Below are positions 1 through 47,207 of a DNA stretch of 47,207 nucleotides, piece after piece; position 1 is the first letter of the stretch; every line of letters starts with the position of its first letter. The translations under genes and the position numbers were made by a program. A model generated the notes under the pieces. It was not told the DNA's origin. It saw nothing but the letters and a program-made list of their open reading frames with translations, and ran no database searches. The stretch lies in contig CAYOFO010000003.1 of assembly GCA_964403325.1 (NCBI GenBank), positions 1-47,207 of the forward strand. The letters are read 5' to 3'. The stretch is from an uncultured Gammaproteobacteria bacterium (GTDB taxonomy: Bacteria; Patescibacteriota; Patescibacteriia; Magasanikbacterales; GWA2-37-8).

Positions 1-958
1 ATTGTATACTGTAATAGTAGGTTTTAGCGGGTCCGGGTAAAGTGATGAACATGATACCGACGAGGGCGATGGCAACGTAGCGGGGTTGACGCAGATTTTT
101 CCAAAAGTAAACAGCATTTTTTTGCGCATCAAGACAGAGTGTTTCGATGTGATGGGCGAGTGTATTTATGACAGCTGTGGTTTTGGCAGCGGCATGATAG
201 GAGTGTTTGGGTGAGGGTAATTTTTTTTCATGAGCATGAAAAGCAGTGATGGGTGTATTGACTTGACTGGGCTGTGCTGTGCGCTCAATTGGGACAAATG
301 TTTCTTCGAGCGGTTCTAGTACAGCGCTAAGGTCCGGATAGTGAGAGAGGTTTTCGTGCGCAAAAAAAGGCGGGTGGTGAGGGGTTGTTGTTTGAGCGTT
401 GGAAGGTTCGGTGCCAACAGATGGTTCAATAAATTTTTTTTTGTTCAAGAATGAATTTGCGGTAAAAAAATTGGCGATTTTTTTGGTGAAGGAAGAAAGG
501 ATTTTTTTAGTCGGAGTAGGAGCAAAGGAAAGAATTTTTTTTTGGCTTTTTTTATGATTGATAGGAATGATAATGGAGGGTGTGGGATTTTTTTTGGTGT
601 TTTTTAAAAGAGTGTCCTGGATATGATACGATTGAAACAAAGAAGAGGCAGTTCCCGGTGCCTCCGGTTCAATATCATGCCAAGCTGTCGGATTATTTTT
701 TTTCAGGTCGATAACATGATGTGATTCGCGTGGGGCAGAGTTCACATGATGGACAAAAAGTTGCAGACTGTTGAAGCGGGGCGAAGCAAAAGACGGTGAG
801 AGTGGAGTGGTAGGATTCGGGTGAGGAGAAGGGGTCGGTTGGCTGGTGGCAGTGGTGAGAGTAGGTGGTTGTAATGCGGGACAGCGAGAGCGGTTGTGTC
901 CAACTTTGTCGCACTGGGTGCAACGGCGTAGTTGTGGTTGAGAATTTTTATGAGCCAT
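1..958 (-). CDS. hypothetical protein with N-terminal CCHC zinc knuckle, Pro/Thr-rich linker and C-terminal hydrophobic segment; 3' end runs off the left edge
   Basis: Absent from the supplied ORF track because it has no stop inside the window. Hand translation of the third minus frame: ATG at 958-956, MAHKNSQPQLRRCTQCDKVGHNRSRCPALQPPTLTTATSQPTPSPHPNP ... KNAVYFWKNLRQPRYVAIALVGIMFITLPGPAKTYYYSIQ. The frame is open for about 319 codons to position 2. In-frame TGA upstream at 1048-1046. Contains a C-x2-C-x4-H-x4-C motif. Confidence 0.6.
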   Translation of the reverse strand, partial: MAHKNSQPQLRRCTQCDKVGHNRSRCPALQPPTLTTATSQPTPSPHPNPTTPLSPSFASPRFNSLQLFVHHVNSAPRESHHVIDLKKNNPTAWHDIEPEAPGTASSLFQSYHIQDTLLKNTKKNPTPSIIIPINHKKSQKKILSFAPTPTKKILSSFTKKIANFFTANSFLNKKKFIEPSVGTEPSNAQTTTPHHPPFFAHENLSHYPDLSAVLEPLEETFVPIERTAQPSQVNTPITAFHAHEKKLPSPKHSYHAAAKTTAVINTLAHHIETLCLDAQKNAVYFWKNLRQPRYVAIALVGIMFITLPGPAKTYYYSIQ

Positions 959-1178
959 ACAAAATTTTCGAAAACCATTTGCAGGGTAGTATACACTTTT
1001 TTTGCAGAAAACCCAACAGAGAAATAATGTGGATACATTTTGTTTTCATCAACGGTTATTTGACAGATAAAATTGGTACAGCTACATTGGCTGCAACGCA
1101 AGATCTGTGCGAACTTGAGTAATAGTTTTAAAAACCGGTAGATTTCTTAAAGAGGAAGTTAAGATTTAAGGATGGTGT

Positions 1179-2324
1179 ATGAATATTGCAATTGATATCC
1201 GTGGTTTAAGTCTGCGGGGTCGGACGGGGGTCGCAGAATATACGCTTGAATTGTTGCGAGCTATTTTTAGCCAGGATACAACCAACACGTATTTTTTGTT
1301 TTATAATGGTCCGGAAAATATGGCTCGGCTTTTTTGTGAACAGTCTCATGTTCATTTGATTTGGACGCGGATTCCCAACAAAATACTCAATTTGTCTCTG
1401 TATCTCACAGGTTATCCGCGCCTTGAAAGTCTTCTTGCTCACAAATTTGGTCAGCGGTTGACAATAGATCTTTGGTTTTCTCCGAATGTAAATTTTTTGG
1501 GTTTAAGGCCTACTACCAAGCAGGTGATAACGATCCACGATATCAGCTTTGTTTTGTTCCCGGAGTTTTTTACCTGGCGTCAAAGAGTTTGGCATTGGTT
1601 GATTGATAGTAAAAAACAGTGCGAGCAAGCCTATAAAATTCTCACCCCTTCCGAAAATACCAAGCGAGATATTGTGAACGTATATAAAATTTCCCCGGAA
1701 AAAATTCACGTGGTGTATCCGGGGGTATCCTATAAAATGCCAACGGCATTAGAAATGTCGCAGGTTCGTAAAGAATATGATCTGCCGGAAAAGTATATTT
1801 TATTTTTGGGAACCTTTGAGCCGCGCAAAAATATTCTTGCAGCTCTTAAAGCATTTGAGCTAGCGTTGCCAAAATTGCCGTCCGATGTGCATTTGGTGCT
1901 GGCAGGGGCCGGCGGCTGGAAAAATAGGGCTGTTTATAACTTAATAAGCACCTCTCTTGCCAAAGACCGGATAAAAGTATTAGGATATGTTGAACCTAAA
2001 GATAAAGATGCGTTGTATCATTTGGCCGATGTGTTCGTTTTTCCATCTTTTTATGAAGGTTTTGGGTTTCCGGTGCTCGAAGCTATGGCCCAAGGAGTTC
2101 CGGTAATTACCTCCAACCGTTCGTCTTTGTCAGAAATAACTGACGGTGCTGCGTACTTGGTAGATCCGAATATCCCAGCAACTCTGGCCCAAGGCATGGT
2201 TGAAATCATCAATGATGAGTTGTTAAGGAAAACTTATGCCGCTAAAGGAAAACAACAGGTAGAAAAGTTTTCTTGGCAAAAAGCAGCCGCCGCATGGTTG
2301 CAAATAATAGAAAATAGCCAATAA
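1179..2324 (+). CDS. glycosyltransferase family 4 (GT-B, group 1)
   Basis: 381 aa ORF with ATG start and AAGGA 8 nt upstream. C-terminal GT4 signature FPSFYEGFGFPVLEAMAQGVPVITS. Confidence 0.9.
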   Translation: MNIAIDIRGLSLRGRTGVAEYTLELLRAIFSQDTTNTYFLFYNGPENMARLFCEQSHVHLIWTRIPNKILNLSLYLTGYPRLESLLAHKFGQRLTIDLWFSPNVNFLGLRPTTKQVITIHDISFVLFPEFFTWRQRVWHWLIDSKKQCEQAYKILTPSENTKRDIVNVYKISPEKIHVVYPGVSYKMPTALEMSQVRKEYDLPEKYILFLGTFEPRKNILAALKAFELALPKLPSDVHLVLAGAGGWKNRAVYNLISTSLAKDRIKVLGYVEPKDKDALYHLADVFVFPSFYEGFGFPVLEAMAQGVPVITSNRSSLSEITDGAAYLVDPNIPATLAQGMVEIINDELLRKTYAAKGKQQVEKFSWQKAAAAWLQIIENSQ

Positions 2325-2357
2325 ATAAATCTATTTTTATTCAGGTTATATATACTT

Positions 2358-2567
2358 ATGTCAGAAAATCATCATTCAAGTTTGGGTGCTGAAGATAAAG
2401 CTCGTTTGCTTCGAGTGGGTGTAGCTGAAACTCCACAAGATCTTGAGGAAATTTATGAAGAAGGCGGTATGACCCCACCAGAACAATTACGAGCTCGTCG
2501 AGATCAGATGGAAAAAAGTGGTGGACCTTATGCGGATGTAATATTGGGTAAACATAGATTACTTTAA
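2358..2567 (+). CDS. small hypothetical acidic protein (69 aa)
   Basis: Intact ORF immediately followed by a strong hairpin terminator. No recognisable motif. Confidence 0.5.
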   Translation: MSENHHSSLGAEDKARLLRVGVAETPQDLEEIYEEGGMTPPEQLRARRDQMEKSGGPYADVILGKHRLL

Positions 2568-2583
2568 TAAAAAATTATTCAAT

Positions 2584-2617
2584 AAAAAACTACTCGTTAT
2601 ATACGAGTAGTTTTTTT
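2584..2617. terminator. bidirectional intrinsic terminator between convergent genes
   Basis: aaaaaa-CTACTCGTAT-a-ATACGAGTAG-ttttttt. Perfect 10-bp inverted repeat (2590-2610) flanked by an A-run and a T-run. Confidence 0.85.
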
Positions 2618-2624
2618 ATAACCT

Positions 2625-3734
2625 TTAGGAACGGACAAAGTCTTGAGTAAAGTGTTCGTATTTTTCATTGATATGTTGTGTTATTCGAGTTTTAAAATGA
2701 TTTTTGTTGAATTTCAGTGATTGCTCACGAATTTTTTGACTGTCCCAGCCACTGCTCTCAAAATGTAACACGGCATCGAGAATGGCTTCCCAGGATTGTT
2801 CATGAAAAAATACCGCTGATTCATGTTCGCGCAAAGTTTCGGTAGCGCCCCCGGCGCGGTAAGCGATCACTGGCCGGCCGCTCGCGAGCGATTCCACGGC
2901 CGTAATGCCAAAATCTTCGGTTTGCGGGTAGATAAAAGCTTGGGCTCGACTCAAAAGCTCGGCTTTTTCGGTATCGCTCACGCGTCCGAGAAACTGAATG
3001 TTATTTTTGGCTATTTTTTTGAGGGCAGCATACTCCGGGCCATGGCCAAAAATTTTGAGTGGATAGCCGAGGCGATTAAAAGCTTTGACCACCAGATCAA
3101 GTCGTTTGTACGGAACAAGTCGCCCTCCGGCCACAAAATAATTCTCAATCTGGGACGAGATAAAAAAATTATCCGTATCAACTGGCGGGTAAATAACTTC
3201 GCTGTCACGGCGATAATATTTGTGGATACGGTCTTTAACGGTAAAAGAATTAGCGATAAAATGATCCACCCGGTCAGCACTCATTTTGTCCCAAAGTCGC
3301 AATCGGAAAATGAGGTGTGGTATCAGCCATTTGATAAAAAAATTTGATCTGAGGTCGGCAATATATTCGTGGGTGTTGCTCCAGAGATAGCGAGTGGGCG
3401 TGTGACAATAAGAAATGTGTAGGGCGCGTGGATGGATAATAATGCCTTTGGCAAAAGCGCTGGTCGAAGAAATAATGAGGTCAAAATCGTAGAGGTTAAA
3501 GCTTTCGGTAGCGCGAGGCATGAGCGGCAAATACCATTGGTAGTATTGTTTAATACCCGGCATTTTGGAGAGCCAAGATTCGTGGATTAGATGTTTTTCA
3601 AAGCCGGGTATTTTTTTTTCATCATGAAAAAGAACAAAAATAGGCGCTTCCGGCCAAATTTCGTGTAAAGCTGCGAGTACGCGTTCGGCCCCACCATCTT
3701 GCGCCAGATAATCATGAACCAGAGCTACTTTCAT
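2625..3734 (-). CDS. glycosyltransferase family 4
   Basis: Motifs MKVALVHDYLAQDGGAERV and EDFGITAVESLASGRPVIA. I chose the ATG at 3734, which overlaps the upstream TGA as ATGA. The track start at 3800 would lie inside the upstream gene. Confidence 0.88.
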   Translation of the reverse strand: MKVALVHDYLAQDGGAERVLAALHEIWPEAPIFVLFHDEKKIPGFEKHLIHESWLSKMPGIKQYYQWYLPLMPRATESFNLYDFDLIISSTSAFAKGIIIHPRALHISYCHTPTRYLWSNTHEYIADLRSNFFIKWLIPHLIFRLRLWDKMSADRVDHFIANSFTVKDRIHKYYRRDSEVIYPPVDTDNFFISSQIENYFVAGGRLVPYKRLDLVVKAFNRLGYPLKIFGHGPEYAALKKIAKNNIQFLGRVSDTEKAELLSRAQAFIYPQTEDFGITAVESLASGRPVIAYRAGGATETLREHESAVFFHEQSWEAILDAVLHFESSGWDSQKIREQSLKFNKNHFKTRITQHINEKYEHFTQDFVRS

Positions 3735-5143
3735 ATGGTTGCACCCTCTTTTTTGATTACAGCGAGCGGGGTTTTGGCAAGAATGATGCAATCGAGCCAC
3801 AAACTCCAGTTTTCTATGTAAAATGTATCCAGTTTTACTTCTTCGTCAAAACTTAAATTGCTGCGTCCGGAAATTTGCGGCAGGCCGGTAATGCCTGGTT
3901 TAATGGCGAGGACAATTTTATGATCTTTGGCATATTGGTCTACTTCGCGCGGCTGATGGGGTCGGGGACCAACCAAACTCATTTCCCCACAGAGGACATT
4001 GTAAAATTGAGGTAGTTCATCAAGGCTAAAAGCGCGTAAAAATCGTCCCACCGGAGTGACGCGCGGATCATTTTTAATTTTGTATACCGGACCGCTTTTG
4101 CTCGAGAGTTTGATAAGCTGCTTTTCTTTTTTGAGGGCGGCGGCTCCACCTGGTTCGTCAGTAGTGCAGTCGGCTTGGTACATGGAACGGAATTTGAGAG
4201 TGGAGAATTTTTTGCCATTTTGTCCGACGCGAGTATTTTTATAAATAATCGGCCGCCCGGTTTCTATAAGAATGGCGAAGGCAGTAACGACAAATAAGGG
4301 AGAAAAGAAAAACATGAGGATAATACTTCCCAAAATATCAATGAGGCGTTTAATGATTCGACCCCAACCTTCGAGGCTGGTGCGACGCAACTCAATAATG
4401 GGGATGCCGGCGAGGGTGGATAGGCTAATATTCGTGGTCAGGGTGGAAAAAAGATCGGCGGAGTATTTAAAAGTTATGTGATGTTCCTTGGTAAAATCTA
4501 TACAGCGTAAGAGTTCATCTTCGTTGGCTTTGGGGTTGGTATAAATCATTTCGTCTATTTTGAGACCAAGAATTTCTTGCCCAACCGGCTTGGTAAATTG
4601 CGGGTAGGTCTGTATGAGCAGATGGCCCAAGTAAAGTTCTTGTCGCAAAACATTGGCCACGGTTTCACTCACTTCTGCGTTGCCAATAATAACCGTGCGT
4701 TTGAGCCCAAAACCAAAGCGATAAAAAATGCGCTTTATGAGCCGTATGGCGATCCGACCAAGAATAATAAAAATCATGGATAAAATCCAACCGGCCAAAA
4801 CCAAAAAACGTGAGTCGAATTTTTGGAGGGTAAAAAAGACGTAGATGGTGATGCCGGCAAACCCGGTGGAACAAGCGGCAATGATGGCGGCAATATCCCG
4901 AGCCAGTTTACGATTGGGATTGGTTGAGTATAGCCCAAATAGTATAAAGACCAGTATCCACGCCGCTCCTACCAGGAGCACCCGCGGCCAGTATTCGGCA
5001 AATGACAAGCCAAAAATTACCGGACGAATAGCGGTTACGGTAGAGGTAAAACGCAGGGAGTAGGCACTGATCGCGGCCAAAAAAAGCAGTAAGTAATCAA
5101 TCGGGAGCTGCAAGAAAGTAAAAAAGAGTTCCAATTTTTTCAT
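3731..5143 (-). CDS. polyprenyl-phosphate sugar phosphotransferase (WbaP/bacterial sugar transferase family)
   Basis: Multiple N-terminal TM segments. C-terminal hallmark SLDELPQFYNVLCGEMSLVGPRP ... KPGITGLPQISGR. Confidence 0.9.
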   Translation of the reverse strand: MKKLELFFTFLQLPIDYLLLFLAAISAYSLRFTSTVTAIRPVIFGLSFAEYWPRVLLVGAAWILVFILFGLYSTNPNRKLARDIAAIIAACSTGFAGITIYVFFTLQKFDSRFLVLAGWILSMIFIILGRIAIRLIKRIFYRFGFGLKRTVIIGNAEVSETVANVLRQELYLGHLLIQTYPQFTKPVGQEILGLKIDEMIYTNPKANEDELLRCIDFTKEHHITFKYSADLFSTLTTNISLSTLAGIPIIELRRTSLEGWGRIIKRLIDILGSIILMFFFSPLFVVTAFAILIETGRPIIYKNTRVGQNGKKFSTLKFRSMYQADCTTDEPGGAAALKKEKQLIKLSSKSGPVYKIKNDPRVTPVGRFLRAFSLDELPQFYNVLCGEMSLVGPRPHQPREVDQYAKDHKIVLAIKPGITGLPQISGRSNLSFDEEVKLDTFYIENWSLWLDCIILAKTPLAVIKKEGATI

Positions 5144-5328
5144 ACGGCTCTATTGTAGAAGAGTTGAGTAGAAGCGTCAACAATAAAATTGATTCATCAT
5201 AATGTTTGCTTTTAAATAATTTCGGAAGAGTTGGTTTTAGTTGTTTTCTTGGCTAAGTTGTATAATTTGTCTTGTAATCTCAAAATTTGGTATACTCTAG
5301 CCTAAAGAAATTATTTTAGACCTAAAAT

Positions 5329-8142
5329 ATGCGTAAAATTGAGCCTAGTTTTTTTAGTAAATCTATGGAAAGTATAGCTCGAACAGCTGCGCTCGTAGGC
5401 GCTTTAGCTGGGCCGGTTGCTATGGAAAGTTCCGCGAGAGCTGATATAGTAATAAGTCCTGGACGCGAAGTTGCGCCGGCAGAAAGAAGCCCTGAAATAG
5501 TGGCTTTGTACGGGGAAAAAACCACAGCGATTGGTAATGCTTATACACATCCGGAGCAGGTGGCCGCTAAACTTAATGAGCTTGTTAAAGCACGGTTTGA
5601 ATATGGTCGTCACCTTATTTTTTTCGCTATTTCCGCTGATCCAGAGCCGTTTTTAACGGAACAAAATCTTGGTTTTTTGAAAAAATTTCTTTATAGGAGT
5701 GATATAAAATTAGGTATAGAACACTATTTTAAAAATAATTTTAAGAGACTTGCCCCAGCAAAAAAACAGCTTAAGGTAGAAAATTTAGCATCATTACTTT
5801 TAGCTGCCGACCCAGAATGGTTGCTGATGGTTGCGGAAAATTTCATTGATTTACCAAGGTATTCTGAATTACTCAAAAAAGCCGCAAAAGTTTTAAAAGA
5901 AACCGATAAAGGCTATAAATTATTTCAGTACGCTCAGGTTTTTAGTAGTCAGTCATTTGCCGGATCTGTACTCAAAGAACAGGTCGGAGGACGCTACGAA
6001 GATGCGATTGAGCATTATCAGAATTACAGGAATATTCCAGAAGCTAAAGAAATTTTGGGAGAAGCGGTGAGATTGGCTGATAAAAATGGAGAAGCTAGCG
6101 TATTACTCCGTTTTGCGGAAAATTTTTTAGATCTGCCTGGCGCTGATGGGATAATCAGAAAAAATGCTAAGAATCAGCCAGCCTTGGCTATTAGTTCTTT
6201 TAAACAATATCAAAGACTAGACTCCGCTAAAGAAATTTTACGTTTAGCCGTCCAGGATTTGTTGAAAGATGAAGAATTTCAGCCTCAAACTCAGGTTCTT
6301 TTTAAAGAAGCATCAACTATTATTTCGGTATTTGGTCCAGAAGAAGCCATGTCATTATTTTTACAGAGTGCTAAATATGGCACGAGCGCAGCAGTTGCGT
6401 ACTATAAAAGTTATGCCTTCATACCAAAGGCCAGGGAAGTCCTAGATTTAGTAATGGAAAAAGATCCTGGTGCGTTTGTTGTGAATTTTTCAAGCTATGC
6501 CACTGTGATGCCAAACGTAGATGCAAGAAGGATTTTAGAAAAAGCAGTTGTAGCCGATCCTGCAGAATTACACAGAGTGGAAGTGTGGAAGGATGTAGGT
6601 GGAACGCTGGAAAAGAGCAGTGACCCAGTTGTTTTGAAGATTTTAGACACAAGAAAAAGATTACAATTGTTGCGTAGAAGTCAGTTTGGTAGTGGGGATG
6701 ATTTTAATGGTGTAGATTTGCTTTTGGCTTTAAATTCTGACCAGCCAGTACAACTAAGGCCAAATAATAAGGATCAAACAAGTTTTTATTTTAGGCAACT
6801 AATCAAAATACAAGATAGGGATAATTTAATTGGTTCTGTTGGAATTAATTATGAAGTTAGTTCTCTGGCTGGGTACATTTCCGAAAAAATTGATGATTCA
6901 CACGAAGATAATGACACCGAAAGATTTTTAGAGGTAAATAACTTTTCTGCTCGAGAGTTGCGTACGGTTATCATTGGTGGCGGCGATGCTCTCTATACTT
7001 CTTCGTTTAATGGTTTGTTTAATCGTTTGTTGAAGCAGTTAAAAAAAGAAAATTTATCCGGAAGTGCACTGTTTCCGTCTGGTCGTCGAGAAGACGAATT
7101 TCGATTTTTTTTCAAACAGTGTGCAACGTATAAACGTTTGGGTGACTTTTTGAGTACTATGAATCAAGCTGACCAGGATCAATTGCTGGAACGTTTTGTT
7201 TCAGGTTTACACGAAGCTAAGGATCCTTTGTTGCAGGCGGCTATCATTGCCGATACTTTTGCCGCCTTGCCTCCGGGTCATTATCATGAAGTCTTGCGAA
7301 TGAAATTAAAACATAATTTTGACACTGTCTCTCAAAAAACAGTTGGTACAAAGTTACTCTATGAGGTTTTGAACGAAATGTTTGCTCGTCAAGATGTCGG
7401 TAGTGATAAGTGGATTAGGGATATCCGTGAAAGGTATCGATTAAGAGATTTTACCAAAATAGGCTCAGAAGAATTTTTTGACTCCAATGGGGTAAATCGT
7501 CAAGTTCATATTTTTTATGATGACGAAGATGGCAAGAGTTCTTTTGCGCATTTTCAAGCAGAATATGCTAAGGATAAAAAATGGAAGATTTCAGACCAGG
7601 GAGCGTATATTGTGATGCAAACAGAAAATGAAAAAGGTCGTAAAATAGAAATATATGCCGGAAAACCAGAAGAAAAAGAAGGTGTTCTAGAAAAAATAAA
7701 TCAGGATATAGTGGCTCAAGGTGGTGGGGTTATACAGGGCGGAGTGCATCACGGTCATAGTTACCATTTTAACACTTCTTTTGAAAACATGCCTCAAAGT
7801 TTGAGATTTTTTTGGATTGGTTCTTGTGGAGGTTTTTATAATACATCTAAGACGGTGGATCATTTTCCGCAGGCTCATTTGGTTGTCACAAAAGGTACAG
7901 GAACTATGTTTATAAATGATCCGGTCCTAAAGCTGTTTAATGATGAAATGCTGGATAAAGGTACAGTGGTGTGGGAATCTTTTTGGCAAAAAATATCTAA
8001 AAGATTTTCTAGAAATAAAGATTTTGATAGGTATGTTCCACCGCATCGAAATTTAGGAGCTCTGTTTTTGCAGGCTTATAAATATGCGGAAAGACAAAAT
8101 GGTAAGCCTGCCGAGGCTAAACAAAAACTCTCTGCTTTGTAG
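5329..8142 (+). CDS. large hypothetical protein with signal-like N-terminus, internal helical repeats and a His/Cys-containing C-terminal domain
   Basis: 937 aa. N-terminus [24 protein letters not shown]. Repeated Y..Y...P.A.EIL..AV..DP units. C-terminus [11 protein letters not shown] ... [11 protein letters not shown]. Confidence 0.75.
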
Positions 8143-8202
8143 TACATCAATGTGGGGGTTCGCGGCTTAAGTTGACTCAAATTTTTCTTTCCTGTTTTAA
8201 TA

Positions 8203-8231
8203 TTGACAAAAAATCCAAAAAATGGTATTTT
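8203..8231 (+). promoter_or_regulatory. sigma70-type promoter of J-domain paralog 1
   Basis: TTGACA (8203-8208), 17 nt spacer, TATTTT (8226-8231). ATG lies 25 nt downstream. Confidence 0.65.
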
Positions 8232-8255
8232 TATTCGTTATTTAAACGAGTTTTT

Positions 8256-10136
8256 ATGGGAGAAAAAAGAGAAAACCAGCCACCACAGGAATCAAAAAAA
8301 CGAGATTATTACGAAGTTTTAGGTGTACCACGATCAGTTAATGATGCAGAAATTAAAAAAGCCTATCGCAGAATGGCTAGGAGTATTCATCCTGATCAGA
8401 ATCCTGGCGATTCAGATGCTACGGCAAATTTTCAAGAATTAAGTGCAGCTTACGAAGTTCTTTCTGATCCACAAAGAAGAGCTGTATATGATGAATATGG
8501 TCATGGTGGTGATTTTAGGGTTAATGCTGATGCGGTTATTACCGTAGAAAAAGTGCATGAACTGGCAAGACGTTTGGAAGAAATATCTGTACGTTATGTA
8601 CTAAGATCATCAATATATTACAATGAGGATTTGCGTCGTGAAATAAAATGGTGGTATGGAGACGCCGTCAAAGCTGGTATCGCTCGAGAAAAAATACAAG
8701 AGTTGTTAAACGCCGAAAAAATACAAGAGTTTCAAGTGAAAATGTTGCTAGAAATTATTAGCTTTAGAAGACCTGGTTACGATTCTGCTTCTATGCTTGA
8801 TCAGTATATTATACCCTGGCAGGAAGTAGGGTTAGATTTGCGAGTTGTTCTCAAAAGTGGTCATCCGAAAATTCGAGAAAGTATTACAGCGCTAGTTTTA
8901 AGGTTATTGTATGGGTCTTTGTATGGTTTTTTTGATTTGATAATGCCTGATCTTGCGGATTATCTAAGAGCAGTTCAGGCTTGGAAAAAACGTGGTGTAG
9001 ATGTAAGTGACGCAATTCTTTCTCCGGAATTGCGTGATTTGATTGAAAGGTTTTTGCTGGAGCTAAAAATACGACCGTGGCGTCGGAAACAGTACGTTCG
9101 TTGTTTTAAAGCATGGTTGGAAGCAGGTTGGCAGCCAACGGAGGATATGTCGGTCAAAGAATTGCAATTATTAAATCAGGAAGAGCGAAAAGAAGAACGA
9201 GAACAGGACGAGCAGCTTCATAAAAATATCCAGTATTTTCGTTTTATTGAATCTAAAGCTAAGGCTGGTAAGGATCTCTCCAGAGAGGATGTAGTTTTTT
9301 TACACGACATTCCTGTTTTTTGTTGTCGGGTTGACCAAGTGTGGCGTCATGCTGGGAGTATTGAGGAACCTATTTTAGAGCAAATCAAAGAATTTTATGC
9401 CAAGCGCGGTGTAGAGGAAATGCGACGAGACATAGCTCTTTTGTATCAATGTTCCTTAGAGGAAGTCGCTTTTGATAGAAAGACGGTGAATAAAAAAACT
9501 AAAGTGTATGTAGGTAAGTTGTTTGATGGTTTTTTTGACAAACTCTCTCATGTCCAGCACATTTACACGTCTTTTCCTTACTCCAAGGTAGTGCGTGATA
9601 CAGTCGTACTTAACACACCTATTTCTCAAATTGAGACAGAACTCGGACGCTCGGGTGTAGGCATATCTCCTCGCGCATCAGACTCGTTAGAATTGCTCAA
9701 AAAAGAAAATGCTGACTTAGAATTGGGGGCGCGGGAATTTACCTTAATTTCTGTACGGGCGAGTGATCTTTTGGGTACTGAAGGAATGGTGATGGGTGAT
9801 CAATTGCTCGCTCGGACTAAACGTTTTGGACTAGAGCCGTGTCCGCCTTTGGTTGGTTTGCAATATTTTGTCGCGCTGTTTAAAACACCCGGCCACTGGC
9901 TCATAAAAAATGAATTTAGTTTATTTGTAGAATCTTGGACGGGGCGGAATAGTTTTTGCGTTCAAAATAAAGCAATGGGTTTTGGAAGAGGGGAAGGTGT
10001 GACCGTGAGTTTTGATGGGTTTTATCTTGATAATGAATTGAATCCCAAAAATGGTAGATATACGTATGCGCAGTTGGTATTCTTAAAGCCAAAAAATCCG
10101 GAAAAAAATTGGATGCTTAAGTTATTAGGATTTTAG
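8256..10136 (+). CDS. J-domain protein with large uncharacterised C-terminal module (paralog 1)
   Basis: J domain [36 protein letters not shown]...[19 protein letters not shown], with HPD. No G/F, zinc-finger or DnaJ C-terminal domains. ATG at 8256 chosen because the track TTG start at 8172 would include the promoter. Confidence 0.85.
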
Positions 10137-10142
10137 TTTTTT

Positions 10143-10235
10143 ATGCCTTCTCCCGAATCACGTTTTCATCAGCCTGTGGAAGCAGAAGCCGTGGAACTCT
10201 TGAGTAGAGAACGGCAGATATTAGCCATATTATGA
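10143..10235 (+). pseudogene. 30-codon remnant of the N-terminus of a paralog-3-like gene
   Basis: MPSPESRFHQPVEAEAVELLSRERQILAIL* versus the start of the 12428 gene MPSPESRFHQPPEAEAGELSSRERQILVYY. Same spacing after the preceding stop codon. Homology ends at 10224. Confidence 0.8.
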
Positions 10236-10236
10236 C

Positions 10237-10276
10237 CATTTGGTACTGTTGACGTGGTACCAAATGATATTTTTAT
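10237..10276 (+). terminator. hairpin plus T-rich tail at the duplication junction
   Basis: CATTTGGTAC (10237-10246), 10-nt loop, GTACCAAATG (10257-10266), then atatttttatt. Confidence 0.55.
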
Positions 10277-10388
10277 TCTCTCGTAGAAGGTAACGTGATA
10301 CGGGTATTGTGTTAGACGTTAGGCATCTAATACTTTACCCGGGTGTTACCTTTGTGTGTAGATTATATAATCCTTTCCTGTTTTAATA

Positions 10389-10417
10389 TTGACAAAAAAT
10401 CCAAAAAATGGTATTTT
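10389..10417 (+). promoter_or_regulatory. duplicated sigma70-type promoter of J-domain paralog 2
   Basis: TTGACA (10389-10394), 17 nt spacer, TATTTT (10412-10417). Sequence identical to the 8203 promoter. Confidence 0.65.
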
Positions 10418-10439
10418 TACTCGTTATTTAAATGATTTT

Positions 10440-12422
10440 ATGAGAGAAAAAAGAGAAAAACACCCACCACAAGAATCAAAAAAACGAGATTATTACGAAG
10501 TTTTAGGTGTGCCGCCATCGGCTGATGAGGCAGAAATTAAAAAAGCCTATCGCAGCATGGCTAGGAGTATTCATCCTGATCAGAATCCTGGCGATTCAGA
10601 TGCTACGGCAAATTTTCAAGAATTAAGTGCAGCTTACGAAGTTCTTTCTGATCCACAAAGAAGAGCTGCTTATGACAAATATCGTCATGGTGGTGATTTT
10701 AGGGTTAATGTTGCTGATACTGAAGAAAAAACGCGTGGACTGGCAAGACGTTTAGAGGAAGTATTATCACATTGTAAATCACGCGGATTTTATCAACCGA
10801 CTTTGGATATCATGGGTTGGTATAGGGATGCTATCAAAGCTGGTATAGCTCGAGAAAAAATACTAGAGTTGTCAAATACTGAAAAAATACAAGAGATTAA
10901 ACTAGAATTTTTATTAAATATTTTTAGGAATCATATTCTTACTCCTGATTGTTATGATTTAGATGGTTTTAATAATACAATTAAAGAATGGCAGGAAGTA
11001 GGTGTAGATTTTGAAACTGTGCTTAAAAGTGGTCATCCAAAAATTCTAGAAAAAATTAAAGAGCATGCCCTAAGTTTATTACGTGTGCTTGAGGATGAAA
11101 CGCCGGTTCCTGAGTATTATTTGCAGGTGGTTCATAATTGGAAAAGAAATCATGGGATAGATGTAAGTGATATAATTCTTTCTCCGGAAATACGTGATCA
11201 GATTGAATATTTTTTGTTGGAGCTAAAATTACGACCGTGGCGTTGGTGCGGGACCGAGTATGATGATTACGTAAGGGCATGGTTGGCAGCAGGTTGGCAG
11301 CCAACGGAGGATATGTCGGTCAAAGAATTGCAATTATTAAATCAGGAAGAGCGAAAAGAAGAACGAGAACAAGATAGACAGTTTTACGAAAATATAGAAC
11401 GTTTTCGCTCTATCGAAGTTAAAGCTAATGCCGGCAAGGATCTTTCCAGGGAGGATGTGGTTTTTTTACACGACATTCCTGTTTTTTGCCGTCGGGTTCC
11501 TGTGGGGTGGCGGGAACCTATACTCCATCGGTATGCTTCGGACCCTTTGAAATGGAATGTGTGGAGAGGGGATACTCATTGGCCGAGCGATAGTATTTTC
11601 CAGCAAATCAAAGAATTTTATGCCAAGCGCGGTGTAGAGGAAATGCGTCGAGACGCCGCCATTTTTTATGGGTGTTCCGTAAAGGAAGTGGCTATCGATA
11701 GAAAGACAGTAAATAAAAAAACTAAAGTGTATGTAGGTGATTTGTTTGACGGTTTTTTTGACAAACTCGCTCATGTCCAACATATTTATACGTCTTTTCC
11801 TTACTCTAAGGTAGTACGTGATACAGTCGTGCTTAACACACCTATTTCTCAAATTGAGGCTGAACTCGGACGTTTGGGTGTAGGCGTATCTCCCCGTGCA
11901 TCAGAATTGTTAGAATCACTCAAAAAAGAAGGCAATGCTATGCAATTGGGCGAGCAAGAATTTACCTTAATTTCTGTACGGGAAAGTGATTTTTTGCGCG
12001 CTCAGGCTAAATATTTTGGACGAGAACCGCATCCGCCTGTGGTTGGTTTGCTAAATTTTGTCCAGCTGTATATACCATCTGCACAGCAAAGTGATTTTTT
12101 GCTCGCTCGGACTAAACGTTTTGGACTAGAGCCGTGTCCGCCTTTGGTTGGTTTGCAATATTTTGTCGCGCTGTTTAAAACACCCGGCCACTGGCTCTTG
12201 AAAAATGATCTTAGTTTATTTGTGGAACCATCAATGAGGGTGAACGGGTATAAATTTTCCATTCAAAATAGAAAAGATAGTTTTGGGCGTGTGGGTTTTA
12301 AGGAGTTTTGGCTTCACAATGAATTCTATCCAGTAAATGGTAGGTATGGAGACGCTCAGCGGGTATTTTTAAAGTCAAAAAAACCAGAAAAAAATTGGAT
12401 GCTTAAGTTATTAGGACTTTAG
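10440..12422 (+). CDS. J-domain protein with large uncharacterised C-terminal module (paralog 2)
   Basis: [53 protein letters not shown]-terminal module collinear with paralogs 1 and 3. ATG at 10440 chosen. Confidence 0.85.
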
Positions 12423-12427
12423 TTTTT

Positions 12428-14884
12428 ATGCCTTCTCCCGAATCACGTTTTCATCAGCCTCCGGAAGCAGAAGCCGGGGAACTCTCGAGCAGAGAACGGC
12501 AGATATTAGTTTATTACCAAGAACTTATAGTATTTCGTGAGGTAATAACAGCGCTTGTCCAAGGACAGATGAGGCCAGCTTATAGAGCCGCTTTACACCA
12601 TGACGAAAGTCTAACAGAACGACAAAGAAATGCTCAGGCACAGGTTTTTGTGCAGGAAATTAATGAAAAAATACGATCCATACAGCAAATAATAATTCGA
12701 TTAAAGGAACACCAAGACTTTATTAGTGTAACAAATAAAATATTGGGAGGATCGGTATCTGGGTATATTGAAGATTGGGTAGTTTTGGCGCAAAATATGC
12801 TGGAGCCTTGGTATATAGCTTTTAGAAATTTTCGCCAACGCTTGCGTAGTGAGGTGGTAGAGAGTGAGCAGCCTATGATGACTGATGAAATGCTCGATAT
12901 CGAGGCAGCCGCGTATATAACGGGTATGGACGTGCCTTGTACTTTATTTGCTCCTGAAATGTCATCTGAAGCAAAAGAGGTTATTCTTAAAGATTATAAT
13001 AAACGAAGGTTGCTGTGGAATACAACGATTAATAAGCTTGCGCTTTTACTTGGTTCTGAGGAAAAAACAGTTGTTGCTTATTTGCGTGATCGCGGCGGTA
13101 TTCGTCGAGCGCGTAATATTTTGGTGAGGTATCAAAATGTTTATGAGATGACGGGTGAAAACAGTATTCCGTTGCCTGACCGGGCAGCTTTTAGAGAAAT
13201 TGGTTTTATCCCGCATTTACCAGTTATTTCTCCGGAAACAGCTCCAAATTATTTGCAGGCGGTCGCCGATATTGTACAAAAAGCTGTGGTTTTAAGTAAG
13301 GAAGTTGGTGATTTTCTTGTTGCTGCAGAAACGCCCGAACAGGCAACAGAGCGTTTGGGGCCAACATTTTTGTTTTCTTTGCAATCAGGACATGCAATAT
13401 ATGCCAATTGGCATGCAGATGCCATCAAAGCTGGTGTCAGTCAAGAAAAAATAAATGTGTTATTAAAGACAGAAAAAGCGCAAGAAGTTCAGTTGCAATG
13501 GTTGTTAAAAATTATTAATGGTGAGTCTGGTCTATATCTTCCATTCGACCAGTGTATCAAGCGTTGGCAGGAAGTGGAAGTAGATTTGGAAGTTATCCTT
13601 AAAAGTGGTCATCCGAAAATTCGAGAAAAGGTGAGAGTGCAAGTTTTAAAGTATTTATTGGACCAGCCGTTCGAACATTTAGTTTATGGACCATCTTCTT
13701 TTGTGCAAAAAGTTGAGTTTTGGAAAGGGTATGGAATAGATGTAAGTGATACAATTCTTTCTCCGGAAATACGTAATCGAATTGAGTGGTTTTTGGTGCG
13801 GCTTAAAATGAGATCGTGGCGTCGGAACGAGTATGCTGATTGCTTTGACGTTTGGGTGAAAGCGGGTTGGCAACCGACGGAACATATGTTGGTCAAAGAA
13901 TCCCTATTATTAGACGAGGAAGAACGAGAACAAGATAAGCAGCTTCATCAAAATATGCAATATTTTCGTTCTATTCAAACTAAAACTAAGGCCGGTAGGG
14001 ATCTTTCCAGGGAGGATGTGGTTTTTTTACACGGTATTCCTGTTTTTGGCGGTCGGGCTGACTTGGTGTGGCGACATGCTGATGGTTCAGGTAGTCCGGA
14101 CTATATTTTACAACAAATCAAAGAATTTTGTGCTAAGCGTAGCATAAAAGAAATGCAACGAGACGCGGCTGTTTTTTATGAGTGTTCCGTAAAGGAAGTA
14201 GCTATCGATAGAAAGACGATAAATAAAAAAACTAAAGTATATGTAGGTGAGCTATTTGATGGTTTTTTTGACAAACTCTCTCATGTCCAACATATGTATA
14301 CGTCTTTTCCTTATGCCAAAGTAGTGCGTGATACAGTCGTACTTAACACACCTGTTACTCAAATTGAAGCAGAGTTCGCGCGCCTGGGTGTACGCCTGTC
14401 TCCTTATGCGGCAAAATCGTTAGAATTGCTCAAAAAAGATGATGCTTCTGTGCAATTGGTGGGTCAGGAATTTACAGTAGTGTCTGTGCGGGCGAGTGAT
14501 TTCTTACCGGCTGATCAAAAAAACATGCCAGCGGTTCCAAACAATCAATTGCCTGCTTGGGCTAAACGTTTTGGGCTAGAGCCGTGTCCGCCTTTGGTTG
14601 GTTTGCAATATTTTGTAGGCCTATTCAAAGTACCTGGGCATCCACTGATGAAAAATTATCTGAATTTATTTGCGGATCCATCGATGAAAAATAGTTTTCA
14701 TATTGTAAATGAAAAAACAAGTTTTCACTCTGAAGAAGGGAGTGTTTATTTTGATGGAGTTTATCTTAATGAGCATAAGGTACCAAAAGATGGTGCGTGG
14801 ACACGCGATGCTCAGTTGGTATTTTTAATGCCAGCAAATTCGGAAAAAAAGCAGAAAAAATGGCAATTTTGGCGATCGGCTTAA
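12428..14884 (+). CDS. paralog 3: same C-terminal module, J domain replaced by an unrelated ~330 aa N-terminal region
   Basis: 818 aa. Shares [90 protein letters not shown] with paralogs 1 and 2. Starts 5 nt after the paralog 2 stop. Confidence 0.85.
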   Translation: MPSPESRFHQPPEAEAGELSSRERQILVYYQELIVFREVITALVQGQMRPAYRAALHHDESLTERQRNAQAQVFVQEINEKIRSIQQIIIRLKEHQDFISVTNKILGGSVSGYIEDWVVLAQNMLEPWYIAFRNFRQRLRSEVVESEQPMMTDEMLDIEAAAYITGMDVPCTLFAPEMSSEAKEVILKDYNKRRLLWNTTINKLALLLGSEEKTVVAYLRDRGGIRRARNILVRYQNVYEMTGENSIPLPDRAAFREIGFIPHLPVISPETAPNYLQAVADIVQKAVVLSKEVGDFLVAAETPEQATERLGPTFLFSLQSGHAIYANWHADAIKAGVSQEKINVLLKTEKAQEVQLQWLLKIINGESGLYLPFDQCIKRWQEVEVDLEVILKSGHPKIREKVRVQVLKYLLDQPFEHLVYGPSSFVQKVEFWKGYGIDVSDTILSPEIRNRIEWFLVRLKMRSWRRNEYADCFDVWVKAGWQPTEHMLVKESLLLDEEEREQDKQLHQNMQYFRSIQTKTKAGRDLSREDVVFLHGIPVFGGRADLVWRHADGSGSPDYILQQIKEFCAKRSIKEMQRDAAVFYECSVKEVAIDRKTINKKTKVYVGELFDGFFDKLSHVQHMYTSFPYAKVVRDTVVLNTPVTQIEAEFARLGVRLSPYAAKSLELLKKDDASVQLVGQEFTVVSVRASDFLPADQKNMPAVPNNQLPAWAKRFGLEPCPPLVGLQYFVGLFKVPGHPLMKNYLNLFADPSMKNSFHIVNEKTSFHSEEGSVYFDGVYLNEHKVPKDGAWTRDAQLVFLMPANSEKKQKKWQFWRSA

Positions 14885-14909
14885 TCAGCGTTCATTAACT
14901 GATATACAT

Positions 14910-14939
14910 AAAAAATCTCCCTGCAATGGGAGATTTTTT
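14910..14939. terminator. bidirectional intrinsic terminator shared by paralog 3 (+) and rnpB (-)
   Basis: aaaaaATCTCCC-tgcaa-tGGGAGATtttttt, with an A-run on one side and a T-run on the other. Confidence 0.8.
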
Positions 14940-15307
14940 GGGTGCTCACTGCTGTAAGCCGAATTCTGTGTCCGCAGGGCGGATGACCATCATTTATCTG
15001 TGGCGCATTATTACTAATGTGCTCTAGCGAGCGAACTTTTCGAAGCTAAAATTTGTTTAGCAACGCTGCTCTTGCATCATGGAGGGTTTAGCACGAGTCG
15101 GCTTTGCAGCCGACCGAGTCAGGTAGACCCTGACACTTTTCACCTTTCTTTGCCTTGCGGCAAATAGTATTGTCTCTGTGCCACTGTCCCGTTTGCAGCT
15201 TCGCAGCTGCAAAGGTGGGTGTTACCCATTCCACTTGTCCTGCCGAGGCAGGGATGTTCGGACTTTCCTCTGGCTATAAATAGCCAGCGATGGTCTGCGA
15301 TGAACCC
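14940..15307 (-). ncRNA. rnpB: RNase P RNA, bacterial type A
   Basis: Minus-strand reading contains GAGGAAAGUCCGAAC (15270-15256, CR-I) and ACAGAAUUCGGCUUA (14969-14955, CR-V). It also contains CAGUGGCACAGAGACAAUAC and AAAGGUGAAAAGUG, resembling E. coli M1 CAGUGCAACAGAGAGCAAAC and AAGGGUGAAAGGGUG. P3 hairpin CUGGCUAUUUAUAGCCAG and P2 pairing GACCAUC/GAUGGUC are present. Region is locally GC-rich with no credible ORF. Ends are approximate. Confidence 0.92.
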
Positions 15308-15310
15308 AGT

Positions 15311-15340
15311 ATTTATGCCTGAAAACAGCGGATTTGTCAA
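15311..15340 (-). promoter_or_regulatory. promoter of rnpB
   Basis: Minus strand TTGACA (15340-15335), 18 nt spacer, ATAAAT (15316-15311). Confidence 0.6.
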
Positions 15341-15491
15341 TAAAAAGTAATTGGGTGGTGGCGCTGGTTGTCTTGCTCGGCTTGCTTCCCCCTTGACACC
15401 TCCAGACTATAAGCATAGTGTACATTATGGAGTCCTGTAAGTTTGTGGCCACAAAGTTATTGAGCTCTGTTTATTCTTAAACAGACATCAT

Positions 15492-15638
15492 ATGAACAAT
15501 AGTACCACACCTGGTAATTCATTTACCAAAGTTAACGGCAGTACAGCCACTGACCCTGTTAAACCGGCAGCTGACACTAAAGTAGAAGTAAAAGACCCGA
15601 AGAACGCGGGTGATACGGGTAAGACCGCCTCAGTTTAA
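15492..15638 (+). CDS. 48-aa hydrophilic ORF or small RNA with its own promoter and terminator
   Basis: Below the ORF-track size cutoff. MNNSTTPGNSFTKVNGSTATDPVKPAADTKVEVKDPKNAGDTGKTASV. Upstream TTGACA (15393-15398), 17 nt spacer, TAGTGT. Terminator directly downstream. No SD; low-complexity product. Confidence 0.35.
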   Translation: MNNSTTPGNSFTKVNGSTATDPVKPAADTKVEVKDPKNAGDTGKTASV

Positions 15639-15651
15639 TACAATATTTTAT

Positions 15652-15675
15652 AAAACCACCGGACGCGGTGGTTTT
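15652..15675 (+). terminator. intrinsic terminator
   Basis: aaaaCCACCG-gacg-CGGTGGtttt. Confidence 0.75.
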
Positions 15676-15694
15676 ATATTTAACTACTTTTTAT

Positions 15695-16048
15695 ATGGTT
15701 TACAATCGACCGTCTCCAGCTTTGTTGCATCGCTATCTAGAAAAAATGAAGGAATTTTTACTTGAGTATCATGCCACAGTGAGTCTCAAGCTCATTAATC
15801 CCTATAATCCGGCCATTCCACAGGCTGATTTTATCAAATCATTTGCGGCCGATGCGCTTACCGATACGGTGGTGCAGCTGTCGGTGGAAAAATATATGGT
15901 CAATGTTTTGCGGCGCGGTTCTTTTAAAACATTGATTCCGTTTGGTGTAGAGAGTTTGAAAGAAAATATGACTGATCTTGATATACTGCACCATGCCAAA
16001 AAAATTGAAAAAGAAATTGTCGCCAGGTTTGAAGTCGTAAGTGTATAA
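15695..16048 (+). CDS. hypothetical protein (117 aa)
   Basis: ORF-track entry 15668-16048. The GTG at 15668 lies inside the terminator hairpin, so the ATG at 15695 is preferred. Confidence 0.55.
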   Translation: MVYNRPSPALLHRYLEKMKEFLLEYHATVSLKLINPYNPAIPQADFIKSFAADALTDTVVQLSVEKYMVNVLRRGSFKTLIPFGVESLKENMTDLDILHHAKKIEKEIVARFEVVSV

Positions 16049-16060
16049 AAATTTTAGATT

Positions 16061-16561
16061 TTATTTTTTGGCAGCCTTCCTAGAAGAGGGTGTGGAAGAA
16101 GTGTATTGTTTTAATGAGGGTAAAATATACTGCCTACTTAGGTAAGTGACCGAGATGGCTATGGCAATGCTCCCTGTGATATCGATGGCGTGGTGTACTC
16201 CGGCATAGACACGGCAAAAACCCATAAAGATGGTGAGGAAGCCGAGGAGAATGCCAAGATATTTTTTGTAGGTATAAACACCGGCAGCCAGTACGGCGCC
16301 GAGCAAAGTATGGTCAGAAGGAAAGCCATTGTCGGCTTGGTGGGCAATGAGTGGTATAAAATGTCCTTCCACAAAAGGACGGGGGTCATAATACAAAAGA
16401 CTGCTGATCTTAGCTATTGTATAAGCACCCAGGGAAATGACTAAGATATAGAGCAATATTTCTTTTTTCATCGCAGTATTTTGTTGCAGCCAAAATAAAC
16501 CAAAGAGGGCTATGATAATAAAAATAAGGTATTTTGCCCCAAATAGAATAATAAAAGACAT
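16061..16561 (-). CDS. PAP2-family phosphatase (undecaprenyl-diphosphatase-like)
   Basis: Three PAP2 motifs: YDPRPF, FPSDHT, CRVYAGVHHAIDI. Multiple TM segments. Confidence 0.88.
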   Translation of the reverse strand: MSFIILFGAKYLIFIIIALFGLFWLQQNTAMKKEILLYILVISLGAYTIAKISSLLYYDPRPFVEGHFIPLIAHQADNGFPSDHTLLGAVLAAGVYTYKKYLGILLGFLTIFMGFCRVYAGVHHAIDITGSIAIAISVTYLSRQYILPSLKQYTSSTPSSRKAAKK

Positions 16562-16700
16562 AAGTAAATAGTAATTTTAAAAGTATACCATACCTACAGG
16601 GTGGGGAGGTAATTTTAATTTTTTGCTCTTTGATGGTATATTGGGCGGTATCTTTGAGTCAGAGGTTATTTTGATACAAACTCAATTTATTTATTGGTGT

Positions 16701-17297
16701 ATGCCGGATTTTCTAGTGCATATCGGTGATTGGGCGGGGGTAGTGAAATATGGTCTGGTGTTTGTAGCTGCTTTTTTTGAAGGACCGGTCGTCATGATGA
16801 CTGCTGGTTTTTTGTTTCATTTGCGACAGCTCAAATTTTTGCCCATGTACGCGGCCCTGGTGGGCGGAGATTTTGCGGCTGATATCATGTGGTATGGAGT
16901 GGGTTATTTGGGGGCACGCAATATTATAGTTAAGTATGGAAAATTTTTTAAAATGACGCCGCAGACCATTGATTTTTTAGAGAAAAAATTTAAAAAACAT
17001 GAAAGCAAGGTTTTGTTTATCTCTAAACTAACCATGGGTTTGGGTTTGGCGGTGCCGATTTTGATAGTGGCTGGGATGTTGCGTGTTTCTTTTAAGAAGT
17101 ATATTATTTTTAATTTGTTGGGCGGGTTATTATGGACGTTATTTTTGGTAATAGTAGGCTCTATTTTCGGTAATGTATACAATCTTATTCCAGAATCATT
17201 TAAAACAGTAGCCGTGGTTGGGATTATCATTCTTTTTTTTACGCTGGCCGCAACGCTTAAACGCTATTTGATGAAATATGAAAATTTCAACCTCTAA
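16701..17297 (+). CDS. DedA/VTT-domain membrane protein
   Basis: GLVFVAAFFEGPVVMMTAGFL ... FISKLTMGLG ... NLLGGLLWT. ATG at 16701 preferred over TTG at 16623. Confidence 0.8.
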   Translation: MPDFLVHIGDWAGVVKYGLVFVAAFFEGPVVMMTAGFLFHLRQLKFLPMYAALVGGDFAADIMWYGVGYLGARNIIVKYGKFFKMTPQTIDFLEKKFKKHESKVLFISKLTMGLGLAVPILIVAGMLRVSFKKYIIFNLLGGLLWTLFLVIVGSIFGNVYNLIPESFKTVAVVGIIILFFTLAATLKRYLMKYENFNL

Positions 17298-18024
17298 ACC
17301 TACGCTCTCTTTTATTGTTCCTACCCTCAATGAACAGGCGGTTTTGGAGCGTACCCTTCGTTGCTTGCAAGGATTAACGCAGTACGAATATGAAATTATT
17401 GTTTCTGATGGGGGGAGTATCGATGCTACCCTGGCGATGGCTTATACCTATGCCCATAAAGTAATAGAAAATAAAACAAGGGCGCGACAAACGATTGCTG
17501 AAGGTAGAAACTTGGGGGCAGCGGCCGCCCAAGGGGAGTATTATGTTTTTTTGGATGCTGACGTTGTTATTGTGAACATAAATCGTTTTTTTGTTGAAGC
17601 GGTGAGTTATTTTGCCGCGCAAGATAATTTGGCTGGCTTGACGGTTTGTGTAAAGACTTTGCCGGAGACAAGAACGGTGGGAGATATCTTTTTTCATGCT
17701 TTGGTTAACAATATTTATTACCTGTATAATAATTTGTTTGGAAAAGGTGCTTCTTCGGGAGAGTTTCAGATGATTCGGGCGGAAGTGTTTAAGCAGGTGG
17801 GTGGCTATAACGAACAATATGTTGCGGGCGAAGATAATGATTTATTTGTTCGTCTGTCGCAACAACACAAGACTCGTTTAGAGAAAACTTTGTCGGTTTA
17901 TCACACTTCTCGGCGCGCGCATAAAATTGGCTGGATAAAACTCATTATGCTGTGGATTGGCAACATGGTTTCAATTAAGATGCGTAATCGTTCTTTTAGC
18001 AAAGAATGGACAGTCATTCGTTAA
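17278..18024 (+). CDS. glycosyltransferase family 2
   Basis: LSFIVPTLNEQAVLERTL, IIVSDGGSIDAT, FLDADV, GEDNDL. Confidence 0.88.
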   Translation: MKISTSKPTLSFIVPTLNEQAVLERTLRCLQGLTQYEYEIIVSDGGSIDATLAMAYTYAHKVIENKTRARQTIAEGRNLGAAAAQGEYYVFLDADVVIVNINRFFVEAVSYFAAQDNLAGLTVCVKTLPETRTVGDIFFHALVNNIYYLYNNLFGKGASSGEFQMIRAEVFKQVGGYNEQYVAGEDNDLFVRLSQQHKTRLEKTLSVYHTSRRAHKIGWIKLIMLWIGNMVSIKMRNRSFSKEWTVIR

Positions 18025-18129
18025 AATCGTTTTCGCCAGCCCATGTTTTTAAAAATATGCAGTGTTTGTAATAAATCGTGTTTAGGGACGTTATAAAGAG
18101 TATGTTTTAGCTTTGATCGTAATTTTACT

Positions 18130-19026
18130 ATGGATGATTTTCAACAAGATTTGTATAATCGTATTATCAATTCTGAAAAACCAATACCACCTTCACTCTC
18201 TCGACGTTACCCGTGTTTGCAAAAGCCAATAGTTTTTTTTCGGCGTGGGGTACGACGGGTGTATAACATGTTTACATTGGGACAGCGCTTGCGTGTGCAA
18301 CCTTTTTTTGCGCAGGTAGCCGCGCGCCATTCATCATTATTGCTGCGTAAATTGGGAGAGAGTGACATGTATTTACAGCACAACAAAGTGCGTAATTTGT
18401 CGGTAGCTATTGGTCGTTTAAATGGTTTGGTAATTCCTTGTGGAAAAACCTTTTCTTTGTGGCGGGAAATTGGTTTGCCGACGGTCCGACAAGGCTATTT
18501 GCCAGGCATGCTGTTGTCTCAAGGTCAGGTTTCTGAAGGGGTGGGTGGCGGTTTGTGTCAATTGTCGAATTTTTTAACCTGGATTTTTTTGCATACTGGT
18601 GCTCAACTGGTGGAGCGCCACCATCACTCGGTCGACGCTTTTCCAGATTCTGGCCGTACATTACCTTTTGGCAGTGGGGCTACAATTTTGTATAATTATC
18701 GCGATTTAAAAATAAAAAATATTACTTCTCAGCCGTTACAAATAAAATTATGGCTGACGGCCACCCATCTTAAAGGTCAGATTTTAACACCTGGTCTAGA
18801 ATCTAAAAAGTTTCGTGTGGTTGAAAAAAATCATTGTTTTCTCCAAAAGAATAATCATTTTTTTCGTTTTAATGAAATTTTTCAAGAAACTTACGAGCGT
18901 GGGCAAAAAATAAAAACCGAAAAAATATTTACGAATTTTGCCCCGGTGACCTACGCACTCAATGCGGAAACAATTAAGCAGTTGGGTTATCGGTTTATTG
19001 ATTTTGATACATTGTCTTTGCCATGA
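18130..19026 (+). CDS. VanW-family protein
   Basis: VanW core GVGGGLCQLSNFL ... HHHSV ... GSGATILYNYRDLKIKN. Confidence 0.85.
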   Translation: MDDFQQDLYNRIINSEKPIPPSLSRRYPCLQKPIVFFRRGVRRVYNMFTLGQRLRVQPFFAQVAARHSSLLLRKLGESDMYLQHNKVRNLSVAIGRLNGLVIPCGKTFSLWREIGLPTVRQGYLPGMLLSQGQVSEGVGGGLCQLSNFLTWIFLHTGAQLVERHHHSVDAFPDSGRTLPFGSGATILYNYRDLKIKNITSQPLQIKLWLTATHLKGQILTPGLESKKFRVVEKNHCFLQKNNHFFRFNEIFQETYERGQKIKTEKIFTNFAPVTYALNAETIKQLGYRFIDFDTLSLP

Positions 19027-19568
19027 TGCGGGTTGATTATTCTTGGGCTAAAAATAAACATTCGCGTCGAATCAGTATTACCTTGGGTCGCGATTTGCGG
19101 GTAATGGTGCGGGTACCGCGCCGAGTCAATCTTGAGAGTGCTCAAGCATTTGTGGCTAGTAAAATGGCCTGGATAGAGAAAAAAATTCGATTTTTACAGC
19201 GACAAAAGCAAGTCGGAGTGCTTTTGCCCAAAGGTCGAGCGAGTTATCTGCAGTTTCGTGAATCTGCCCGTTCCCTGATAGCCAAAGAAATACTGGAAGT
19301 AAATACTGTGTATGGTTTTTTGTATCATCGCATTGCTATCCGGGATCAAAACAGCCGGTGGGGGAGTTGTTCCAAAAAAGGAAATCTTAATTTTAATTAC
19401 CGGCTTATTTTTTTACCGCCAGAATTGCGTCAGTATGTACTGGTCCACGAACTTTGTCATTTGCAAGAAATGAACCATTCACCACGTTTTTGGCAGCTAG
19501 TGAGTCGGACTGTTCCCGATTACAAAGAGTGTCGACGGCGTTTAAAAGCAGATTTTATTTGGTCATAA
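19023..19568 (+). CDS. YgjP-like (DUF45/M48-type) metal-dependent hydrolase
   Basis: RWGSCSKKGNLNFNYRLIFLP, HELCHLQEMNHSPRFW (HExxH). ATGA overlap with the upstream gene. Confidence 0.88.
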   Translation: MMRVDYSWAKNKHSRRISITLGRDLRVMVRVPRRVNLESAQAFVASKMAWIEKKIRFLQRQKQVGVLLPKGRASYLQFRESARSLIAKEILEVNTVYGFLYHRIAIRDQNSRWGSCSKKGNLNFNYRLIFLPPELRQYVLVHELCHLQEMNHSPRFWQLVSRTVPDYKECRRRLKADFIWS

Positions 19569-19574
19569 AAACTC

Positions 19575-19603
19575 TTGCTAAAACCAGGCTTTGCTGGTAT
19601 ATA
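19575..19603 (+). promoter_or_regulatory. sigma70-type promoter
   Basis: TTGCTA (19575-19580), 17 nt spacer, TATATA (19598-19603). Confidence 0.55.
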
Positions 19604-19622
19604 TACTTATATTCGTTTTTGC

Positions 19623-19937
19623 ATGAAAGAGCAAAAACCTTGGACATTTTCCTCGGTTATTCAATTTTACAATATGCCCGAAGAGTTTCCTCCTCAAGAA
19701 AAATTTTTTCTCAATAAAGAGAAAGTCAGCGAAAAAATGAAAGATCTTTTTCATTGGATTACGGTTTATCAGATTGTTTTTAAAAAATCAAATGGTGAAG
19801 TGCTGGCGAGCCTATCTGCTCTTATAGCTTTGGTTATTACAATCATTCTCCCGTTTTTTGTTTTTTTGGCCGTTATCATAGCTTTGTGGTGTGATATTAC
19901 CATTGCGCTTAAAAAAAAGCCTGATTCACTGGTCTAA
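19623..19937 (+). CDS. small hypothetical membrane protein
   Basis: ATG at 19623. C-terminal TM LASLSALIALVITIILPFFVFLAVIIALW. Confidence 0.55.
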   Translation: MKEQKPWTFSSVIQFYNMPEEFPPQEKFFLNKEKVSEKMKDLFHWITVYQIVFKKSNGEVLASLSALIALVITIILPFFVFLAVIIALWCDITIALKKKPDSLV

Positions 19938-19971
19938 ACAAGTATTGGTTTTTCCTCCTTTGCCTTAATTT

Positions 19972-20400
19972 ATGATTTCTTCCTCGAATTCTTACCCGGC
20001 AGCCATCCGAGTGTCCCAGCTCGCTTCGTCAGGGCGAGACACTGTTCCGGAGCGTTCTATTGCTACTGAAGAAGGAAAAATTCCAGTTGCGGTGCTTGAG
20101 CGCCAGCAAACCATTGTCGTCATTGCCAGCATGGCTGGTACTGATCCGGAAAATATCTCTCTTCATTTGCATAATGATTTGCTTACCATTCGTGGGCAGC
20201 GTTTTTTGCCAGGCGCGGTTGAGGATGATGTTTATTTTTATAACGAATGTTTTTGGGGAGAATTTTCTCGCACCATTGTTTTGCCGGTAGACGTAAAAAC
20301 CGAATCAGCGCGCGCCGAGTATCGTCACGGTGTCCTGGTTATTACTTTTGACAAAGCGAAAATCGACACCAGTATTCCCTTGATTTTTGTTGAAGAATAA
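19972..20400 (+). CDS. Hsp20/alpha-crystallin small heat-shock protein
   Basis: Alpha-crystallin domain PVAVLERQQTIVVIASMAGTDPENISLHLHNDLLTIRGQR ... FSRTIVLPVDV ... AEYRHGVLVITFDK. Confidence 0.88.
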   Translation: MISSSNSYPAAIRVSQLASSGRDTVPERSIATEEGKIPVAVLERQQTIVVIASMAGTDPENISLHLHNDLLTIRGQRFLPGAVEDDVYFYNECFWGEFSRTIVLPVDVKTESARAEYRHGVLVITFDKAKIDTSIPLIFVEE

Positions 20401-20446
20401 TTGTCTTTCATTATTTAAATTAATATTGAGCCAGAGCTCTGAGCAT

Positions 20447-22429
20447 ATGCCTCAAACTGCGGTATCAACAGAAAAATCATCTTTTTCTCAAAAAAAAATA
20501 GTCAGGCGAATTTTTCAAGTATTCTTAGTGTTGGTCCTGCTGGTTGGAGTGGCTGGTTTTTTGACGTATCCACTTTTTTTCACCGGCAAGATTTTGCCAG
20601 GCGTGTATGTTGGCTCATTGCCGCTGGGTGGGTTAAGCCTGGATGGAGCGCGGCAGGCTATGGAGAGCTACAATAATCGGTTAGCCCAAGAAGGGGTTGC
20701 TTTACAATTAACTGACCAGGCAGGAAAAAATATCAGTCTTTCCTTGCGTTCCGAGCTGGTTGTTAATGATAATTTTATAGTGTCAGTAGATGCGGCCCAA
20801 ACTGCCCAAGTTGCGTTGAATTTTGGAAAAGAAGGTTCTTTTTTACAAAATTCTTTTCAGGCCTGGGGTTTTTTGTGGCGACCGGTTCATTTGCCGGCTT
20901 CACTCCTTATGGATGATGAAGCTCTCAGCAATATTATAAAAAATCGACTTCAAGAATTTACGGATCCTGGTCATAATGCATCTTTTCATATAGAAAAAAT
21001 TACTCCACTCGAGTATGTTTTGCGCTCCGAGCAAGCTGGAATTATTTTTGACGCCCGCGAAGTGGTTGAATCTATCAAAAAAACGCTAAGCAATCTTGAG
21101 ATGAGGCCGATAAAGGTGGTTGCGCATCGTTTTTTGCCGACGGTCACACAGGCTGATTTGGCTTCGGTGGAGGCAGATCTGCCAAAAATAGTTGAACGTG
21201 GAGATGTAGCGCTCGAATTACCGGGTCATGTTGGTGCTGAGACAGCTTCATCGTGGTTCATTTCTCCACTCGTCTACGGTGATTGGATAGAAATACAAAA
21301 AAAAGATAGTGGCGCGTCATTGGGGCTTAATCGAGAAAAGGTTTTAGCGTATTTACAGGCGAGTGTTGCTCCGCTCGTGGAAATTATTGCGCAAAACCCG
21401 GTATTTAGCATAGAAAATAATCGAGCACAGGAATTTAGGTCCGGGCATCCTGGCCAGATTTTGGATGGTGAACAAACCTACGAACGCCTGAATACTCTCT
21501 TCCAAACTATAACCGTGTCCTCGTCTTCGACCTCAGTGCCAGTGGCGCTGATCATCACTGAGCCGGCTGTAAAAACCGGGGAGATCAATAATTTAGGTAT
21601 TAGCGATGTGGTAGGGGTCGGGAGCTCAAGTTTTAAAGGGAGTCCGGTGAATCGTATCAAAAATATTACTCGTGCCGTCAATCGACTCAACGGAGTCTTG
21701 ATTGCCCCAGGTGAAGAGTTTTCCACCAATAAATTTGCCGGTCCTTATACGCCGGAAAATGGTTTTTTGCCGGAATTGGTTATCAAAGGCAATGAGATTA
21801 AGGCCGAAGTAGGTGGGGGAATGTGTCAGATCGGCACAACCTTATTTCGTATGGCTATGAATTCAGGTATGCCCATTACTGAGCGTCACAACCATTCTTT
21901 AGTAGTTGGTTATTACAGCGATCCGGTAAATGGAAATCCTGGTACTGATGCCACACTGTATGACCCCTTACTGGATTTTAAATTTAAAAATGATACCGGT
22001 AATTATCTTTTGCTTGAGACGGCAATAAATACAAAAACTCAAATTTTGACATTTACTTTGTGGGGCAAAGCTGATGGGCGCAGCGGCTCTTTTACTCACC
22101 CGATTGTAAAAAAATGGCTCCCGGTTGGTAAAACTCAAAATACGTTTACCGATACGCTCAAGCCCGGGCAACAAAAATGTCAGCATGCTTATATGGGTGC
22201 ACAGACAACCTTTACCTATAGTCGTATTACCTCGCAGGGAGAGAAAATTGATCAGATTTTTGATAGTTATTATCGTTCCTTGCCGCAAATATGTTTGGTT
22301 GGTCAGGTGCCAACAGCTGCCCCTGTCACCAATGGTCCTTGCCGGCCAGGGGAGGTCTGTACGATTATCGAACCTCAGCCGGATGGCACGAGTGTTAAAG
22401 CCCCGGCCGCCAGTACGGATGTGCCCTAA
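20447..22429 (+). CDS. large membrane-anchored VanW-family protein
   Basis: N-terminal TM IFQVFLVLVLLVGVAGFL. VanW core EVGGGMCQIGTTLFRMAMNSG ... ERHNHS. ATG at 20447 preferred over TTG at 20387, which overlaps hsp20. Confidence 0.85.
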   Translation: MPQTAVSTEKSSFSQKKIVRRIFQVFLVLVLLVGVAGFLTYPLFFTGKILPGVYVGSLPLGGLSLDGARQAMESYNNRLAQEGVALQLTDQAGKNISLSLRSELVVNDNFIVSVDAAQTAQVALNFGKEGSFLQNSFQAWGFLWRPVHLPASLLMDDEALSNIIKNRLQEFTDPGHNASFHIEKITPLEYVLRSEQAGIIFDAREVVESIKKTLSNLEMRPIKVVAHRFLPTVTQADLASVEADLPKIVERGDVALELPGHVGAETASSWFISPLVYGDWIEIQKKDSGASLGLNREKVLAYLQASVAPLVEIIAQNPVFSIENNRAQEFRSGHPGQILDGEQTYERLNTLFQTITVSSSSTSVPVALIITEPAVKTGEINNLGISDVVGVGSSSFKGSPVNRIKNITRAVNRLNGVLIAPGEEFSTNKFAGPYTPENGFLPELVIKGNEIKAEVGGGMCQIGTTLFRMAMNSGMPITERHNHSLVVGYYSDPVNGNPGTDATLYDPLLDFKFKNDTGNYLLLETAINTKTQILTFTLWGKADGRSGSFTHPIVKKWLPVGKTQNTFTDTLKPGQQKCQHAYMGAQTTFTYSRITSQGEKIDQIFDSYYRSLPQICLVGQVPTAAPVTNGPCRPGEVCTIIEPQPDGTSVKAPAASTDVP

Positions 22430-22482
22430 CTAGAGGTAAGTAGAGAGGTGTAATGGTATAAACTCAGACTCTGAGTAGAGTT

Positions 22483-22708
22483 AAAATAAAAACTCCACCT
22501 AAGAGTTTCCCTAAGTGGAGGTTGAAAGCAAGCGGGGTTATCCCCCAGAAACCGCACCCAAGAAGATGGGTTATTGGAGAAGGCGAGCGTAAGCCTGCGC
22601 TTTCCAGCAACCCATCCCCATGCTTGTCGTGGATACGGGTGGTTACATACTAGATGTCTTCTAGCGGGCAACCATCTATGTCCAGACTTGTTTCTCTTCC
22701 TTTCGAAC
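22483..22708 (-). ncRNA. orphan structured small RNA of unknown class
   Basis: Minus strand has a canonical promoter, about 195 nt of locally GC-rich sequence with nested helices, then the terminator CUCCACUUAGGG-aaa-CUCUUAGGUGGAG + UUUUUAUUUU. The stem's G.U pairs would be A.C mismatches on the plus strand. No gene lies downstream on that strand. Confidence 0.65.
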
Positions 22709-22713
22709 TAATA

Positions 22714-22742
22714 ATACTATCATGATACTTAAACTTTGTCAA
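22714..22742 (-). promoter_or_regulatory. promoter of the orphan small RNA
   Basis: Minus strand TTGACA (22742-22737), 17 nt spacer, TAGTAT (22719-22714). Confidence 0.65.
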
Positions 22743-22811
22743 TAGTTAACCTGTGGAAAACATTTAATTTATATTAATACGTCTTTAATATGTTTAGTTT
22801 TAACCAAAAAG

Positions 22812-23003
22812 ATGGTGGACAAGTCTGGTTTGAACTATCCGCGCTGGGAGTCTGTACTGGTGTATAGCAAAGAATTTGCTCATTGGTTGATTGATTATGT
22901 TTGTGATGAATCAGAAAAAGAACGCGCACAGCAGGAGTTGCAAGTTGTACCGAAAGAATTATTGGTTGATCGTATGATTGGGATCGGGAGATGCAAGGTT
23001 TAG
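22812..23003 (+). CDS. small hypothetical protein (63 aa)
   Basis: Intact ORF with no recognisable motif. Confidence 0.4.
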   Translation: MVDKSGLNYPRWESVLVYSKEFAHWLIDYVCDESEKERAQQELQVVPKELLVDRMIGIGRCKV

Positions 23004-23113
23004 TACAGAAGATTTTAGGCAGTGAGCAAGAAATGAGGCTTCATGTCAAAGAGGTGAGAAAGTTGCCACCGCAATAATAAACGCCATTACATTAATGACA
23101 AAGTTTGAGTTTT

Positions 23114-23362
23114 ATGTCACAAGTCATTCTCTATACCACGAGTTATTGCTCATATTGCCTAAAAGCCAAGCAGTTTTTGCAATCCAAGTGTATTAATTTT
23201 ACAGAAATAAATGTAGAAGATGACGAAGTGTTGCGTGAGAGTGTGGCGCAAAAATTTAATTGGTACACAGTGCCAATCATTGTGGTCGAAGATCGTTGTA
23301 TCGGTGGGTATGATGATATGATGCGATTATATGCTGAGGGTAAATTTTTGGTCGCACAATAG
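23114..23362 (+). CDS. glutaredoxin (Grx/NrdH-like)
   Basis: ILYTTSYCSYCLKAKQFL (CxxC) ... TVPIIVVEDRCIGGYDD. ATG at 23114. Confidence 0.88.
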   Translation: MSQVILYTTSYCSYCLKAKQFLQSKCINFTEINVEDDEVLRESVAQKFNWYTVPIIVVEDRCIGGYDDMMRLYAEGKFLVAQ

Positions 23363-23418
23363 AAAGAGATGGACTGTGGTCTAAAAACAATAATGTTTAG
23401 TTGTTTACTTAATATTTT

Positions 23419-24624
23419 ATGGTTATGCAGCATCGTTCCCTTTCTTCGCCGGTACTTTGGCGTCTATGTCGCAGTGGTGGGTTTATTTTAGCCTGGTTGA
23501 TAGTAGCAGGTTGTGGCAAAAACAGCCTGCCAGTTACCACTGCCGATCCAAATTATATTTTACACCCGACATCTTCGCCGGATTTGCCCCCGGTAACGAC
23601 GGTACCGGTAACAACGTCCTCGGTCAGTGCTAACCCAGTCGCTGGCACTTCGCTTGCAGCAACTTCCACCCCGAGTACTTCGGCAGTGTCAGAGGGAGTC
23701 GTGCAGACACCTGGTTTGGTTGGTATCCTTACAAAGGATGGTGTTACGCCACCGTCACCGAGCTCTACTTCGGTGACAGGAAAACCAGTGCTGCGTCAGT
23801 CGCCTCAGATATCTGGTTGCCCTATTTTTCCGGCTGATAATGATTGGAATAAAGATATTTCCGGGCTTCCCGTGCACCAAAATTCCCAGATTTATATAAG
23901 AAGTATTGGTTTTAACGGATATATTCATCCGGATTTTGGTGAAAATATTACCTATGGCATACCATATAACCAGGTAAGCGAAACCGTTAAAAAAGTACCG
24001 GTGCGTTTTTTGTATGCGGCAGAGAGTGATGTTGGTCCTTATCCATTACCGCCGACACCGCTTATCGAATACGGGGATGACAAACACCTGATTGTTTTGG
24101 ATACGAAAGCTTGTCTGTTGTATGAACTATATAAGGCCCGTTTGGTTAAGGGAGTATGGAACGCTGCGGCTGGAGCGATTTTTGACCTGAAGAGTAATGT
24201 TTTGCGTCCAGATGGGTGGACATCGGCTGATGCCGCCGGACTACCCATTTTCCCTGGATTAGTACGATACGAAGAGGTGATGAGCGGGCAAATAAATCAC
24301 GCCTTGCGCTTTACCGCCCCCAATACGCAAAATGCGTATATTCACCCAGCTACTCATGCGGCCGGCAGTGATAATGCCGCCTTGCCGCCTATGGGGCTAA
24401 GAGTAAGATTAAAACCCGAGTTTGATATCTCTGGATTTTCTCCCACGGCCCAAGTACTCCTTACTACCATGAAAAAGTATGGCCTTATTTTGGCGGATAA
24501 TGGAAGCAGTTGGTTTGTATCAGGTGTTTCAGATCGTAGATGGCAAGACAGTATTTTGTCCGAATTAAAAAAAGTGCCGGGTAGTGCGTTTGAGGCAGTG
24601 GATACGGGTAAAGTTATTCGTTAA
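23419..24624 (+). CDS. secreted lipoprotein, conserved hypothetical C-terminal domain
   Basis: Lipobox LIVAGCGKN, Ser/Thr/Pro-rich linker. C-terminal HALRFTAPNTQNAYIHPATHAAG ... PPMGLRVRLK ... MKKYGLILADNGSSWFVSG. Confidence 0.7.
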   Translation: MVMQHRSLSSPVLWRLCRSGGFILAWLIVAGCGKNSLPVTTADPNYILHPTSSPDLPPVTTVPVTTSSVSANPVAGTSLAATSTPSTSAVSEGVVQTPGLVGILTKDGVTPPSPSSTSVTGKPVLRQSPQISGCPIFPADNDWNKDISGLPVHQNSQIYIRSIGFNGYIHPDFGENITYGIPYNQVSETVKKVPVRFLYAAESDVGPYPLPPTPLIEYGDDKHLIVLDTKACLLYELYKARLVKGVWNAAAGAIFDLKSNVLRPDGWTSADAAGLPIFPGLVRYEEVMSGQINHALRFTAPNTQNAYIHPATHAAGSDNAALPPMGLRVRLKPEFDISGFSPTAQVLLTTMKKYGLILADNGSSWFVSGVSDRRWQDSILSELKKVPGSAFEAVDTGKVIR

Positions 24625-24714
24625 ATGAGAATATCGGTAGAGATCTTTCGGTACCATGGGTACTTGCCAAAGCCGACAAAACAGAGTAATATCGTGAAAT
24701 ATTAATTAGCTTTT

Positions 24715-26769
24715 ATGCCTCCTGTTATTAAGACTCCACAACGCAGTATTACTGCCGAACAATTACGTTCAAGAATAATTGGTATTGGTTTACTTTTTGT
24801 GCTCTGCCTTATTATTGCGGTGCCTAAACCTTTTAATCAGGCCATCCGTGCTATTAATGGTAAAAGCGGCTTAGGAATTCCGGAAATTCCAGATCGAGGT
24901 TATAATTTGGGCCTTGATTTGCGTGGTGGTGCTCATTTGGTCTACGAAGCTGATACGCACGAAATCCCTACCGCCGACCAAAACGTAGCCGTAGAAGGTT
25001 TGCGTGATGTGATTGAGCGTCGGGTACGAGGCGGGCTAGGTGTCAGTGAGCCGCTCGTGCAAACGACCAAAGTCGGTAATGTTTATCGCGTCATCGTCGA
25101 GCTCCCGGGTGTCGCCAATGTCAACGAAGCCATCAAACAAATCGGGGAAACCCCTATTTTGGAGTTTAAAGAAGTAAACGTTACTCCACCGCGCGATTTA
25201 ACCGCAGACGAACAAAAACAGCTGGCAGATTTTAATAAGAAAGCTACCGACAAGGCCAAAGATATTTTAAAACAACTTTCTCAGAAAAAAGATTTTTCCG
25301 AGTTGGCCAAACAGTATTCTGAAGATTTGCAAACCAAGAATAAGGGTGGAAATTTGGGTATTATTAGTGAAGTGCAGTATCCAGAAATTTTTGCTTGGGC
25401 AAAGACGCACAAAGTAGGAGAAGTTTCCAAAGAAATCATTACGAGTGCAAGCGGTCTCAATATTCTCAAAAAAACTGCAGAAAAACCAGGTGAGGTGGCC
25501 GTTAACGCTTCCCATTTATTAGTTTGTTATAAAGGTGCGACTGGTTGCGACAATGGGCAGTATACGAAAGAGCAGGCCAAAGCCAAGGCTGAAGAAATTC
25601 GTCGACAAATTACCGTGCAAAATTTTGGCGAGTTGGTAAAAAAATATTCAACTGAGCCAGGAGCTGCCGAACGAGAAGGCAGCTTGGGGTTGGTAAAAAA
25701 AGGTGATATGGTGCCTGTGTTTGAAAAAGCTTTGTTTGCCTTACCAAGCAATTCTCTTTCTGGGGTTGTGGAAACTCAATTTGGCTTTCATATTATTTAT
25801 AGAAAAGGTGACCAGACAACTCTCAGTTACGAAGTGGCGCGTATTTTTATCCCAACCAAACAAAAAACTGATATAGTGCCGCCGGCAGAAAGTTGGAAGT
25901 TTACTGGTTTATCAGGCAAACAACTCAAAAAAGCAGAAGTAGTCCAGGATCCGCGTACTGGCCAGGTCCAGGTCAGCTTACAATTTAATGATGAAGGGGC
26001 TAAGCTGTTTGAGCAAATCACCACGCGCAATGTGCACAAGCCGCTGGCTATTTTCCTTGATAATCAGTTAGTCGGAAATCCACCTACTGTTTCGGAGCCG
26101 ATTCCCAGTGGACAGGCCGTTATTTCGGGTCAGTTTAATTTTGAACAAGCTCGTCTCATGGCTCAGCGTCTCAATGCCGGTTCATTACCCGTACCGGTCG
26201 AGTTGATCAGTCAAGAAAAAGTAGATGCAACCTTAGGTGCCAATTCCCTTGATCAGAGTTTTAAAGCCGGTATTTTGGGCTTATTGGCAGTTATTGTTTT
26301 CATGGTGTTGTACTATCGTTTACCCGGTGTTTTGTCAGTATTTTCGCTTTTGCTCTATACAGCTTTAAGTTTGGCGGCTTTCAAATTAATCGGCGTCACC
26401 CTTACCTTGTCGGGTATTGCTGGCTTTATTCTGTCGATTGGTATGGCGGTAGATGCCAATGTGTTGGTGTTTGAGCGCCTCAAGGAAGAATTACAATTAG
26501 GTAAAGATCTTCAGTCTGGACTCGAAGAATCATTTATTCGCTCGTGGCCATCGATTCGAGATAGTCATGTTACAGCCCTCATTAGTTGTGTATTTTTGGT
26601 ATGGTTTGGCAGTGGATTTATTCAAGGCTTTGCCGTTATTTTAGCCTTAGGCACACTTATTAATTTGTTTACGGCCTATATTATTACGCGTACCATTATG
26701 CGTTTGGTGTTGCGTTTTCTAAAAAATAGAAAAAGTAGAGTTCTATTTTTGGGTGCAAGCAAACAGTAA
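24715..26769 (+). CDS. secD: protein translocase subunit SecD with an inserted tandem parvulin (PpiC-type PPIase) module
   Basis: SecD motifs LGLDLRGGAHLVYEAD, PLAIFLDNQLV, GAGSLPVPVEL-like NAGSLPVPVELISQEKV, and six C-terminal TM segments. Residues ~155-385 contain two parvulin-like units; the second is canonical (ASHLLVCY ... FGELVKKYSTEPGAAEREGSLGLVKKGDMVPVFEKALF ... VVETQFGFHIIYR). Confidence 0.9.
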   Translation: MPPVIKTPQRSITAEQLRSRIIGIGLLFVLCLIIAVPKPFNQAIRAINGKSGLGIPEIPDRGYNLGLDLRGGAHLVYEADTHEIPTADQNVAVEGLRDVIERRVRGGLGVSEPLVQTTKVGNVYRVIVELPGVANVNEAIKQIGETPILEFKEVNVTPPRDLTADEQKQLADFNKKATDKAKDILKQLSQKKDFSELAKQYSEDLQTKNKGGNLGIISEVQYPEIFAWAKTHKVGEVSKEIITSASGLNILKKTAEKPGEVAVNASHLLVCYKGATGCDNGQYTKEQAKAKAEEIRRQITVQNFGELVKKYSTEPGAAEREGSLGLVKKGDMVPVFEKALFALPSNSLSGVVETQFGFHIIYRKGDQTTLSYEVARIFIPTKQKTDIVPPAESWKFTGLSGKQLKKAEVVQDPRTGQVQVSLQFNDEGAKLFEQITTRNVHKPLAIFLDNQLVGNPPTVSEPIPSGQAVISGQFNFEQARLMAQRLNAGSLPVPVELISQEKVDATLGANSLDQSFKAGILGLLAVIVFMVLYYRLPGVLSVFSLLLYTALSLAAFKLIGVTLTLSGIAGFILSIGMAVDANVLVFERLKEELQLGKDLQSGLEESFIRSWPSIRDSHVTALISCVFLVWFGSGFIQGFAVILALGTLINLFTAYIITRTIMRLVLRFLKNRKSRVLFLGASKQ

Positions 26770-26781
26770 TATACTTATTTT

Positions 26782-27693
26782 ATGAATATTCCTTTTATCA
26801 AGTACTCGAAAATTTGGCTCAGCATCAGCGCCTTGGTGGTAGTGGTGAGTTTGGCGGCAGTTTTGGTATGGGGTTTAAAACCGGGAATCGATTTTACCGG
26901 TGGGTCTCTCATGGAAGTGAGTTTTAGTAAAGTCAGACCGCAGTCTGAGACAGTAGCCAATGTTTTTAAGAGTAGCGGCTTAAAAGATGTGGTGGTGCAA
27001 CGAGCTGGTGAGCAGGGTTTTATTATTCGCACAGCCTTCCTTACCGAAGATGCACATGTAAAATTATCTCAACAATTACGAGCTGCTTTTACGAGTAAGG
27101 AGAGTAATTTTACGGAAATCCGTTTTGAGACGATTGGGCCTGCTATTAGCAGTCAATTACGTCAAAAAGCTATAATTGCAGTTGTGTTGGTGAATGTCAG
27201 TATTATCTTGTTCTTGGCTTATGCTTTTCGTAAAGTTTCTAAACCGGTAGCCAGTTGGAAATATGGTTTACTGGCCATAGTCGCTTTGGTGCATGATATT
27301 TGTTTGGTATTGGGTGTTTTTGCGCTCTTGGGGCATTTTGCCGGGGTGGAAGTTGATCTCGCCTTTGTGGTAGCTCTCCTCACCGTACTGGGCTTCTCAG
27401 TAAATGACACTATCGTTGTATACGATCGTATTCGGGAAAATTTGCTCCGCAAAACCGGGAGCAGTTTTGCTGAGGTGGTGAATAATGGTTTAAACCAAAC
27501 CTTGATGCGCTCGATTAATACTACCTTAACGGTTCTCTTGCCTTTGTTTGCACTCTATTTTTTTGGTGGCACGACCATTCGGTATTTTGCTTTAGCACTT
27601 TTAATTGGTATGGCGAGCGGAGCTTATTCGTCGGTATTTATAGCGAGTCCACTCCTTGTGATTGCAGAAAAAATGCAGGGTAAAAAATCTTAA
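26782..27693 (+). CDS. secF: protein translocase subunit SecF
   Basis: GIDFTGGS, TIGPAIS, HDICLVLGVFALLG, FSVNDTIVVYDRIREN. Follows secD after 12 nt. Confidence 0.92.
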   Translation: MNIPFIKYSKIWLSISALVVVVSLAAVLVWGLKPGIDFTGGSLMEVSFSKVRPQSETVANVFKSSGLKDVVVQRAGEQGFIIRTAFLTEDAHVKLSQQLRAAFTSKESNFTEIRFETIGPAISSQLRQKAIIAVVLVNVSIILFLAYAFRKVSKPVASWKYGLLAIVALVHDICLVLGVFALLGHFAGVEVDLAFVVALLTVLGFSVNDTIVVYDRIRENLLRKTGSSFAEVVNNGLNQTLMRSINTTLTVLLPLFALYFFGGTTIRYFALALLIGMASGAYSSVFIASPLLVIAEKMQGKKS

Positions 27694-27705
27694 ACAGAAC
27701 CCTGT

Positions 27706-27736
27706 AAAAAACTTCGCCTGACAGCGAAGTTTTTTG
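27706..27736 (+). terminator. intrinsic terminator after secDF
   Basis: aaaaaACTTCGC-ctgaca-GCGAAGTtttttg. Confidence 0.85.
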
Positions 27737-27793
27737 TTATGAGTATTTGTTAAAACATGGTGTGAGCGGTGTCCTTTTTCATATTTTTGTGTT

Positions 27794-27979
27794 ATGATAA
27801 CATCATCTAATTTTTCTATGAGTGATAATATTATTCGCCACATGGTGGCGCTCTTAGCCACTATCATTTGCGCATTGGCGTATTTTAGCGGTTATGTTTC
27901 AGCTTCGTTTAACGGCTGGTGGACTGTATTTGGCGTACTGGTTATTTACGGAGGGATATATCGTATTATTGATAAATAA
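27794..27979 (+). CDS. small two-TM membrane protein (61 aa)
   Basis: HMVALLATIICALAYFSGYV and WWTVFGVLVIYGGIY. Stop lies 2 nt before the next ATG. Confidence 0.55.
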   Translation: MITSSNFSMSDNIIRHMVALLATIICALAYFSGYVSASFNGWWTVFGVLVIYGGIYRIIDK

Positions 27980-27981
27980 TT

Positions 27982-29460
27982 ATGGAGCCTTGGATAATTG
28001 CCACACCCTTTGGTTTTAGTTTTGATTTGTCGTTGTGGCAAAATATTTTTTTGCTGCCGACGACCAACTTTATTAAAATTTGTTTTGCTATTATTGGTTG
28101 GCCATTTTTGGCTTTGTTTTTGGTGTACATGGCTGCGCATCTCTGGCTCAGTTATCGGCGTGAAAAACATAGTCGTCACTGGAAATGGGTATTGTTGGCC
28201 GTGGATATTCCTCCCATGTTTATTCAGACACCCAAAGCGGTTGAGCAAATTTTTGCTCATTTAAGCGGCGCCAGAATTCAGCCCAATATCGGAGAAAAAT
28301 ATTGGCAAGGTAAAAAGCAAAAAAGTTTTAGTTTTGAAATAGTGAGCATTGATGGTTATATTCAATTTTTAATTCGCACCGAAGAGGGCTTCCGTGATTT
28401 GGTGGAAGCGGCTATTTATGCACAATATACCGAAGCTGAGATTACAGAAGTAGAGGATTATGTGGGAAATATTCCCGCTCATTTTCCGGATAGTGAGAAT
28501 GACGTGTTTGGGGTTGAATTTGGTCTTGAGGAGGATGATGCCTATCCAATTCGTACCTATCCCAGTTTTGAATATAATATCAGCAAGGACGCTGTTTTCA
28601 GTGATCCGATGGCAGCGCTCCTCGAAAATTTTAGCCGCATAAGCTATGGAGAAAATTTTTGGCTTCAACTTATTGTAGAACCGACTGATAATCATTGGAA
28701 AGAAAAAGGTATAAAATTAGTAAAAAAACTTCTTACAGGCAACGATGACGGTCACCATGGGGGTGGGGCTGCTTCCGGGATATCAAAAATTATGGGGGCC
28801 TCCACTTCTTTGCTCAGTGATTTTAGTAATGTGTTTAATGGGGTGGAAGCCGATAAGCATGCTAAAAAAGGTCATGATGGGCATGACGTTAAAATTGAAA
28901 AAAAGATCAGTGATTTAACCCCGGGCGCCAAAAATACCATGGAGGCGGTAGAAGAAAAGATACTCAAAATTGGTTTTAAATCCAAACTAAGAGTCTTGTA
29001 TGCGGCTAAGAAATCTGTATATAATCCAGCTCGGTGCATCAGCGGTTTTATTGGGGCCATTAATCAATTTCACATTATTGGCCGCAATGCCTTGGTGCCG
29101 CACGAAGTGACTGAGGCGCATTATGCCTTCAAAAATCGCAAGGAAAATCACCTTAAATCTCATTTTGTACATGCTTTTCAAAAACGTAAGTTAAAAACTG
29201 GTGGAACGCCGTACATACTTAATATTGAAGAGCTGGCTACTTTGTGGCATTTTCCGCTGCCTTTCGTAAAAACACCGCTCTTGCAAAAAGCAGGTGCCAA
29301 ACGGGCTGAGCCTCCGGCCGGACTTCCTTTTGATATGCCGGAGGGTTGGCCAACCAAAAAAGGTATGCCGCATTCAGCGCAGCCACATCATAAACATACC
29401 GGACTTTTCTCTGTTTCAGAAACAGAGGAAGAAGTGCCAACAGATTTACCAATGGAATAA
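27982..29460 (+). CDS. membrane-anchored hypothetical protein (492 aa)
   Basis: N-terminal TM pair, then WKWVLLAVDIPP ... FSFEIVSIDGYIQFLIRTEE ... AIYAQYTEAEITEV. His/Gly-rich spacer. No assignable catalytic motif. Confidence 0.7.
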   Translation: MEPWIIATPFGFSFDLSLWQNIFLLPTTNFIKICFAIIGWPFLALFLVYMAAHLWLSYRREKHSRHWKWVLLAVDIPPMFIQTPKAVEQIFAHLSGARIQPNIGEKYWQGKKQKSFSFEIVSIDGYIQFLIRTEEGFRDLVEAAIYAQYTEAEITEVEDYVGNIPAHFPDSENDVFGVEFGLEEDDAYPIRTYPSFEYNISKDAVFSDPMAALLENFSRISYGENFWLQLIVEPTDNHWKEKGIKLVKKLLTGNDDGHHGGGAASGISKIMGASTSLLSDFSNVFNGVEADKHAKKGHDGHDVKIEKKISDLTPGAKNTMEAVEEKILKIGFKSKLRVLYAAKKSVYNPARCISGFIGAINQFHIIGRNALVPHEVTEAHYAFKNRKENHLKSHFVHAFQKRKLKTGGTPYILNIEELATLWHFPLPFVKTPLLQKAGAKRAEPPAGLPFDMPEGWPTKKGMPHSAQPHHKHTGLFSVSETEEEVPTDLPME

Positions 29461-29499
29461 AATAACCGACGCTTTGCCTTAAGCAAAGCGTCGGTTATT
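29461..29499. terminator. bidirectional terminator between convergent genes
   Basis: Perfect 17-bp inverted repeat AATAACCGACGCTTTGC-cttaa-GCAAAGCGTCGGTTATT. Confidence 0.85.
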
Positions 29500-29589
29500 A
29501 TAAATTTTGCGGGGGGTAAATGTATCTGTCGGTAGAGTGTCGTTGTCTCAACGGTTTCTCCTTTGTCCAAGGGTGTTGCGGATAAAATC

Positions 29590-30435
29590 TTAGATGTTAT
29601 TTTTTTCGGCAGAGAGAACTGTGTTAAGAATGAGGCGGGCTACCGTAATGGGACCAACTCCACCGGGAGTAGGGGTGACGTAGCTAGCGTGCGGGAGAAC
29701 TTCTTCCACGTTAACATCGCCAGACATTTTCCCATCCTCAAAACTTACGCCAGCATCAATAACAACGGCGTCTTTTTTTATCATGTCTGCGGAAATAAGA
29801 TTTTTTTTACCGACGCCGGAAATAATAATATCCGCTTGCAGACATTTGTTTTTTGTATCTTTCGTACGGCTGTTGCAGGTTGTGATGCTTGCTCCGGCGT
29901 TTACTAAGAGCATGGAAAGTGGTTTGCCAACGAGAATGCCCATGCCGATAATGGCGGCATTTTTTCCGGCCAGAGCAATATTAAGTTCGCTTAAAATAGT
30001 CATGATCGCACCAGCTGTTGGTGGCATAAGATAATGGCTGTTGGTCATAAGATGGCCCAGATTTTCGTCTGTTAAAAAATCAACATCAATTTTTGGATCA
30101 ATAGCGTTAAGAACAGGACGCGTATAGAGATGCTCGGGTAAAGGTAACTGGATCATGAGGCCGGATAAATGTTCTTGGGTTTGCAGGCGGTGTATTTTTT
30201 GGATGAGCTCTTGTTCGGTAATGTCTTCGTTGGTTTGTTCGAGTATAAAATCAACCCCAACTTTTTTGGCAACTTCGCCTTTCATTCGGTCGTACATGGC
30301 AGAAGCCGGGTCGTTGCCAACCAAAACAATGCCCAGTTTAGGTGTAATGCCTTTAGTTTTTAAAGCCTGTACTTTTTGCGCGGTTTGCATTTGAATTTTA
30401 TGAGCAATGGCTCGGCCGTCAATCAGAATTCCCAT
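29590..30435 (-). CDS. folD: bifunctional methylenetetrahydrofolate dehydrogenase/cyclohydrolase
   Basis: LIDGRAIA ... PKLGIVLVGNDPASAMYDRMK ... GLMIQLPLP ... VDFL ... PPTAGAIM ... VIGMGILVGKPL ... TPTPGGVGPITVA. Confidence 0.93.
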   Translation of the reverse strand: MGILIDGRAIAHKIQMQTAQKVQALKTKGITPKLGIVLVGNDPASAMYDRMKGEVAKKVGVDFILEQTNEDITEQELIQKIHRLQTQEHLSGLMIQLPLPEHLYTRPVLNAIDPKIDVDFLTDENLGHLMTNSHYLMPPTAGAIMTILSELNIALAGKNAAIIGMGILVGKPLSMLLVNAGASITTCNSRTKDTKNKCLQADIIISGVGKKNLISADMIKKDAVVIDAGVSFEDGKMSGDVNVEEVLPHASYVTPTPGGVGPITVARLILNTVLSAEKNNI

Positions 30436-30594
30436 AGGTGTAAGATGAGGTAAATAAGCTTTGTGAAACGCTAGCTTAACAAATATATGGTCTTTTTACA
30501 AATAAAAAGCCTTTAGATTCGCTAAAATAAAGCTATTTTGTACTTAAAAACAATAAAAAAATGCCAGTATTTTTACTACGAGGCACTTAAATAT

Positions 30595-30623
30595 ATTCTA
30601 TCACATTTTTGTAAATTTGTCAA
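30595..30623 (-). promoter_or_regulatory. sigma70-type promoter pointing toward folD
   Basis: Minus strand TTGACA (30623-30618), 17 nt spacer, TAGAAT (30600-30595). Confidence 0.55.
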
Positions 30624-30864
30624 TAAAAATTGACAGTAATGCATAGTTTACATTTTTACAATGTTGCCCTAGAACTTAAAAAATGGGAACAATAAGTATT
30701 AAAAAACCCAGCTTTTTTGCAGCAGTTTTTTCTTTTTGGACAGCTCTTTCGTAACCCTCCTTTAATTTGTTAATTGCCGTGCGCCTTACCTCGCTCACTT
30801 CCCTATTTTTTCAATATAGTTCAGTTAGTCTTTAAGTGTTATAATCAATGCATATATCATATTT

Positions 30865-32733
30865 ATGTTTTTTTCTTCTTCGCAAAAAAAATTGTCGGAA
30901 ATCGCTCGGTTAGTTCGTTATAACATTCTCATTTCCACCACGGCGGCTGGGAGCGGACACCCCAGCTCATCGCTTTCAGCCACAGACATTATGACAACAT
31001 TGATGTTCGGAGGTTTTTTTCGCGCTGACCTCAAACATCCGGAGTATAACAACAATGATCGTTTAATTTTTTCTAAAGGTCATGCTGCCCCGCTTTTTTA
31101 TGCTTTATACGCGGCAGCCGGAATGGTGACGTCAGAAGAAATGCAGCAATTGCGTAAGTTTGGTGCACGTCTCGAGGGACACCCGACCATGCGCTTTCCC
31201 TTTACCGAAGCTGCCACCGGTTCGTTGGGCCAGGGATTGTCGATTGGAGTGGGCATGGCCATAAACGCCAAGTATCTGGATAAGCTGGATTATAAAACTT
31301 ATGTTTTGATGGGGGATAGTGAAATGGCTGAAGGGTCGATTTATGAAGCTATGGAACTGGCGATTTATTATAAACTGAATAATTTGGTTGCAATAGTTGA
31401 TGTAAATAGACTTGGTGAGCGTGGTGAAACCATGGTCGGATACGATACGAATGTTTACCAAAAAAAAGCCGAGGCATTTGGTTGGGAAGCTATAGTTATC
31501 GATGGGCACAATTTGGAAGACATAAAAAACGCTTTTACAAAAGCAAAAAAAAGCGCGAAGCCGGTTATGATTATCGCGAAGACTATAAAGGGCAAAGGGG
31601 TATCGTTTATGGAAAATAAAGAAGGTTGGCACGGCAAGGCGATGAATGAAGAACAATTGGGGTTGGCGTTGAAAGAAATTGGACCAGTCAACGAGAAGCT
31701 TGTGGGAAAAATAGTTTTGCCGAAAAATTTACAAAAGACAGGTAAAAAAATACAAAAATCGAGTGCTGTAAATTCAGGAGAATTGCATGCTTCGTATAAA
31801 ATTGGTCAAATGATGGCCACTCGGGAGGCGTATGGCGTAGCTCTTACAGAACTGGGCAAAACATCCGAGAATGTCGTGGCACTGGATGCGGAAGTGAGTA
31901 ATTCGACTTTTTCCGATAAGTTTAAAAAAGATTTCCCAGAACGTTTTTTCGAAATGTTTATTGCTGAGCAAAACATGGTTGGTGCGGCGGTGGGGTTGGC
32001 AGCTCGGGGAAAAATACCCTTTGTATCTACGTTTGCTGCCTTTTTTACACGAGCTTTTGATCAGTTGCGCATGGCCGCCTATAGCGCAGCCAATATTAAA
32101 TGCGTTGGTTCGCATTGTGGCGTCTCAATTGGAGAAGATGGTACTTCACAGATGGGGCTCGAAGACATCGCTCTCTTTCGATCGATTTTTGGCAGCATCG
32201 TGCTCTATCCCAGTGATGCAGTGGCGACGCGTGAGTTGGTGAAGGAGTTGATGCGGTACCAGGGTTTGGGCTATTTGCGGACCACTCGGATGGCGCTGCC
32301 CGTGCTCTATAAAGATACGGAAAAATTTGTTATTGGCGGCAGCAAGACCTTGTGTAAGAGTGCTAAAGACGTTGTTACTGTGGTGGGGGCTGGTATTACC
32401 CTCCACGAAGCTCTCAAAGCTTATGAGATTTTGCGCCAGCAAGGTATTTTTATACGAGTGATTGATCTCTATAGTATTAAACCAATCGACTCAAAAACTT
32501 TGGCACTGGCTGCCAAACAGACCCAGGGGATTGTGATAGTAGAGGATCATTATGCGGCGGGCGGAATGGCCGAGGCAGTACGGACGGCTCTTTCAGGCGT
32601 TACATCAAATATTTATTCGCTATGCGTTACCAAAATGCCGCAAAGTGGAAAGCCGCAAGAGCTGATTAATTATGAAGATATTTCCGAAAAAGCCATTGTG
32701 ACTCTGGTTAAGAAAATTTTGCGCCAGCGCTAA
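30865..32733 (+). CDS. tkt: transketolase (single-chain, N- and C-terminal halves fused)
   Basis: GSGHPSSSLSATDIM, GHAAPLFYA, GSLGQGLSIGVGMA, GDSEMAEGSIYEA, FIAEQNMVGAAVGLA, EDGTSQMGLEDIA. Confidence 0.93.
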   Translation: MFFSSSQKKLSEIARLVRYNILISTTAAGSGHPSSSLSATDIMTTLMFGGFFRADLKHPEYNNNDRLIFSKGHAAPLFYALYAAAGMVTSEEMQQLRKFGARLEGHPTMRFPFTEAATGSLGQGLSIGVGMAINAKYLDKLDYKTYVLMGDSEMAEGSIYEAMELAIYYKLNNLVAIVDVNRLGERGETMVGYDTNVYQKKAEAFGWEAIVIDGHNLEDIKNAFTKAKKSAKPVMIIAKTIKGKGVSFMENKEGWHGKAMNEEQLGLALKEIGPVNEKLVGKIVLPKNLQKTGKKIQKSSAVNSGELHASYKIGQMMATREAYGVALTELGKTSENVVALDAEVSNSTFSDKFKKDFPERFFEMFIAEQNMVGAAVGLAARGKIPFVSTFAAFFTRAFDQLRMAAYSAANIKCVGSHCGVSIGEDGTSQMGLEDIALFRSIFGSIVLYPSDAVATRELVKELMRYQGLGYLRTTRMALPVLYKDTEKFVIGGSKTLCKSAKDVVTVVGAGITLHEALKAYEILRQQGIFIRVIDLYSIKPIDSKTLALAAKQTQGIVIVEDHYAAGGMAEAVRTALSGVTSNIYSLCVTKMPQSGKPQELINYEDISEKAIVTLVKKILRQR

Positions 32734-32746
32734 CTTGTCGCTACAT

Positions 32747-32775
32747 AAAAAGTCTGCCCATATGGCAGATTTTTT
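32747..32775. terminator. bidirectional terminator after tkt
   Basis: aaaaAGTCTGCC-catat-GGCAGATttttt. Confidence 0.8.
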
Positions 32776-32992
32776 AGTTATAAGTCTCTTCCAGTTTTTC
32801 AACCACTTTCCAGGCTTCCATGAGGGAGTGACAGGCTACTTTGGGTTCAAGGGGGATGAATTTGCTATCAAGGACGCTCACGATAAAGCGGTTAAAGTAG
32901 GATTCTATAGTAATGTGATTGCTTTTGACTTTTTTGACGATATAATTGTCCACTTCTTTCCAACCATGCGGCAGGGAGACGAAAAATGACAT
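32774..32992 (-). CDS. small hypothetical protein (72 aa)
   Basis: ATG-initiated and ends at the shared terminator. Preferred over the overlapping plus-strand ORF 32735-32989, whose TTG start lies inside the terminator. Confidence 0.45.
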   Translation of the reverse strand: MSFFVSLPHGWKEVDNYIVKKVKSNHITIESYFNRFIVSVLDSKFIPLEPKVACHSLMEAWKVVEKLEETYN

Positions 32993-33179
32993 AAGGGATA
33001 AAGTAATGCAAGAGTTGCCACATTATACCATATTTTTTGTCAAAATATATTTACATTGTGGAAAATATGGGGACAAATGAGTATAAAAGTGGATAAGTGG
33101 TGTAAAAATTATTTTTTTAAGCAAAATATATTGCCGTGAGAAAGAAAAAGAAAGGTGGTGATTCTTAAAGAAGTTTATT

Positions 33180-33593
33180 TTAGGGCTTAATTTTTGTGAC
33201 GCTTTTGATGGGGATCCAGCCGCGGGTGCTTTGGTTGATCTTTATTTGTATCCAAGTTTTATCTTGGTGGAGGATGGTATATTTTTGGTTGGGAATAGTC
33301 GAGCCGATAATTTTGGCAAGAGCTTTATTTTTGCTTCTAATTGGTTTTTTGATTTTGGTGGTGTTGGAAGCGGGGGTGGGTGGGGTGGTGGGGATGACCA
33401 GGGAAGCTGGGGTAGAGGCACTGCTGCAGGTTGGGTAATATGGAGCGCAGGTGACTGATAGGGCACTGCCGTCACAACAGCCGCAGCCACACACGCCACC
33501 ATGGTGGGAGCAGCAGCCACTACGAGCCGCCGCCGGGTGAATGGCTAAAAACAGGATGGCGAGGCTGAGGAGGAAGGCGATTTTTTTGGTCAT
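33180..33593 (-). CDS. secreted Cys-rich protein with C-terminal SH3b-like domain
   Basis: Signal peptide MTKKIAFLLSLAILFLAIHPAAA. Cys cluster GCCSHHGGVCGCGCCDGS. C-terminal AKIIGSTIPNQKYTILHQDKTWIQIKINQSTRGWIPIKSV. Confidence 0.7.
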   Translation of the reverse strand: MTKKIAFLLSLAILFLAIHPAAARSGCCSHHGGVCGCGCCDGSALSVTCAPYYPTCSSASTPASLVIPTTPPTPASNTTKIKKPIRSKNKALAKIIGSTIPNQKYTILHQDKTWIQIKINQSTRGWIPIKSVTKIKP

Positions 33594-33645
33594 AGATTTT
33601 TGTTTATGTTGGTTTTTGTCTAGGCTTGGGTGTGGGGGGTGGGGG

Positions 33646-34380
33646 TTAAAAGGAGATTCTGGGAGGCATATTTACAATTTTTTGGATTTCAGCTTTTAAG
33701 TGTTCGCCGGAAAAATCAATAAAGCTTTGGCCTTGTACCCTGTTGACCACCCATTGTGGATGGTTGTCGGCAATGCCATCGATGCTTTGCTTCTTAAGGG
33801 GCTCAGCATCATCCCAGTCGACCACAATCGGATGTTTGGGATAATCTGGGGGTGGGGTGGTAACTAATTTTTCTTGGGCCGCTAATGTCATGGAAGTCTC
33901 GGTATTTCCGGCATGTTCATCTACGGGGCCGCCAATTATTTCTCTGGTTTTTTGCAGGATTGGTTCTGGGTCTAAATTCACATGGTGAAAAGATGTATTT
34001 TTAAATTGTGATTGGAATTCTTTGATAAATCGATCGATGGTGCCAATATTACCGCCGTGCCAGGAAGTAAAAATAATATGATCCGCGTAGTCGGTGAGCG
34101 ACAGGCAAATATCTCGCAACATCAACTTGAGGGTATCTTTTTCAATCCATATTGTCCCCGGAAAACCATGATGCTCTTTGGAGCAGGTGATTTCTAGGGT
34201 GGGCAGGAAGATGGCTGCCGGGCATTCAGCTATGGCTCGTGCCAGGATAGCATCTTGGCAATACGTATCTGTACCCAGCGGCAAAAAAGGGCCGTGCTGC
34301 TCGGTAGCACCCATAGGTACTACGAACGTATATTTTTTATTCGGATCAAAATAGGTGGTTTTGAGTTCTTTGAGGAGCAT
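33646..34380 (-). CDS. creatininase-family amidohydrolase
   Basis: MGATEQHGPFLPLGTDT, SWHGGN, DEHAGNTETS. Confidence 0.82.
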   Translation of the reverse strand: MLLKELKTTYFDPNKKYTFVVPMGATEQHGPFLPLGTDTYCQDAILARAIAECPAAIFLPTLEITCSKEHHGFPGTIWIEKDTLKLMLRDICLSLTDYADHIIFTSWHGGNIGTIDRFIKEFQSQFKNTSFHHVNLDPEPILQKTREIIGGPVDEHAGNTETSMTLAAQEKLVTTPPPDYPKHPIVVDWDDAEPLKKQSIDGIADNHPQWVVNRVQGQSFIDFSGEHLKAEIQKIVNMPPRISF

Positions 34381-34441
34381 AAGACGTTTTTATGTACGGC
34401 ATGAGTATTGTTGCAGCGGGTTTTATCGTAAAGGAATTGTT

Positions 34442-34849
34442 TTATATCCCTTTTTGATGCGTGTAATTGCGTTTGGTCATGGCCGACCAGGTTTGCAAAC
34501 CCTGTTTTGTATAAAAGGCTGACTTGGTTTGGTCGCAAACCAAGTCTATCATATACATCCTCTTAAGTCTGCGCAGCATTTTTTTGAGGAGCATTGTACC
34601 AATACCTTGGCCCTGGTAGGCGGGTAAAACTTCAAGGAAGGGGATGTATGCCGCCAGCACCCCATCAGAAATGGCGGTAATAAACCCAACAACCTGCTTC
34701 TCTCTATTAATCGCCAAAAAACAAAAATTACTTTTTTGTAAAAGTTGTAGGTGTTTTTGTGGTGAAGGTTTTTGTTTCCAATTCACAAAAAAACCTTTGA
34801 GCTGCTGAGGAGTGATTTTTTCTAATGAATCGGTGTAGGTTATGGCCAT
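34442..34849 (-). CDS. GNAT-family N-acetyltransferase
   Basis: LEVLPAYQGQGIGTMLLKKM (Q/R-x-x-G-x-G/A acetyl-CoA motif). Confidence 0.85.
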   Translation of the reverse strand: MAITYTDSLEKITPQQLKGFFVNWKQKPSPQKHLQLLQKSNFCFLAINREKQVVGFITAISDGVLAAYIPFLEVLPAYQGQGIGTMLLKKMLRRLKRMYMIDLVCDQTKSAFYTKQGLQTWSAMTKRNYTHQKGI

Positions 34850-34960
34850 AGCGTTATATGGTTAAGTCGTTTTTGGATTTGATTTATATTTCCAAATGTT
34901 GGTTAAATTTTTTGGCGTAAATCAGCTATTTTAAAAAAAGAAGTGTGCTATTCAAAAGTT

Positions 34961-35779
34961 TTATTTGATAATTTTTAATACGTTTATTGATCTTTTTTCG
35001 TGAGTGTCTGTGCTAGTGTGTATGTTAGTTCCAAAAAATCCTAAATTTTTTAACTGTTCTTCTATATTTTGAACTGAAAGATCTGAAAACATTTCCGGTA
35101 TCTCCGAAAAAAGCATACCTCCCGAAGCCAATAAATCATAGGCATTTTTTAGCATCTGCACAAAAACTGTTTTGTGTGAGTCTTTGGAGTATCTTGAAAC
35201 AGTTGTGTTTCTTTCTTCGAAAGCACCTTTTGGTCTGCAAACAATCAAATTAAAACTCATTATTTGCCTGCGACCCATGCATTCGCGTAGTTTTTTCCAA
35301 GATTTTCCGTCGTAAATATTAGCTTCAACCACTTCTCTTTTTTTATCTTCATTTAAAGAAGTGTAGTACCGTTCTTTTTTCACTAGCTTTTGCCTCTTTA
35401 AGGGATCTTGCTCTTTTGTAATAACTCTCTTAACTTGAGTTAACAGCCAGTTATCCATATCAACCAACCTAAACCCAACAACATTATCTGTTGAGCTGGT
35501 ATCTTTAATAAAATATCCTCCTCCAAATAAATCGAGAACATTTGTTGGTTTGCCCTGTTCTTTTTCTTGTTTTATTAGAGTTTCAAAAGTTTGGTTTCCA
35601 AGAAATGGAGCAAAAGTTTTTTCGTATGGATGAGTGTCATCAGAATCGTGTATTCCATCTACCCCCCAAAGATCCCCTAATTCTCTGTCGTCTCGTATAG
35701 AGAGATCTGCATCAAAGCAAAGAAGTTTTCTGATATTTACTGCATCCCTCTGATTAGGGCGTAAACTTTCTGAGGCCAT
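34961..35779 (-). CDS. hypothetical protein, possible class I SAM-dependent methyltransferase fold
   Basis: VLDLFGGGYF (motif I-like), VVGFRLVD, FNLIVCRP, LLASGGMLF. The assignment is pattern-based only. Confidence 0.55.
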   Translation of the reverse strand: MASESLRPNQRDAVNIRKLLCFDADLSIRDDRELGDLWGVDGIHDSDDTHPYEKTFAPFLGNQTFETLIKQEKEQGKPTNVLDLFGGGYFIKDTSSTDNVVGFRLVDMDNWLLTQVKRVITKEQDPLKRQKLVKKERYYTSLNEDKKREVVEANIYDGKSWKKLRECMGRRQIMSFNLIVCRPKGAFEERNTTVSRYSKDSHKTVFVQMLKNAYDLLASGGMLFSEIPEMFSDLSVQNIEEQLKNLGFFGTNIHTSTDTHEKRSINVLKIIK

Positions 35780-36076
35780 AGTTTAAATACTTTAATATTT
35801 TATGGACAGGCTAAGATAGCCTAGCATTTTTAAATTAAATATGCTAGAGAAAATTAGAACCAAAAAATGGCTTAGGTTAAGCATTGTTTTAGCATGAGTG
35901 TTCGATGCTCCGTATCGTGGACAGTATTAGAACCGGGTTTCGGGAAGTGGGGGAGTATTGGTGTGTTTCTGGATTGTTGATTTACTCTCCGGTATTACTC
36001 TGTGTTTCTTTTAAAAAATAGAAATGGATTTTTGTTCGGTGTTTTCCAGAAGATAATGGGGAGAAATCAAAAGAAA

Positions 36077-37672
36077 TTATATATTTTTAAATTTATTTTC
36101 ATCGATTGTGGTTTGAGAACCGAGTAAACGAGGAAAATCTATCTTAAATTTATTTATAATTTTTAGTCGATCAAAAATTAATTCCTGAGCAAAAATTGCT
36201 TGTAAAACCAATTTTATGGCTTGTTGGTCCTCCGGCGAAAATGGAGAATCCTCTGTTATGTTGATTTTTGTCTCCAGCTCCTGAACGTATCCATTAATCG
36301 ATATAATTGCCGATTGACACTCGGCTGCTATGCGACATCTTTCTTGAACATCTGGTATATCCTGTACTCCTTGGAGAGTTTTAACGTATCTGTTTTCCTT
36401 AATTACCTTCAAGCTGGTATGTAGCTCGTTAATTCTTTTTAAACGAATTATACGGTCGGTTGGATCTGTGGGCGTCATAACAAATTGGAGTTGATCGGGA
36501 GGCAAAGGGGTGGCGCGTTGAAAATCTAGTAGTTTTTTTTCGAATGCCACAGCTTGATCCAGCAGGGGCTTTAAGTGAAAGGTTGACATTTTGCTTAGCT
36601 GCTCTGCGTTTAAAGCAAAACCTTTTTCTTCAAGACGATTTATGAGTACGTTACGGATGTAATTATCCAGATTTTCTTCTTGTTGATGAATTGGTAATAA
36701 AAGAATGTCATCTTTCTGCTTATCTGTAATGAAGCCGTCGGCAAAGGCTTTTGCTACGAGTTCATGAATTTCTTTTCTCCTTTCTTGAACCTGAGTGTAT
36801 ACAGCTTCAATTTTTTTCTTTAAAGTAAAATCTGTATTTTTTGCACTCATCAAATCCGCCTTGATTGTTTCTATAGTTTTTTGTCCGCGTTCGTTAGGTA
36901 TCTTTACAGAAGTAATGCCAAGGTTTGCTGCTTCATCAAGCATTTCACCGGCTAAAGTTTTTACCATAGACCTAACGTGTTCCAAATCGGTTATTGGGTT
37001 CGAAAAATTTTCAAAAATTTTCAACAAATCATTCCACACACTAATTTCATCATAAAATTTTTGGAGTTCTGTGTAGGCCTGTTCCCAGGAATCTCCTTGC
37101 AGAGGTTGTTTGGGGCAAGAATCTCCAAGTTCAGTTCGTAATTTTAAAATTAACGGAGTAGTTAGCCCGGTTTGTTCTAAGGTATGGCATAATTCTAATG
37201 CTCCTGCTACTTGTTTTGCGTTCCGAGACAATCGAATGATTTGTTTTTTTATTATTTCAAACTGATCAGCAGTACTTCTATCCTGAAAAGTTAAAGATTG
37301 CAAGAGGGCTATCTTGGTAGCAATTTGTTCTTTGGTTATAAGTCGAAACCCGGATTCCTCTCCCGCGCCTTGCAAAGATGAGATAGCCACAAGGCGTTCC
37401 TGAGCAAGTTTTTCTGCCCATTCATTCATTTTTGTTTCTCTGCTTAAGGCGGTTCTCGTGAAAACTACTTCGTGCAAATCTGGCGGCAATTCGGAAGCTT
37501 TAAAAATTGTATTCATTGCCCCGCCTGCATTTATACAGTATTCAATTTTAGCCGGGTCTGGGTCCCATTTTTGAATTTCAACATTCGCTTTACCCAGTCC
37601 TTCCAATCCTGCATCCAGAATGATTTTTTGTTTGCTGTAATTTTCACCAACTCCATCTGATCTTTCTTCCAT
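36077..37672 (-). CDS. large alpha-helical hypothetical protein (531 aa)
   Basis: Long intact ORF, no signal peptide or TM, no recognisable motif. Confidence 0.7.
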   Translation of the reverse strand: MEERSDGVGENYSKQKIILDAGLEGLGKANVEIQKWDPDPAKIEYCINAGGAMNTIFKASELPPDLHEVVFTRTALSRETKMNEWAEKLAQERLVAISSLQGAGEESGFRLITKEQIATKIALLQSLTFQDRSTADQFEIIKKQIIRLSRNAKQVAGALELCHTLEQTGLTTPLILKLRTELGDSCPKQPLQGDSWEQAYTELQKFYDEISVWNDLLKIFENFSNPITDLEHVRSMVKTLAGEMLDEAANLGITSVKIPNERGQKTIETIKADLMSAKNTDFTLKKKIEAVYTQVQERRKEIHELVAKAFADGFITDKQKDDILLLPIHQQEENLDNYIRNVLINRLEEKGFALNAEQLSKMSTFHLKPLLDQAVAFEKKLLDFQRATPLPPDQLQFVMTPTDPTDRIIRLKRINELHTSLKVIKENRYVKTLQGVQDIPDVQERCRIAAECQSAIISINGYVQELETKINITEDSPFSPEDQQAIKLVLQAIFAQELIFDRLKIINKFKIDFPRLLGSQTTIDENKFKNI

Positions 37673-37714
37673 ATTAATATTATGTTATTAAAACCTTTGA
37701 AGAAATACTAGCGT

Positions 37715-38335
37715 TTAGCGAGTGATTTGTCTATAGTTGTGAGTTCCGAATATCCAAGGTAAATTTTTAAACTTTTTTAATTTTCCATCACGCAGAAGCA
37801 ATAGTCTGGATTTAATTGCAAACTCTGGAGTTGGCTCATTGGGCGGCCCATAAAAGTAAGCTGGATTGGCAATGCCGTCCGCCACAATTAAATCAGATTC
37901 AATCGCATACTTCCATTGGGAATTTTCCAGCTGTCCGTCAACTATGATTTTTCCCGTTCGAGCGTCGACAATATAGGTAAAATATCCGTTGCCTGTCGAC
38001 CCAATCTGGATAATAGTATAGTGTCCGGCGGCATTTGGTCCCTGTCGAGCTCCTTCTGTTAAGCGGGTATAAAATTTCTTGGCGTCAGGAGCTGTGGAAA
38101 AATCAACCAAGGCAGGTTTGCCATAGTATCTATCATTCGATGGGTATGCTTGCATTTCAGCGTGTTCATCGGAAACAGAATTTTGGACTTGGTAGAATAG
38201 GGGGCCGATGTCACATTGTGCTGCGCTCAGAGGGGGTGGTGGTTTTTGGGGAAACCCGCGCAAAACCCAACCCAGGCCAATTCCGAGAAATAAAACAGCC
38301 GGTGTAATCAAAAGGAAGAATGCTTTTTTCGGCAT
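37715..38335 (-). CDS. membrane-anchored or secreted hypothetical protein (206 aa)
   Basis: N-terminal KKAFFLLITPAVLFLGIGLGWVL. No recognisable domain. Confidence 0.65.
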   Translation of the reverse strand: MPKKAFFLLITPAVLFLGIGLGWVLRGFPQKPPPPLSAAQCDIGPLFYQVQNSVSDEHAEMQAYPSNDRYYGKPALVDFSTAPDAKKFYTRLTEGARQGPNAAGHYTIIQIGSTGNGYFTYIVDARTGKIIVDGQLENSQWKYAIESDLIVADGIANPAYFYGPPNEPTPEFAIKSRLLLLRDGKLKKFKNLPWIFGTHNYRQITR

Positions 38336-38427
38336 AGTACTAATCGGTGAAGCTGTATAAGTTAGTTTAAATTACTAAAATACTAATACAGGATTCGAGA
38401 TGCGTGTAAAACTATAAAAATATAAAG

Positions 38428-38730
38428 TTAAAATTTTTTAGCATTATTTTTCTGTTTTTGTCTTAACTCTTCGGTAAATTCTTTGTATTCTCGTTTTTTG
38501 TTTTCTGGAATTTTTAACCAATCACAATCCATGATCGCGCCTTCCAGTGCGTATAAGTAGGCGGCATGAAATTTACCACAAAATCCACCGCTTTGATGAA
38601 TGCGAAGATAGGCTTTTTTCGCACCCATTTTTTTAAGTTTTTCCGGTGTATCTAGTCCGGCATTAACCAATTTTTGTGCCATGGTCGGTCCAATGTTCTT
38701 CAAAATTTTGGATAATTGTAAAGGGGACAT
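38428..38730 (-). CDS. TfoX C-terminal-domain (helix-hairpin-helix) protein
   Basis: LKNIGPTMAQKLVNAGLDTPEKLKKMGAKKAYLRI ... AAYLYALEGAIMDCDW. Confidence 0.7.
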   Translation of the reverse strand: MSPLQLSKILKNIGPTMAQKLVNAGLDTPEKLKKMGAKKAYLRIHQSGGFCGKFHAAYLYALEGAIMDCDWLKIPENKKREYKEFTEELRQKQKNNAKKF

Positions 38731-38883
38731 AGTGTTTTTTGTTGGCTTAGGCTCAGATATATGGTTGGTGCGAATGTTGTTTTGTTTAGAGTAAGGGATT
38801 ATCTAGTATAAGGATCTGCTGCTGCGTTCCATATGCGCATGTATTAAAATATTTAAACCGTGTACCAATAAAATCTAAATCGA

Positions 38884-39651
38884 TCATATTTTTCTCGGTA
38901 ATGGAATAAACATACTCACTTTTCTTTTATACTCGGCAAATTCGGGTTTCTCGGCCATTTTCTTTTCGAGCATGGGAATGCCAGACACTTTCAGAATTAA
39001 AAAAGTAATGGTAAGTGGCCCAATAATGCCGAACCAACCCTGTGGTACCGCCAATGCAATCAGCCAAATTCCCCACCACTGCGCCACCTCGCCAAAATAA
39101 TTTGGATGGCGAGTATATGCCCAAAGTCCACTTTGCATCAGTTTGCCTTTGTTGGCGGGGTTTTTGATGAATTGAGCCAACTGTGCGTCACCAACCGCTT
39201 CAAAATAAAAACCAAGAAGCCAAACCGCCACGCCAAAAACGTCGTACAGACCAAGTGCGCCTCCCATATTTTTATTAATAAAAAGCACGGGCATTACGAT
39301 AAGGGCAAGGAATAGACCTTGCAAAAGATAAACTTGGAAATATGAACGGATATAAAACCACTTACCCCACTCGTTTCGCCATGCCAGATAGCGATAATCT
39401 TCGGGTTTTCCCTGGTTGCGGGCGTGAATATGTGAGGCCAAACGCAACCCCCAAATACTTACCAAGAAACACGTAAGCAAGCCGCGCGTACCAGAATTAT
39501 TGGAAAGAAAAAATGAGAACCAAGCCATAAGCACAAAGCCAAGCCCCCACGCTATATCGGCCACGTCATTTCTTTTTTTAACCAAAGAAAATGCAAACCA
39601 GATACTCATGTAAACAAACAAGCCGGCAGCCAGGGTTATAAAGTAGTTCAT
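38884..39651 (-). CDS. DUF1295 / steroid 5-alpha-reductase-like membrane protein
   Basis: LMQSGLWAYTRHPNYFGEVAQWWGIW; polytopic. Confidence 0.85.
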   Translation of the reverse strand: MNYFITLAAGLFVYMSIWFAFSLVKKRNDVADIAWGLGFVLMAWFSFFLSNNSGTRGLLTCFLVSIWGLRLASHIHARNQGKPEDYRYLAWRNEWGKWFYIRSYFQVYLLQGLFLALIVMPVLFINKNMGGALGLYDVFGVAVWLLGFYFEAVGDAQLAQFIKNPANKGKLMQSGLWAYTRHPNYFGEVAQWWGIWLIALAVPQGWFGIIGPLTITFLILKVSGIPMLEKKMAEKPEFAEYKRKVSMFIPLPRKI

Positions 39652-40046
39652 ACACCAATTTTACTGGCGATAAAATACGTGATAGTAGAAACTGAGGCGG
39701 CTAGAATTGCGCCCCAAGCCAAATCCACAAGTGTTACCAAAAATGGCCAATCTTTGGCGACTGCCAAGTTGGTGAGGTCGTAGGTCGCGTAGCACACCAG
39801 GCCAAACAAAGCGCCAAAGAGAAGCGCGTGCATCCATGATTTTTTTTCCGCCGCTGGCGCAATAACAAACACCACCAGTCCGGCAATAAAGATGAGGTAA
39901 AAAATGATGGCGGCTACCCAGTTAACATCAGGCTTCATGAGAGCGCCAACCTGGGCACGATAAAAGTTTTTGGCCACCAGCCCCAGCCAAACCATGTCAA
40001 TGGCAAAAAATACAGGAAGAGCGATGGTGTAGAGTTTGATAAACAT
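39648..40046 (-). CDS. DUF2177 membrane protein
   Basis: FAIDMVWLGLVAKNFY ... GALFGLVCYATYDLTNLAVAKDWP ... VDLAWG. 4-nt overlap with the downstream gene. Confidence 0.7.
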   Translation of the reverse strand: MFIKLYTIALPVFFAIDMVWLGLVAKNFYRAQVGALMKPDVNWVAAIIFYLIFIAGLVVFVIAPAAEKKSWMHALLFGALFGLVCYATYDLTNLAVAKDWPFLVTLVDLAWGAILAASVSTITYFIASKIGV

Positions 40047-40047
40047 A

Positions 40048-40479
40048 TTATTTATTGAGATAAGTTATGGTTAATTGTAAACAAGTGGCAAAAGTACCCC
40101 ATAAAAGATATGGGATGTTGGCATAGATGATCCAGGCGTACGTAGGAGTGCCAGTTTCGATGTGGAGTTTGAGGGGAAAAGTATAGATGGCAACAAGCGC
40201 CCAGATGAGCGTAGTGAGTACGAGTAAAATATCAATTGAGGCCAGGAGATTATTTTTAAGTCCAAACTGAATCGGCGTAAAAGCAAAATTAAAAATGAGG
40301 TTAAGGGCAAAAGGCAAGGCTACTATCCATGGAATTTGCTTGGTGAACGCTTTGTAAAATACTGTACCAAATGAGACAGCAATAATTGCATACAGCACTG
40401 TCCACACCGGACCAAACAGCCAGCTGGGTGGAGCCCAGAAAGGTTTGATGAGTTGGGAGTACCAGTTGTAGGTATTCAT
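40048..40479 (-). CDS. tspO: TspO/MBR tryptophan-rich sensory protein
   Basis: WYSQLIKPFWAPPSWLFGPVWTVLYAIIAVS; five TM segments. Confidence 0.85.
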   Translation of the reverse strand: MNTYNWYSQLIKPFWAPPSWLFGPVWTVLYAIIAVSFGTVFYKAFTKQIPWIVALPFALNLIFNFAFTPIQFGLKNNLLASIDILLVLTTLIWALVAIYTFPLKLHIETGTPTYAWIIYANIPYLLWGTFATCLQLTITYLNK

Positions 40480-40629
40480 AGTATTGTTTTTACATTAAAA
40501 TTTTTTATTGTTCCTGTTTTTTCGGGTATCTTAGTTTTGTGTGGCGCTACCGTTTGAAGAGTAAAATGTTCCGGTAGTATTTTTTATGCTGGTAGCTAAT
40601 TTATCTTACCATACAAGACCGGGATTTAA

Positions 40630-41280
40630 CTATTGTACTGGATTGTTTGTAGGCCCTCTTTTTACTTTAAACCTTAAAACCGTCTTTAATTTCTCCGGAG
40701 ACACTTTTCTGGCGTCTGACAAGTAAATTTCACGGTGTATTTTTGATTCTCGGGCTAGATTATTTTGGGTACAAAAATCTTCCATTTGTTTAAAACTAGC
40801 GGGTTCATCATCATATTTTCCTACGTGCAGCATTTGCACACAGTCTGCGTCTTCTAGTGAACCAAATTTTATTCGTTCGAGCAGCGGATGTGGTTTTTTC
40901 TTTTTGGTGCACTCAATAACTTCTGTAGCAAATTGCGGGGTCACGAAATCAGGTTGACGAATCATTAGGTTAAAAACGAGGGTATTTTTATCGAGTGCGC
41001 CATCATACTTCTTTTTTGCTTCTGGCGTTATATCCCACACCCCTTCTAGGGGATAGACGGTGTAGTCAAAATAGTTTGCTGGAGCAATGCCGGCTTTGGG
41101 TGACATTTTTACCCCATAAGCTAAAGAATATAAAACACCGATATAGTCGGCAAAAAATGGATCATTGGGGTTGCCCTGGCCCTCAATGCTAAAAAAATTA
41201 AAAGCGGGTACTTTTATAAATTCCGGCTTAGTTTTAGGAATATACAACGCTTTTTCATGTTTTTTCCATTCGTGTTTCAT
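40630..41280 (-). CDS. GyrI-like small-molecule-binding domain protein
   Basis: ALYIPKTKPEFIKVPAFNFFSIEGQGNPND ... YPLEGVW ... HVGKYDDE ... HREIYLSDARKVSPEKLKTVLR. Confidence 0.75.
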   Translation of the reverse strand: MKHEWKKHEKALYIPKTKPEFIKVPAFNFFSIEGQGNPNDPFFADYIGVLYSLAYGVKMSPKAGIAPANYFDYTVYPLEGVWDITPEAKKKYDGALDKNTLVFNLMIRQPDFVTPQFATEVIECTKKKKPHPLLERIKFGSLEDADCVQMLHVGKYDDEPASFKQMEDFCTQNNLARESKIHREIYLSDARKVSPEKLKTVLRFKVKRGPTNNPVQ

Positions 41281-41300
41281 AAAGAAAACCTATGTATGAT

Positions 41301-41897
41301 TTAATCCTCTAATAACTCAATGTCTTTTTTATCGTAGCGCGTGCCATTCGGGAGCTGCTTCTTTTTTTGCCAAACCTTTATTGCGTCTTTAATGGTTGTG
41401 TTAGGATTGTCCTCCAAAAAATCTCGAACATAACGATTGTACTCAAATTGGGGAGCGATAGTCTTTTTTACGTCAGGACGCTTTTTTTGCTGCTGAATTT
41501 TTTGCCATTCCGCCGCGGCCTGAGCGAGATTTTTACCGCAATTCGCTTTTATCCAGCGCATAAAATCAACGGTAAAATGAAATTTTGCACCCAGTATTTT
41601 TTTGAAAAAAGCCCTCACGTTTTCGGTATTTTTATAATTGTCGGTAATAACAGTATCAGCGGTAAGTGTTTCAGTATTCCAGTCGAAATTTGATAGTGTT
41701 TTTTTGCTAGCGGCGATTGCCGGTATTTTTTTGGTAAGCAGGTATACCTCGATTCTGCGAGCCAATTCTATTTTTCCGCCGGAAAGAGGCAGTCCAACTT
41801 GTTTGCAAAATTGTACCAGCTCGTGTTTAAGCCAATAGTATTTTTTAAAGCCCTCTGGCGTAAGCGAAGAGTTTAGTAGCGGTCTAGAAATTTCCAT
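41301..41897 (-). CDS. SAP-domain-containing hypothetical protein
   Basis: ELVQFCKQVGLPLSGGKIELARRIEVYL. ATG at 41897 preferred over TTG at 41942. Confidence 0.6.
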   Translation of the reverse strand: MEISRPLLNSSLTPEGFKKYYWLKHELVQFCKQVGLPLSGGKIELARRIEVYLLTKKIPAIAASKKTLSNFDWNTETLTADTVITDNYKNTENVRAFFKKILGAKFHFTVDFMRWIKANCGKNLAQAAAEWQKIQQQKKRPDVKKTIAPQFEYNRYVRDFLEDNPNTTIKDAIKVWQKKKQLPNGTRYDKKDIELLED

Positions 41898-41944
41898 ATT
41901 TTGCAATACTTTTAACAGTATTGTTAGTATACACTTTTTCAAAA

Positions 41945-41976
41945 AAATTAAAAAACCCTTGATTTACAAGGGTTTT
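41945..41976 (-). terminator. intrinsic terminator downstream of the tRNA / small-peptide unit
   Basis: Minus strand AAAACCCTTG-taaat-CAAGGGTTTTTT. Confidence 0.8.
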
Positions 41977-41998
41977 ATTAAAACTATTTGAGAAAAAA

Positions 41999-42165
41999 TT
42001 ATCGATGGCTTGCGTAGGTTGTAGCCGGATGATGGTTGGAATAAGATTTGGTGATATATCGCCCTGTTACAGCACTGCGATAGGACACTCTGGCCTCTGC
42101 CTGAGGCAGATGTGAAAATAATATTCCACCAAGAATTAACAGTGAGATTGCTAAAGTTTTTTCAT
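41999..42165 (-). pseudogene. small secreted peptide gene, out of frame by one A in an A6 run (or a homopolymer sequencing error)
   Basis: ATG at 42165 reads ATG AAA AAA CTT TAG. With one extra A it reads MKKTLAISLLILGGILFSHLPQAEARVSYRSAVTGRYITKSYSNHHPATTYASHR*, which has a signal peptide and ends at 41999 before a terminator. The 80-aa track ORF reaches this frame only by reading through the tRNA. Confidence 0.5.
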
Positions 42166-42183
42166 AGTTTATATTAAAAAATG

Positions 42184-42255
42184 CTCCGGGGGCTGGGATC
42201 GAACCAGCGAAATCCACGTTAACAGCGTGGCGTTGTACCACTCAACTACCCCGGA
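42184..42255 (-). tRNA. tRNA-Asn (anticodon GTT)
   Basis: UCCGGGG-UA-GUUG-AGUGGUA-CAAC-G-CCACG-CUGUUAA-CGUGG-AUUUC-GCUGG-UUCGAUC-CCAGC-CCCCGGA-G. 72 nt, all four stems Watson-Crick, no encoded CCA. Confidence 0.93.
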
Positions 42256-42258
42256 ATT

Positions 42259-42310
42259 TAAAAACTCTCCGTTTTAGGAGAGCTTATTTTTGGTAAAAAA
42301 GAAACTCTCC
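42259..42310 (-). promoter_or_regulatory. alternative antiterminator / terminator hairpins directly upstream of tRNA-Asn
   Basis: Minus strand: A = GGAGAGUUUCUUUUU, B = AAAAAUAAGCUCUCC, C = GGAGAGUUU followed by UUUUU. A:B gives 14 bp with one C.U mismatch. B:C gives 9 bp plus a U-run. The two are mutually exclusive. Confidence 0.55.
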
Positions 42311-42361
42311 TTAGGCAGAAGGATTATTATTCAGATTATTATTGAGGGATGAGTTTGTCAT
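42311..42361 (-). CDS. putative 16-codon Asn-rich leader peptide
   Basis: ATG ACA AAC TCA TCC CTC AAT AAT AAT CTG AAT AAT AAT CCT TCT GCC TAA = MTNSSLNNNLNNNPSA. The ATG lies 7 nt after the -10 box (leaderless geometry). Confidence 0.45.
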   Translation of the reverse strand: MTNSSLNNNLNNNPSA

Positions 42362-42368
42362 GCAAATA

Positions 42369-42397
42369 AGAATATCATGAGGGAAATCCTTTGTCAA
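42369..42397 (-). promoter_or_regulatory. promoter of the leader / tRNA-Asn unit
   Basis: Minus strand TTGACA (42397-42392), 17 nt spacer, TATTCT (42374-42369). Confidence 0.6.
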
Positions 42398-42432
42398 TAA
42401 AAATTATATATTCAAACAAATTCGAACCTAAC

Positions 42433-42461
42433 TTGACGCATCGTATTACTAAGTGTATGAT
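42433..42461 (+). promoter_or_regulatory. promoter of lexA (divergent from the tRNA promoter)
   Basis: TTGACG (42433-42438), 17 nt spacer, TATGAT (42456-42461). Confidence 0.6.
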
Positions 42462-42484
42462 ATGTGTATGTATATATTTCCTTT

Positions 42485-43105
42485 ATGAAATTGACTCCAA
42501 AAGAATCTGAGGCGCTGATAAAAATTCGTAATTTTTCTCTACAGCATGGGCACACCCCCTCAGTAAGAGACCTAATGAAAGAAATGAGTCATGCCTCACC
42601 ACGTTCATCCGCTTTTCTTATTGATAGGCTGGTTGAAAAAGGTTTTTTGGCAAAAAAAGAAGCTGGAAATATTAAAATTTTGAATAACGCACAAAGCAAT
42701 AAAGATGATTCTAAAACAGTGGCAGTTCCTTTAATAGGTTCCGTAAGCTGTGGAACTCCGATTTTGGCCGAAGAAAATGTAGAGGCTATGATTTCTGTAT
42801 CTACCGCACTTATTAATCCCGGAGCGAAATATTTTTTACTCAAAGCCAATGGCGACTCCATGAATGAAGCCGGAATTAATAGTGGCGATTTACTCCTAAT
42901 CCGACAACAATTCACTGCGAATAATGGTGATAGGGTAGTAGCGCTTATTGATGATGAGGCAACTGTCAAAGAATTTCATAAAACATCCGAGGCTGTTGTA
43001 TTAAAACCAAAATCAACTAACAAAAAACATAAACCAATTATATTAACTAACAATTTTCAAATTCAAGGTATTGTTAAAAAAGTAATACCTAATTTTGGAT
43101 TATAA
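42485..43105 (+). CDS. lexA: LexA-type repressor (wHTH + S24 peptidase)
   Basis: N-terminal wHTH ALIKIRNFSLQHGHTPSVRDLMKEM. Cleavage-site region VPLIGSVSCGTPILAEEN. Catalytic NGDSMNEAGI and ATVKEF. Confidence 0.88.
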   Translation: MKLTPKESEALIKIRNFSLQHGHTPSVRDLMKEMSHASPRSSAFLIDRLVEKGFLAKKEAGNIKILNNAQSNKDDSKTVAVPLIGSVSCGTPILAEENVEAMISVSTALINPGAKYFLLKANGDSMNEAGINSGDLLLIRQQFTANNGDRVVALIDDEATVKEFHKTSEAVVLKPKSTNKKHKPIILTNNFQIQGIVKKVIPNFGL

Positions 43106-43118
43106 ATATGCTAAATAT

Positions 43119-43361
43119 ATGGCAAATTACCATGTAATGAAAAGCAAAAGTGTCGCCATGTGGGCGGCCAAACGCGAAAAGGCTGAACGAGTTGCAGGTT
43201 ACTACGGGACGCAAGCTGAAGCAGAAAAAGCCGCAAAACAAATGTCGGCTAATAGTGGTGGAGGTGAGGTTAGGATTCACAGGCCAGATGGGCCTATAAG
43301 AGATAGTGATACCGTTGCTCCAGGCAACGACCCTAGGAGTTCAAGAGACAAAAGATATTAA
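43119..43361 (+). CDS. DUF2188-like small protein
   Basis: YHVMKSKSVAMWAAKREKAERVAGYYGTQAEAEKAAKQMSANSGGGEVRIHRPDGPIRDSDT. ATG at 43119. Confidence 0.6.
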   Translation: MANYHVMKSKSVAMWAAKREKAERVAGYYGTQAEAEKAAKQMSANSGGGEVRIHRPDGPIRDSDTVAPGNDPRSSRDKRY

Positions 43362-43376
43362 AATTTAAATGTAGAT

Positions 43377-44645
43377 ATGGACGGTGAAAACCCAAATGGA
43401 TATGAGGATTTAAAAAATAATCTTGAAAAGATAAAATCGGAGTATAATCAGGCTAAAAAAATACTCGACAATATCAAGGATTTTTCTGATGATTTTGAAA
43501 GGTTAAAAATCCAACTAAGAGACGAGAATGACGGGGTAAATACAAATTTTAATATCTTAAAATTAAGGAGAGACGAAATCAATAACATTAAGGAGTTGTC
43601 GCAAAATACTTTAAATGAAATTGGTAATAATCTCGAAAAAGTTAAGACAAATATCGAAAGCATGCAAGCTGCCTATAATGTATTTTCCGAAATAAAGGGA
43701 AAAATTACGGGCAGAAATGATGAAATTGATGGATTGTTAAATACAACTAAGAGTTTAAAGGATGATGTTGAGAGAATAAAAACAGAAGCACAACAAACTT
43801 TAGAGAATATTAAAAATACCTTTGCAGCTGTAGAGCAAAAAATCCAAGAGATACAAAACGCCTACAACGAGTTTTTACAAATCAAAGGAAAAATTGACGA
43901 CGAAAACACCGGCCTTAAAGCAGTCTTTAGTATAGTTCAAGATTTGCAGCAAAAATCTCAGAGCCTTTTTAAAGAGATACAGTCCTTCAGAGATCAGGCA
44001 AAGGATTTATTGTCAGATATTAACAAAAACAAGGATGAAACGGACAAAATAAAAAATATTATTTCTGAAAACCTCAAAGTTGCCCAAGATAGCAGAGAAG
44101 AAATAAGTAATATCGCTGACCTAATTACTGATACTGGGTTTGCCAATGCTTTTCAGAAAAGATCTAAGGCTCTTTTCTGGGGATATATTATTTGGGGCAT
44201 AGTTTTTCTTGTTGCAGTTATTGTTCTAGCAATTTTTCTTTATAGTCTTTTCAAGAATATAAATGGCGATATTCCTGAGCTAAGAGTCGTGATCTACAGA
44301 CTATCTCTCACTTCACCCTTGTTATTCTTGATAGGCTTTTCTATGAGGCAATATGCTAAAGAAAGGGACCTGCATGAGAAGTATGTCTTTAAAGCCACAA
44401 CTGCTACCGTTATCCGTAATCATATAAAGTTTCTTGTAGAAACTTCTGGCTCCTACAAAAATTTTTCGGAATTTATTTTAACTGTTTTTTCTACACTTTA
44501 TAAAGTTCCTTACGAAGAAACAGAAGGTAAAGATGGCAGACCTGAATCGGATGAGATAAAACTTTCTTTAACTAAGGAACTTAAAACACTTATTACGGAT
44601 GATTCTATTTTTGAGAGAGTCCTTAGTATTATTTTCAGAAAATGA
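43377..44645 (+). CDS. coiled-coil protein with C-terminal 2-TM module
   Basis: About 260 aa of heptad-like repeats, including two ~60-aa units (MQAAYNVFSEIKGKITGRNDEIDG / IQNAYNEFLQIKGKIDDENTG). Then TM1 LFWGYIIWGIVFLVAVIVLAIFLYSLF and TM2 VVIYRLSLTSPLLFLIGFSM, then RQYAKERDLHEKY. Confidence 0.75.
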   Translation: MDGENPNGYEDLKNNLEKIKSEYNQAKKILDNIKDFSDDFERLKIQLRDENDGVNTNFNILKLRRDEINNIKELSQNTLNEIGNNLEKVKTNIESMQAAYNVFSEIKGKITGRNDEIDGLLNTTKSLKDDVERIKTEAQQTLENIKNTFAAVEQKIQEIQNAYNEFLQIKGKIDDENTGLKAVFSIVQDLQQKSQSLFKEIQSFRDQAKDLLSDINKNKDETDKIKNIISENLKVAQDSREEISNIADLITDTGFANAFQKRSKALFWGYIIWGIVFLVAVIVLAIFLYSLFKNINGDIPELRVVIYRLSLTSPLLFLIGFSMRQYAKERDLHEKYVFKATTATVIRNHIKFLVETSGSYKNFSEFILTVFSTLYKVPYEETEGKDGRPESDEIKLSLTKELKTLITDDSIFERVLSIIFRK

Positions 44646-44736
44646 AACATGGTAGTATTCTGTAGGAGTGATTAAACAAGGTTAACAAAAGTTAACTATT
44701 CTAAAAATTAATATAACGATTATTTGCGTATGTTCA

Positions 44737-44964
44737 TTGAACATAATAAACGAACTTAACGAAGAAAGAGGGTTTAACCATTCTAACGTTGAAAAGCAGC
44801 ATTTATTTCTGATAAATCAGCATGAAGATTTAAAGACTAAAAAAGGTAGTGTAGAACTATATTATAAGCTAAAGGGTAAATTAGTAGATAGACAAGAACA
44901 TACAGTACATAACGTAGCAAGTATTTTAGACGAAATTGAAGCTGAAAAAATAAGGAATCATTAA
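44737..44964 (+). CDS. small hypothetical protein (75 aa, TTG start)
   Basis: A 75-codon open frame in ~30-35% GC DNA is unlikely by chance. TTG is the only canonical start. Confidence 0.4.
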   Translation: MNIINELNEERGFNHSNVEKQHLFLINQHEDLKTKKGSVELYYKLKGKLVDRQEHTVHNVASILDEIEAEKIRNH

Positions 44965-44991
44965 TCTCACTAAGAAATTAAAATATTTTTT

Positions 44992-45918
44992 ATGGAACAT
45001 ACGGACTGTCTAATTTGTGGTTACCCGAATATTGAATTTTTCAATTCAAGTGAAAACTATAGAATAAATTGTGGTCGTTGCGGAGACTATTTTGTTACCG
45101 ACACGTTATACAGAACATTCGCAGATGTAGATATTAAAGAAGAACTAGTAAAGAAAGGTTATATAACTTCTGCTGTTATCAGAGAATTAAACGAGACAAA
45201 ACAAGAGATTCCTCGATTAAATACTAAAAATTACAGAACGCTTTGGGAACATTATTTAGTGCCGGATTTGGAAAACGTTGAGACAAAGGTAAAAAAACTG
45301 CTTCAACGGATAAAAGAAAGATCTGCATATTATGGGTCTCATGTTAGTATTTTGCATGACAAGGACTATCCTCTAGGTTATGCTCAAAATCCTCAAGAGT
45401 TCTCTGCACAAGTTAAACTTTTGGAAGATTCTAATCTGCTAAAAATAAGAGCGTGCGATACAGCCAAGTTTATTGTAGAACTTTCCGCACGTGGTTGGGG
45501 ATTGGCCAAAGATTCGAGTACCAAAAATAGCAATCAAGTATTTGTTGCAGTTTGGTTTGATCCTTCAACAGAAGGAACCATAAATACTATTTGCACTTCA
45601 ATTAAAGAATGTGGGTATGAAGCGATGTGTATAAAAAATGAGCATTTTTCAGAAAAAATAATGGATAAGGCAATTGGAGAAATAAAACAAAGTAAATTTA
45701 TGATAGCTGACTTAACGGGTAATAGGACAAGTGTATTTTTTGAAATTGGTTTAGCGTATGGTTTAGGGATAGAAATAATTTATCTCTTTAAGAAAGATGA
45801 GGTAAAAGAAAAAACGCCTTTAGATTTTTATGTTAAACATTATCAGTGTTATAGTTATAAAAATGCTACTGATATACCGGAAATCCTCAAAAACGCTATA
45901 AATGCTCGCATAAAATAA
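44992..45918 (+). CDS. Zn-ribbon + wHTH-like + C-terminal nucleoside 2-deoxyribosyltransferase-like / TIR-like Rossmannoid domain protein
   Basis: CLICGYPN...CGRCGDY. Middle region KFIVELSARGWGLA. C-terminal VFVAVWFDPS ... SKFMIADLTGNRTSVFFEIGLAYGLGIEIIYLFKK. Confidence 0.7.
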   Translation: MEHTDCLICGYPNIEFFNSSENYRINCGRCGDYFVTDTLYRTFADVDIKEELVKKGYITSAVIRELNETKQEIPRLNTKNYRTLWEHYLVPDLENVETKVKKLLQRIKERSAYYGSHVSILHDKDYPLGYAQNPQEFSAQVKLLEDSNLLKIRACDTAKFIVELSARGWGLAKDSSTKNSNQVFVAVWFDPSTEGTINTICTSIKECGYEAMCIKNEHFSEKIMDKAIGEIKQSKFMIADLTGNRTSVFFEIGLAYGLGIEIIYLFKKDEVKEKTPLDFYVKHYQCYSYKNATDIPEILKNAINARIK

Positions 45919-45928
45919 TTCATTTACC

Positions 45929-46471
45929 ATGATTAATTGCATTTACAATTTTTTTAACAACGCCACCGTTGGAGCTCTAGTCGCAGTAGTTGTTGCTGGT
46001 GCCGTCGGTTCTTGGCAATATCGAAAACAGAAAGATATTGATCGTGCCCAAGAAACAAAAAAGGATATTATTGGCGACCTTATTCTGCTTAACGAAAAAG
46101 CAAGTTACGTTTTATTAATAATTGATAGGATTGCTAATAGTTATTCAAGAACGGATAAATCTGGGTCTGGTTTTTTACAGTCAATTTTAGAGCATGAAAT
46201 TCCTCGGTTATCAGACGCAATAAATGAAGATATACCTTACGTAGATAAAAAAATAGAAGCTAAGCTTAGAATCTATTTCAAGGGTAATTCAAAAATAGAT
46301 AGTGCTTACGAATCTCTTAAAAAAGAGCTAAAGAATTGGCATTCTCCACTTACGACTCAGGACTTGTCACTTGTCAACCGTGTTGATAAACAGCCCAAGC
46401 TTAGTATAGAGAGACTAAATAATGAAATTAAGACGATGATAGATCTAGTTTGGCAAACTGACAAAGGGTAA
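45929..46471 (+). CDS. single-pass membrane hypothetical protein (180 aa)
   Basis: N-terminal TM VGALVAVVVAGAVGSW. Starts 10 nt after the upstream stop. Confidence 0.65.
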   Translation: MINCIYNFFNNATVGALVAVVVAGAVGSWQYRKQKDIDRAQETKKDIIGDLILLNEKASYVLLIIDRIANSYSRTDKSGSGFLQSILEHEIPRLSDAINEDIPYVDKKIEAKLRIYFKGNSKIDSAYESLKKELKNWHSPLTTQDLSLVNRVDKQPKLSIERLNNEIKTMIDLVWQTDKG

Positions 46472-46480
46472 TTTTCAATT

Positions 46481-47071
46481 ATGATTTATCTAATCGGAGT
46501 TAACCATACTGTCCAGTATGTAGCGGATCTTCACGAAAAACCAGAGTATAAAGAAATAAAAATAAAAATTCAAGAATTTAAAAATCATATACTAACCGAA
46601 GCGAAGCGATTAAACATATCTTTAATCGCTGAAGAAATGTCGCTGGCAGCTCTAAGAGCCTATGGTGCCAGAGACTCGGTAGCTAGAAGTGTAGCTACTA
46701 AGCTAAAAATAGAGCACAGATTCTGCGATCCAGATAGAGAACAAAGAAAGAGCTTGGGTCTGACAATAGATATGTATGACAGAGATATAATTGCAAGCAG
46801 ACTGGGAATTAGGAGAGATGTAGCAGAATGGACACCAGAGGATGTGGCTAGAGTAGGAGAAGAAAAGAAAAAAAGCTTTCACATTCGTGAAAAATTCTGG
46901 TTAGAAAGAATTATTGAAAAAATTGATCAATCAATTATATTTATTTGTGGCGAAGAACACACTTCCAGTTTTACAACAATATTAGGTGGTAACAATATTT
47001 CTTCAAGCATTATCAGTACTGGGTGGGGGAAGGAAGAGGTAGGCAAGCTCGAAAAAGAAGGGTGGATATAA
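46481..47071 (+). CDS. hypothetical protein, possible TraB/GumN/Tiki-superfamily fold
   Basis: Ordered motifs LIGVNHTVQ (GxxH), SLIAEE, FCDPD, IREKFWLERI, IFICGEEH. Starts 9 nt after the upstream stop. Confidence 0.6.
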   Translation: MIYLIGVNHTVQYVADLHEKPEYKEIKIKIQEFKNHILTEAKRLNISLIAEEMSLAALRAYGARDSVARSVATKLKIEHRFCDPDREQRKSLGLTIDMYDRDIIASRLGIRRDVAEWTPEDVARVGEEKKKSFHIREKFWLERIIEKIDQSIIFICGEEHTSSFTTILGGNNISSSIISTGWGKEEVGKLEKEGWI

Positions 47072-47170
47072 GCAAGTTACTTTGAATTAGAGTATGAATA
47101 CCCTCTGCCTTTCCATATCGGTAATGGCTCAGTTATGCTAAACTCTACACATTGAGCGTTGTAAAAACTA

Positions 47171-47207
47171 TTAACGTGGATTTCGCTGGTTCGATCCCAG
47201 CCCCCGG
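47171..47207 (+). repeat. 3' half of tRNA-Asn, truncated by the window edge, inverted relative to the intact gene
   Basis: ttaacgtggatttcgctggttcgatcccagcccccgg is identical to tRNA positions 34-70 (plus-strand 42222-42186). Identity starts inside the anticodon. Upstream sequence has no matching 5' half (no CCACG, D-arm or acceptor strand). Confidence 0.85.

Follow-up and report, generated by a model that had tools for sequence, protein, structure and literature searches.

The classical leader-peptide attenuators, trpL, hisL, pheL, leuL, thrL and ilvL, among which Rfam holds the families Trp_leader, His_leader, Phe_leader, Leu_leader and Thr_leader, combine a short ORF rich in the codons of one amino acid with a stop codon that adjoins the 5' arm of an antiterminator. 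This antiterminator competes with an intrinsic terminator, and the position of the ribosome decides between them. To our knowledge, the targets of leader-peptide attenuation are mRNAs for biosynthetic enzymes or synthetases; in E. coli, for example, pheST is controlled by the pheM-leader attenuator. We know of no Asn leader peptide, and in Rfam 15 and the small body of literature that we checked we know of no described case of leader-peptide attenuation of a tRNA gene. T-box riboswitches likewise use a terminator/antiterminator switch that reads one tRNA and controls the charging genes of its amino acid, but they bind the uncharged tRNA directly, with no ribosome, and carry a conserved Stem I and T-box sequence. 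In mycobacteria, leaderless polycysteine short ORFs reportedly act as Cys-responsive attenuators; they are said to control protein-coding operons and are not known to rely on a terminator/antiterminator directly before a tRNA.

In bacilli, His-leaders precede paralogues of hisS (Naville & Gautheret 2010, PMC2965389). The element described here, found in a 47,207-nt stretch of DNA (the window), resembles the pheST and hisS leaders in that it would control a decoding component for the same amino acid that it reads, giving feedback on aminoacyl-tRNA supply. Their target is a synthetase mRNA, whereas the primary and usually only target of this element is a tRNA, so that the molecule sensed and the product would be the same species. 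It shares with the classical attenuators the short ORF rich in one amino acid's codons, the stop codon next to the antiterminator 5' arm and the competition with an intrinsic terminator, but its codons are Asn and its target is a tRNA gene and not an mRNA. The leader mRNA is also predicted to be leaderless, lacks a Shine-Dalgarno sequence and belongs to Patescibacteria. With only three segments, the element lacks the 1:2 protector hairpin, so that failure to translate the leader is expected to cause read-through and not super-attenuation. A leaderless short ORF with a run of one amino acid's codons that would sense aminoacyl-tRNA recalls the mycobacterial polycysteine ORFs, from which the element differs in amino acid, phylum and tRNA target.

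Database searches gave no described family for this element. No family in Rfam 15 covers it, and no Rfam leader family scored at or above its gathering threshold, either in the window or in 18 related loci; a resemblance to Phe_leader (RF01859) was weak and sub-threshold at 26.7 bits, where the gathering score is 55. The T-box family (RF00230) gave no match at E-values up to 10 in 42100-42500, nor at its gathering threshold. In place of a Stem I or T-box sequence match, the element has a conserved ORF.

Structure of the leader element

All features of the element lie on the minus strand of the window, in a region that is A+T-rich (GC 0.36). Reading of the sequence together with a promoter scan placed a -35 hexamer, TTGACA, at 42392..42397 and, after a 17-nt spacer, a -10 hexamer, TATTCT, preceded by TG, at 42369..42374. 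This promoter matches at 10 of 12 positions in the scan, which also returned a second promoter-like match at 42366-42338. The ATG (42361-42359) follows 7 nt 3' of the -10 box, which predicts an mRNA with little or no 5' leader. It opens an ORF (42311..42361, including the TAA stop codon at 42313-42311) that lacks a Shine-Dalgarno sequence and encodes the peptide MTNSSLNNNLNNNPSA, in which Asn accounts for 7 of the 16 codons. The ORF begins atg aca aac tca tcc ctc, continues with a first run of three aat codons (42335..42343), a single ctg and a second run of three aat codons (42323..42331), and ends cct tct gcc before the stop.

Segment A (GGAGAGTTTCTTTTT, 42310-42296) begins directly 3' of the stop codon, 15 nt 3' of the first base of the last Asn codon. 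Segment B (AAAAATAAGCTCTCC, 42291-42277) is separated by the loop TAAAAC from segment C (GGAGAGTTTTT, 42270-42260), after which comes AAAT. The end of the terminator U-run is 4 nt from tRNA-Asn(GUU) at 42184..42255, the regulated product in our reading, which was called by ARAGORN and by Rfam RF00005 (66.5 bits) and has no encoded CCA. A terminator scan found a strong intrinsic terminator with a 10-bp stem and a T-run at 41952..41976, about 210 nt 3' of the tRNA, which is probably the end of the transcription unit.

Competing folds of the leader transcript

We take segment A (GGAGAGUUUCUUUUU, 42296..42310) as the 5' arm of an antiterminator, segment B (AAAAAUAAGCUCUCC, 42277..42291) as the arm common to this antiterminator and to the terminator, and segment C (GGAGAG and the U-tract, 42260..42270) as the 3' arm of the intrinsic terminator. 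In RNAfold the A:B helix has 14 bp with one 1x1 mismatch and an energy of -12.5 kcal/mol (z -4.5), and the B:C helix has 9 bp, is followed by U5 and has an energy of -12.3 kcal/mol (z -5.9). The two helices compete for nine shared nucleotides of B and are therefore mutually exclusive. For the 107-nt leader as a whole the folding energy is -21.3 kcal/mol, compared with -11.6 +/- 2.6 for shuffled sequences. A preliminary description made from the letters of the window had proposed this promoter and ORF layout, with seven Asn in 16 codons and no Shine-Dalgarno sequence, and every detail of it matches the sequence. Its two helices, A:B of 14 bp with one mismatch and B:C of 9 bp followed by a U-run and 4 nt to the tRNA, agree with both the sequence and RNAfold, and the mutually exclusive folds bear out its proposal of competing structures.

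The same competition was seen in related loci. In 37 of 42 loci the terminator 5' arm contributes 5 nt or more to upstream pairing in the minimum-energy fold, with a partner that begins between -12 and +8 nt from the stop codon. Relative to shuffled upstream sequence, antiterminator stability had a median z of -3.1; in about 10 loci, including L005, L014, L029, L032, L044 and L045, the predicted antiterminator was no stabler than shuffles (z > -1.2).

Conservation among related tRNA-Asn loci

We compared the 250-nt upstream windows of 71 tRNA-Asn genes of the same type as that in the window, looking for a short ATG-ORF containing NNN. Such an ORF was present in 46 of the 71 upstream regions, and in 6 of 3946 background 250-nt windows (0.15%). 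The homologous ORFs are 13-23 codons long (16 at the median across loci) and contain 5-18 Asn codons; the nearest relatives of the ORF in the window are those of L037 (MINSSLNNNLNNNPSI) and L053. Only the Asn runs of the peptide are conserved. The remaining residues vary, and the C-terminus tracks the sequence of RNA arm A. Asn is encoded by AAT 191 times and by AAC 68 times, and the two codons replace each other synonymously between close relatives, for example L001/L018 and L029/L032. We also considered the AATAAT runs as -10 boxes and rejected this, since many runs are rich in AAC and lie at no conserved distance from a -35 box.

Of 47 leader loci, 45 have an intrinsic terminator (a hairpin with a T-run) no more than 60 nt from the tRNA, versus 3 of 24 loci without a leader, and terminator and antiterminator are both kept between families despite their differing sequences. 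The element is missing from 24 of the 71 tRNA-Asn genes of this type, among them L062 and L067, whose tRNA is identical to that of the window and whose promoter is very similar.

Segments A and B co-vary across unrelated sequence families. In a swap test, the duplex energy of A with its own B was -7.8 kcal/mol and that of swapped pairs -5.6 kcal/mol, and none of 10000 permutations was as good; when each of 12 sequence families was reduced to a single representative, the two energies were -6.5 and -4.9 kcal/mol, with a median permutation fraction of 0.008. In a MAFFT alignment of 24 attenuators, A:B paired cells were not above shuffles and slid registers scored equally, and RNAalifold on the MAFFT alignment of the attenuators predicted no consensus structure. 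With helices that do not share a register across families, the column-wise test gave no clear signal, and the support for co-variation therefore rests on the swap and shuffle tests.

The arrangement of promoter, ORF and hairpins is conserved. Among 38 leader loci with a detected promoter, this consists of TTGACA, 16-18 nt and TAnnnT, with the -35 consensus present in most of them, and the ATG lies 6-11 nt 3' of the -10 box, most often 7-9. The distance from the last Asn codon to segment A has a median of 13 nt (29 loci), and the median gap between the stop codon and segment A is 0 nt. From the end of the terminator to the tRNA the median is 11 nt, with 5-13 nt in most loci, which leaves no space for a separate tRNA promoter. 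The conserved ATG position, the conserved frame and the synonymous variation among Asn codons indirectly suggest that the leader ORF is translated. Ribosome footprint sizes are well established from toeprinting, and the spacing of the Asn codons and the stop codon relative to segment A fits the logic of a ribosome footprint.

Taken as a whole, the comparison strongly supports a real and conserved attenuator. It also bears on what the preliminary description had left to be decided by related genomes: the ORF with its Asn-codon runs and the hairpins are kept in relatives (46 of 71 loci), and random replacement of the Asn codons, which had been envisaged there, was not seen, since AAT and AAC are mixed, swaps are synonymous and the runs are conserved. 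The attenuation logic set out there draws support from the conserved ORF, the terminator and antiterminator, the A/B co-variation and the geometry.

Proposed mechanism and alternative explanations

We propose that a ribosome-mediated attenuator probably places a stand-alone tRNA-Asn(GUU) under negative feedback from its own charged product. The sequence elements, the exclusive folds, the geometry and the co-variation recur in about 45 genomes; the start site, leaderless translation, efficiency of termination and response to Asn-tRNA described below are predicted from them. RNA synthesis from the sigma-70-type promoter would start at the AUG or up to about 3 nt from it, and a 70S ribosome would load on the leaderless mRNA and translate the 16-codon ORF with its seven Asn codons (two AAU triplets-of-three and one AAC). 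When Asn-tRNA(Asn) is plentiful, the ribosome would reach the UAA codon before RNA polymerase has finished transcribing B and C. The footprint of the terminating ribosome, about 10 nt past the stop, would cover GGAGAGUUUC of segment A, leaving B to pair with C, and the resulting terminator and U-tract would stop transcription 4 nt before the tRNA. When Asn-tRNA(Asn) is scarce, the ribosome would stall on an Asn codon at least 13-15 nt 5' of A, and the exposed A would pair with B once B is made; no terminator would then form and the polymerase would enter the tRNA gene. With no translation at all, the predicted default is read-through. The Asn-rich ORF and competing hairpins, here and in about 45 other uncultured bacteria, suggest that the cell probably raises tRNA-Asn when ribosomes are short of it. 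The physiological logic is less obvious than that of biosynthetic operons, because extra tRNA does not remedy a shortage of asparagine.

A real attenuator might instead sense general translation capacity, in the form of 70S availability or growth rate, and not Asn-tRNA specifically. Growth-rate control of tRNA genes is classical, and with a leaderless start and a default-on state any failure to translate the leader would give read-through. Slower translation of the leader, from whatever cause, would then increase transcription of the tRNA. We consider this unlikely, as the sole conserved residues of the peptide are its 5-18 Asn codons, codons cognate to the regulated tRNA would be needless for a general sensor, and the genes for Lys (two), Thr and Cys tRNAs in the same loci have no leaders. 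Slightly less likely again is a separate small gene, for a peptide or sRNA, made up of the promoter, the small ORF and the terminator, with no switching and with the tRNA made only by constitutive leak-through or from an unrecognised promoter. A short ORF followed by a terminator is a common arrangement, and the AATAAT of the Asn runs resembles a -10 box, as in the second promoter-like match at 42366-42338; the AAC-rich runs of L001, L029 and L048, however, are not -10-like, and no promoter fits between terminator and tRNA where these are 5-13 nt apart, as in most loci. An independent peptide gene would moreover leave the A:B pairing and its co-variation unexplained, and a peptide that is unconserved outside its Asn runs, with a C-terminus that follows RNA arm A, argues against it.

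The same terminator/antiterminator logic could operate with no translation if the AAU/AAC triplets, which are complementary to the GUU anticodon, bound (uncharged) tRNA-Asn in a T-box-like manner and stabilised the antiterminator. This is very improbable given that neither the T-box nor any other Rfam family matched and that no conserved platform for the tRNA elbow or 3' NCCA end is present; it also does not explain the conserved ATG at the start, the in-frame stop adjoining A or the 13-nt spacing. As for chance, A+T-rich low complexity beside an ordinary hairpin is conceivable in a region with a GC of 0.36, and the preliminary description had allowed for AAT repeats of this kind, but the roughly 400-fold enrichment over background and the conserved geometry in about 45 genomes refute it, and we give it almost no weight.

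Significance

A broader formulation, a lineage-wide autoregulatory circuit of CPR bacteria in which a stand-alone tRNA-Asn is switched by a leaderless Asn leader peptide and a three-segment terminator/antiterminator, is one that we favour by a small measure. If true, ribosome-mediated attenuation would for the first time have been shown for a tRNA gene, the tRNA being both sensed molecule and product, and the element would rank among the first CPR-specific classes of cis-regulatory RNA. Homeostasis of a tRNA would take a new and very direct form if its gene gauged the decoding activity of that same tRNA, and the element would bear on how the levels of individual bacterial tRNAs are set. Next to nothing is known of gene regulation in its carriers, which are uncultured Patescibacteria with reduced genomes, and the element predicts sigma-70-type promoters, efficient leaderless translation and tight transcription-translation coupling in them. 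Possible reasons for the choice of asparagine include host supply, heavy AAU usage in A+T-rich genomes and G:U wobble without queuosine, and the reason could point to a particular bottleneck in the physiology of these symbionts. As a self-contained unit of about 150 nt, the element is also an attractive synthetic sensor of aminoacyl-tRNA status.

Distribution and genomic context

The carriers are Patescibacteria (CPR) lineages, and the label 'Gammaproteobacteria' on many of the MAGs is probably wrong. A metagenome scan for an Asn run and a T-run with a tRNA-Asn having a canonical D-arm yielded 33 tRNA-Asn genes, most of them of Bacteroidota or Firmicutes type, and only L147, with a CPR-like tRNA, had the architecture; the scan thus gave no evidence for the element outside the Patescibacteria lineage. 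Scanning of viral contigs for the tRNA-Asn type of the window gave no matches, and an exact-protein look-up with one protein of the window found no record. The contig of the closest relative (L154, transketolase 86% identical) carries no tRNA-Asn. AsnRS is present in several carriers. Regulation of tRNA-Asn as the scaffold for tRNA-dependent Asn synthesis was considered and set aside because, with AsnRS in these carriers, limiting tRNA-Asn for that pathway is not a general explanation.

A candidate second Asn attenuator was observed in L039, 5' of a class-I glutamine amidotransferase, with a good terminator and an unconvincing antiterminator.

In nearly all related loci the tRNA-Asn is stand-alone (monocistronic), and in many of them a terminator lies directly 3' of the tRNA. 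The other tRNA genes in the same loci (Lys, twice, Thr and Cys) have plain promoters. In L020 and L061, asnS lies closely 3' of tRNA-Asn and may be controlled together with it.

An Asn-codon leader and two competing helices precede tRNA-Asn

Reading of the sequence from 42400 to 42180, together with a promoter scan, located on the minus strand of the window a TTGACA -35 box (42397-42392) and, after a 17-nt spacer, a TATTCT -10 box with TG in front (42374-42369), with 10/12 promoter matches in the scan. The leader ATG lies at 42361, 7 nt downstream of the -10 box, and opens an ORF (MTNSSLNNNLNNNPSA) that runs from atg aca aac through tca tcc ctc and two aat aat aat runs separated by ctg to cct tct gcc and a TAA stop at 42313-42311. 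Segment A (GGAGAGUUUCUUUUU, 42310-42296) directly abuts this stop, and is followed by segment B (AAAAAUAAGCUCUCC, 42291-42277), a UAAAAC loop, segment C (GGAGAGUUUUU, 42270-42260), AAAU and tRNA-Asn(GUU) (42255-42184; ARAGORN, Rfam tRNA score 66.5 bits). The terminator scan of the window placed the next strong terminator past the tRNA at 41976-41952. This matches in all details the promoter order, ORF, segments and tRNA position of the preliminary description, which had also proposed that the two hairpins compete. RNAfold gave an A:B helix of 14 bp with one 1x1 mismatch (-12.5 kcal/mol) and a B:C helix of 9 bp followed by a U-run (-12.3 kcal/mol). Both require the same 9 nt of B and are therefore mutually exclusive, and 0/200 dinucleotide shuffles reached the energy of either.

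The arrangement is conserved at related tRNA-Asn loci

Related loci were sought in one genome per GTDB species using the pattern TAGTTGAGTGGTACAAC-N6-CTGTTAA, which describes the unusual D-arm and anticodon of this tRNA and is independent of upstream sequence. This returned 70 loci. In the 170 nt upstream of the tRNA, most shared the window layout of consensus promoter, ATG a few nt past the -10 box, Asn-run ORF, stop, two alternative hairpins, the second carrying a T-run in most loci, and tRNA-Asn. The leader ORFs are 13-29 codons long with runs of Asn codons, for example MKKANNNVNNNNNNC (L001), MTKANCNNNNNNNPPICG (L029), MQFTR-N18-KPPCCE (L048), MKLICNNNNNNNNPPCCG (L070), MRYIRLNNNDNNNRF (L026) and MINSSLNNNLNNNPSI (L037, the nearest relative of the window). 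The tRNA-Asn is a stand-alone gene at almost every locus, often with its own terminator downstream. Asn-codon runs and both hairpins are thus kept across most loci, and the element is a conserved class rather than a single oddity.

The preliminary description had allowed that the AAT repeats might be ordinary A+T-rich low complexity. Short ORFs with an ATG start, at most 35 codons and NNN were found in 46/71 tRNA-Asn upstream regions vs 6/3946 other 250-nt windows of the same loci (0.15%). Asn codons across the leaders are mixed (AAT 191, AAC 68), close relatives such as L001 and L018 or L029 and L032 are separated by synonymous Asn-codon swaps, and the non-Asn residues show no conservation among loci. 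Low complexity does not account for these observations, which carry the signature expected if selection acts on codons, and not on low-complexity DNA or on the peptide.

Spacing of the leader, hairpins and tRNA

In 38 loci the promoter consists of TTGACA, 16-18 nt and TAnnnT, with the ATG 6-11 nt (mostly 7-9) past the -10 box. From this spacing the predicted start site would give a leaderless mRNA, or a 5' UTR of at most ~3 nt, with no space for a Shine-Dalgarno sequence. Among the 29 loci with complete annotation, the medians are 16 codons for the leader ORF, 13 nt (mostly 10-16) from the first base of the last Asn codon down to the first base of A, 0 nt between the stop and A, and 11 nt between the end of the terminator stem and the tRNA. 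As is established from toeprinting, a ribosome covers ~13 nt downstream from the first base of the A-site codon. A ribosome at the stop would therefore mask roughly the 10 nt at the 5' end of A; in the window these are GGAGAGUUUC, the entire part that competes for the terminator core. One stalled at any Asn codon would leave A just exposed. The spacing of Asn codons, stop and A is what an attenuator requires. Since only 5-13 nt separate terminator and tRNA in most loci, the tRNA is expected to be transcribed by read-through only.

Terminator and antiterminator helices across sequence families

A terminator, defined as a hairpin with dG of -8 or lower and a T-run ending at most 60 nt from the tRNA, was present in 45/47 leader loci vs 3/24 loci scored as lacking a leader; one of these three (L061) is merely truncated upstream. 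The fold used to look for antiterminators took in the sequence from three codons ahead of the stop-codon end through the whole terminator 5' arm. In 37/42 loci at least 5 nt of this arm pair with an upstream segment beginning -12 to +8 nt relative to the stop-codon end, with a median z of -3.1 vs shuffled upstream sequence. The helix sequences themselves are entirely different between families (GCAGGUGUAGUUUU / AAACUAUGCCCGC / GCGGGC; GGAGAGUUU / AAGCUCUCC / GGAGAG; ACCGG / CCGGU types; GCGGGUAGG / CCCUUCC / GGAAGGG).

Column-wise covariation counting on a MAFFT alignment of the attenuators gave no clear signal, because the helices are shifted in register between families, and RNAalifold found no consensus structure; this limits the covariation evidence. 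When A and B segments were swapped among all loci, own pairs averaged -7.8 vs -5.6 kcal/mol with foreign B, and 0/10000 permutations were as good. With one representative for each of 12 families the values were -6.5 vs -4.9 kcal/mol (mean z -2.5, median permutation fraction 0.008). A prefers its own B over foreign B segments, which is co-variation.

A model of ribosome-mediated attenuation

Classical ribosome-mediated attenuation, here built from three RNA segments, is the model with the best support. When Asn codons are decoded fast, a ribosome reaching the stop would cover A, B:C would pair and transcription would terminate 4 nt short of the tRNA. With Asn-tRNA(Asn) scarce and decoding slow, A would be free to capture B and polymerase would enter the tRNA; an untranslated leader would give read-through by default. 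The regulated tRNA itself decodes the sensor codons, so the loop would directly and negatively autoregulate functional tRNA-Asn. The sequences show the elements and their conservation; we infer where transcription starts, that the leader is translated, how efficiently it terminates and how the switch responds. The conserved ORF, hairpins and spacing support the attenuator reading of the preliminary description as far as sequence analysis can reach, and we consider it quite likely that the element is a functional Asn-responsive attenuator.

The working principle is that of the trp, his, phe and leu leader-peptide attenuators. However, the trp attenuator has a 1:2 protector hairpin that the Asn element lacks, so that here an untranslated leader would mean read-through. 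The closest target logic is that of the pheST and hisS leaders, which control a component of the decoding apparatus for the same amino acid; the tRNA-gene target, Asn sensor codons, leaderless sensor ORF and CPR (Patescibacteria) hosts distinguish the Asn element. The nearest precedent for a leaderless sensor is reportedly the poly-Cys sensor ORFs of mycobacteria, from Canestrari and colleagues in 2020. At gathering thresholds, Rfam 15 matched only tRNA in the window and 18 related loci; the best sub-threshold match was Phe_leader (26.7 bits vs a gathering score of 55), and T-box gave no match. The element belongs to no curated Rfam family. To our knowledge, and from Rfam 15, leader-peptide control of a tRNA gene has not previously been described. 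Naville & Gautheret 2010 (PMC2965389) added a Firmicutes case to leader peptides then known only from Proteobacteria and Actinobacteria, and the term 'tRNA gene' is absent from that paper; neither Asn nor leader-peptide terms occur in Weinberg et al. 2017 (PMC5737381).

Hosts and distribution

Nineteen leader loci came from MAGs labelled Magasanikbacteria, Komeilibacteria, Parcubacteria or 'Patescibacteria group', and ~25 from one TPA MAG project labelled 'uncultured Gammaproteobacteria', a label borne by ~30 MAGs of that project among the scan loci. The tRNA sequences and leader families of these MAGs are indistinguishable from those of named CPR MAGs (Magasanikbacteria, Parcubacteria), and no named gammaproteobacterial genome matched in the one-genome-per-species tRNA scan. 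Within the fetched set, the best matches of window proteins are CPR loci (transketolase, 60% identity to L007), and named relatives of the transketolase are mostly Candidatus Daviesbacteria (62% identity). On these grounds the window and these MAGs are probably Patescibacteria, and the Gammaproteobacteria label wrong.

The element was absent upstream of tRNA-Asn in Saccharibacteria loci. In two loci (L062, L067) the tRNA is identical to that of the window and the -10 region (ATATTCTTA) almost the same, yet promoter and tRNA are directly adjacent and the cassette is absent; the ~95-nt cassette is therefore gained or lost over short evolutionary scales. A metagenome scan of tRNA-Asn genes with a canonical D-arm, requiring an Asn run and a T-run in the upstream sequence, gave only one more full example (L147, MTTCNNNNRNNNFR), with a CPR-like tRNA; Bacteroidota- and Firmicutes-type matches were rejected as chance AATAAT. 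None of the viral contigs scanned carries this tRNA type.

AsnRS and other genes at the loci

Regulation of tRNA-Asn as a scaffold for GatCAB-dependent Asn synthesis was considered. A 429-aa gene passes the AsnRS equivalog cut-off (563.8 bits vs 414); asnS lies 62 nt past the tRNA in L020 (3785-5074, plus strand), ~145 nt downstream in L061 (minus strand), and elsewhere in L043, L057 and L068. AsnRS-bearing lineages would charge tRNA-Asn directly, and the scaffold idea is therefore not general. No obvious terminator was seen between tRNA-Asn and asnS in L020. In L020 and L061 the tRNA-Asn and asnS genes could form one operon governed by a single leader, and asnS may be co-controlled by the attenuator in a few lineages. 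Other tRNA genes at the loci (Lys x2, Thr, Cys) have plain promoters, a sample too small to call Asn unique. In L039, a further leaderless ORF (MKRMIYNNNLKGIQPARAGK) that contains three Asn codons and comes with a good terminator (868-990, plus strand) precedes a class-I glutamine amidotransferase gene (1002-1754, plus strand), itself before tRNA-Asn; its antiterminator is weak (z -0.3) and its standing as an attenuator uncertain.

Several tRNA genes are unusual. L053, a close relative of the window, has leader and attenuator intact, and its tRNA-Asn breaks off just past the anticodon loop (…CGCTGTTAA|TATAGTTAGTAC…); ARAGORN found no tRNA there, and the break could be an insertion, intron or misassembly. 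Partial tRNA 5' fragments (e.g. TCCGGGATAGTTT…) lie between terminator and intact tRNA, 50-110 nt upstream, in L019, L006, L013 and L039, and at L039 1800-1985 tRNA-Asn is seemingly nested in another tRNA-like gene, with a CCCTCACC/GGTGAGGG helix connecting the two halves of the outer gene. These may be unusual introns or insertions in CPR tRNA genes. In L015, L017 and L019, 50-110 nt past tRNA-Asn, the tRNA 3' end is repeated and carries an inserted hairpin of ~25 nt (GGATGAGAAGTTTATGCCCCGAGGGGTAAATCCAAGCCCAGGAGC), which resembles an attachment-site duplication or alternative split T-arm. Upstream of tRNA-Cys in L057 (~1150-1320, minus strand), a tRNA-like sequence (GGAGTGGCTGAGTGGCTAAAAGC…GGTTCGAATCCTGCCTCCAGCG) split by a long insert may be an intron-containing tRNA.

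Directly 3' of the tRNA in the window, a signal-peptide-like ORF (41999-42181, minus strand; …KTLAISLLILGGILFSHLPQAEA RVSYRSAVTGRYITKSYSNHHPATTYASHR*) has no Pfam match and no in-frame ATG; an ATG at 42165 is offset from this frame by one base, at an A6 run, and encodes MKKL*. The explanation is slippage, a frameshifted gene or a sequencing error in the homopolymer. On the other side of the leader promoter and divergent from it, 42464-47207 (plus strand) holds a LexA/S24-type repressor gene followed by a DUF2188 protein and a 422-aa coiled-coil membrane protein, as well as a protein whose weak match is nucleoside 2-deoxyribosyltransferase-like and two ORFs without family match. GC falls to 0.32-0.36 in this region, which thus looks like a mobile or defence island. 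Elsewhere on the plus strand, SecD carries fused PPIase (rotamase) domains at its N-terminus (24715-26769), as in the relative L154, and two tandem ~650-aa proteins (8172-10136 and 10389-12422), each adjoining a large ORF without family match, share only an N-terminal DnaJ domain.

Follow-up and report, generated by a model that had tools for sequence, protein, structure and literature searches.

A low-GC, tRNA-bracketed block behind lexA in an uncultured gammaproteobacterium: one multi-gene system or an islet of independent modules?

The window analysed here, i.e., the whole stretch of 47,207 nt from an uncultured Gammaproteobacteria bacterium (GCA_964403325.1, CAYOFO010000003.1:1-47207), contains a run of genes behind lexA which had been interpreted in a preliminary description either as a phage-defence or conflict system, comprising a nucleotide-processing enzyme and membrane proteins, or as the site of an SOS-induced division inhibitor. 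Do these genes constitute one system, or are they independent modules that lie side by side, and what might the individual products do?

Composition and boundaries of the block

All described ORFs are present on the plus strand. The features of the locus are as follows:

42183-42255, minus strand: tRNA-Asn (GTT), bounding the low-GC block on the left
42410-42427, plus strand: direct repeat ATTCAAAC-AA-ATTCGAAC, 5' of the putative lexA promoter
42433-42461, plus strand: putative lexA promoter TTGACG-17-TATGAT, the best promoter-like match on this strand (10/12)
42464-43105, plus strand: lexA, likely true start ATG 42485
43095/43119-43361, plus strand: gene for a DUF2188 small protein, likely start ATG 43119, second gene of the lexA operon
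43377-44645, plus strand: CC2TM (422 aa), third gene of the lexA operon
about 44681-44696, plus strand: GTTAAC-N4-GTTAAC in the CC2TM-ZnNDT intergenic region
44730-44744, plus strand: perfect palindrome ATGTTCATTGAACAT, single occurrence
44737-44964, plus strand: orf75 (75 aa, TTG start), within the 44646-44991 intergenic stretch
44992-45918, plus strand: ZnNDT (308 aa)
45929-46471, plus strand: TM180 (180 aa), one N-terminal transmembrane (TM) segment by hydropathy
46481-47071, plus strand: p196, a single-domain α/β protein with a parallel-sheet core in the model
47168-47207, plus strand: inverted 40-nt copy of the tRNA-Asn 3' half

By composition count, the GC content of 43377-47071 is 33.1% vs 41.1% for positions 1-42000, and the lowest-GC 3.7-kb interval outside the block has 37.3%. 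The GC content of lexA is also low (35.2%). The tRNA-Asn on the left was detected by ARAGORN and by the Rfam tRNA model (66.5 bits). Its inverted copy on the right (39/40 matches, 98% complementary, with an exact 33-nt match) runs into the end of the window, with 4942 nt between the repeat arms. A second tRNA at 47168-47207 was considered and rejected; since the bases upstream of the copy cannot form an anticodon stem, the right-hand copy is a fragment.

The genes are separated by gaps of 13 nt (lexA-DUF2188, from ATG 43119), 15 nt (DUF2188-CC2TM), 10 nt (ZnNDT-TM180) and 9 nt (TM180-p196), while orf75 is flanked by 91 nt (5') and 27 nt (3'). The gene order and 9-15 nt spacings that had been described earlier are confirmed by the sequence, and the A+T-richness and the tRNA-flanked setting were likewise recovered. 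The quoted motifs were all found, on invariant or near-invariant columns of the family alignments, and a hydropathy scan gave the claimed TM segments, two in CC2TM and one in TM180. For the 44646-44991 stretch, neither a significant RNA fold (z = -1.0) nor an Rfam match was obtained. Both orf75 and TM180 are putative genes, called solely from ORF length and tight spacing; orf75 has no match in the family libraries and TM180 no significant one, and neither was found by tblastn (E <= 1) in 50 fetched loci.

The lexA operon and the CC2TM family

The lexA product passes the equivalog cutoff of TIGR00498 (153.8 bits vs 110.95) and matches Peptidase_S24 (1.5e-28) as well as LexA_DNA_bind (2.5e-6). 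Its translation contains the S24 Ser/Lys dyad and a Cys-Gly cleavage site, the corresponding site of E. coli LexA being Ala-Gly. The 13- and 15-nt gaps argue that lexA, the DUF2188 gene and CC2TM form one operon. No LexA operator is definable upstream of lexA, and the Gram-positive-type box GAAC-N4-GTTC is absent from this region. The direct repeat at 42410-42427 is a possible operator candidate without statistical support; it occurs once, a relaxed pattern is not enriched, and it is located upstream of the -35 element. The DUF2188 protein matches PF09954 (2.5e-17), the PADLOC candidate PDC-S16 (8.7e-16) and phrog_3220 (2.7e-8), and no relative of it adjoins CC2TM in other genomes (tblastn, 50 fetched loci).

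CC2TM is composed of an N-terminal coiled coil of ~255 aa, a TM hairpin with segments at about 263-297 and 304-322 (hydropathy scan), and a conserved C-terminal region (QYxKERDLxEKYxFKA...RNH). The family comprises at least 75 homologous clusters (35-52% identity, 430-450 aa), about 75 having been found among 5.8 billion proteins, and those members that carry an organism name are Patescibacteria without exception. Searches against Pfam, NCBIfam and PADLOC returned coiled-coil noise alone, with the TM/C-terminal region matching no profile, and the whole protein gave weak coiled-coil matches to tail proteins in PHROG; the activity proposed for CC2TM below is, therefore, a guess.

CC2TM relatives occur at about 20 of 50 related loci (tblastn). 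In 4 of about 12 lineages, counted at 65% identity, they are adjoined by a full-length LexA; because eight of the LexA-linked loci fall into one subclade (>= 65% identity), these are four independent lineages and not 11. The adjoining LexA is either a free protein or carries a fused methyltransferase of the Dam, N4/N6 or Eco57I type. At five loci (L024, L028, L031, L032, L034), a 208-aa LexA is encoded divergently from CC2TM at a distance of ~60 nt, and the two that were scanned (L032, L034) score about 148-149 bits with TIGR00498; at four others (L021, L026, L036, L041), a methyltransferase-fused LexA lies by CC2TM, and in L040 an S24-helicase fusion follows about 900 bp downstream. Given that the LexA by CC2TM is often methyltransferase-fused, it is unlikely to be the housekeeping protein. 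The common lexA/CC2TM intergenic region contains TTGACT-N17-TATACT followed by a direct repeat of 11-nt period, which has no occurrence elsewhere in the loci.

CC2TM relatives are also linked to restriction-modification genes, being located within type I operons or next to type II operons. In L046 and L043, CC2TM sits between hsdS and hsdR of a type I operon, accompanied by PemK, Fic or DUF3800 insertions; an EcoO109I system adjoins it in L019, and an EcoRI methylase and GmrSD are near it in L044. Insertion between hsdS and hsdR, as known for the PrrC anticodon nuclease (prr locus), is the classic site of restriction-modification-guarded latent abortive-infection genes. CC2TM shares this position; however, it is a membrane coiled-coil protein without a nuclease or ATPase domain, and the window is devoid of any restriction-modification system. 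Neither LexA nor restriction-modification genes are found near CC2TM in L027, L035 and L045, and mobile or variable settings are represented by L022 (resolvases and Rep) and L045 (proteobacterial-type contig). In L030, a DUF4760 protein follows CC2TM, with only a 13-residue motif (YRKQKDIDRAQ) in common with TM180. Overall, CC2TM provides a stronger signal than the ZnNDT-TM180-p196 trio.

ZnNDT and p196

ZnNDT is made up of a Zn-ribbon (C5/C8...C27/C30), a helical/winged-helix middle part and a C-terminal NDT/TIR-like N-glycosidase domain (~180-308), with the motifs CxxC...CxxC, VFVAVWFD and FMIADLTGNRTSVFFEIGLAYGLG. Residues D240, T242, R245, S247 and E251 are invariant in the family alignment and align with the DNPH1 motif AEVTQPSLGVGYELG; judged by this alignment, E251 is the invariant glutamate at the nucleophile position. 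When the AlphaFold (AF2) model (pLDDT 88.2) was compared with the PDB by Foldseek, it retrieved NDT, BcmB, DNPH1 and MilB (E-values of 3e-5 to 1e-3; TM to target 0.6-0.8) and, with E-values of about 3e-4 to 2e-3, the TIR domains of SPARTA and SARM1 as well as bacterial ones, and the fold is also supported by Foldseek vs BFVD. The NDT/TIR-like Rossmannoid domain postulated earlier is, thus, borne out by model, Foldseek and nucleophile Glu. Profile searches gave PF05014 (2e-5; 25.2, below the gathering score of 28.8), a PADLOC TIR effector (3.2e-7) and phrog_16139 (6.4e-27).

An NDT-like N-glycosidase effector that hydrolyses NAD(P)+ is established in defence for Retron-Eco1 (PMC12673091). The C-terminal domain of ZnNDT shares its Rossmannoid fold with the effector of such type II-A retrons and with NDT, DNPH1, MilB and BcmB, and keeps the acidic residue and nucleophile Glu of NDT-type enzymes at identical spacing. 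ZnNDT differs from both Retron-Eco1 and NDT in that it occurs as a single gene and carries, at its N-terminus, a Zn-ribbon and winged-helix module of its own; neither a reverse transcriptase nor msr/msd RNA is present near ZnNDT, and, with regard to NDT, the PF05014 score stays below gathering. The PADLOC TIR-effector and Foldseek TIR matches are reminiscent of the TIR NADases (Thoeris ThsB, CBASS/Pycsar, SPARTA TIR-APAZ), but ZnNDT matches no Pfam TIR family, its sequence motif is nearer to the NDT/DNPH1 type, and the 13 ZnNDT loci contain neither ThsA nor a CD-NTase, Argonaute or cyclase partner.

A search for ZnNDT homologues gave 24, and the family has a scattered distribution: it occurs in Paceibacterota and Saccharibacteria, in Gammaproteobacteria and Dehalococcoidia, and in delta-proteobacterial MAGs. 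When the genes around the relatives at the 13 other loci were clustered all against all, no conserved neighbour emerged, ZnNDT being the sole shared family. Individual neighbours include a type III REase (1e-303), PDC-S06 (2e-69) and a Dsr1 C-terminus-like protein (2.5e-17), and elsewhere a relative adjoins a LexA-Dcm fusion with Bsp6I and DUF3800. These neighbours, along with the restriction-modification genes by CC2TM, uphold the defence or conflict flavour that had been attributed to the locus. Three contigs (L001-L003) have a relative between pheS and pheT, a housekeeping setting. Streptococcus prophage 315.2 has a distant NDT-domain relative in its lysogeny module.

Active TIKI-superfamily enzymes have a 2His/2Glu arrangement (PMC6254334). 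The p196 motifs GVNH, AEE, REKFW and GEEH (two GxxH plus EE plus RExxW) conform to such an arrangement, with G6, H9, Q12, E51, E52, D83, P84, R136, W140, G157 and H160 being near-invariant. Two β-strand-plus-GxxH motifs, the conserved Glu and the parallel-sheet α/β core (AF2, pLDDT 92.6) liken p196 to TIKI, TraB, PrgY, erythromycin esterase and ChaN, the best meaningful Foldseek match being HopBA1 (5t09; prob 0.80, TM 0.43) at an E of only 0.12. In contrast to that superfamily, p196 is much smaller (about 170 aa), and no Pfam or NCBIfam model, including those of the clan, matches it. Of the proposed TraB/Tiki-like nature, the 2His/2Glu signature and a weak HopBA1 similarity stand, with no HMM confirming it; based on motifs and model, p196 is a candidate minimal TIKI/TraB/Ere-like hydrolase. 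A profile search yielded 1,587 representative clusters; relatives were found at 5 loci and also stand alone, or adjoin housekeeping genes, e.g., trehalose synthase and dnaX.

One system or independent modules

In a genuine multi-gene defence system of ZnNDT, TM180 and p196, with or without CC2TM, the NDT/TIR-like enzyme would make or destroy a nucleotide signal, with the membrane protein and TIKI-like hydrolase as effector or regulator. The common strand, the 9-10 nt distances, the low regional GC, the confirmed fold and the TM proteins, albeit of unrelated sequence, encoded after the ZnNDT relatives of L010 and L011 are in line with this. However, when all seven window proteins were compared with the 50 related loci (tblastn, E <= 1), no two of the ZnNDT, CC2TM and p196 families shared a locus (13, about 20 and 5 loci, respectively): TM180 or p196 relatives occur at 0/13 ZnNDT loci, and a ZnNDT relative in 0/5 p196 contexts. 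Moreover, with 1,587 p196 clusters vs about 25 for ZnNDT, the two cannot be obligate partners, and PADLOC matched no named defence system, in agreement with the earlier statement that none was recognisable. A conserved trio is, thus, largely refuted already by the missing co-occurrence, which the preliminary description itself had listed as evidence against it, and we consider such a system improbable. The tight spacing argues for co-transcription here, and a locally evolved functional link among the three genes may exist.

The reading of CC2TM as an SOS-induced cell-division inhibitor without a defence role, analogous to YneA, ChiZ, DivS or SulA, draws on its position in the lexA operon or ~60 nt divergent from lexA, and on a membrane anchor with a long cytoplasmic coiled coil that is EzrA-like, with EzrA matches at noise level (E about 1e-3). 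YneA (Bacillus), ChiZ (Mycobacterium) and DivS (Corynebacterium) are SOS-regulated membrane inhibitors whose genes neighbour lexA in Gram-positives. The lexA tie suggested earlier is, indeed, reinforced by LexA adjacency in several independent lineages, while the inhibitor role is a rival reading which we regard as unlikely, albeit the least so of the alternatives: CC2TM has neither homology nor a LysM-type domain in common with these inhibitors, is, at 420-450 aa, four times larger than those of the YneA/SulA type, is sporadic and found in variable or mobile contexts, including type I restriction-modification operons without LexA, and often adjoins a methyltransferase-fused LexA. Somewhat less credence still is given to ordinary accessory metabolism, with low GC and tRNA flank being incidental, ZnNDT a regulated enzyme of nucleoside/nucleotide salvage from which nucleotide-auxotrophic Patescibacteria would profit, p196 a small esterase/peptidase and CC2TM a membrane protein with a structural role. 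The metabolic enzymes among the top structural matches (NDT, DNPH1, MilB), the pheS-pheT setting and the p196 neighbours would fit; yet, salvage NDTs lack the Zn-ribbon and winged-helix N-terminus, the distribution is patchy and cross-phylum, defence genes recur by ZnNDT and CC2TM relatives, and there are PADLOC TIR-effector and PDC matches.

The evidence tips, if modestly, towards a horizontally acquired 4.9-kb accessory islet of independent modules; acquisition is suggested by low GC, bracketing by tRNA-Asn and its inverted fragment, and the scattered distribution of ZnNDT. The first module would be the lexA-DUF2188-CC2TM operon, with a LexA that looks cleavage-competent and an own promoter driving all three genes, so that CC2TM is most likely LexA-repressed. 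Upon DNA damage (e.g., phage attack or self-restriction), RecA-stimulated self-cleavage of LexA would derepress CC2TM, whose hairpin would insert into the membrane, with the coiled coil and C-terminal region cytoplasmic, and which may, as an effector, arrest growth or perturb the membrane. ZnNDT would be a stand-alone sensor-effector, its Zn-ribbon and winged-helix part sensing a nucleic-acid or protein cue and its NDT-like domain cleaving NAD(P)+ or a nucleotide at an N-glycosidic bond, comparable to the Retron-Eco1 effector. TM180 and p196 would form the third module, co-transcribed with ZnNDT through local packing only; p196 would belong, as a sporadic member, to a large but uncharacterised family of TIKI-like hydrolases. 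Most likely, the islet thus combines a LexA-controlled membrane effector with independent single-gene defence candidates.

The lexA-to-p196 islet and its boundaries

The A+T-rich cassette downstream of lexA is part of a mosaic islet, not a single system. It comprises the following features, the gene names being working labels:

42183-42255, minus strand: tRNA-Asn
42433-42461, ahead of lexA: best promoter-like site, TTGACG-17-TATGAT
42464-43105, plus strand: lexA, start probably ATG 42485 (HMM alignment and promoter-like site)
43377-44645, plus strand: CC2TM, 422-aa coiled-coil protein with two transmembrane (TM) segments
44737-44964, plus strand: orf75, 75 aa
44992-45918, plus strand: ZnNDT, 308-aa Zn-ribbon/nucleoside deoxyribosyltransferase (NDT)-like protein
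45929-46471, plus strand: TM180, 180-aa one-TM protein
46481-47071, plus strand: p196, 196-aa TIKI-like candidate
47168-47207: inverted 40-nt copy of the tRNA-Asn 3' half (39/40 matches), reaching the window end

The open reading frames, strands and spacings read from the sequence in the preliminary description are as described there, and its low GC content and tRNA-flanked setting are borne out as well; the observation is, thus, confirmed, and the interpretation attached to it is partly supported. The gaps between lexA and a DUF2188 gene and between the latter and CC2TM measure 13 and 15 nt, respectively, and the three genes form one compact operon, preceded by the best promoter-like site. 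A 346-nt stretch 3' of CC2TM holds only orf75 (TTG start) and is followed by ZnNDT, TM180 and p196 with gaps of 10 nt (ZnNDT/TM180) and 9 nt (TM180/p196). The GC content of 43377-47071 is 33.1% compared with 41.1% in the first 42 kb, the minimum among other 3.7-kb windows being 37.3%; lexA alone has 35.2%.

Inverted repeat arms at 42186-42225 and 47168-47207, with 4942 nt between them, bracket exactly the low-GC block, so that all of it, from lexA to p196, is enclosed by tRNA-Asn sequence. Simple tRNA-targeted integration is expected to leave a direct repeat, not an inverted one as found here, and the block contains no integrase. The inverted fragment, which lies at the contig end, could derive from an att site that was later inverted, mark the boundary of an invertible segment or reflect a break in the assembly. 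A larger defence island to the left was not found, PADLOC being without match in ten ORFs of the 28-42 kb stretch.

A structured RNA or retron ncRNA was considered for the gap at 44.6-45.0 kb and rejected (fold z-score -1.0; no Rfam match). A perfect 7-1-7 palindrome, ATGTTCATTGAACAT, at 44730-44744 overlaps the orf75 start, and GTTAAC-AAAA-GTTAAC lies just upstream, at about 44681-44696; each has a single occurrence in the window. Both may serve to regulate the transcript that covers ZnNDT, TM180 and p196. As a LexA operator, the palindrome was discarded because it is unique in the window.

ZnNDT, TM180 and p196 had been proposed as one system, with failure to co-occur in other genomes named beforehand as grounds for abandoning the idea. 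For the co-occurrence analysis, the seven window proteins were compared by tblastn with 50 fetched loci carrying relatives of window proteins, and neighbours within 5 kb were clustered. Co-occurrence of the trio's component genes was seen in none of 13 ZnNDT loci and five p196 contexts, and the proposal falls accordingly. Relatives of TM180, p196, CC2TM or DUF2188 were detected by tblastn at none of the 13 ZnNDT loci, where neighbours of the ZnNDT relatives share no family except ZnNDT itself; no conserved partner was found there. TM180 and orf75 have no match in the 50 loci, and the five contexts with p196 relatives are unrelated to one another, the gene standing by itself in each. We read TM180 and p196 as passengers. 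An assignment to a named defence system, a check set out in the preliminary description, likewise failed: PADLOC on the seven proteins returned only a partial TIR-effector match, PDC-S16 for DUF2188, and coiled-coil noise for CC2TM (LmuB, JetC, ZorA).

TM180 was also considered as a DUF4760 protein. At one CC2TM locus, L030, a DUF4760 protein (PF15956, 1e-6; 1370-1840, plus strand) is encoded directly 3' of the CC2TM gene; it has only a 13-residue motif after the TM segment in common with TM180 (FRQQKEIDSAQ versus YRKQKDIDRAQ). Since TM180 has no Pfam match, this is a lead only.

LexA and the coiled-coil membrane protein CC2TM

Of the islet components, CC2TM with its link to LexA is of greatest interest, and ZnNDT, which stands alone, comes next. 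The window LexA is a full-length member of the TIGR00498 equivalog (153.8 bits, cutoff 110.95) with an N-terminal DNA-binding domain (PF01726, 2.5e-6) and a C-terminal S24 domain (PF00717, 1.5e-28). Judging from the translation, its self-cleavage apparatus appears to be present, with the GDSM Ser and the VKEF Lys as dyad; the scissile position is Cys-Gly, as in UmuD, in place of the Ala-Gly of E. coli LexA. No operator emerged for the window LexA: its promoter lacks a GAAC-N4-GTTC box. A direct repeat upstream of lexA, ATTCAAAC-AA-ATTCGAAC (42410-42427), is single, not enriched and without statistical support. Two near-identical sites resembling Gram-positive (Cheo-type) LexA boxes are located at 13880-13891 (GAACATATGTTG) and 35536-35547 (GAACATTTGTTG), none being found at the lexA promoter.

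CC2TM is a membrane protein with homologues in at least 75 clusters (35-52% identity, constant length); all homologues with an organism name are from Patescibacteria. Going by the taxonomy of the closest relatives, the window itself is probably patescibacterial. Conservation is highest in TDTGFANxFQKR ahead of the TM hairpin and in YRLTLTSPLLFLIGF..QYxKERDLxEKYxFKA..RNH across and after it, and this TM/C-terminal region has no match in any profile library searched. Part of the coiled coil (residues about 95-175; window 43650-43900) is repetitive: MQAAYNVFSEIKGKIT recurs as IQNAYNEFLQIKGKID at a distance of about 63 residues, and the two copies are conserved family-wide.

A survey of about 20 CC2TM neighbourhoods revealed recurring links to LexA and to restriction-modification genes. 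At five loci (L024, L028, L031, L032, L034), a 208-aa LexA is encoded divergently about 60 nt upstream of CC2TM, with a DNA methyltransferase behind LexA; the two of these LexA proteins that were scanned (L032, L034) reach 148-149 bits. At others, LexA forms an in-frame fusion with a methyltransferase of the N4/N6 (L021, L041), Dam (L026) or Eco57I/PglX type (L036-39), frequently with a small GIY-YIG gene between the fusion and CC2TM. Including a Dcm fusion near a ZnNDT relative, the following were delineated:

L021:3634-5244, minus strand: LexA fused to N4/N6 methyltransferase (PF01555)
L026:3993-5546, minus strand: LexA fused to Dam methyltransferase (D12)
L036:2788-5292, minus strand: LexA fused to Eco57I/PglX-like methyltransferase
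L041:2954-4315, minus strand: LexA fused to N4/N6 methyltransferase
L004:6034-7566, minus strand: LexA fused to Dcm methyltransferase

Four DNA methyltransferase classes are, thus, fused to full-length LexA, the LexA scores exceeding the TIGR00498 cutoff, and several fusions adjoin a C-protein-like HTH gene and a restriction endonuclease (BglII, HNH, Bsp6I). No description of natural LexA-methyltransferase fusions was found in the literature searched, which is no proof of novelty. Further CC2TM contexts include type I hsdS-CC2TM-hsdR arrangements (L046, L043), an adjoining EcoO109I system (L019, L020), an EcoRI methylase and GmrSD nearby (L044), and resolvases with a Rep gene (L022); nothing notable surrounds CC2TM in L027, L035 and L045. 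About 900 bp downstream of another CC2TM gene, L040 encodes a 783-aa fusion (3868-6219, plus strand) of a Schlafen-group-3/DUF2075-type helicase (PADLOC matches AbiO and Nhi) with a C-terminal LexA-type S24 self-cleavage domain that has a Cys-Gly site. In the fetched loci, no sequence comes closer to the window LexA than this S24 part (38% identity).

Relatedness was taken into account by counting lineages on a distance tree. At 65% identity or more, eight of the LexA-linked loci group in a single subclade; together with L041, L040 and the window, this gives four independent LexA/S24-linked lineages out of about 12, and six of 12 are linked to restriction-modification or methyltransferase genes. 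For a genome size of about 1 Mb, the chance of finding a single-copy gene within 3 kb is, by rough inference, well below 1%; the CC2TM-LexA link is therefore not random. In the intergenic region shared by LexA and CC2TM, TTGACT-N17-TATACT overlaps the LexA start codon and is followed by a direct repeat with an 11-nt period (ACCTAAA twice; CTAGAA twice in L041, TAGAA twice in L021). ACCTAAA has no other occurrence in the fetched loci; the repeat fits a LexA operator, which is not proof of one.

In the proposed mechanism, LexA would repress the lexA-DUF2188-CC2TM operon, DNA damage would induce CC2TM via RecA-stimulated LexA cleavage, and the induced protein might cause growth arrest or membrane perturbation. 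An alternative is a housekeeping SOS division inhibitor, and CC2TM indeed shares the lexA-adjacent layout known from yneA, chiZ and divS. However, it has no homology to, or domain in common with, YneA, ChiZ, DivS or SulA, the coiled coil giving only noise and the TM/C-terminal part nothing. We favour an accessory, defence-like role on account of the sporadic distribution of CC2TM, its positions inside restriction-modification operons and its mobile contexts. That LexA, with or without a methyltransferase, and CC2TM constitute a new type of damage-triggered module is a tentative proposal, which we consider rather doubtful at present.

The stand-alone ZnNDT protein and the p196 family

ZnNDT has 24 relatives in a collection of 5.8 billion proteins, most of them 40-49% identical with the same architecture, three shorter and one distant (25%). 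Both Cys pairs are conserved, and the C-terminal block is conserved very strongly, with W188, F189, D240, T242, R245, E251 and G253 invariant (D240 and E251 in 25 sequences). The AlphaFold (AF2) model (pLDDT 88.2) predicts a flavodoxin-like Rossmannoid fold with the putative nucleophile Glu after the fourth strand, which places the protein in the NDT/DNPH1/MilB superfamily at the level of fold. Foldseek matched the C-terminal domain to NDT (8qc0), BcmB, MilB CMP hydrolases and DNPH1 (E 3e-5 to 1e-3; entries including 8qc0, 4jen and 4ohr), with TIR NADases (SPARTA, SARM1) ranked below the NDT-type matches (3e-4 to 2e-3); the comparison with viral structures gave the same picture. The NDT/TIR-like fold suspected earlier is, therefore, right at the superfamily level.

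Sequence profiles give partial matches: PF05014 reaches 25.2 bits, below its gathering threshold of 28.8, over profile positions 45-99 of 117; the PADLOC TIR effector PDLC00733 matches at 3.2e-7 over about 90 residues, and phrog_16139 at 6e-27; a Pfam TIR family match is absent. For Retron-Eco1, a role of NDT-like N-glycosidases as defence effectors is established, NAD(P)+ being the molecule hydrolysed (PMC12673091). The named NDT/TIR systems were assessed through their partners, namely a reverse transcriptase with ncRNA (retron II-A), ThsA (Thoeris), a CD-NTase or cyclase (CBASS, Pycsar) and Argonaute (SPARTA); the partner domains are absent from all ORFs of 42.4-47.2 kb, and there is no ncRNA. 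The most plausible view of ZnNDT is that of an N-glycosidase that would unite sensor and effector in one protein.

ZnNDT relatives occur in settings as different as pheS/pheT (L001-L003) and unmistakable defence neighbourhoods, the latter with a type III restriction endonuclease (L013), PDC-S06 and uvrB (L011), a protein similar to the C-terminus of Dsr1 (L009), or the LexA-Dcm fusion with Bsp6I and DUF3800 (L004). In L011, the ZnNDT relative (7995-8915) starts 1 nt past the stop of uvrB (5894-7993), a classic SOS gene, and the PDC-S06 ATPase lies two genes downstream; L011 and the window are two cases of ZnNDT just downstream of a DNA-damage-response gene.

A phage origin of the islet proteins was considered and rejected. 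No relatives of ZnNDT or CC2TM were found in IMG/VR, only distant NDT-domain matches turned up, in Streptococcus prophages, and the PHROG matches of CC2TM are coiled-coil tail-protein noise. The lysogeny module of Streptococcus prophage 315.2 (L047) encodes a hypothetical protein of 259 aa (record 3099-3878) whose NDT-like domain is a distant relative. Its gene lies between one that resembles cro and those for repressor and integrase, in the direction of the repressor, a position typical of prophage-encoded exclusion genes.

The last gene, p196, had been described as TraB/Tiki-like. It belongs to a family of about 170 aa with nine relatives in a word-indexed search and, in a profile search, 1,587 representative clusters at E <= 1e-3 (270 at E <= 1e-30). 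E51, W140, F154 and H160 are invariant across 42 diverse members, and G6, H9, Q12, E52, D83, P84, R136, E137 and G157 are at least 90% conserved; the signature consists of two strand-plus-GxxH motifs and two Glu. In the AF2 model (pLDDT 92.6), the core is a parallel beta-sheet, on which the predicted 2His/2Glu arrangement corresponds to the TIKI/TraB/Ere/ChaN motif. Active TIKI-superfamily enzymes carry such a catalytic motif on a parallel sheet, and HopBA1 (5T09) is a member (PMC6254334); HopBA1 is also the sole sensible Foldseek match of the model, a weak one (E 0.12, probability 0.80, TM 0.43). In the family profiles, p196 and 41 of the 42 relatives have no Pfam or NCBIfam match, the remaining relative matching DUF5694 at 0.0012, and identification by sequence against PDB or Pfam gave nothing significant even with a 42-member profile. 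A TIKI-like nature is, thus, plausible but unproven, and the family is a candidate new family in the TIKI/Ere clan.

Joint reading and significance

The islet varies known themes, namely a membrane gene next to lexA and an effector of the NDT/TIR-like type. Taken together, LexA, free or methyltransferase-fused, and CC2TM could represent an undescribed damage-triggered membrane module of Patescibacteria. CC2TM would be divergent from or co-transcribed with LexA, the methyltransferase partners of LexA would be interchangeable, and a membrane response would follow from cleavage of LexA upon damage caused by phage attack or self-restriction. ZnNDT would be a new single-gene, self-sensing defence acting as an NAD(P)+/nucleotide glycosidase. 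We hold this joint reading to be possible but on the unlikely side.

The tight gene packing in the window is no evidence for a system, which is a negative result of its own. With ZnNDT, the expanding range of defence effectors that deplete NAD+ or nucleotides would gain a compact architecture in which a sensor is joined to a glycosidase. The p196 family, whose clusters (about 1,600) are without match in Pfam and NCBIfam, appears to represent the TIKI hydrolase superfamily in minimal form and merits definition as a family. Patescibacteria (CPR) have tiny genomes and have almost never been cultured; their immune and stress responses are known from sequence alone. The recurrent link of CC2TM with LexA and with restriction-modification genes would offer a concrete starting point that is open to testing, as would full-length LexA fused to four classes of DNA methyltransferase, and both bear on how DNA damage, DNA methylation and cell fate are linked in Patescibacteria.
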